A stretch of 21,450 nucleotides of DNA from Clostridia bacterium (GTDB lineage: Bacteria > Bacillota > Clostridia > Christensenellales > Aristaeellaceae), in contig JAKSQG010000013.1 in the NCBI GenBank assembly GCA_024404275.1, forward strand, positions 1 to 21,450, given 5' to 3'. Of this stretch, positions 1 through 21,450 are shown piece after piece (within the stretch, counting starts at the first letter, position 1; every line of letters starts with the position of its first letter). Position numbers and translations under genes: made by a program. The notes below the pieces were generated by a model. It saw nothing but the letters and a program-made list of their open reading frames with translations, ran no database searches and had not been told where the DNA came from.

Positions 1-2762
1 CCGCAGCGGTAATGCGGCGGCAGGGCATTCACCTCGGTAATGCCGCACAGGCGAGCCACCAGCGAGGAGCCTACGGATCCGCGGCTGCCCACCAGATAAC
101 CGTCGGAGTTGGATTTGCGCACCAGCTTACTGGCGATGTCGTACAGTGTGGCATAGCCGTAGCCGATGATGGAGTTCATTTCCTTCTCGATGCGCTTTTC
201 CACAATTTCGGGCAGCACATCGCCGTACAGTTCATGTGAGGTCTTTTCGACCATGCCGCGAATGTCGTCAGGGGCATAATCCCACACGGGAGAGAAGGTC
301 GTTTTCCCCTCGGGATGCTTGGGAAACAGCGATACCTCGCCGACCTTTTCCAGTATTTTTCTTGGGTTGTCGATGACCACTTCACGCGCTTTTTCCGGTC
401 CCAGATAGCTGAACTCGTCCAGCATCTCCCGCGTCGTTTTCAGATACAACGGCGGCTGCTGGTCGCAGTCCTCAAAGCCCATGCCATCCTGCAAAATCGC
501 ACGGAACACCGCGTCCTGCGGGTCCAGATAATGCACGTCGCCCGTTGCCACCACGGGAATACCCAGTTTTTCGCCCAGACGCACGATGACGCGATTCAGC
601 TCCCGCAGCTCCTCGTCATCCTTCACGCGCCCTTCGCGTACCAGGAAGGCGTTGTTGCCGATGGGCTGAATCTCCAGATAATCATAGAAGCGTGCAATGC
701 GGGAAAGCTTCTTCTCATCCGCTCCCTCCAGCACGGCGCGGAAAAGCTCGCCCGCCTCGCAGGCAGAACCGATAATCAGCCCCTCACGGTACTTCTGAAT
801 GTTTTCACGCGGCATGTGCGGACGGCGGCGGAAGTATTTCAGATGGCTGTCGCTGACCAGATGGTTGAGGTTCTGCAAGCCCTTCTGACTGGCTGCCAGC
901 ACAATGATATGAAAACTGGTGCCCAGCGTATAGCCGCTGATGATGTCGTCGATCTCGCCCAGCTCTTTGGCGCCGTGTGCAGCGGCGTCCTCCAGCATCT
1001 TCTGCAGGCACAGCGCCGTTGCCGTGGCGTCATGCACAGCACGATGGGCGTTCTTGAGCGATACGCCCAGGCGTTTGCACACTGCCGCCAGCTTGTGCGA
1101 TTTCAGGTCGGGATACAGCTTCCGTGCAAACGTCAGCGTATCAATGACGGTATATTCTTTTTCAATGCCCAGCCGCCGCAGTTCATTTCTCAGCACCGCG
1201 GTATCAAAGTCGGCATTGTGTGCCGCAAGCGGTGCGTCGCCGATAAATTCCAGCAGCTTCGGCATCTCTTCGGCAATGCCCGGTTCATCCTTCAGCATGG
1301 CATCTGTAATGCCCGTGATTTCTGTGATCTTGGGCTGCAGCAGCTGACCGGGATTGATCAGCACTGACATGGTGTCGGTCACCACGCCGCCCTCCAGCCG
1401 CACCGCGCCGATCTCAATGATGCGGCAGGAGCGGGTATCCAGACCTGTCGTTTCAAAGTCAAGCACCACAATCGGCGTATTCAGCGGACGCTTGTCGTCC
1501 TCCTCACTGCGCACGATCTGATCTGCATCGGTCAGATAGCCCTCGCAGCCGGGGATCAGCTTGATGCCGCGCTTCTTTGCCGCGCCAAACGCTTCGGGGA
1601 ACGCCTGCACCACACCGTGATCGGTGATGGCGACCGCGGGATGTCCCCAGTCGGCAGCACGGTTGATCAGCGCAGAGGCGGAAGCCACCGCGTCCATGTT
1701 GCTCATCTGCGTATGCATGTGCAGCTCAATGCGCTTCTCCGGTTCATCATCGGTGCGTTTGGGCAGATCATAGCGCACGATGCTGTTGACCATGATGGTA
1801 TTTTCCCGGGAAAAGGTATCGTAGCGGCAATCGCCCTTGACCGTCACGCCCTCGCAGTCCTTCAGGCGCTTGATCACATCCAGCACCACTGCACGCTGCT
1901 CATCGGTGATGGGCGGCAGCTCCTCCTCATTGTCCTTGGGACGCGGACGGTAGCGCAAAAACATTTTGCACTTGATGGTACCGGTATAATCGGTCACGTT
2001 AAAGGTGACCAGCAGGCACTCACCCCCGCTGATCTCCTTTTCCTCATAATCCAGACGGCGTCCCTGAATGACCGTTTCGCCCGTATCGCCTGTCAGCTCA
2101 CTGATGGGCACCGCCGGCTCGGCGATGGGGCGGCCGCGGATCAGGCGGCGCTTTTTCTCCTCCGCCGCTTCACGGCGTTTTCTTGCCGCCTCTTCCTGAC
2201 GGCGTGCCAGCTCCTGCCGCTGTTCTTTCAGTGCTTCTTCCGCCCGCCGCTCCCGTTCAATGCGAGCCAGTGTCTCCTCACGGGCACCTGTCACACGGCA
2301 GAACACTTCGGTCTTAAGGGTAAAGATATCGTTGATCACCTGCGCGATCTTTTCGGGCAGCTGATGGCTTTTCAGATAGTTCAGGGCAAAATCATCCGGC
2401 AGTTCCAGCACGATGCGGCCATCCTCGCGCTTATAGCGCATGTCAAATTCCCAGGCCGCCATGGAGGGATGATCACGCATCAATATATCGTTGATCACGT
2501 GCGCGTACTTGTCGGGGTCCGCCTCAAAATCTTCTTTCAGCGCCGGGCAGGAGATGCGCAGTGAAAAACGGATGTCGGGAAAGGTCCGTCGCAAAAGCGT
2601 TTTCAGCTCGCTGTATTCCCTGTCCCCCACCACCTCGCTGCTGAGCATATAAAAGAACGCATGCTTTTCAGACCGCTTGTAAATGACCCTGTCAATGGTC
2701 ACGCAGTCCTTCAGCGAGGGAATCTGCTCGCCGATTTTGGCAAGCAGCTCAGTATATGTCAT
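1..2762 (-). CDS. polC: DNA polymerase III, PolC type (Gram-positive replicative polymerase). N-terminal ~920 codons only; the 3' end runs off the window.
   Basis: Absent from the ORF track because the minus frame is open from ATG 2762..2760 to base 1 with no stop. My translation starts MTYTELLAKIGEQIPSLKD. It contains the PHP motif IELHMHTQMSNMDAV (~1690-1735) and exonuclease motifs VVLDFETTGL (~1445-1475), AHNADFD (~1205-1235) and HRAVHDA (~1025-1050). It reaches GSRGSVGSSLVARLCGITEVNALPPHY at the window edge. The start overlaps the ispG stop by 14 nt, the usual position downstream of rseP/ispG in Firmicutes. Confidence 0.9.
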   Translation of the reverse strand, partial: MTYTELLAKIGEQIPSLKDCVTIDRVIYKRSEKHAFFYMLSSEVVGDREYSELKTLLRRTFPDIRFSLRISCPALKEDFEADPDKYAHVINDILMRDHPSMAAWEFDMRYKREDGRIVLELPDDFALNYLKSHQLPEKIAQVINDIFTLKTEVFCRVTGAREETLARIERERRAEEALKEQRQELARRQEEAARKRREAAEEKKRRLIRGRPIAEPAVPISELTGDTGETVIQGRRLDYEEKEISGGECLLVTFNVTDYTGTIKCKMFLRYRPRPKDNEEELPPITDEQRAVVLDVIKRLKDCEGVTVKGDCRYDTFSRENTIMVNSIVRYDLPKRTDDEPEKRIELHMHTQMSNMDAVASASALINRAADWGHPAVAITDHGVVQAFPEAFGAAKKRGIKLIPGCEGYLTDADQIVRSEEDDKRPLNTPIVVLDFETTGLDTRSCRIIEIGAVRLEGGVVTDTMSVLINPGQLLQPKITEITGITDAMLKDEPGIAEEMPKLLEFIGDAPLAAHNADFDTAVLRNELRRLGIEKEYTVIDTLTFARKLYPDLKSHKLAAVCKRLGVSLKNAHRAVHDATATALCLQKMLEDAAAHGAKELGEIDDIISGYTLGTSFHIIVLAASQKGLQNLNHLVSDSHLKYFRRRPHMPRENIQKYREGLIIGSACEAGELFRAVLEGADEKKLSRIARFYDYLEIQPIGNNAFLVREGRVKDDEELRELNRVIVRLGEKLGIPVVATGDVHYLDPQDAVFRAILQDGMGFEDCDQQPPLYLKTTREMLDEFSYLGPEKAREVVIDNPRKILEKVGEVSLFPKHPEGKTTFSPVWDYAPDDIRGMVEKTSHELYGDVLPEIVEKRIEKEMNSIIGYGYATLYDIASKLVRKSNSDGYLVGSRGSVGSSLVARLCGITEVNALPPHYRC

Positions 2763-3798
2763 TCATGGCCTCCCGCACAATGCGGATAAACTCCGCCGCG
2801 ATATCACCGGTCAGCTTTTTGACAAACTGTCCGCGAATGTACAGCGCGCCGCAATTAACGCCGCCGCACAGGGCAAAGTCCGCGTCACGCGCCTCGCCGG
2901 GGCCGTTGACCACACAGCCCATCACGGCAATGGTCACATCCTTGGTGCAGCCGGCAAAGGCCTGTTCCACCTGCTGGGCAATGGCGTTCACATCAATGCG
3001 GGTACGTCCGCAGGTCGGGCAGGAAACAAATCTCGCGCCGCCCCGCAGGCCCACCGCCCTCAGGATATCAATGGCCGCCTGCGCTTCAGGCAGCGGAGAG
3101 CCGGTCAGCGATACACGCACCGTGTCGCCGATACCGTCCAACAGCAGCGCGCCGATGCCGATGGCCGACTTGATGCTGCCACGACCGGGCAGACCCGCCT
3201 CCGTCACACCCAGATGCAGCGGATAATCGCACTTCTGCGCCGCCATGCGGTAGGCAGCCACCGTCATGGGCACATCGCTGCACTTGAGAGAAAGCACAAT
3301 ATCGCCAAAGCCGGCTTTTTCCAGCATGGCGGCATGCCGCAGTGCGCTGTCCACCATGCCCTGCGCTGTGCGTCCGCCGTCGCGCTCCACAATGTCCTTT
3401 TCCAATGAACCCGCATTCACACCGATGCGGATGGGCACATGGTGCATCCTCGCTGCGTCCGCCACACGCCGCACATTTTCTTCCCCGCCGATGTTGCCGG
3501 GGTTGATGCGCAGCTTGGCAATGCCGTTTTCCACCGCGCCAATGGCCAACCGGTGATCAAAATGAATATCCGCCACCAGCGGCACAGGGCTGCCGTCCAC
3601 CAGGTCGCGTACCGCGCGCACACATTCCTCGTCATAGACCGAGACGCGCACCAGGTCGCAGCCTGCCGCTGCCAGCGCACGGATCTGCTCCAGCGTTTCG
3701 GCCACATTGCGGGTGTCGGTGTTGGTCATCGACTGCACCAGCACACGGCTGCCGCCGCCGATATCCAGATTGCCGATTTTCATTGCGCGTGTTTTCAT
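2749..3798 (-). CDS. ispG: 4-hydroxy-3-methylbut-2-en-1-yl diphosphate synthase (MEP pathway)
   Basis: The ORF-track product contains VQSMTNTDTRNV, the Fe-S ligand region FVSCPTCGRTRIDV and VMGCVVNGPGEA, all typical of IspG/GcpE. The track start at 3813 is TTG. ATG 3798 (MKTRAMKIGNL) lies 9 nt after a GAGG and is preferred; ATG 3804 or 3783 are also possible. Stop is TGA. Confidence 0.93.
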   Translation of the reverse strand: MKTRAMKIGNLDIGGGSRVLVQSMTNTDTRNVAETLEQIRALAAAGCDLVRVSVYDEECVRAVRDLVDGSPVPLVADIHFDHRLAIGAVENGIAKLRINPGNIGGEENVRRVADAARMHHVPIRIGVNAGSLEKDIVERDGGRTAQGMVDSALRHAAMLEKAGFGDIVLSLKCSDVPMTVAAYRMAAQKCDYPLHLGVTEAGLPGRGSIKSAIGIGALLLDGIGDTVRVSLTGSPLPEAQAAIDILRAVGLRGGARFVSCPTCGRTRIDVNAIAQQVEQAFAGCTKDVTIAVMGCVVNGPGEARDADFALCGGVNCGALYIRGQFVKKLTGDIAAEFIRIVREAMNDIY

Positions 3799-3809
3799 AT
3801 GCATCAACC

Positions 3810-4874
3810 TCAAAACAGATTCAGAATATCACGGAAAGTCAAAAACAGCATCAGCGCCATCAGAAGCAGCATGCCGATGGTGTGGATCCACGCCTCCACC
3901 TTGCGGTTGACCGGGCGGCGGAAGATCATTTCAAAAGCCACAAACCAGATGCGGCTGCCATCCAGACCGGGAACAGGCAGCAGGTTCATCAGTCCCAGAT
4001 TGATGGACAGCACGATCATCATTTCGATGTAGCCGATCAGGCTGTATTCCGCTGTCTGCTGGGCAATGACCGAGACGGCGCCCACCGGACCGGAGATCTG
4101 ATCCGCCCCCTCGCCGGTGGAAACCAGGTTTTTCAAAGTGGTCAACACCGCCCCCGCGGCATCTACACACACGTTCCAGCTGTGCCGCAGCGTCGCGCCA
4201 AAGTCCGCATGCATCCATTGGATCGGATAAGCATACTGAATCGTCACGCCCACCATGTACCGGTTCTCGGTGCTGATATAATCGGGTGTCACCTGCAGCT
4301 CCAGTACCTTGCCGCCGCGCTTTACCTCCAACGGCACAGCCCCCTTTTCGGCGCTGTAGCCGGGAAACAGGCTTTCGGTATCCTTGATCTCCGTACCGCC
4401 CGTTTTCAGGATGACATCCCCGGGCTTGAGTCCGCCCTTTTCCGCCGGAGAATCAGCCGTGACCGAAATGACTTGCGCCTCCAGCCCTTCTCCCGCGTAG
4501 GGCAGTCCCTGTACGCCAAAGAAGCACAGCGCCGCTACAAAAGCCAGCACAAAATTCATGATCGGGCCCGCAGCAATGGTGACCAGCCGCTTCCATGCCG
4601 CCTGCCGCGTCAGCGCCCGCGGATCGCCATCCGCCTTGCCGTTCACATCATCCTCGCCGTAAAAGGCACAAAAGCCGCCGCAGGGAATGGCACGGAGCGT
4701 ATACACGGTACCGTTTTTGCCTGTACGGCCCCAGATTTTCGGTCCGAAGCCGATACTGAACGCCTTTACGGCAATACCGCAGGCGCGGGCGGCAAAAAAG
4801 TGTCCCGCTTCATGAATGCTGATCATAATGCCAAGCAGCAGCAGCGCTGCCAGCACATACAAAATACCGGACAT
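3810..4874 (-). CDS. rseP: RIP (site-2) zinc metalloprotease, M50 family, RseP/RasP-like
   Basis: HEAGHFFAARACG (HExxH inside TM1), a central PDZ-like segment (GLKPGDVILKTGGTEI) and the C-terminal NLLPVPGLDGSRI motif. GGAGG precedes ATG 4874. It follows dxr after a 13-nt gap. Confidence 0.9.
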   Translation of the reverse strand: MSGILYVLAALLLLGIMISIHEAGHFFAARACGIAVKAFSIGFGPKIWGRTGKNGTVYTLRAIPCGGFCAFYGEDDVNGKADGDPRALTRQAAWKRLVTIAAGPIMNFVLAFVAALCFFGVQGLPYAGEGLEAQVISVTADSPAEKGGLKPGDVILKTGGTEIKDTESLFPGYSAEKGAVPLEVKRGGKVLELQVTPDYISTENRYMVGVTIQYAYPIQWMHADFGATLRHSWNVCVDAAGAVLTTLKNLVSTGEGADQISGPVGAVSVIAQQTAEYSLIGYIEMMIVLSINLGLMNLLPVPGLDGSRIWFVAFEMIFRRPVNRKVEAWIHTIGMLLLMALMLFLTFRDILNLF

Positions 4875-4887
4875 GCTTCCTCCGTTA

Positions 4888-6048
4888 TCAGGTCATGGAA
4901 TTCAATATCTGCCGTGCCATCCGCCTTGCCGTTTCATCGGCCAGGTAGACCGCCTCCAGGCTGTCAGCCGGCATATTGCCCACGCGGGAGAGTGTCTCAT
5001 TCACCACCGCGCCGATGTCGGTAAAGCGGATGCCGCCGGCACGGAAAGCCGCGTTGGCCTCCTCATTGGCGGCGTTGAGCATACAGCAGGCGGCGCCGCC
5101 GGCACGAATGGCCGCATACGCCAACCCCACTGCCGGAAAACGCTCGGGGTCCACTTCATAAAAGGTACAGGCGCCGATGGCAGCAAAATCCGCCCTCGGG
5201 GCAGCCGTTTCAATCCGTTCGGGATACGCCATCGCGTAAGCGATGGGAACACGCATATCAGGCGCGCCCAGCTGCGCCATCACAGCACCGTCCTTGAATT
5301 CCACCATGGAATGCACAATGCTCTGGGGATGGATCAGTACATGGATCTGCTCCGGCTTCGCGTTGAACAGCCAGCGCGCTTCAATAACTTCCAGCGCCTT
5401 GTTGAACATGGAAGCGGAATCCACCGTGATCTTCGCGCCCATGCTCCAGTTCGGATGGCACAGCGCCTGCTCCAGCGTCACATTCTGCAGCTCTTCCGTG
5501 GTCATTTCCCGGAAGGGACCACCCGAAGCCGTCAGATGGATGGTGCGGTAGGCATTGCCCTGTGCGGCTTTGAGGCACTGATAAATAGCGCTGTGCTCGC
5601 TGTCCACGGGGATCAGCGTAGGTCCATCCGCCCCGTCGGCACAGCAGCTCATCACCAGCTGACCGCCCGCTACCAGTGCCTCCTTGTTAGCCAGCAACAC
5701 GCGCCGTCCCGCGGAACGGGCAGCCATCACCGCCGGCAGACCGGTCATCCCCACCACGCTCACCAGCACATCATCTGCCGGCACTTCACGGGCAGCGGCG
5801 ACCAGAGCAGCGCTTCCAAAGCGCCAGTCGATCGTTTTCAGATCATCGGGAATGGTGACGGCATTTTCGTTCACGCCGGTCAATCCCGCCATCAGCGGCT
5901 GAAAGCGCCGCACCTGTTCAAAAAGCGCATCCGCGTTGCGGTGCGCCGTTAATGCCGTAATTCTGAAGCGTTCCGGGTGCATCGCCGCAATTTTCAACGC
6001 CTGCGTACCGATAGAGCCCGTACTGCCCAGGATGGAGATATTTCTCAT
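4888..6048 (-). CDS. dxr: 1-deoxy-D-xylulose 5-phosphate reductoisomerase
   Basis: ISILGSTGSIGTQAL (NADPH-binding), LANKEALV, PVDSEHSAI and HPQSIVHSMVEF are all canonical Dxr blocks. 386 aa, TGA stop. Confidence 0.95.
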   Translation of the reverse strand: MRNISILGSTGSIGTQALKIAAMHPERFRITALTAHRNADALFEQVRRFQPLMAGLTGVNENAVTIPDDLKTIDWRFGSAALVAAAREVPADDVLVSVVGMTGLPAVMAARSAGRRVLLANKEALVAGGQLVMSCCADGADGPTLIPVDSEHSAIYQCLKAAQGNAYRTIHLTASGGPFREMTTEELQNVTLEQALCHPNWSMGAKITVDSASMFNKALEVIEARWLFNAKPEQIHVLIHPQSIVHSMVEFKDGAVMAQLGAPDMRVPIAYAMAYPERIETAAPRADFAAIGACTFYEVDPERFPAVGLAYAAIRAGGAACCMLNAANEEANAAFRAGGIRFTDIGAVVNETLSRVGNMPADSLEAVYLADETARRMARQILNSMT

Positions 6049-6061
6049 ACGGAGACCTTTC

Positions 6062-6877
6062 TTATTTCAGAAGAATCTGCTGATAGATATACACCAGAGC
6101 CGACACAAACAAAATGCTGTCCATGCGGTCCATCACACCGCCGTGACCGGGAATCAGATTGGAATAATCCTTGATGCCGCAGTGACGCTTGATCAGCGAA
6201 GCATACAGGTCGCCCACCTGTCCCACAACGCCGCCCAGCAATCCGACAATGGCAAAATGCCACACAGGCGGCATCAGTACCTTATCTCCCATGGTCGCGC
6301 AGGCAATGCCCCAGATAGCCAGCGCACACAGCACCGAGCCCATCAGGCCTGCCGCCGCGCCCTCCACTGTTTTGTTGGGGCTCACCTTGGGGATCAGTTT
6401 GCGGCTGCCAAAGCGCACACCGATAAAGTAAGCAGCGGTATCGCCGGCTACGGGCACCAGCAGACTCAGACAGATGAGCGGCACACGCCACAATTCGTTG
6501 ACGGCGTGGTTCTGGCTGAGCAGACACATGCCGGGCAGCGTCACGCTGAGCAGCGGCATCACCGACACCAGAATATCCTCCAGATGCGGTTCGCCATGGA
6601 AGAGCACATACATCGTAATGATCAGAATGGTACCAAACAGGATCGGCAGCAGCGCCTCTCCCTTGTACACCAGAAACGCCGGGACCGCCAGCACCGTCGC
6701 CGCCCATACAGGCCAGCGCACCACCTGATGCCCCTTTTTGATCAGTGCCTGCGTCATCTCATGCAGCGCCAGAGCAATGGCGGCAATGCAGATCACGTCA
6801 AACACCCAGCCGCCCAGCAAAATGGCGGCCATCGTCAGGGGAATCAGCACGCATCCCGTAATGATCCTTGTTTTCAT
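6062..6877 (-). CDS. cdsA: phosphatidate cytidylyltransferase (CDP-diglyceride synthase)
   Basis: Polytopic membrane protein with the CDS signature SLIKRHCGIKDYSNLIPGHGGVMDRMDS near the C-terminus. AAGGAG precedes ATG 6877. It starts 3 nt after the uppS stop. Confidence 0.9.
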   Translation of the reverse strand: MKTRIITGCVLIPLTMAAILLGGWVFDVICIAAIALALHEMTQALIKKGHQVVRWPVWAATVLAVPAFLVYKGEALLPILFGTILIITMYVLFHGEPHLEDILVSVMPLLSVTLPGMCLLSQNHAVNELWRVPLICLSLLVPVAGDTAAYFIGVRFGSRKLIPKVSPNKTVEGAAAGLMGSVLCALAIWGIACATMGDKVLMPPVWHFAIVGLLGGVVGQVGDLYASLIKRHCGIKDYSNLIPGHGGVMDRMDSILFVSALVYIYQQILLK

Positions 6878-6880
6878 GTG

Positions 6881-7594
6881 TCACTCCTTGCGGGCACCAA
6901 ACCGCCTGTCACGGCGGCCGAAGGCGTCCAGCGCTTCATGATAATCCTTGAGCGAAAAATCAGGCCACAGCACCGTGGGAAACAGCATTTCGGCATAGGC
7001 ACATTGCCACAGCATAAAATTGCTCAGGCGCATCTCACCGCTCGTGCGGATCACCAGATCGATATCCGGCAGTCCGGCCGTATAGAGCCTGTCGGCAATT
7101 GCCTTTTCGTCAATGTCCTCCGGACGGATGCGTCCCGCCGCGGCATCCTCCGCAAGCAGTCGTGCCGCCCGGGTCAGTTCTGCCCTCGCGCCGTAGTTGA
7201 TGGCAATGCACAGCTTCAGACCGGTGTTCTGCTTTGTTCTTTCTTCCGCCGCAAACAGCGCTTCTTTCTGCGGGGAGGGCATGCCCTCCTTATCACCCAG
7301 AATATGGATGCAAACGTTTTTTTCATCCAGTTCATCGATCTCGGAAGTAAAATACTCCAGCAGCAGGCTCATCAGTGCCCCCACCTCTGCCGCGCTGCGG
7401 CGCCAGTTCTCGGTGGAAAAGGCATACAGCGACAGCGCTTCAATGCCAATGTCACTGCTCTAACGGATAATGGCGCGCAGCGTCTCCACGCCCTTGCGGT
7501 GACCCATCGCCACCTGCAGGGCATGCGCCTTGGCCCAACGGCCGTTGCCGTCCATGATAATGGCTACATGCCGCGGCAATACAGCTTCACTCAT
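6881..7594 (-). pseudogene. uppS: Isoprenyl transferase / undecaprenyl-diphosphate synthase reading frame, interrupted by one in-frame TAG at 7460-7462 (codon 45)
   Basis: The track lists only 6881..7384 (GTG start). Reading the same frame upstream gives ATG 7594, with GGAGG 7 nt upstream, and [69 protein letters not shown].... Both halves are canonical UppS, with the DGNGRW catalytic region upstream and the YAFSTENW and RTSGE.RLSNF.LWQ blocks downstream. I checked frame continuity codon by codon. Confidence 0.85.
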
Positions 7595-7787
7595 TGTCTT
7601 TCCTCCGCGGGTCTCCGTCCCTGAAATGCGCCGCGACCAGCACGCCGGGACGAAGGCCGATGACCCGCATCGTGGTCTCGCCTCTGTCCTCCATACCGGT
7701 CATACGCACCTCGGGCTCCTGCCCGGCCTTCTTACAAACAAGCAGGGCCTGCGCAAGCGGCAGGCCCAGGCAGGCAGAAGGCGGCAT
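7587..7787 (-). CDS. Small hypothetical protein (66 aa), translationally coupled to uppS
   Basis: ATG 7787 is preceded by GAGGTG at 6-nt spacing; the track's TTG 7814 is an alternative start. Third codon positions are mostly G/C, as in the flanking genes. Its TGA (7587-7589) overlaps the uppS ATG by 8 nt (ATGAGTGA). I recognise no family. Confidence 0.45.
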
Positions 7788-7810
7788 GGGCCGCACCTCT
7801 TCTTTTATCG

Positions 7811-8374
7811 TCAAACCGCCATGATCTCCTTTTCCTTTTCGGCGGAGAGCTTGTCGATCTCCTTGATGGCGTTGTCGGTGACCTTCTGCAGGTCATCCTC
7901 GGCCTTGTGCTGTTCATCCTCGGTCAGCTCATTGTCCTTCTTCATCTTCTTGATGACTTCCATGGCGTCACGGCGGATGTTGCGGCACGCCACCTTGCTT
8001 TCCTCGGCGGTCTTGCGCACCACCTTGGTCAGCTCCTTGCGGCGCTCCTCATTCAGCTCGGGCACAATCAGGCGAACGACATGACCGTCGTTGGAGGGGT
8101 TCAGGCCCAGATCGCTCTTCTGGATGGCCTTTTCGATGGCGGGGATGGCCTTCTGATCCCAGGGGGCGATCACCAGCATACGGGGTTCGGGAGCGGAAAT
8201 GTTGCCGACCTGATTGATGGGCATCATGCTGCCGTAATATTCCACGGAGACGCGGTCCAGGATCTGCGGATTGGCGCGGCCGGCACGCAGGGACTGCATA
8301 TCACGCTTGAAAGCATCCTGAGTTTTGACCATACGGGATTTGGAGTTTTCGATCAGTTCTTTTGCGGTGGGCAT
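7811..8374 (-). CDS. frr: ribosome recycling factor
   Basis: MPTAKELIENSKSRMVKTQDAFKRDMQSLRAGRANPQILDRVSVEYYG... is a full-length canonical Frr of 187 aa. The true start is ATG 8374 with GAAGGAGG upstream; the track ORF extends further to a spurious upstream start. Confidence 0.95.
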   Translation of the reverse strand: MPTAKELIENSKSRMVKTQDAFKRDMQSLRAGRANPQILDRVSVEYYGSMMPINQVGNISAPEPRMLVIAPWDQKAIPAIEKAIQKSDLGLNPSNDGHVVRLIVPELNEERRKELTKVVRKTAEESKVACRNIRRDAMEVIKKMKKDNELTEDEQHKAEDDLQKVTDNAIKEIDKLSAEKEKEIMAV

Positions 8375-8441
8375 TTGTTGGTCCTCCTTCACTTCATAAA
8401 CAGCCTGCCGGAGCAGGCCGGGGTTTTCATTTCTGTCTACT

Positions 8442-8470
8442 ATTTTACCGTTTTTTGTACATCTTGGCAA
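8442..8470 (-). promoter_or_regulatory. Sigma-A type promoter for the frr...polC operon
   Basis: The minus strand reads TTGCCA, a 17-nt spacer (agatgtacaaaaaacgg), then TAAAAT. It lies about 70 nt upstream of the frr ATG. The predicted leader contains an 8-bp hairpin (8401-8420) that is more stable in the minus-sense RNA because of a G-U pair. Confidence 0.5.
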
Positions 8471-8538
8471 GACCCAAATATCTTGCCCGTCTTCCGCTGC
8501 CCACAGCAGGTTTTACAATCTCCCCACACTGCGTATGC

Positions 8539-8568
8539 TTGTGTTTTTTTACGCGCGTATGATATAAT
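8539..8568 (+). promoter_or_regulatory. Extended -10 promoter for the CDF/LCP/glycosidase operon
   Basis: TTGTGT (8539-8544), an 18-nt spacer, then TGaTATAAT (8560-8568). It lies about 34 nt upstream of the TTG 8602 start. Confidence 0.5.
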
Positions 8569-8601
8569 AGAAAGGATAAATCAGAAGGGAGAGAAAAGAG
8601 C

Positions 8602-9768
8602 TTGTACCGTCTGCTTACCGCCGCCGTGCTTCGCCGCGCAGGTTCGGATGAACGCCGTCAGCGCACGCTGATGAACACCGCTGCCTCCGTGGCAGGCATC
8701 GCAGTCAATCTGCTGCTGTTCGCGCTCAAGCTCGCCGCCTCCCTGCTGTCCGGAAGTCTGGCTGCCGCTGCCGATGCCATCAACAACCTTTCCGATGCCG
8801 CAAGCAGCGTGATGGCCCTTTTCTCCGTTCGTCTTGCCGAAAAGCACGCGACGGAAAAGAATCCTTTTGGATTCGGCCGTGCCGAGTATCTCGGTGCGTT
8901 GGGCGTGGGGCTTCTCATCGTGCTGATGGCACTGGAGCTGTTCCTTTCCGCCCTTCGCAGCCTGTTTTCTCCGGAGTCCGCCGTTTTTTCTCTTTCCGGC
9001 TTTCTGCTTCTGTTTTCCGGTATTCCATTCAAGCTCTGGCTCAGTCTTTTCTATCGCCGGGTGCATCGTCATACCAACAGCCCTGTGCTGAAAGCCGCGG
9101 AAGCAGACAGCCGCAGCGACTGCCTGGTCACCGGCGGGGTGCTGCTTTCGATGCTTGTAGGGCACCTTACAGGCTTTAACCCGGACGGCTGGATCAGTCT
9201 GCTCGTGGCTGCTTTCGTTTTCATGAGCGGCTTTACCGTGATCCGTGATACCGTCACACGTCTGCTGGGCGGCACCCCCGACCGGGAACTGGCTGAAAAG
9301 CTGCTGAAAAAAGTACGCAGCTACCCCTATATTCTCGATGTGCACGATTATGTCCTGCACGATTACGGTCCCGGCCGCTGCATGGCCTCCATTCACGCCG
9401 AGGTACCTGCCGACGGTGATCTGCTGCGCATGCACGATGTCATCGACCGCATGGAGCATGAGATCGAAGCCGAGTTTCACGTTCCCATCTGCGTGCACAT
9501 GGACCCCGTGACCGTCACCCCCGGCCCCGCCCGCGATACCGAGGCTGCACTCCACGCTTTCCTGCTCTCACTCGATCCGCCGCTACATCTGCACGATTTC
9601 CATTATGCTCTGCAGGACGGCATTCCCTCGATCAGTTTCGATGTGGATGTTCCCCCTTCCTTCCTCGATATGGATACAGTTGCCCCCGTCATCCGCAAGA
9701 AAGCCGATGAGCTGCTGCCCGGCTGCCTGTGCGACATTCATTTTGATAAGGAATACTACCATGTTTAA
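8602..9768 (+). CDS. Cation diffusion facilitator (CDF) family divalent-metal efflux transporter
   Basis: TM2 motif AADAINNLSDAASS, NPFGFGRAEYL, TM5 motif AEADSRSDCLVT, and a C-terminal cytoplasmic domain (DVHDYVLHDYGPGRCMASIHAEV). TTG 8602 is preceded by GAAGGGAGAG; ATG 8671 is an alternative start. Confidence 0.85.
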   Translation: MYRLLTAAVLRRAGSDERRQRTLMNTAASVAGIAVNLLLFALKLAASLLSGSLAAAADAINNLSDAASSVMALFSVRLAEKHATEKNPFGFGRAEYLGALGVGLLIVLMALELFLSALRSLFSPESAVFSLSGFLLLFSGIPFKLWLSLFYRRVHRHTNSPVLKAAEADSRSDCLVTGGVLLSMLVGHLTGFNPDGWISLLVAAFVFMSGFTVIRDTVTRLLGGTPDRELAEKLLKKVRSYPYILDVHDYVLHDYGPGRCMASIHAEVPADGDLLRMHDVIDRMEHEIEAEFHVPICVHMDPVTVTPGPARDTEAALHAFLLSLDPPLHLHDFHYALQDGIPSISFDVDVPPSFLDMDTVAPVIRKKADELLPGCLCDIHFDKEYYHV

Positions 9769-10747
9769 AAAGCTTTTCTGTTTGCTGCTGTGCCTTGTGC
9801 TGCTGCCGCTCCTGCCCGTTTCCGCCGAGGAATCGCTTGAAATGAATTCGGATGAAATCACTCAGCTCCTGTGGGAAATGTACCAATCCGAAAACGCCGA
9901 GGGCGATTTTATGGTGCTGCCGGATGACTACACCGTGCCCACCGCCGGCAAAACGGGCATCTACAACCTGCTGCTGCTCGGAATCGATAACTACACCAGT
10001 GCCCTCACCGGGCGCAGCGATACCATGATTCTGGCTTCGCTCAACGCCTATACGGGTGAATTGAAACTGGTCTCCTTCATGCGTGACACCTATGTGCAGA
10101 TTCCCGGACGCGGCTACAACAAGCTCAATGCCGCGCATTCCTTTGGCGGACCCAGCCTGCTCATCCAGACCATGGAACAAAGCTTCGGTGTACACATTGA
10201 CGGTTATCTCGCCGTCAATCTGGGATTGATGGCCGAACTGGTGGATGCCATCGGCGGTGTCGAAGCCGATGTCTCTGCCGACGAGCTCAAAAAGCTCAAC
10301 GGCATTCTGGAATATTACAACTGGAAGGTCGGTGTTGTCCCCTCGTCCACCGGTCGTCTGGAACAGCCCGGCAAACAGAAGCTCACCGGTCTGCAGGCCA
10401 TGTCCTATGCCCGTATCCGCAAGCTGGACAGCGATTTTGTGCGTGTGGAACGTCAGCAGGAGCTGATGCTGGATATACTGAACACCCTGCTTCAGATGGA
10501 CCTGGTCTCCCTCACCCGCATGATGTTCCTTTACATCGGCAAGGTCGGCACCGATGTGACCATGTCGGAGGGAGCCTCGCTGCTGTCCACCCTCATCAAC
10601 ATCAAACAGCTCCACATTTCCACCCTGCGTGTGCCCGTTGCGCATGCCTACGCCAGCAGAACGATCAACGAAACCTATTATGTGGTTCCGAATCTGCAAA
10701 AAAATCAGCAGGAAATCGATGCGTTCCTGTATGGTGTCAAGGAGTAA
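9761..10747 (+). CDS. LCP (LytR-CpsA-Psr) family cell-wall glycopolymer ligase with an N-terminal membrane anchor
   Basis: MFKKLFCLLLCLVLLPLLPVSA anchor or signal, followed by LLLLGIDN...GRSDTMILASLN...LVSFMRDTYVQIPGRGYNKLNAAHSFGGP...GVHIDGYLAVNL, the canonical LCP core. ATG 9761 overlaps the CDF stop by 8 nt; the track start at 9605 is spurious. Confidence 0.88.
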   Translation: MFKKLFCLLLCLVLLPLLPVSAEESLEMNSDEITQLLWEMYQSENAEGDFMVLPDDYTVPTAGKTGIYNLLLLGIDNYTSALTGRSDTMILASLNAYTGELKLVSFMRDTYVQIPGRGYNKLNAAHSFGGPSLLIQTMEQSFGVHIDGYLAVNLGLMAELVDAIGGVEADVSADELKKLNGILEYYNWKVGVVPSSTGRLEQPGKQKLTGLQAMSYARIRKLDSDFVRVERQQELMLDILNTLLQMDLVSLTRMMFLYIGKVGTDVTMSEGASLLSTLINIKQLHISTLRVPVAHAYASRTINETYYVVPNLQKNQQEIDAFLYGVKE

Positions 10748-10753
10748 CCGCCC

Positions 10754-12019
10754 ATGAAAAAGCTTTGTACTCTCCTGCTGCTTCTGCTGTGCCTGCTGAT
10801 GTTCTCTCCTGCCCAGGCGGAATACCGCACCCTCAGGCTGCACGATCACGGCGAGGATGTGCTGGAACTCAAGCATGCCATGTACTATCTCGGCTACTAC
10901 ACCTCGCTCAATATGACCGACACCTATAACGATACCATGGTGGAGCGTGTCAAAAAGCTTCAGAAGGCCAACGGCCTCAAGCAGACCGGCATCGCCACGC
11001 CGGAATTGCAGGAGCTGATCTTCTCCGGCAGCTGCATCGGCACCAGGGAAGCCCATCCGACGAGTGATCCCAATGCCACACCCACGCCCGTACCCACCCC
11101 GACTCCCGTCCCGACGCCTACAGCCGTACCGACAGCCACACCCACGCTTCCCCCTGCTCCCGAACCCGGTGTTTACCCCGAACTGCCCGAATGCAGCGAA
11201 AAAGGCTTCCTCCTCAACAAAAATGAGGAATTCATCCACGAAGATGAAAAAGGCGGTCTGTGGATTTACAAGTCTTCCACTTTAAGCGTGGAGATCCGCC
11301 GCATGACCGATCCCTCCATTCCGCTGGTCTGGTTTGAAACAGAGGTTTACTGCAGCCCCTCCTCGCCGCTTTCTTCCTTCCTGTCTACCAACAAAAAAAG
11401 CGCCGGCAAAGGCTATCAGTACCCCGCCGACCTCGCAAAGCAGGCGAAAGCCGTGCTGGCCATCACCGATGACTTTTTCGGCTCCCGTTGGAACAGCAAT
11501 GACACCGTGGGCATTATCATCCGCAACGGCAGCATCCTTTTTGACAAGACCTACAGCGCCAACAAGGGCCGTCTGCCCTGTCTGGAGGTGCTGGCTGTCA
11601 ACAAAGACGGCAGCATGAAAGCCTGCGTTTCCAACGCCTATTCCGCCAAAGAATACCTGTCCATGGGTTATACCAACACCTTTGCCTTCGGCCCCATCCT
11701 GGTCACAAACGGTCAGCCGGGCGTACATGTGTATGACGAAACCTATTATCACTACCGCGAGCCCCGCTGTGCCATGGGCATGATTGAGCCTTATCATTAC
11801 ATCATCCTGTCCGTCAAGGGCCGCACCAACGACTCCAAGGGGTGCTACTTCTCCTGGCTTGCCGATAAAATGCTGGAAAAAGGCGCCGTGGAAGCGCTCA
11901 ATCTGGATGGCGGCGGCACCGCCTCGCTGGTTTTCATGGGAAAGCCTCTGCTCGGCGGCAAACGTCAGGTCACCAGCATGATCACTTTCGGCTCTTCCCC
12001 CAAAGTCAGTACAAAATAA
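10754..12019 (+). CDS. Secreted phosphodiester glycosidase family (NAGPA/DUF2233-like) protein with an N-terminal peptidoglycan-binding domain and a Pro/Thr linker
   Basis: Signal peptide ending PAQA-EY. PG_binding_1-like repeat (LRLHDHGEDVLELKHAMYYLGYY...KKLQKANGLKQTGIATPELQ). PT-rich linker. C-terminal domain ending in the family-typical ALNLDGGGTASLVFMGK. Confidence 0.82.
   Translation: MKKLCTLLLLLLCLLMFSPAQAEYRTLRLHDHGEDVLELKHAMYYLGYYTSLNMTDTYNDTMVERVKKLQKANGLKQTGIATPELQELIFSGSCIGTREAHPTSDPNATPTPVPTPTPVPTPTAVPTATPTLPPAPEPGVYPELPECSEKGFLLNKNEEFIHEDEKGGLWIYKSSTLSVEIRRMTDPSIPLVWFETEVYCSPSSPLSSFLSTNKKSAGKGYQYPADLAKQAKAVLAITDDFFGSRWNSNDTVGIIIRNGSILFDKTYSANKGRLPCLEVLAVNKDGSMKACVSNAYSAKEYLSMGYTNTFAFGPILVTNGQPGVHVYDETYYHYREPRCAMGMIEPYHYIILSVKGRTNDSKGCYFSWLADKMLEKGAVEALNLDGGGTASLVFMGKPLLGGKRQVTSMITFGSSPKVSTK
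11075..11169 (+). repeat. Imperfect tandem Pro-Thr(-Val/Ala) coding repeat (interdomain linker)
   Basis: Encodes ATPTPVPTPTPVPTPTAVPTATPTLPPAPEPG from reiterated ACNCCN units inside the 10754..12019 CDS. Confidence 0.8.
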
Positions 12020-12031
12020 AAAACACAAGCA

Positions 12032-12078
12032 AAAACGGCATGCCTCTGATGATGAGACATGCCGTCTTATTATTTATT
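12032..12078. terminator. Bidirectional intrinsic terminator between convergent genes
   Basis: A long imperfect stem pairs 12032-12046 (aaaacggcatgcctc) with 12054-12068 (gagacatgccgtctt). Its core is ACGGCATG/CATGCCGT. It is flanked by an A-rich 5' side and a T-rich 3' side (attatttatt), so it can act for both the plus gene ending at 12019 and the minus gene ending at 12085. Confidence 0.7.
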
Positions 12079-12084
12079 GACCGC

Positions 12085-12441
12085 TTATTCTGCAATACCC
12101 AGTTCGATATCCTGCATGGATGTCATTTCCACCGTACCGTCCATGCCTTCCCAGATGTACACCAGGCACAGGTGGGACATTGCATCCGGCACCACGGGCG
12201 TTACCTTGGCCAGGAAGCAGTAATTGGTGCCGTTCACCACCTGCAGACCCAGCAGGGCAAGGGGCTCCACCAGGCTGCCGGTCCAGTTTTCAAAGGCCTT
12301 TTCAAACAGCGCCAGGGTATCGGCGTCCAGTTCCGTGGTCTCTGCCACAGACCAACCGCCTGCCATCATGCCTTCCGCCATCGCGCCGCAGCAGCTTCCG
12401 AGCAGAACCAGAGTCACAATCAATGCCAGCAGCTTTTTCAT
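12085..12441 (-). CDS. Small secreted, probably lipid-anchored, stefin/cystatin-like protein
   Basis: Signal peptide with a lipobox-like LLGSC, or an AMA-E SPase I site. The mature part carries GGWSVAE near its N-terminus and LQVVNGTNYCFLAKV, which matches the cystatin QxVxG loop and the stefin QVVAGTNY(F/Y)IKV block as I remember them. GGAGGAAAAAAC precedes ATG 12441. It lies 24 nt downstream of the flippase-like gene. The CDS call is solid; the function is inferred. Confidence 0.75.
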   Translation of the reverse strand: MKKLLALIVTLVLLGSCCGAMAEGMMAGGWSVAETTELDADTLALFEKAFENWTGSLVEPLALLGLQVVNGTNYCFLAKVTPVVPDAMSHLCLVYIWEGMDGTVEMTSMQDIELGIAE

Positions 12442-12465
12442 GTTTTTTCCTCCGTCATTATGGTT

Positions 12466-13539
12466 TTATACAGTCGGCGGTTCTCCGTTCGCGTCGTATA
12501 CGGGAATCCCGTCAAGCTTATCCTTTTTGCCGGTCAGGGACATGATCAGGAAATTGACCGCCCCCAACAGAATATAAACATAGAAGACAAAGAATCGCCA
12601 TGTCATCATAGCCCAGAAGGTGTTGCCGCTGCTCAGCTGCGAGAACACCAGATAAAAGCTGCCCTCTGCCACGCCGGCGTTGCCCGGGGTCGGGATGAAG
12701 GTGATGCCCGCCTGAATGGCAGTGATCGTAGCCAGACAATTCAGATACGGCAGGCTGCCGCCAAAGGCTTTCAGCACAAAATAGGGAATGGAGCACACCG
12801 CCAGCTGAAAAATCAGGCTCAATGCCATCAGCACCACGCACAGCAGCGGGTTGGTCAGCATTTTTTTCAGGCACTTGCTGTAGTTATCCAGCATGGTCCG
12901 CAGTTTGTCGATTTTTTCTTCAGGTTTTTTGATAATCCTGATATGCGACAGCAGACGGATGCCGCCGTTGAGGATACGCTGCGTCAGTTTGGGGCACACC
13001 GCGGTGAGAATAATCATCGTCGGAATGAAAGCGTAGCACGCCAATCCCAGATAAGCGGCGATGCGTACCGCCTCAGCCTGCGCGGCATGGGTGAACAGCA
13101 TCGTCAGCCCCAGCAGAATAAAGCTGATCTGTCCGCTCATAAAACCCGATAATGTAATTGCGGCGCTCTCCGGCCCCGGCAAGCCGCCCTTGGTCAGATA
13201 ATAGATCTGAAACGGCTGTCCGCCGATGGCCGCCGGCGTAATGTTGTCATAATACTTGCCGATCAGCACCGTGCGCAGCGCCAGCACCGGATGAAATTTT
13301 CCGCAAGCCTTTTTGATCAGGATGCAGTGCCGCAGCACATCCGAAAACATGGCCAGCAAAAAGCAGCCGAAGGCGGGAATGAGCAGCGCCCAGCGGATCT
13401 CGACCTATTGCAGCCCGGGAGCGTCCCGTGTTCCCGAAAATTCCGTATAAGCCGTCCAGGCAATGATGCCCACATTCAGCAGGATCAATGCCGCGGTGGA
13501 TAACAATTTTTTTGTTTTTTTGCTCAGGGGTCTTTTCAC
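12466..13539 (-). pseudogene. UPF0104 / lysyl-PG-synthase-TM-like ('flippase-like') polytopic membrane protein frame, interrupted by one in-frame TAG at 13405-13407
   Basis: The track lists 12466..13359 (TTG start) with family-typical blocks (YYDNITPAAIGGQPFQIYYL, IPTPGNAGVAEGSFYLVF). The same frame continues upstream as (GTG 13539)KRPLSKKTKKLLSTAALILLNVGIIAWTAYTEFSGTRDAPGLQ-TAG-VEIRWALLIPAFGCFLLAMFSD.... This supplies the basic N-terminus and TM1 expected for the family. GGAGAA lies 6 nt before GTG 13539; in-frame ATG 13569 is an alternative start. Confidence 0.75.
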
Positions 13540-13582
13540 CAAAGCTTCTCCGATACACACTATTGGCATTCAGCCTTCTGTT

Positions 13583-13611
13583 ATTTTATCGTATTTCTGC
13601 CATGATAGCAA
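13583..13611 (-). promoter_or_regulatory. Promoter for the flippase-like / cystatin-like operon
   Basis: The minus strand reads TTGCTA, a 17-nt spacer (tcatggcagaaatacga), then TAAAAT. The predicted transcription start near 13576 favours GTG 13539 over ATG 13569 as the translation start. Confidence 0.5.
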
Positions 13612-13668
13612 GAAAAAAATGCTGTTTTCCCCCTTTTTACGCTTTATCCGCTTTTGTTCATAAATCTG

Positions 13669-13697
13669 TTGGCTTGTTTTCCATTCCGTGATATAAT
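13669..13697 (+). promoter_or_regulatory. Extended -10 promoter for the MBL / Fe-S gene pair
   Basis: TTGGCT (13669-13674), a 17-nt spacer, then TGaTATAAT (13689-13697). AGAGGTG RBS precedes ATG 13720. Confidence 0.6.
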
Positions 13698-13719
13698 GGG
13701 TATCACAGAGGTGACAAAC

Positions 13720-14541
13720 ATGAAACTTCATTATTACGGCACAGGCGATGGCTATGGCATCCCGGAGCCTCTTTGTTCCTGTCGTCTTTGCAGCTATGCC
13801 CGTGCACACAGAGGAAAGGATATCCGCACCCGCTCCCAAGCCGTGTTGGAAGACCTGATGCTTGACTGCTCCGCCGACATGGCGCTGCACACGCTGTTTT
13901 ACGGGCTCGATATGCGCTGCTACCGCCATATCCTGATCACGCATCCGCATTCCGATCATTATGACCTATCGCAGTTCCGTGCCCGCTATACCGATACAGA
14001 GGGCTGGAATCTATATATACCCGAAAGTCTGTATCAATCCGAGCAGGCATCCCTCCTTCTGCAGCAACAGAATGAAAAAAAGAACCCGCCCCGTCGCGTC
14101 CCCATCCTGCATCCGGTAAAGCCCTTTGAACCTTTTGAGATCGGCAAAAACCGCATCACACCGCTCCCCTCCAACCACATGAAGGACGCGCTGCTGTACC
14201 TCATCACCCGCGAAAACAAAAGCGTTTTGTGGATTCACGATTCGGGGCTCCTTCTTCCCGAAACACAGCAATATCTTGCCGCGCACGCGCCGCATCTGGA
14301 CCTCGTATCGATGGATTGCACCCTCGCCCGCGGCTCAAACTTCACGCCTTCGCACATGGATATCCTTCAATGCGCTGAAACCGCCGCTTGGCTGCGTTCT
14401 GCAGGTCTGGCAGATGACCGCACCGTTTTTGTACTCAGCCACATCGGTCACCTCATTGACCGCACGCATAAAGAATTGTGCGCCGAGGCTGCCGAACTTG
14501 GTTTCATCGTCGCATACGACAACATGGAGATCGACTTTTAA
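13720..14541 (+). CDS. MBL-fold metallo-hydrolase, PhnP-like (cyclic phosphodiesterase-like)
   Basis: MKLHYYGTGDGYGIPEPLCSCRLCSYARAHRGKDIRTRS carries a CxCxxC structural-zinc motif as in PhnP. The beta-lactamase-fold motif ITHPHSDH is also present. 273 aa. True start is ATG 13720. Confidence 0.82.
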   Translation: MKLHYYGTGDGYGIPEPLCSCRLCSYARAHRGKDIRTRSQAVLEDLMLDCSADMALHTLFYGLDMRCYRHILITHPHSDHYDLSQFRARYTDTEGWNLYIPESLYQSEQASLLLQQQNEKKNPPRRVPILHPVKPFEPFEIGKNRITPLPSNHMKDALLYLITRENKSVLWIHDSGLLLPETQQYLAAHAPHLDLVSMDCTLARGSNFTPSHMDILQCAETAAWLRSAGLADDRTVFVLSHIGHLIDRTHKELCAEAAELGFIVAYDNMEIDF

Positions 14542-14558
14542 TAGAGAAGGTGTATATA

Positions 14559-15404
14559 ATGCTCACCCGTGAAATGATTCTGGAGGAATTGTCCCGTTTC
14601 TGCAAGGAAGACGCCGGCAACTACGTATCTCCCGACCGGGCAATTACTCCTTCCGATGCGGGACAACGCATGTATGACGCTCCCATCATTGCCATCGGCA
14701 GCGTTGATGATCCCTGGTGGCAGCACCTCAAGGAACCGCAGGCCATCGGCCCCCATTTCAAGGGACCCACCGAATGGCTTCCCACTGCCCGCACAGTGGT
14801 ATCGTATTTTGCCCCCTTCACCGAGTTTGTGCGCCGCGGTAACGAAGCTGACCCTCTCGAGGTCGGTCACGGCTGGCTGTATGCCCGCGTGGATGGTCAG
14901 GCCTTTTTGCACCGTCTCAACCACCATATGGAGGATTTTTTCCGTCAGCACGGTGTGGAGGCCATCAGTCCCTACGCCAGTGCTGATTTCCAACATGTCT
15001 TTGCCGCCGGTACCAATCCCGCGCTCGACCCTGCCCTTTCCTTCACCAGCAACTGGAGTGAGCGTCACGTGGCCTATGTCTGCGGTCTGGGTACTTTCGG
15101 TCTGTCGAAAGGTCTCATCACCAAAAAGGGCGTTGCGGGACGCTTTGGCAGCTTTGTTGTAAGTGCCGACCTGCCCACCGATGAACGTCCCTACACCGGC
15201 CTGTACGATTACTGCAGCATGTGCGGCCGCTGCGCCAAAAACTGTCCCGCTCACGCCATTACCCTCGAGGAAGGCAAAAAGCATCCTCCCTGCAGCGCTT
15301 ATGTCAAATCAATGGGCGTCAAATACAGTCCCTTCTTCGGCTGCGGCAAATGTCAGGTCAACACCCCCTGTGAGCGCGGCATCGCCAATCCCAAGTTTCG
15401 CTGA
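14559..15404 (+). CDS. QueG / reductive-dehalogenase-superfamily protein with two [4Fe-4S] motifs (epoxyqueuosine reductase-like)
   Basis: C-terminal CSMCGRCAKNCPAHAI and FGCGKCQVNTPCERG cluster motifs follow a ~200-aa QueG/RdhA-like core. GAGAAGGTG precedes ATG 14559. It starts 17 nt after the MBL gene. The specific substrate is unknown. Confidence 0.75.
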   Translation: MLTREMILEELSRFCKEDAGNYVSPDRAITPSDAGQRMYDAPIIAIGSVDDPWWQHLKEPQAIGPHFKGPTEWLPTARTVVSYFAPFTEFVRRGNEADPLEVGHGWLYARVDGQAFLHRLNHHMEDFFRQHGVEAISPYASADFQHVFAAGTNPALDPALSFTSNWSERHVAYVCGLGTFGLSKGLITKKGVAGRFGSFVVSADLPTDERPYTGLYDYCSMCGRCAKNCPAHAITLEEGKKHPPCSAYVKSMGVKYSPFFGCGKCQVNTPCERGIANPKFR

Positions 15405-15437
15405 GACCACACAATTTTCATAACCGTTTCAAGCATT

Positions 15438-15469
15438 GACTGCCTTCCCTTCGAAGGCAGTCTTTTTTT
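15438..15469 (+). terminator. Intrinsic terminator of the MBL / Fe-S operon
   Basis: GACTGCCTT (15438-15446) pairs with AAGGCAGTC (15454-15462) and is followed by TTTTTTT (15463-15469). Confidence 0.8.
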
Positions 15470-15470
15470 A

Positions 15471-15502
15471 AAGCAAAACCCCCTGCCCTTACGGGCAGGG
15501 GG
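15471..15502 (-). terminator. Intrinsic terminator of the minus-strand ABC operon
   Basis: CCCCCTGCCC (15479-15488), loop TTAC, then GGGCAGGGGG (15493-15502). On the minus strand the hairpin is followed by TTTTGCTT. It lies 19 nt after the binding-protein stop. Confidence 0.7.
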
Positions 15503-15520
15503 CGCGTTATGCTTCGAGGA

Positions 15521-16996
15521 TTACTCGTTGGCCAGACCCAGAGCAACCAGCTGCTCGGTAGCCAGATTCATGTACTCGCCGAAGTCGTAGCTGTCATACA
15601 GCTCCTGAATGAACTGGTCATATTCGGCCAGGTCACGCTCGCCCTTGTAGAAGGCGATCAGCTGAGTATTGATGTAGCTTTCCATATCGGCCAGGTTGAA
15701 GTCATCGGGCACGATAACGGAGGTGTTGAAGTACTCCAGGATGTTGTAGTGCAGACCCCAGGCAACTTCCTTGGAAGCCTCGGGGAACTTGGCGGCCAGA
15801 TAGGTCATCTCGTCGCGGCCCAGCCACTGATACTCATGCACGTAGTTGGTTTCGGCAGCGTTTTCGGGAACCAGCTTGATCATGCCGTTCTCGTCGTAGT
15901 TCCAGTGACGGCCTTCCAGACCCATGTACACCAGCATCTTGCCTTCTTCGGTGCACATATAGTCCAGAACCTTCAGCAGAGCTTCGAACTTCTCATCGCT
16001 GATGTCGGCGCTCACAGCCAGCTTGTCGCCAACGTTGACGTCATGCTTAACGATGGTGAAGCGCGGGCCCTCGCCGGCGTCCAGAGCTTCGATCACGTCA
16101 TAGGTGGCTTCTGGGCAAACGGCCTTCCACTGGTCGATGTAGCTCTGCTTGTGAACGTTGGACCACTTAACAGCGGACACACCGACGTTGCAGCTGAACA
16201 CGGTCGCCTTGGCGCTGCTGTTGCTCATCAGGCCGGGATCCAGCAGGTTGGAGTCATAGAACTTCTTCAGCATGGTCAGAGCTTCGACCATACGGGGCTG
16301 CAGCACGCTGTTGGTGACCTTGCCGTCACGGATCAGCAGGTAGTTGCCCAGACCGACATCATAGGGAGCGGTGATGCAGGCCAGACCGGGCAGACCATAG
16401 CTGGTCAGACCGATGGTGTCGATCACGCCGTTGCCGTCGTAGTCGTGGGAAACGATGTCCATGCAGTAGTCGTAGAGTTCATCCACAGTGGTGGGAACCT
16501 TCAGACCGTACTTTTCGTTCCAGTCGCCGCGGACATAGATTTCGAACTGCTGTTCGCCCAGAGGCTGAGCAGCGGGGAAGCAGTACATGCCGCCATCATA
16601 GTAGTTGGAAGGAATGTCGATGTTGTCGCCATAGGCTTCCAGCAGATGATTCCAGAATTCGGTGCCCTTGATCTCGGAAATGTCCTTCAGATAACCGGAA
16701 GCAGCGAAGTTCTGCACCTGATCCGGTCCGAGCCACATGACATCCGGGATTTCGCCGCCGACGATGCGGGCGCCCAGAGCGGTGTCATAGTCCTGCAGGT
16801 CATCCAGGATCACTTCGACGCCGATCTTATCGCGGATGGTGGTGTAAACATAGTCGTCTTCACGATCGGTGGGGATACCGCCGGCATGCTTGTCGGTCAC
16901 GCCGTAGATGACGATGTTTTCAGCCTGGGCGGTCATCATGCCGGTCAGGGAGAAGAGCATGGCCATCATCAGAACGAGGGAGATAATGCGCTTCAT
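15521..16996 (-). CDS. ABC transporter extracellular solute-binding protein (large carbohydrate-type, LplA-like)
   Basis: ATG 16996 with AAAGGAGGA upstream. Signal peptide MKRIISLVLMMAMLFSLTGMMTAQA. 491 aa with family-1 SBP character. It is the last gene of the permease operon. Confidence 0.88.
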   Translation of the reverse strand: MKRIISLVLMMAMLFSLTGMMTAQAENIVIYGVTDKHAGGIPTDREDDYVYTTIRDKIGVEVILDDLQDYDTALGARIVGGEIPDVMWLGPDQVQNFAASGYLKDISEIKGTEFWNHLLEAYGDNIDIPSNYYDGGMYCFPAAQPLGEQQFEIYVRGDWNEKYGLKVPTTVDELYDYCMDIVSHDYDGNGVIDTIGLTSYGLPGLACITAPYDVGLGNYLLIRDGKVTNSVLQPRMVEALTMLKKFYDSNLLDPGLMSNSSAKATVFSCNVGVSAVKWSNVHKQSYIDQWKAVCPEATYDVIEALDAGEGPRFTIVKHDVNVGDKLAVSADISDEKFEALLKVLDYMCTEEGKMLVYMGLEGRHWNYDENGMIKLVPENAAETNYVHEYQWLGRDEMTYLAAKFPEASKEVAWGLHYNILEYFNTSVIVPDDFNLADMESYINTQLIAFYKGERDLAEYDQFIQELYDSYDFGEYMNLATEQLVALGLANE

Positions 16997-17053
16997 ACTT
17001 GGGGTCCTCCTTTTAAATTTATATGCAGACCATTGCGGTCTGAATACCATGTG

Positions 17054-17911
17054 TCAGCCCTTCACGGCGCCCGCCAGGGTACCCTTGACGAAGTACTTCT
17101 GAATGAAGGGATAAATAACAACGATGGGAACGGTGGCAAACACAACGGCTGCCATCTTGAGGGTCTCGGGCGGCACCACGTCATCGGCAGTGATGTCGGT
17201 GGTGTTGGCACGCAGCTTGGCACGCAGAACGACCTGCAGCGGATACTTGGCAGTGTTGGTGATGTACAGTACCGCATTGGTGTAGGTGTTCCAATGGTCC
17301 ACGGCGTAGTACATGCCGATGGTCATCAGGATGGGCAGCGACATGGGCATCACGATACGAAGCAGCACGCCAAACTCCGTCGCGCCATCGATGCGGGCCG
17401 ATTCAAACAGTTCCTCCGGCAATCCCTCAAAGAAGGCCTTCATGATGATCAGGTTATACACGCTGACCATGGTGGGCACAAACAGGGACCACATGGAGTT
17501 GAGCAAACCGGTCTCCTTGACCACCAGATAGGTGGGAATGGTACCGGCGGAGAAGACCATCGTGAAAACGATCAGCTTCATGACCCACTTCTGTCCGGGC
17601 ATCCTGCGGCGGGAAAGCGGATAAGCGGTCAGCAGGGTGACCAGCAGGTTGCTGCCGGTACCCACCAGAGTGACCCACACGGTCAGCAGCATCGAATGGG
17701 CCAGCTTGCCGTCCTGCAGCATCTCACGGTAGGCCGTCAATGTGAAGGAGCGGGGAATCAGCACGAAGCCGCCGTTTTTGATGACCTCGGCATAGGGCGT
17801 AAAGGACATGGAAACAACAAACAGAACGGGAACAAGGGTGACCAGCAGCACAATGCCCATGATCACATAAACGACGATATTGAACGCCAGATCGCTTCTG
17901 CTTTTTACCAT
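17054..17911 (-). CDS. Carbohydrate ABC transporter permease (LplC/YtcP-like)
   Basis: Six-TM protein with the EAA-loop FESARIDGATEFGVLLRIVMP. ATG 17911 (MVKSRSDLAFNIV) overlaps the upstream permease stop by 7 nt. Confidence 0.9.
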   Translation of the reverse strand: MVKSRSDLAFNIVVYVIMGIVLLVTLVPVLFVVSMSFTPYAEVIKNGGFVLIPRSFTLTAYREMLQDGKLAHSMLLTVWVTLVGTGSNLLVTLLTAYPLSRRRMPGQKWVMKLIVFTMVFSAGTIPTYLVVKETGLLNSMWSLFVPTMVSVYNLIIMKAFFEGLPEELFESARIDGATEFGVLLRIVMPMSLPILMTIGMYYAVDHWNTYTNAVLYITNTAKYPLQVVLRAKLRANTTDITADDVVPPETLKMAAVVFATVPIVVIYPFIQKYFVKGTLAGAVKG

Positions 17912-18843
17912 AGCGCACTGTCCCACTTTCTGGCCAATGCGTTGGTGCCGAAGACCAGCACACAGCTGATGGCCGATTTAAACAGACCGACGGCGGTGGC
18001 GAGAGAATAGTTCATTTTGCCGATACCCTGTGTATACACCCAAGTATCGATGATCTCACCGGAGGTCTTGACCTCATCCGTCATCATGATGTACACCTGG
18101 TTGAAGCCGGCGCTCAGCACGTTGCCCACCTTGGTAATCAGCAGCACGATGAAAATGTTGCGCAGGCAGGGCAGCGTGATGTACCAGATCTGACGGAAAC
18201 GGCCGCAGCCATCCACCGTCGCCGCCTCATAGAGGCTGGTATCGATGCCCATGATGGCCGCCAGATAGATAATGGCGCCCCAGCCGAGTCCCTTCCACAG
18301 GTCACTGCCGACCAGCACACCCTGGAAGTACTTGTTGCTCGTCATGAAAGGAATGGCGTTCATGCCAAGACGCTTGAACAATACATTGACAATACCGTTG
18401 GGCTGACCCAGCATGGCGAGACAGATACCGTACACAACGGACCAGCTGAAGAAGTGAGGCAGATAGGAAATGGTCTGCGTGATGCGGGCAAACCAACGGG
18501 CCTTACACTCACTGACAGCGATGGCAAAAATCAGCGAAGGCAGCAGACCCATGCCCAGCTTCCACAGGCTCAGGGTGATGGTGTTGCTCAGCACACGGCT
18601 GTTGGCGGGCGAACCGAAAAACTGTTTGAAATACTTGAACCACGGATCGACCCACGGGCTGCCGTAAATACCCAGCTTGGCATTGAATTTTTTGAATGCC
18701 AACACCAGACCTGCCATGGGATAGTACTTATACAGGGCAAAATAGATAATACCGGGAATCAACATCAGATATAACGGCCACCAGCGAATGATTGTCGCTC
18801 TGAATCGACCCTTTCTGCGGGGCAACTTGACGGTCTGACTCAT
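17905..18843 (-). CDS. Carbohydrate ABC transporter permease (LplB-like)
   Basis: ATG 18843 with CCGGAGGAAAT upstream. N-terminus is MSQTVKLPRRKGRFRATIIRWWPLYLM. EAA-loop is YEAATVDGCGRFRQIWYITLP. Confidence 0.9.
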   Translation of the reverse strand: MSQTVKLPRRKGRFRATIIRWWPLYLMLIPGIIYFALYKYYPMAGLVLAFKKFNAKLGIYGSPWVDPWFKYFKQFFGSPANSRVLSNTITLSLWKLGMGLLPSLIFAIAVSECKARWFARITQTISYLPHFFSWSVVYGICLAMLGQPNGIVNVLFKRLGMNAIPFMTSNKYFQGVLVGSDLWKGLGWGAIIYLAAIMGIDTSLYEAATVDGCGRFRQIWYITLPCLRNIFIVLLITKVGNVLSAGFNQVYIMMTDEVKTSGEIIDTWVYTQGIGKMNYSLATAVGLFKSAISCVLVFGTNALARKWDSALW

Positions 18844-18939
18844 ATTTCCTCCGGATATGCAGCCTCTGCCAAGGCTGAAATATGGGAACGCAAAATAGAA
18901 AATAGACAATACGGTTCTATCTCTACCATTGTTAACAGT

Positions 18940-18968
18940 ATTATATCGCGGCATTTGTTATATGTCAA
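18940..18968 (-). promoter_or_regulatory. Consensus sigma-A promoter of the ABC operon
   Basis: The minus strand reads TTGACA, a 17-nt spacer (tataacaaatgccgcga), then TATAAT, so both hexamers are perfect consensus. An upstream T-rich (UP-like) tract lies at 18982-18996. Confidence 0.7.
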
Positions 18969-19035
18969 GCTATATGTCACCAAAAAAACAAAAAAACTTA
19001 CATGCCGTATCCCGCTTTCGAAGCATTCGCCGCAC

Positions 19036-19069
19036 GCAAAAAGGAAGGACGTTTCCGTCCTTCCTTTGC
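19036..19069 (-). terminator. Intrinsic terminator downstream of panF
   Basis: AAGGAAGGACG (19041-19051), loop TTTC, then CGTCCTTCCTT (19056-19066). On the minus strand the hairpin is followed by a TTTTT run. It lies 8-10 nt after the panF TGA. Confidence 0.7.
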
Positions 19070-19076
19070 AATCATA

Positions 19077-20582
19077 TCAGAAGCACTTGTCCAGAATATC
19101 CGGATCCAGCCCCTTCTTTGCGGTCGCATGACCTACCGCAAAATAGAGGATTCCGCCGCCGAGCAGACCCCAGATGACCGGGTTGAAGCCCGCAATGCTG
19201 AAACCCGCATAGCGGTTCAGTGCCCAGAAGAATATGTACAGTCCCACCGAGCCGATCGAGCCCGCTACAGCCGCCTGACGGGTGCCCTTCTTCCAGAACA
19301 AGCCGCCCAGCAGCGGCCACAGGAAGGTGCACTCCAGACCGCCGAAAGCAAACATATTAATGAAAAAGATGATGTCCGGCGGGTTGACAGTCAACAGGAT
19401 CACCAGTGCGCCCAGCACAATGGTGCACACGGTGGACATCTTCTTGACATTGCGGTGATAGCTTTCCAGCTTCTTTTTATCCTCGCGCACCACATAGGTA
19501 CGGTACAGATCGCGCACAATAGCCGCCGCCACCAGAATAAGCAGCGAGTCCGCCGTGGACATGACCGCCGCCATGGGTGCCGCCAGGAAGATGCCCGCCA
19601 CGCCGGTCGGCATGATCTGCTGAATGACATACGGAATGAAGCCGTCCGAGGAAGTGCCTTCCGGCAGGGCAATGCCCAGACCGCCCGCCCAGCAGCCAGC
19701 AAGATGCATGCCGACAATGACAAAGGAGCAGGTCACGGCACCGATCCACATGGCGGAATGCATCGACTTGGTATTCTTGAAGCCCATGGCCCTTACCGCC
19801 GTCTGCGGCAGACCCAGCGTGGCAAAGCCCACCAGCACCCAGTAGCTGAGCAGACCGCCGTTGGAATACACAGCGTTCAGGTTGGCATAGGTATCGGCGA
19901 TACTGCTCGCACGCAGACCGGCATCGATGCCGCTGACACCGCCGCCGCGCTGCAGCACAAAAAATAGGAAGAGAAATGTACCGACGCACATGATGATGCC
20001 CTGAATGGTATCGGTGATCGCCACGGCGGAGAAGCCGCCGAAGGCCGTATAGATGACCACCACTGCGCCGAAGATGAGCAGTGCGGGCACATGTTCCAGT
20101 CCCGTGATGGAAGCGATCAGCGTGGCGCCGCCGCTGAACTGGCCGATCATCTGAGCGATGACGAACACCACCATCAGCAGGCTGACGGTAATGACCAGTG
20201 TGTCGCTCTTATAGCGCGCCTTCAGGTAACCAACCACCGTCACAGCGCCCGTACGGCGGCTGACGATGGCCAGCTTGTTGCCCAGCACGCCCAGCACCAG
20301 GAAGGTGACGGGCACCTGTACGGCCGCCACCCACACCTGTGCATAACCGTAGGTCATGCCGGCGGCACCGGGACCGGAAAGGAAAGAGCTGGCGGAAGTA
20401 TAGGTCGCCATGATGGTCATGGCCAGGATGAGGCCGTTCATGCCGCGGCCGCCGATGAAGAATTTCTTTTCGTCTGTGCCGGCTTCGCTGTTCTTTTTGC
20501 GGCTGTACCACAGACCAATCACGGTATTGAGCAGAAGATAGGCAATAAAAATGACCAGCAATGTGCTTTGCGTCTGCGTCAT
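19077..20582 (-). CDS. panF: Sodium:solute symporter family, sodium/pantothenate symporter-like
   Basis: 501 aa, collinear with E. coli PanF as I remember it. Examples: GGRGMNGLILAMTIMATYTSASSFLSGPGAAG versus GSRSMGGIVLAMTLTATYISASSFIGGPGAAY, and FGGLECTFLWPLLGGLFWKK versus FGGLEAVFLWPLVLGLYWER. It is preceded by a yhdT-like gene, as in E. coli. Confidence 0.82.
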   Translation of the reverse strand: MTQTQSTLLVIFIAYLLLNTVIGLWYSRKKNSEAGTDEKKFFIGGRGMNGLILAMTIMATYTSASSFLSGPGAAGMTYGYAQVWVAAVQVPVTFLVLGVLGNKLAIVSRRTGAVTVVGYLKARYKSDTLVITVSLLMVVFVIAQMIGQFSGGATLIASITGLEHVPALLIFGAVVVIYTAFGGFSAVAITDTIQGIIMCVGTFLFLFFVLQRGGGVSGIDAGLRASSIADTYANLNAVYSNGGLLSYWVLVGFATLGLPQTAVRAMGFKNTKSMHSAMWIGAVTCSFVIVGMHLAGCWAGGLGIALPEGTSSDGFIPYVIQQIMPTGVAGIFLAAPMAAVMSTADSLLILVAAAIVRDLYRTYVVREDKKKLESYHRNVKKMSTVCTIVLGALVILLTVNPPDIIFFINMFAFGGLECTFLWPLLGGLFWKKGTRQAAVAGSIGSVGLYIFFWALNRYAGFSIAGFNPVIWGLLGGGILYFAVGHATAKKGLDPDILDKCF

Positions 20583-20854
20583 TCCTTCTCCGCCTCCTCT
20601 CCTGTCTCCTCTTCGTATTCAAAATCAATAAATACGAATTTCAGCAGAAGGCCCACGCCGGCAAGTGCCAGCACGATGGTGCCCAGTACGGATACGCTGA
20701 ACCACGCGGGCATACCCAGAAAGTATGCTTCCGATCCGTTCAGCGCAAAAGCGGTGATGATGTGCCACGCGCAGCAGACAGCAACCACGATCAGAGTCCA
20801 GCGGATCTCTTTCATGCACTGCCGGTGCTGCTCAGCCCTGGTCAGTTTCTTCAT
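20579..20854 (-). CDS. yhdT: YhdT-family (DUF997) small membrane protein
   Basis: 91 aa with two TM segments. KEIRWTLIVVAVCCAWH and GMPAWFSVSVLGT...LLLKFVFIDFEYEEE parallel E. coli YhdT (KEARWALGLTLLYLAVW, GFPRWFEMACIL...VKFIYRDIPLEDDD). Its TGA overlaps the panF ATG (ATGA). Confidence 0.75.
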   Translation of the reverse strand: MKKLTRAEQHRQCMKEIRWTLIVVAVCCAWHIITAFALNGSEAYFLGMPAWFSVSVLGTIVLALAGVGLLLKFVFIDFEYEEETGEEAEKE

Positions 20855-20906
20855 ATTCAGTTCTCCTTCGGAAAATGTCGGATCCCGGTCGGGTACCCGC
20901 AGGGTT

Positions 20907-20935
20907 ATTATGCACCGTTTTGCACGAATTGTAAA
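20907..20935 (-). promoter_or_regulatory. Candidate promoter for yhdT-panF
   Basis: The minus strand reads TTTACA, a 17-nt spacer, then CATAAT, about 50 nt upstream of ATG 20854. Confidence 0.45.
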
Positions 20936-20973
20936 GACGAATTATGAATATTTATTGATAATCGCTGTTTTGC

Positions 20974-21002
20974 TTGTCAGAGCAGGACAGATGTGCTATA
21001 AT
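20974..21002 (+). promoter_or_regulatory. Extended -10 promoter for yajC
   Basis: TTGTCA (20974-20979), a 17-nt spacer, then TGcTATAAT (20994-21002). AAAGGAG RBS precedes ATG 21046. Confidence 0.6.
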
Positions 21003-21045
21003 GCCTTTGATTCGCATTCCGAACATCTGAAAGGAGCTTTGTCCA

Positions 21046-21450
21046 ATGAACAAGCTTACCCGTGCCTTCGCTTTCGTGCTCTGCCTGATGCTGAGCCTCA
21101 GCGTTGCCGCCGTCGCCCTGGCTGAAGCTGCCGCTGAAGAAGTCAGCCCCGTGGCCAGCCTGATCGCCACCTTTGCTCCCATGGTCCTGCTGATCGTCAT
21201 CATGTACTTCTTCCTCATCCGTCCCCAGCGCAAGAAGGATAAGAAAGTCAAGGAAATGCTGGCTGCCCTGAAGGTGGGCGACCGCGTCTGCACCATCGGC
21301 GGCATGTACGGCACCATCATCAACATCCGTGATGAGAACACCGTCACCCTGGCCCTCGGTCCCCAGGAAGTGCCCGTTGTGTTTGCCCGTTGGGCCATCC
21401 GCAATGTGGAAGAGATCACTGTGGAAAACGATTCCGAAGTGCTGGCCTGA
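21046..21450 (+). CDS. yajC: Preprotein translocase subunit YajC, with an N-terminal signal-like extension
   Basis: Canonical YajC core MVLLIVIMYFFLIRPQRKKDKKVKEMLAALKVGDRVCTIGGMYGTIINI. The TGA stop is at the window end. Confidence 0.9.
   Translation: MNKLTRAFAFVLCLMLSLSVAAVALAEAAAEEVSPVASLIATFAPMVLLIVIMYFFLIRPQRKKDKKVKEMLAALKVGDRVCTIGGMYGTIINIRDENTVTLALGPQEVPVVFARWAIRNVEEITVENDSEVLA

Follow-up and report, generated by a model that had tools for sequence, protein, structure and literature searches.

In-frame TAG codons in housekeeping genes of an uncultured Clostridia lineage are probably translated as glutamate

Introduction

What does a TAG codon mean when it stands in the frame of an essential housekeeping gene that otherwise looks intact? 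The question is raised by a stretch of 21,450 nucleotides from an uncultured Clostridia bacterium (hereafter the window, meaning the whole stretch that we analysed), in which TAG occupies codon 45 of uppS. In the broad screens and recent papers that we consulted, the bacterial reassignments described concern UGA only, and TAG is otherwise a stop codon (PMC8629427; 10.1101/2024.09.30.615893; 10.64898/2026.05.24.727570; PMC13462651); according to a Codetta screen of >250,000 genomes, every change known in bacteria is one of UGA (PMC8629427). Here we follow the uppS TAG through related strains and contigs, compare it with further in-frame TAG codons of the same lineage, and weigh the ways in which such codons can be understood.

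Results

A single TAG interrupts an otherwise complete uppS frame

The uppS gene lies on the minus strand of the window within an operon of core genes (Table 1), and its translation around codon 45 reads ...RAIIR, then TAG, then SSDIGIEALSLYAFSTENW... When the TAG is read through, the product matches its families over their whole length, with 314.7 bits against NCBIfam NF011405 (cut-off 304), 276 bits over positions 1-228 of 228 in TIGR00055 and 267 bits over positions 1-219 of 219 in Pfam PF01255. The motifs DGNGRW (near the N-terminus), AFSTENW and RTSGE..LSNF are present in the translation and are kept in the TAG-bearing alleles. The original prediction, made from the window alone, had described a TAG at codon 45 of an otherwise complete 237-codon UppS, which the sequence and the full-length family matches bear out. 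Its account of the surroundings also agrees with our direct reading: GGAGG stands 7 nt 5' of the uppS ATG, the upstream ORF, whose TGA is at 7589-7587, overlaps uppS by 8 nt, and cdsA begins (ATG at 6877) after a spacing of 3 nt. With glutamate inserted, the predicted UppS peptide spanning the TAG site would be ESSDIGIEALSLYAFSTENWR.

Table 1. Reading frames and in-frame TAG codons of the lineage. Positions are those of the window; sites read on related contigs have no position.
Feature	Position	Strand	Observation
Operon frr-orf66-uppS-cdsA-dxr-rseP-ispG	2749..8374	-	polC runs on to the left end of the window; all ends TGA or TAA
uppS reading frame	6881..7594	-	237 codons including TAG; ATG 7594 to TGA 6883-6881
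uppS codon 45	7460..7462	-	In-frame TAG (minus-strand T, A, G at 7462, 7461, 7460); TAG in window, L001, L093-L098; GAA in L082, L083
polC codon 591	990..992	-	GAG in window, L082, L083; TAG in L099
Cation-efflux (CDF) gene codon 125	8974..8976	+	GAG in window; TAG in L083
Flippase-like (LPG_synthase_TM) gene	12466..13569	-	367 codons including TAG; ATG 13569; stop TAA
Flippase-like gene codon 55	13405..13407	-	In-frame TAG; Pfam match on readthrough, conservation in 10 strains
4Fe-4S (Fer4) gene codon 9	14583..14585	+	GAG in window; TAG in L083, L085, L087
ylxQ codon 69			TAG in L099/L100; variable column
truB codon 194			TAG in L107; GAG in L100
truB codon 208			TAG in L099/L100; GAA in L107; Glu in the window's own MAG
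mutS2 codon 131			TAG in L100; Glu in 34/34 relatives
mutS2 codon 721			TAG in L100; column D29/E3/G2
Histidine kinase codon 415			TAG in L100; variable column

The uppS TAG recurs across samples in alleles under purifying selection

Look-ups by exact protein, by cluster and by contig placed the uppS TAG-45 allele in eight independent samples, the window included (MAG GCA_024500545.1, which holds the window, SRR17543910, SRR18398395, ERZ27247101, -123, -127, -149 and -179). The Logan contig from run SRR17543910 (L001), which we found through an exact CdsA protein match, shows 6 differences from the window over 2,638 bases and likewise has TAG-45, and the allele as a whole stands on two different flanking haplotypes. 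Two further strains, L082 and L083, have GAA (Glu) at codon 45, at a nucleotide identity to the window of 96.1% and 95.4%, respectively.

All of these data are metagenomic assemblies of uncultured Clostridia, with no isolate among them, and the window itself comes from a MAG, which might suggest an artefact of sequencing, assembly or base modification. The same TAGs were, however, obtained by different assemblers and projects (NCBI MAG, ENA MEGAHIT-style k141 and Logan contigs) from many runs; moreover, the TAG haplotypes differ at dozens of other positions and the sites are codon- and frame-specific, and we give an artefact practically no chance. The sequencing or assembly error that the original prediction had allowed for can thus be set aside for uppS, because eight independent samples and assemblies carry the same TAG.

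Variation among the eight TAG carriers is concentrated at silent positions, with 57 synonymous against 12 non-synonymous variable codons, all 12 of the latter being conservative. This constraint is visible both 5' and 3' of TAG-45, and no frameshifts, indels or further stops were found in uppS among the eight carriers. Judged by these substitutions, the variation of the TAG alleles is the pattern of a translated gene with a functional, full-length product. The proposal that this copy might be a decaying paralogue finds no support, because purifying selection is strong on both sides of the TAG.

The identity of the ancestral codon emerged from the alignment of orthologues. P0001 UppS (97% identical) and all relatives down to 75% identity read IIRESSD, i.e., they have Glu in the codon-45 column. 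In a set of 75 more remote UppS sequences this column is not conserved and holds A, Y, T, E, C and other residues. The original prediction had given an aromatic residue at this position and had derived the TAG from TAY. In this clade the alignment instead gave Glu, encoded by GAA in the sister strains, so that the TAY to TAG scenario is unsupported, and the ancestral codon, as the close relatives together with L082 and L083 show, is one for Glu (GAA or GAG).

A second TAG in the window has shortened an annotated protein

A flippase-like gene in the same window contains the second in-frame TAG, at codon 55. In the NCBI annotation this gene appears as a truncated protein of 294 aa (MCQ2453278.1), whose Pfam match begins at profile position 53; when the TAG is read through, the match begins at position 9. 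The frame is open in the 5' direction through the single TAG, and the 54 upstream residues align to the N-terminal helix of the family. The TAG is kept in 10/10 strain sequences (10 samples) spanning ~5% nucleotide divergence, and comparisons with other strains give ratios of synonymous to non-synonymous changes of 34:4, 17:1, 14:1 and 15:1. Among homologues, the codon-55 column consists of D16/E8/N3/K1. On other contigs, automatic gene calling splits uppS, polC, truB and mutS2.

In-frame TAG codons are spread over core chromosomal genes

Curated comparisons of orthologues, by which we judged in-frame stops because a tblastn screen of relatives was too noisy owing to antisense contamination, brought the number of in-frame TAG sites in the lineage to at least 11 across 10 housekeeping and other genes, two sites in the window and nine on related contigs (Table 1). 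As used here, the lineage comprises the window's MAG, its strain variants in ~20 samples and the sister MAG GCA_045599485.1, which corresponds to a species-to-genus level; L099 and L100 are overlapping stretches of one 44-kb contig from this sister MAG and are 92.4% identical to L082. At every one of the 11 sites, homology or Pfam domains run on 3' of the TAG. The TAG-bearing genes lie among core chromosomal genes (polC, infB, nusA, dxr, ispG, frr, truB, mutS2) and not among phage genes.

The polC frame runs without interruption in the window and in strains L082 and L083, and contains a single TAG in L099. In truB the two sites are reciprocal, L100 combining GAG-194 with TAG-208 and L107 combining TAG-194 with GAA-208. 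Readthrough restores canonical lengths of 300 aa for TruB (with its C-terminal domains), 102 aa for YlxQ and 788 aa for MutS2 (with its Smr domain); for MutS2, a predicted peptide spanning a TAG site with glutamate inserted would be MLEDAINGAIISEEEMSDHASPALADIR. Codon 9 of the 4Fe-4S gene is counted from a start at ATG 14559, which we assigned from the ribosome-binding site (GAGAAGG) and its spacing. We also considered 157-aa fragments of a HAD hydrolase (L101-L106) as further cases and rejected them, as they belong to a more distant lineage and show a frameshift-like split with no TAG.

TAG alternates with glutamate codons

In order to identify the residue, we paired TAG with the codon of the direct orthologue wherever such a comparison could be made, and in 6/6 cases the partner was a Glu codon (uppS-45 GAA, CDF-125 GAG, polC-591 GAG, truB-194 GAG, truB-208 GAA and Fer4-9 GAG). 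Of three further sites, mutS2-131 lies on a column of invariant Glu and mutS2-721 and flippase-55 lie on acidic columns; histidine kinase-415 and ylxQ-69 lie in columns that are variable in PDB alignments and are uninformative on the residue. Under the codon usage of the lineage, 21% of random single-base routes to TAG start from GAG (17% with transition bias), and because this share is so small the 6/6 pairing with Glu has p ~1e-4 against random single-base routes. No TAG/CAG, TAG/AAG, TAG/TAY or TAG/GAY pair occurred among the six direct comparisons. Such a pattern is just what synonymy of TAG with GAG would produce. Glutamate is thus most likely the inserted residue and TAG appears to behave in this lineage as a synonym of GAG, an identification that rests on evolutionary substitution patterns.

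A different residue, be it pyrrolysine (as in archaeal Code 34), glutamine (as in phage code 15 or with supE-type suppressors) or aspartate, has some precedent and some local support. Pyrrolysine belongs to the only natural UAG-decoding system known in bacteria, recoded phages usually read UAG as glutamine, and aspartate is the majority residue at two of the TAG columns. Against these readings, the direct partner is GAG or GAA in all six cases and never CAG, AAG or GAY, the MutS2-131 column is Glu in all 34 relatives, and UppS-45 is Glu in all relatives of 75%-97% identity. If UAG meant glutamine, the most frequent kind of mutation should interchange it with CAG, and no such pair was seen. If it meant pyrrolysine, a bulky lysine-derived residue would replace a conserved Glu in at least six proteins, which would not be neutral, and the TAG sites do prefer one standard amino acid, as is evident from the Glu codons and the acidic columns. 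We therefore consider a residue other than glutamate improbable.

TAG is absent from the sampled gene ends

If TAG is a sense codon, it should be sought at gene ends as well as inside genes. In the window and L100, which together hold 42 genes and 13,358 codons, there are seven internal in-frame TAG codons, zero TAA and zero TGA, and the 41 complete gene ends are TAA in 22 cases, TGA in 19 and TAG in none; the additional genes of L082 likewise have TGA or TAA, and never TAG, at their ends. The sample amounts to ~45 kb of unique sequence and ~42 genes, so the absence of TAG ends holds at the level of this sample rather than of the whole genome, and TAG stops may occur elsewhere in the lineage's genome. 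Zero TAG ends in 42 genes has p ~0.01-0.03 if TAG naturally makes up 8-10% of stops in this clade. Two window ORFs, 15509-18010 and 19002-19967 (both on the plus strand), which would count as TAG-ended genes, were rejected as they have no family hits and run antisense to ABC-transporter and panF genes.

Relatives with the standard code end 10/43 of the same orthologues with TAG. Avoidance of TAG by the whole family, which we had considered, is refuted by genuine TAG stops in L002, L003, L005, L006, L007 and L013; in L002, an ABC permease stops at TAG with the start of the ATPase directly after it, and in L005 uppS itself terminates at TAG. Since the nearest other species terminate at TAG, the change is restricted to a narrow lineage and of recent date. 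Within the lineage, TAG accounts for ~0.8% of Glu codons. The original prediction had framed the uppS TAG as a single lesion in one essential gene with possible polar effects on its operon, a framing that does not hold with at least 11 TAG sites and no sampled TAG gene ends; because there are many such sites and no such ends, the phenomenon is one of the genetic code or the translation machinery and not of uppS. Amber suppression or readthrough, which was also among the options originally listed, belongs to the family of explanations that the evidence favours.

The distribution of stops bears directly on whether these are genuine nonsense mutations that leave pseudogenes or split genes, for example in a G-to-T mutator lineage, with paralogues or restart fragments compensating. 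The change from GAG to TAG is a G-to-T transversion, and such transversions are the hallmark of 8-oxoG damage; both NCBI and automatic gene callers treat the genes as truncated or split. A mutator, however, would convert GAA to TAA by an equivalent substitution. GAA and GAG are equally common, yet internal TAA and TGA are absent and TAG was found seven times. Purifying selection acts on both flanks of the TAG in uppS as well as in the flippase gene, there are no frameshifts, and polC and uppS, both essential and single-copy, are among the genes hit. A restart in uppS would fare badly, as the first canonical in-frame restart codon 3' of the TAG is GTG 7384, from which, as originally predicted, DGNGRW would be lost, and AFSTENW with it. 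Genuine nonsense mutation is accordingly very hard to sustain.

A further reading is ambiguous decoding, in which an efficient amber-suppressor tRNA, chromosomal or from a prophage, would read UAG while RF1 is kept and TAG still ends some genes elsewhere. In its favour, TAG is a stop in the nearest other species, which makes any change recent, and serves very seldom as a sense codon; strains of the species differ at the uppS site (TAG against GAA); and pyrrolysine archaea show that such ambiguity can last (PMC12626013). On the other side, none of the 42 genes ends in TAG while the same genes hold the seven internal TAGs, and TAG stands in the essential, high-demand genes polC and uppS and persists in the flippase gene of all ten strains, which indicates efficient decoding and not leakage. 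We judge ambiguous decoding of this kind to be unlikely.

No recoding signal accompanies the TAG codons

We looked for signs of recoding in the RNA around the codons. The RNA that follows the uppS TAG is no more stably folded than its shuffled counterparts (z = +0.53), and Rfam gave no match. Apart from a G that is often present at +4 and arises because Asp or Glu codons come next, the ten TAG contexts have no motif in common. Recoding directed by a cis element, whether SECIS- or PYLIS-like or a programmed read-through, is not what is found at these sites. We also searched for the machinery of decoding. The long contigs scanned contain no tRNA genes of any kind, hence no CUA-anticodon tRNA there, and no pylT or pylSBCD genes were found on the contigs sampled.

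Taken together, the sequence comparisons make it likely that UAG is translated as a sense codon in this lineage and that glutamate is inserted. Decoding appears to be efficient enough for purifying selection to act on polC, uppS, truB and mutS2. Codon 45 of uppS would then be a normal, if rare, codon for Glu, derived from GAG by an effectively synonymous change, and UppS would be made in full length.

For the mechanism we lean, with less assurance, towards a natural, chromosome-wide reassignment of UAG to glutamate at an early stage in a free-living, GC-rich lineage of gut Clostridia, with a CUA tRNA derived from tRNA-Glu and with RF1 lost. A dedicated tRNA with a CUA anticodon would decode UAG, plausibly a tRNA-Glu(CUC) with one change at anticodon position 36, and would be charged by the non-discriminating GluRS that is typical of Clostridia. 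Clostridia generally have a non-discriminating GluRS, which already tolerates either of two bases at anticodon position 36. In E. coli, the anticodon including C36 is an identity element for GluRS, so that charging of a CUA tRNA with glutamate would not be trivial. RF1 would be lost or weakened, leaving RF2 alone to read the remaining UAA and UGA stops. The rarity of TAG (~0.8% of Glu codons) and the TAG stops of the nearest species suggest that such a reassignment would be recent, whether it came about by codon capture or through an ambiguous intermediate.

Discussion

The pattern described here has its closest bacterial parallels in code 4, in which UGA is Trp (Mycoplasmatales, Hodgkinia and some Eggerthellaceae), and code 25, in which UGA is Gly (Gracilibacteria/Absconditabacteria) (PMC8629427; PMC13462651). 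As we propose for the lineage studied here, a chromosomal stop codon has become a sense codon in these codes, occurs in housekeeping frames, no longer ends genes and is limited to a single clade. They differ in that codes 4 and 25 concern UGA and RF2, whereas here the codon is UAG and the factor and residue would be RF1 and Glu. The lineage also has a GC content of ~57% and an ordinary-looking gene content on its contigs, unlike a reduced, AT-rich genome.

Among prokaryotes, genome-wide use of UAG as a sense codon is known from archaeal Code 34, in which all TAG is read as pyrrolysine (Kivenson et al., 10.1101/2024.09.30.615893). Code 34 shares with our lineage the apparently split genes with homology past the TAG, a coding density that is little changed, and a sporadic and recent taxonomic distribution. 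Here, in contrast, the host is a bacterium, and a standard amino acid is indicated rather than pyrrolysine, since TAG alternates with Glu codons and falls in columns of acidic residues. In phage code 15, TAG is read as Gln in crAss-like and Lak phages with the aid of phage-encoded suppressor tRNAs; the likeness lies in amber as a sense codon in a gut ecosystem through a tRNA(CUA) (PMC9523058), which in our case is a putative one, and the difference in that TAG here stands in housekeeping genes of the chromosome instead of late genes of phages, with GAG or GAA and not CAG as the partner codon.

The meaning that we propose for UAG, glutamate, is found in eukaryotes. UAR codons encode Glu in peritrich ciliates (table 30) and in Blastocrithidia nonstop, where tRNA-Glu species with cognate anticodons decode them (PMC12153298). 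These are nuclear codes in which UAA has been reassigned too, whereas TAA is the commonest stop here (22/41 ends). A further comparison is provided by the RF1-deleted or recoded strains of E. coli (C321.deltaA and 'Ochre'), in which UAG has been freed and assigned by means of a tRNA(CUA) while RF2 handles the other stops (PMC11903333). Those strains are engineered, and our lineage would be a natural counterpart.

To place the finding, a UAG reassignment in bacteria is mentioned in neither the 2026 gTranslate preprint nor the 2026 Eggerthellaceae paper; our search of the literature was incomplete and an earlier report is possible. With this reservation, the case described here would be the first report of TAG being reassigned on a bacterial chromosome and the first assignment of UAG to a standard amino acid in any bacterium, and, if true, it would call for a new bacterial translation table. 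Annotation with table 11 truncates or splits genes of this lineage (e.g., MCQ2453278.1) and thereby distorts inferences on completeness, pseudogenes and essential genes. A tRNA(CUA)/GluRS pair that looks naturally orthogonal would, if the reading is true, also offer synthetic biology the concept of an RF1-free chassis.

For the biology of the lineage, a confirmed reassignment would mean that RF1-dependent termination can be given up in a genome that is GC-rich and not reduced. It would also mean that a change of the code is in progress, with TAG and GAG still polymorphic between strains and with sister species that use the standard code. Because of this polymorphism and the standard code of the sister species, codon-capture and ambiguous-intermediate models would become directly testable.

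Variation within and around uppS

Comparison of uppS among strains places His (CAT) at codon 97 (window 7306-7304) in the window's strain only, the residue being Arg in all other strains and relatives (CIRILGD). The His is a private non-synonymous change in a gene that is otherwise constrained. The TAG-bearing uppS allele of ERZ27247127 (L097, 47-229) carries a called N-terminus, MSRINLPGVKPQPKRREDFARLPQHV..., 5' of the conserved core. This N-terminus is both longer and different, which points to recombination in the ERZ27247127 strain or to divergence of its upstream region. Between frr and uppS, a 66-codon ORF is called and conserved in all strain contigs (contigs of the same lineage from other samples) and its position is retained in the 92%-identical sister lineage. 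The ORF has no Pfam match; it overlaps the start of uppS by 8 nt.

Features of the window and of L100, a stretch of a 44-kb contig from the sister MAG GCA_045599485.1
Feature	Sequence	Coordinates	Strand	Remark
66-codon ORF	window	7587-7787	minus	between frr and uppS
MBL-fold gene	window	13654-14541	plus	Lactamase_B_2 match
Antisense shadow ORF, 562 aa	window	5936-7624	plus	opposite real gene
Antisense shadow ORF, 370 aa	window	12040-13152	plus	opposite real gene
Antisense shadow ORF, 833 aa	window	15509-18010	plus	opposite real gene
219-aa gene	L100	9293-9952	minus	faint Phage_Mu_F match

Gene calls and a putative mobile element

Very long antisense shadow ORFs are typical of the GC-rich sequence of the window, and can skew ORF-based counts, including those of apparent TAG-terminated genes. 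In at least six contigs of a more distant related lineage (L101-L106), gene calling divides a HAD-IIA hydrolase gene (L102 4821-5632) into overlapping parts of 126 aa and 157 aa that lie in different frames. The split involves no TAG; it could stem from a frameshift, either fixed or programmed, or from an N-terminus that differs. In precomputed annotations of the strain contigs, the MBL-fold gene additionally matches PF23023 (Anti-Pycsar Apyc1), a family of anti-defence enzymes degrading cyclic nucleotides; such a match is unusual amid chromosomal housekeeping genes.

In the sister MAG, the 219-aa gene and a 61-aa neighbour are located between the HAD hydrolase and PPIase genes of L100, and the pair may represent a small mobile or phage remnant. 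Such an element is a possible carrier of a putative suppressor tRNA, encoded elsewhere on it.
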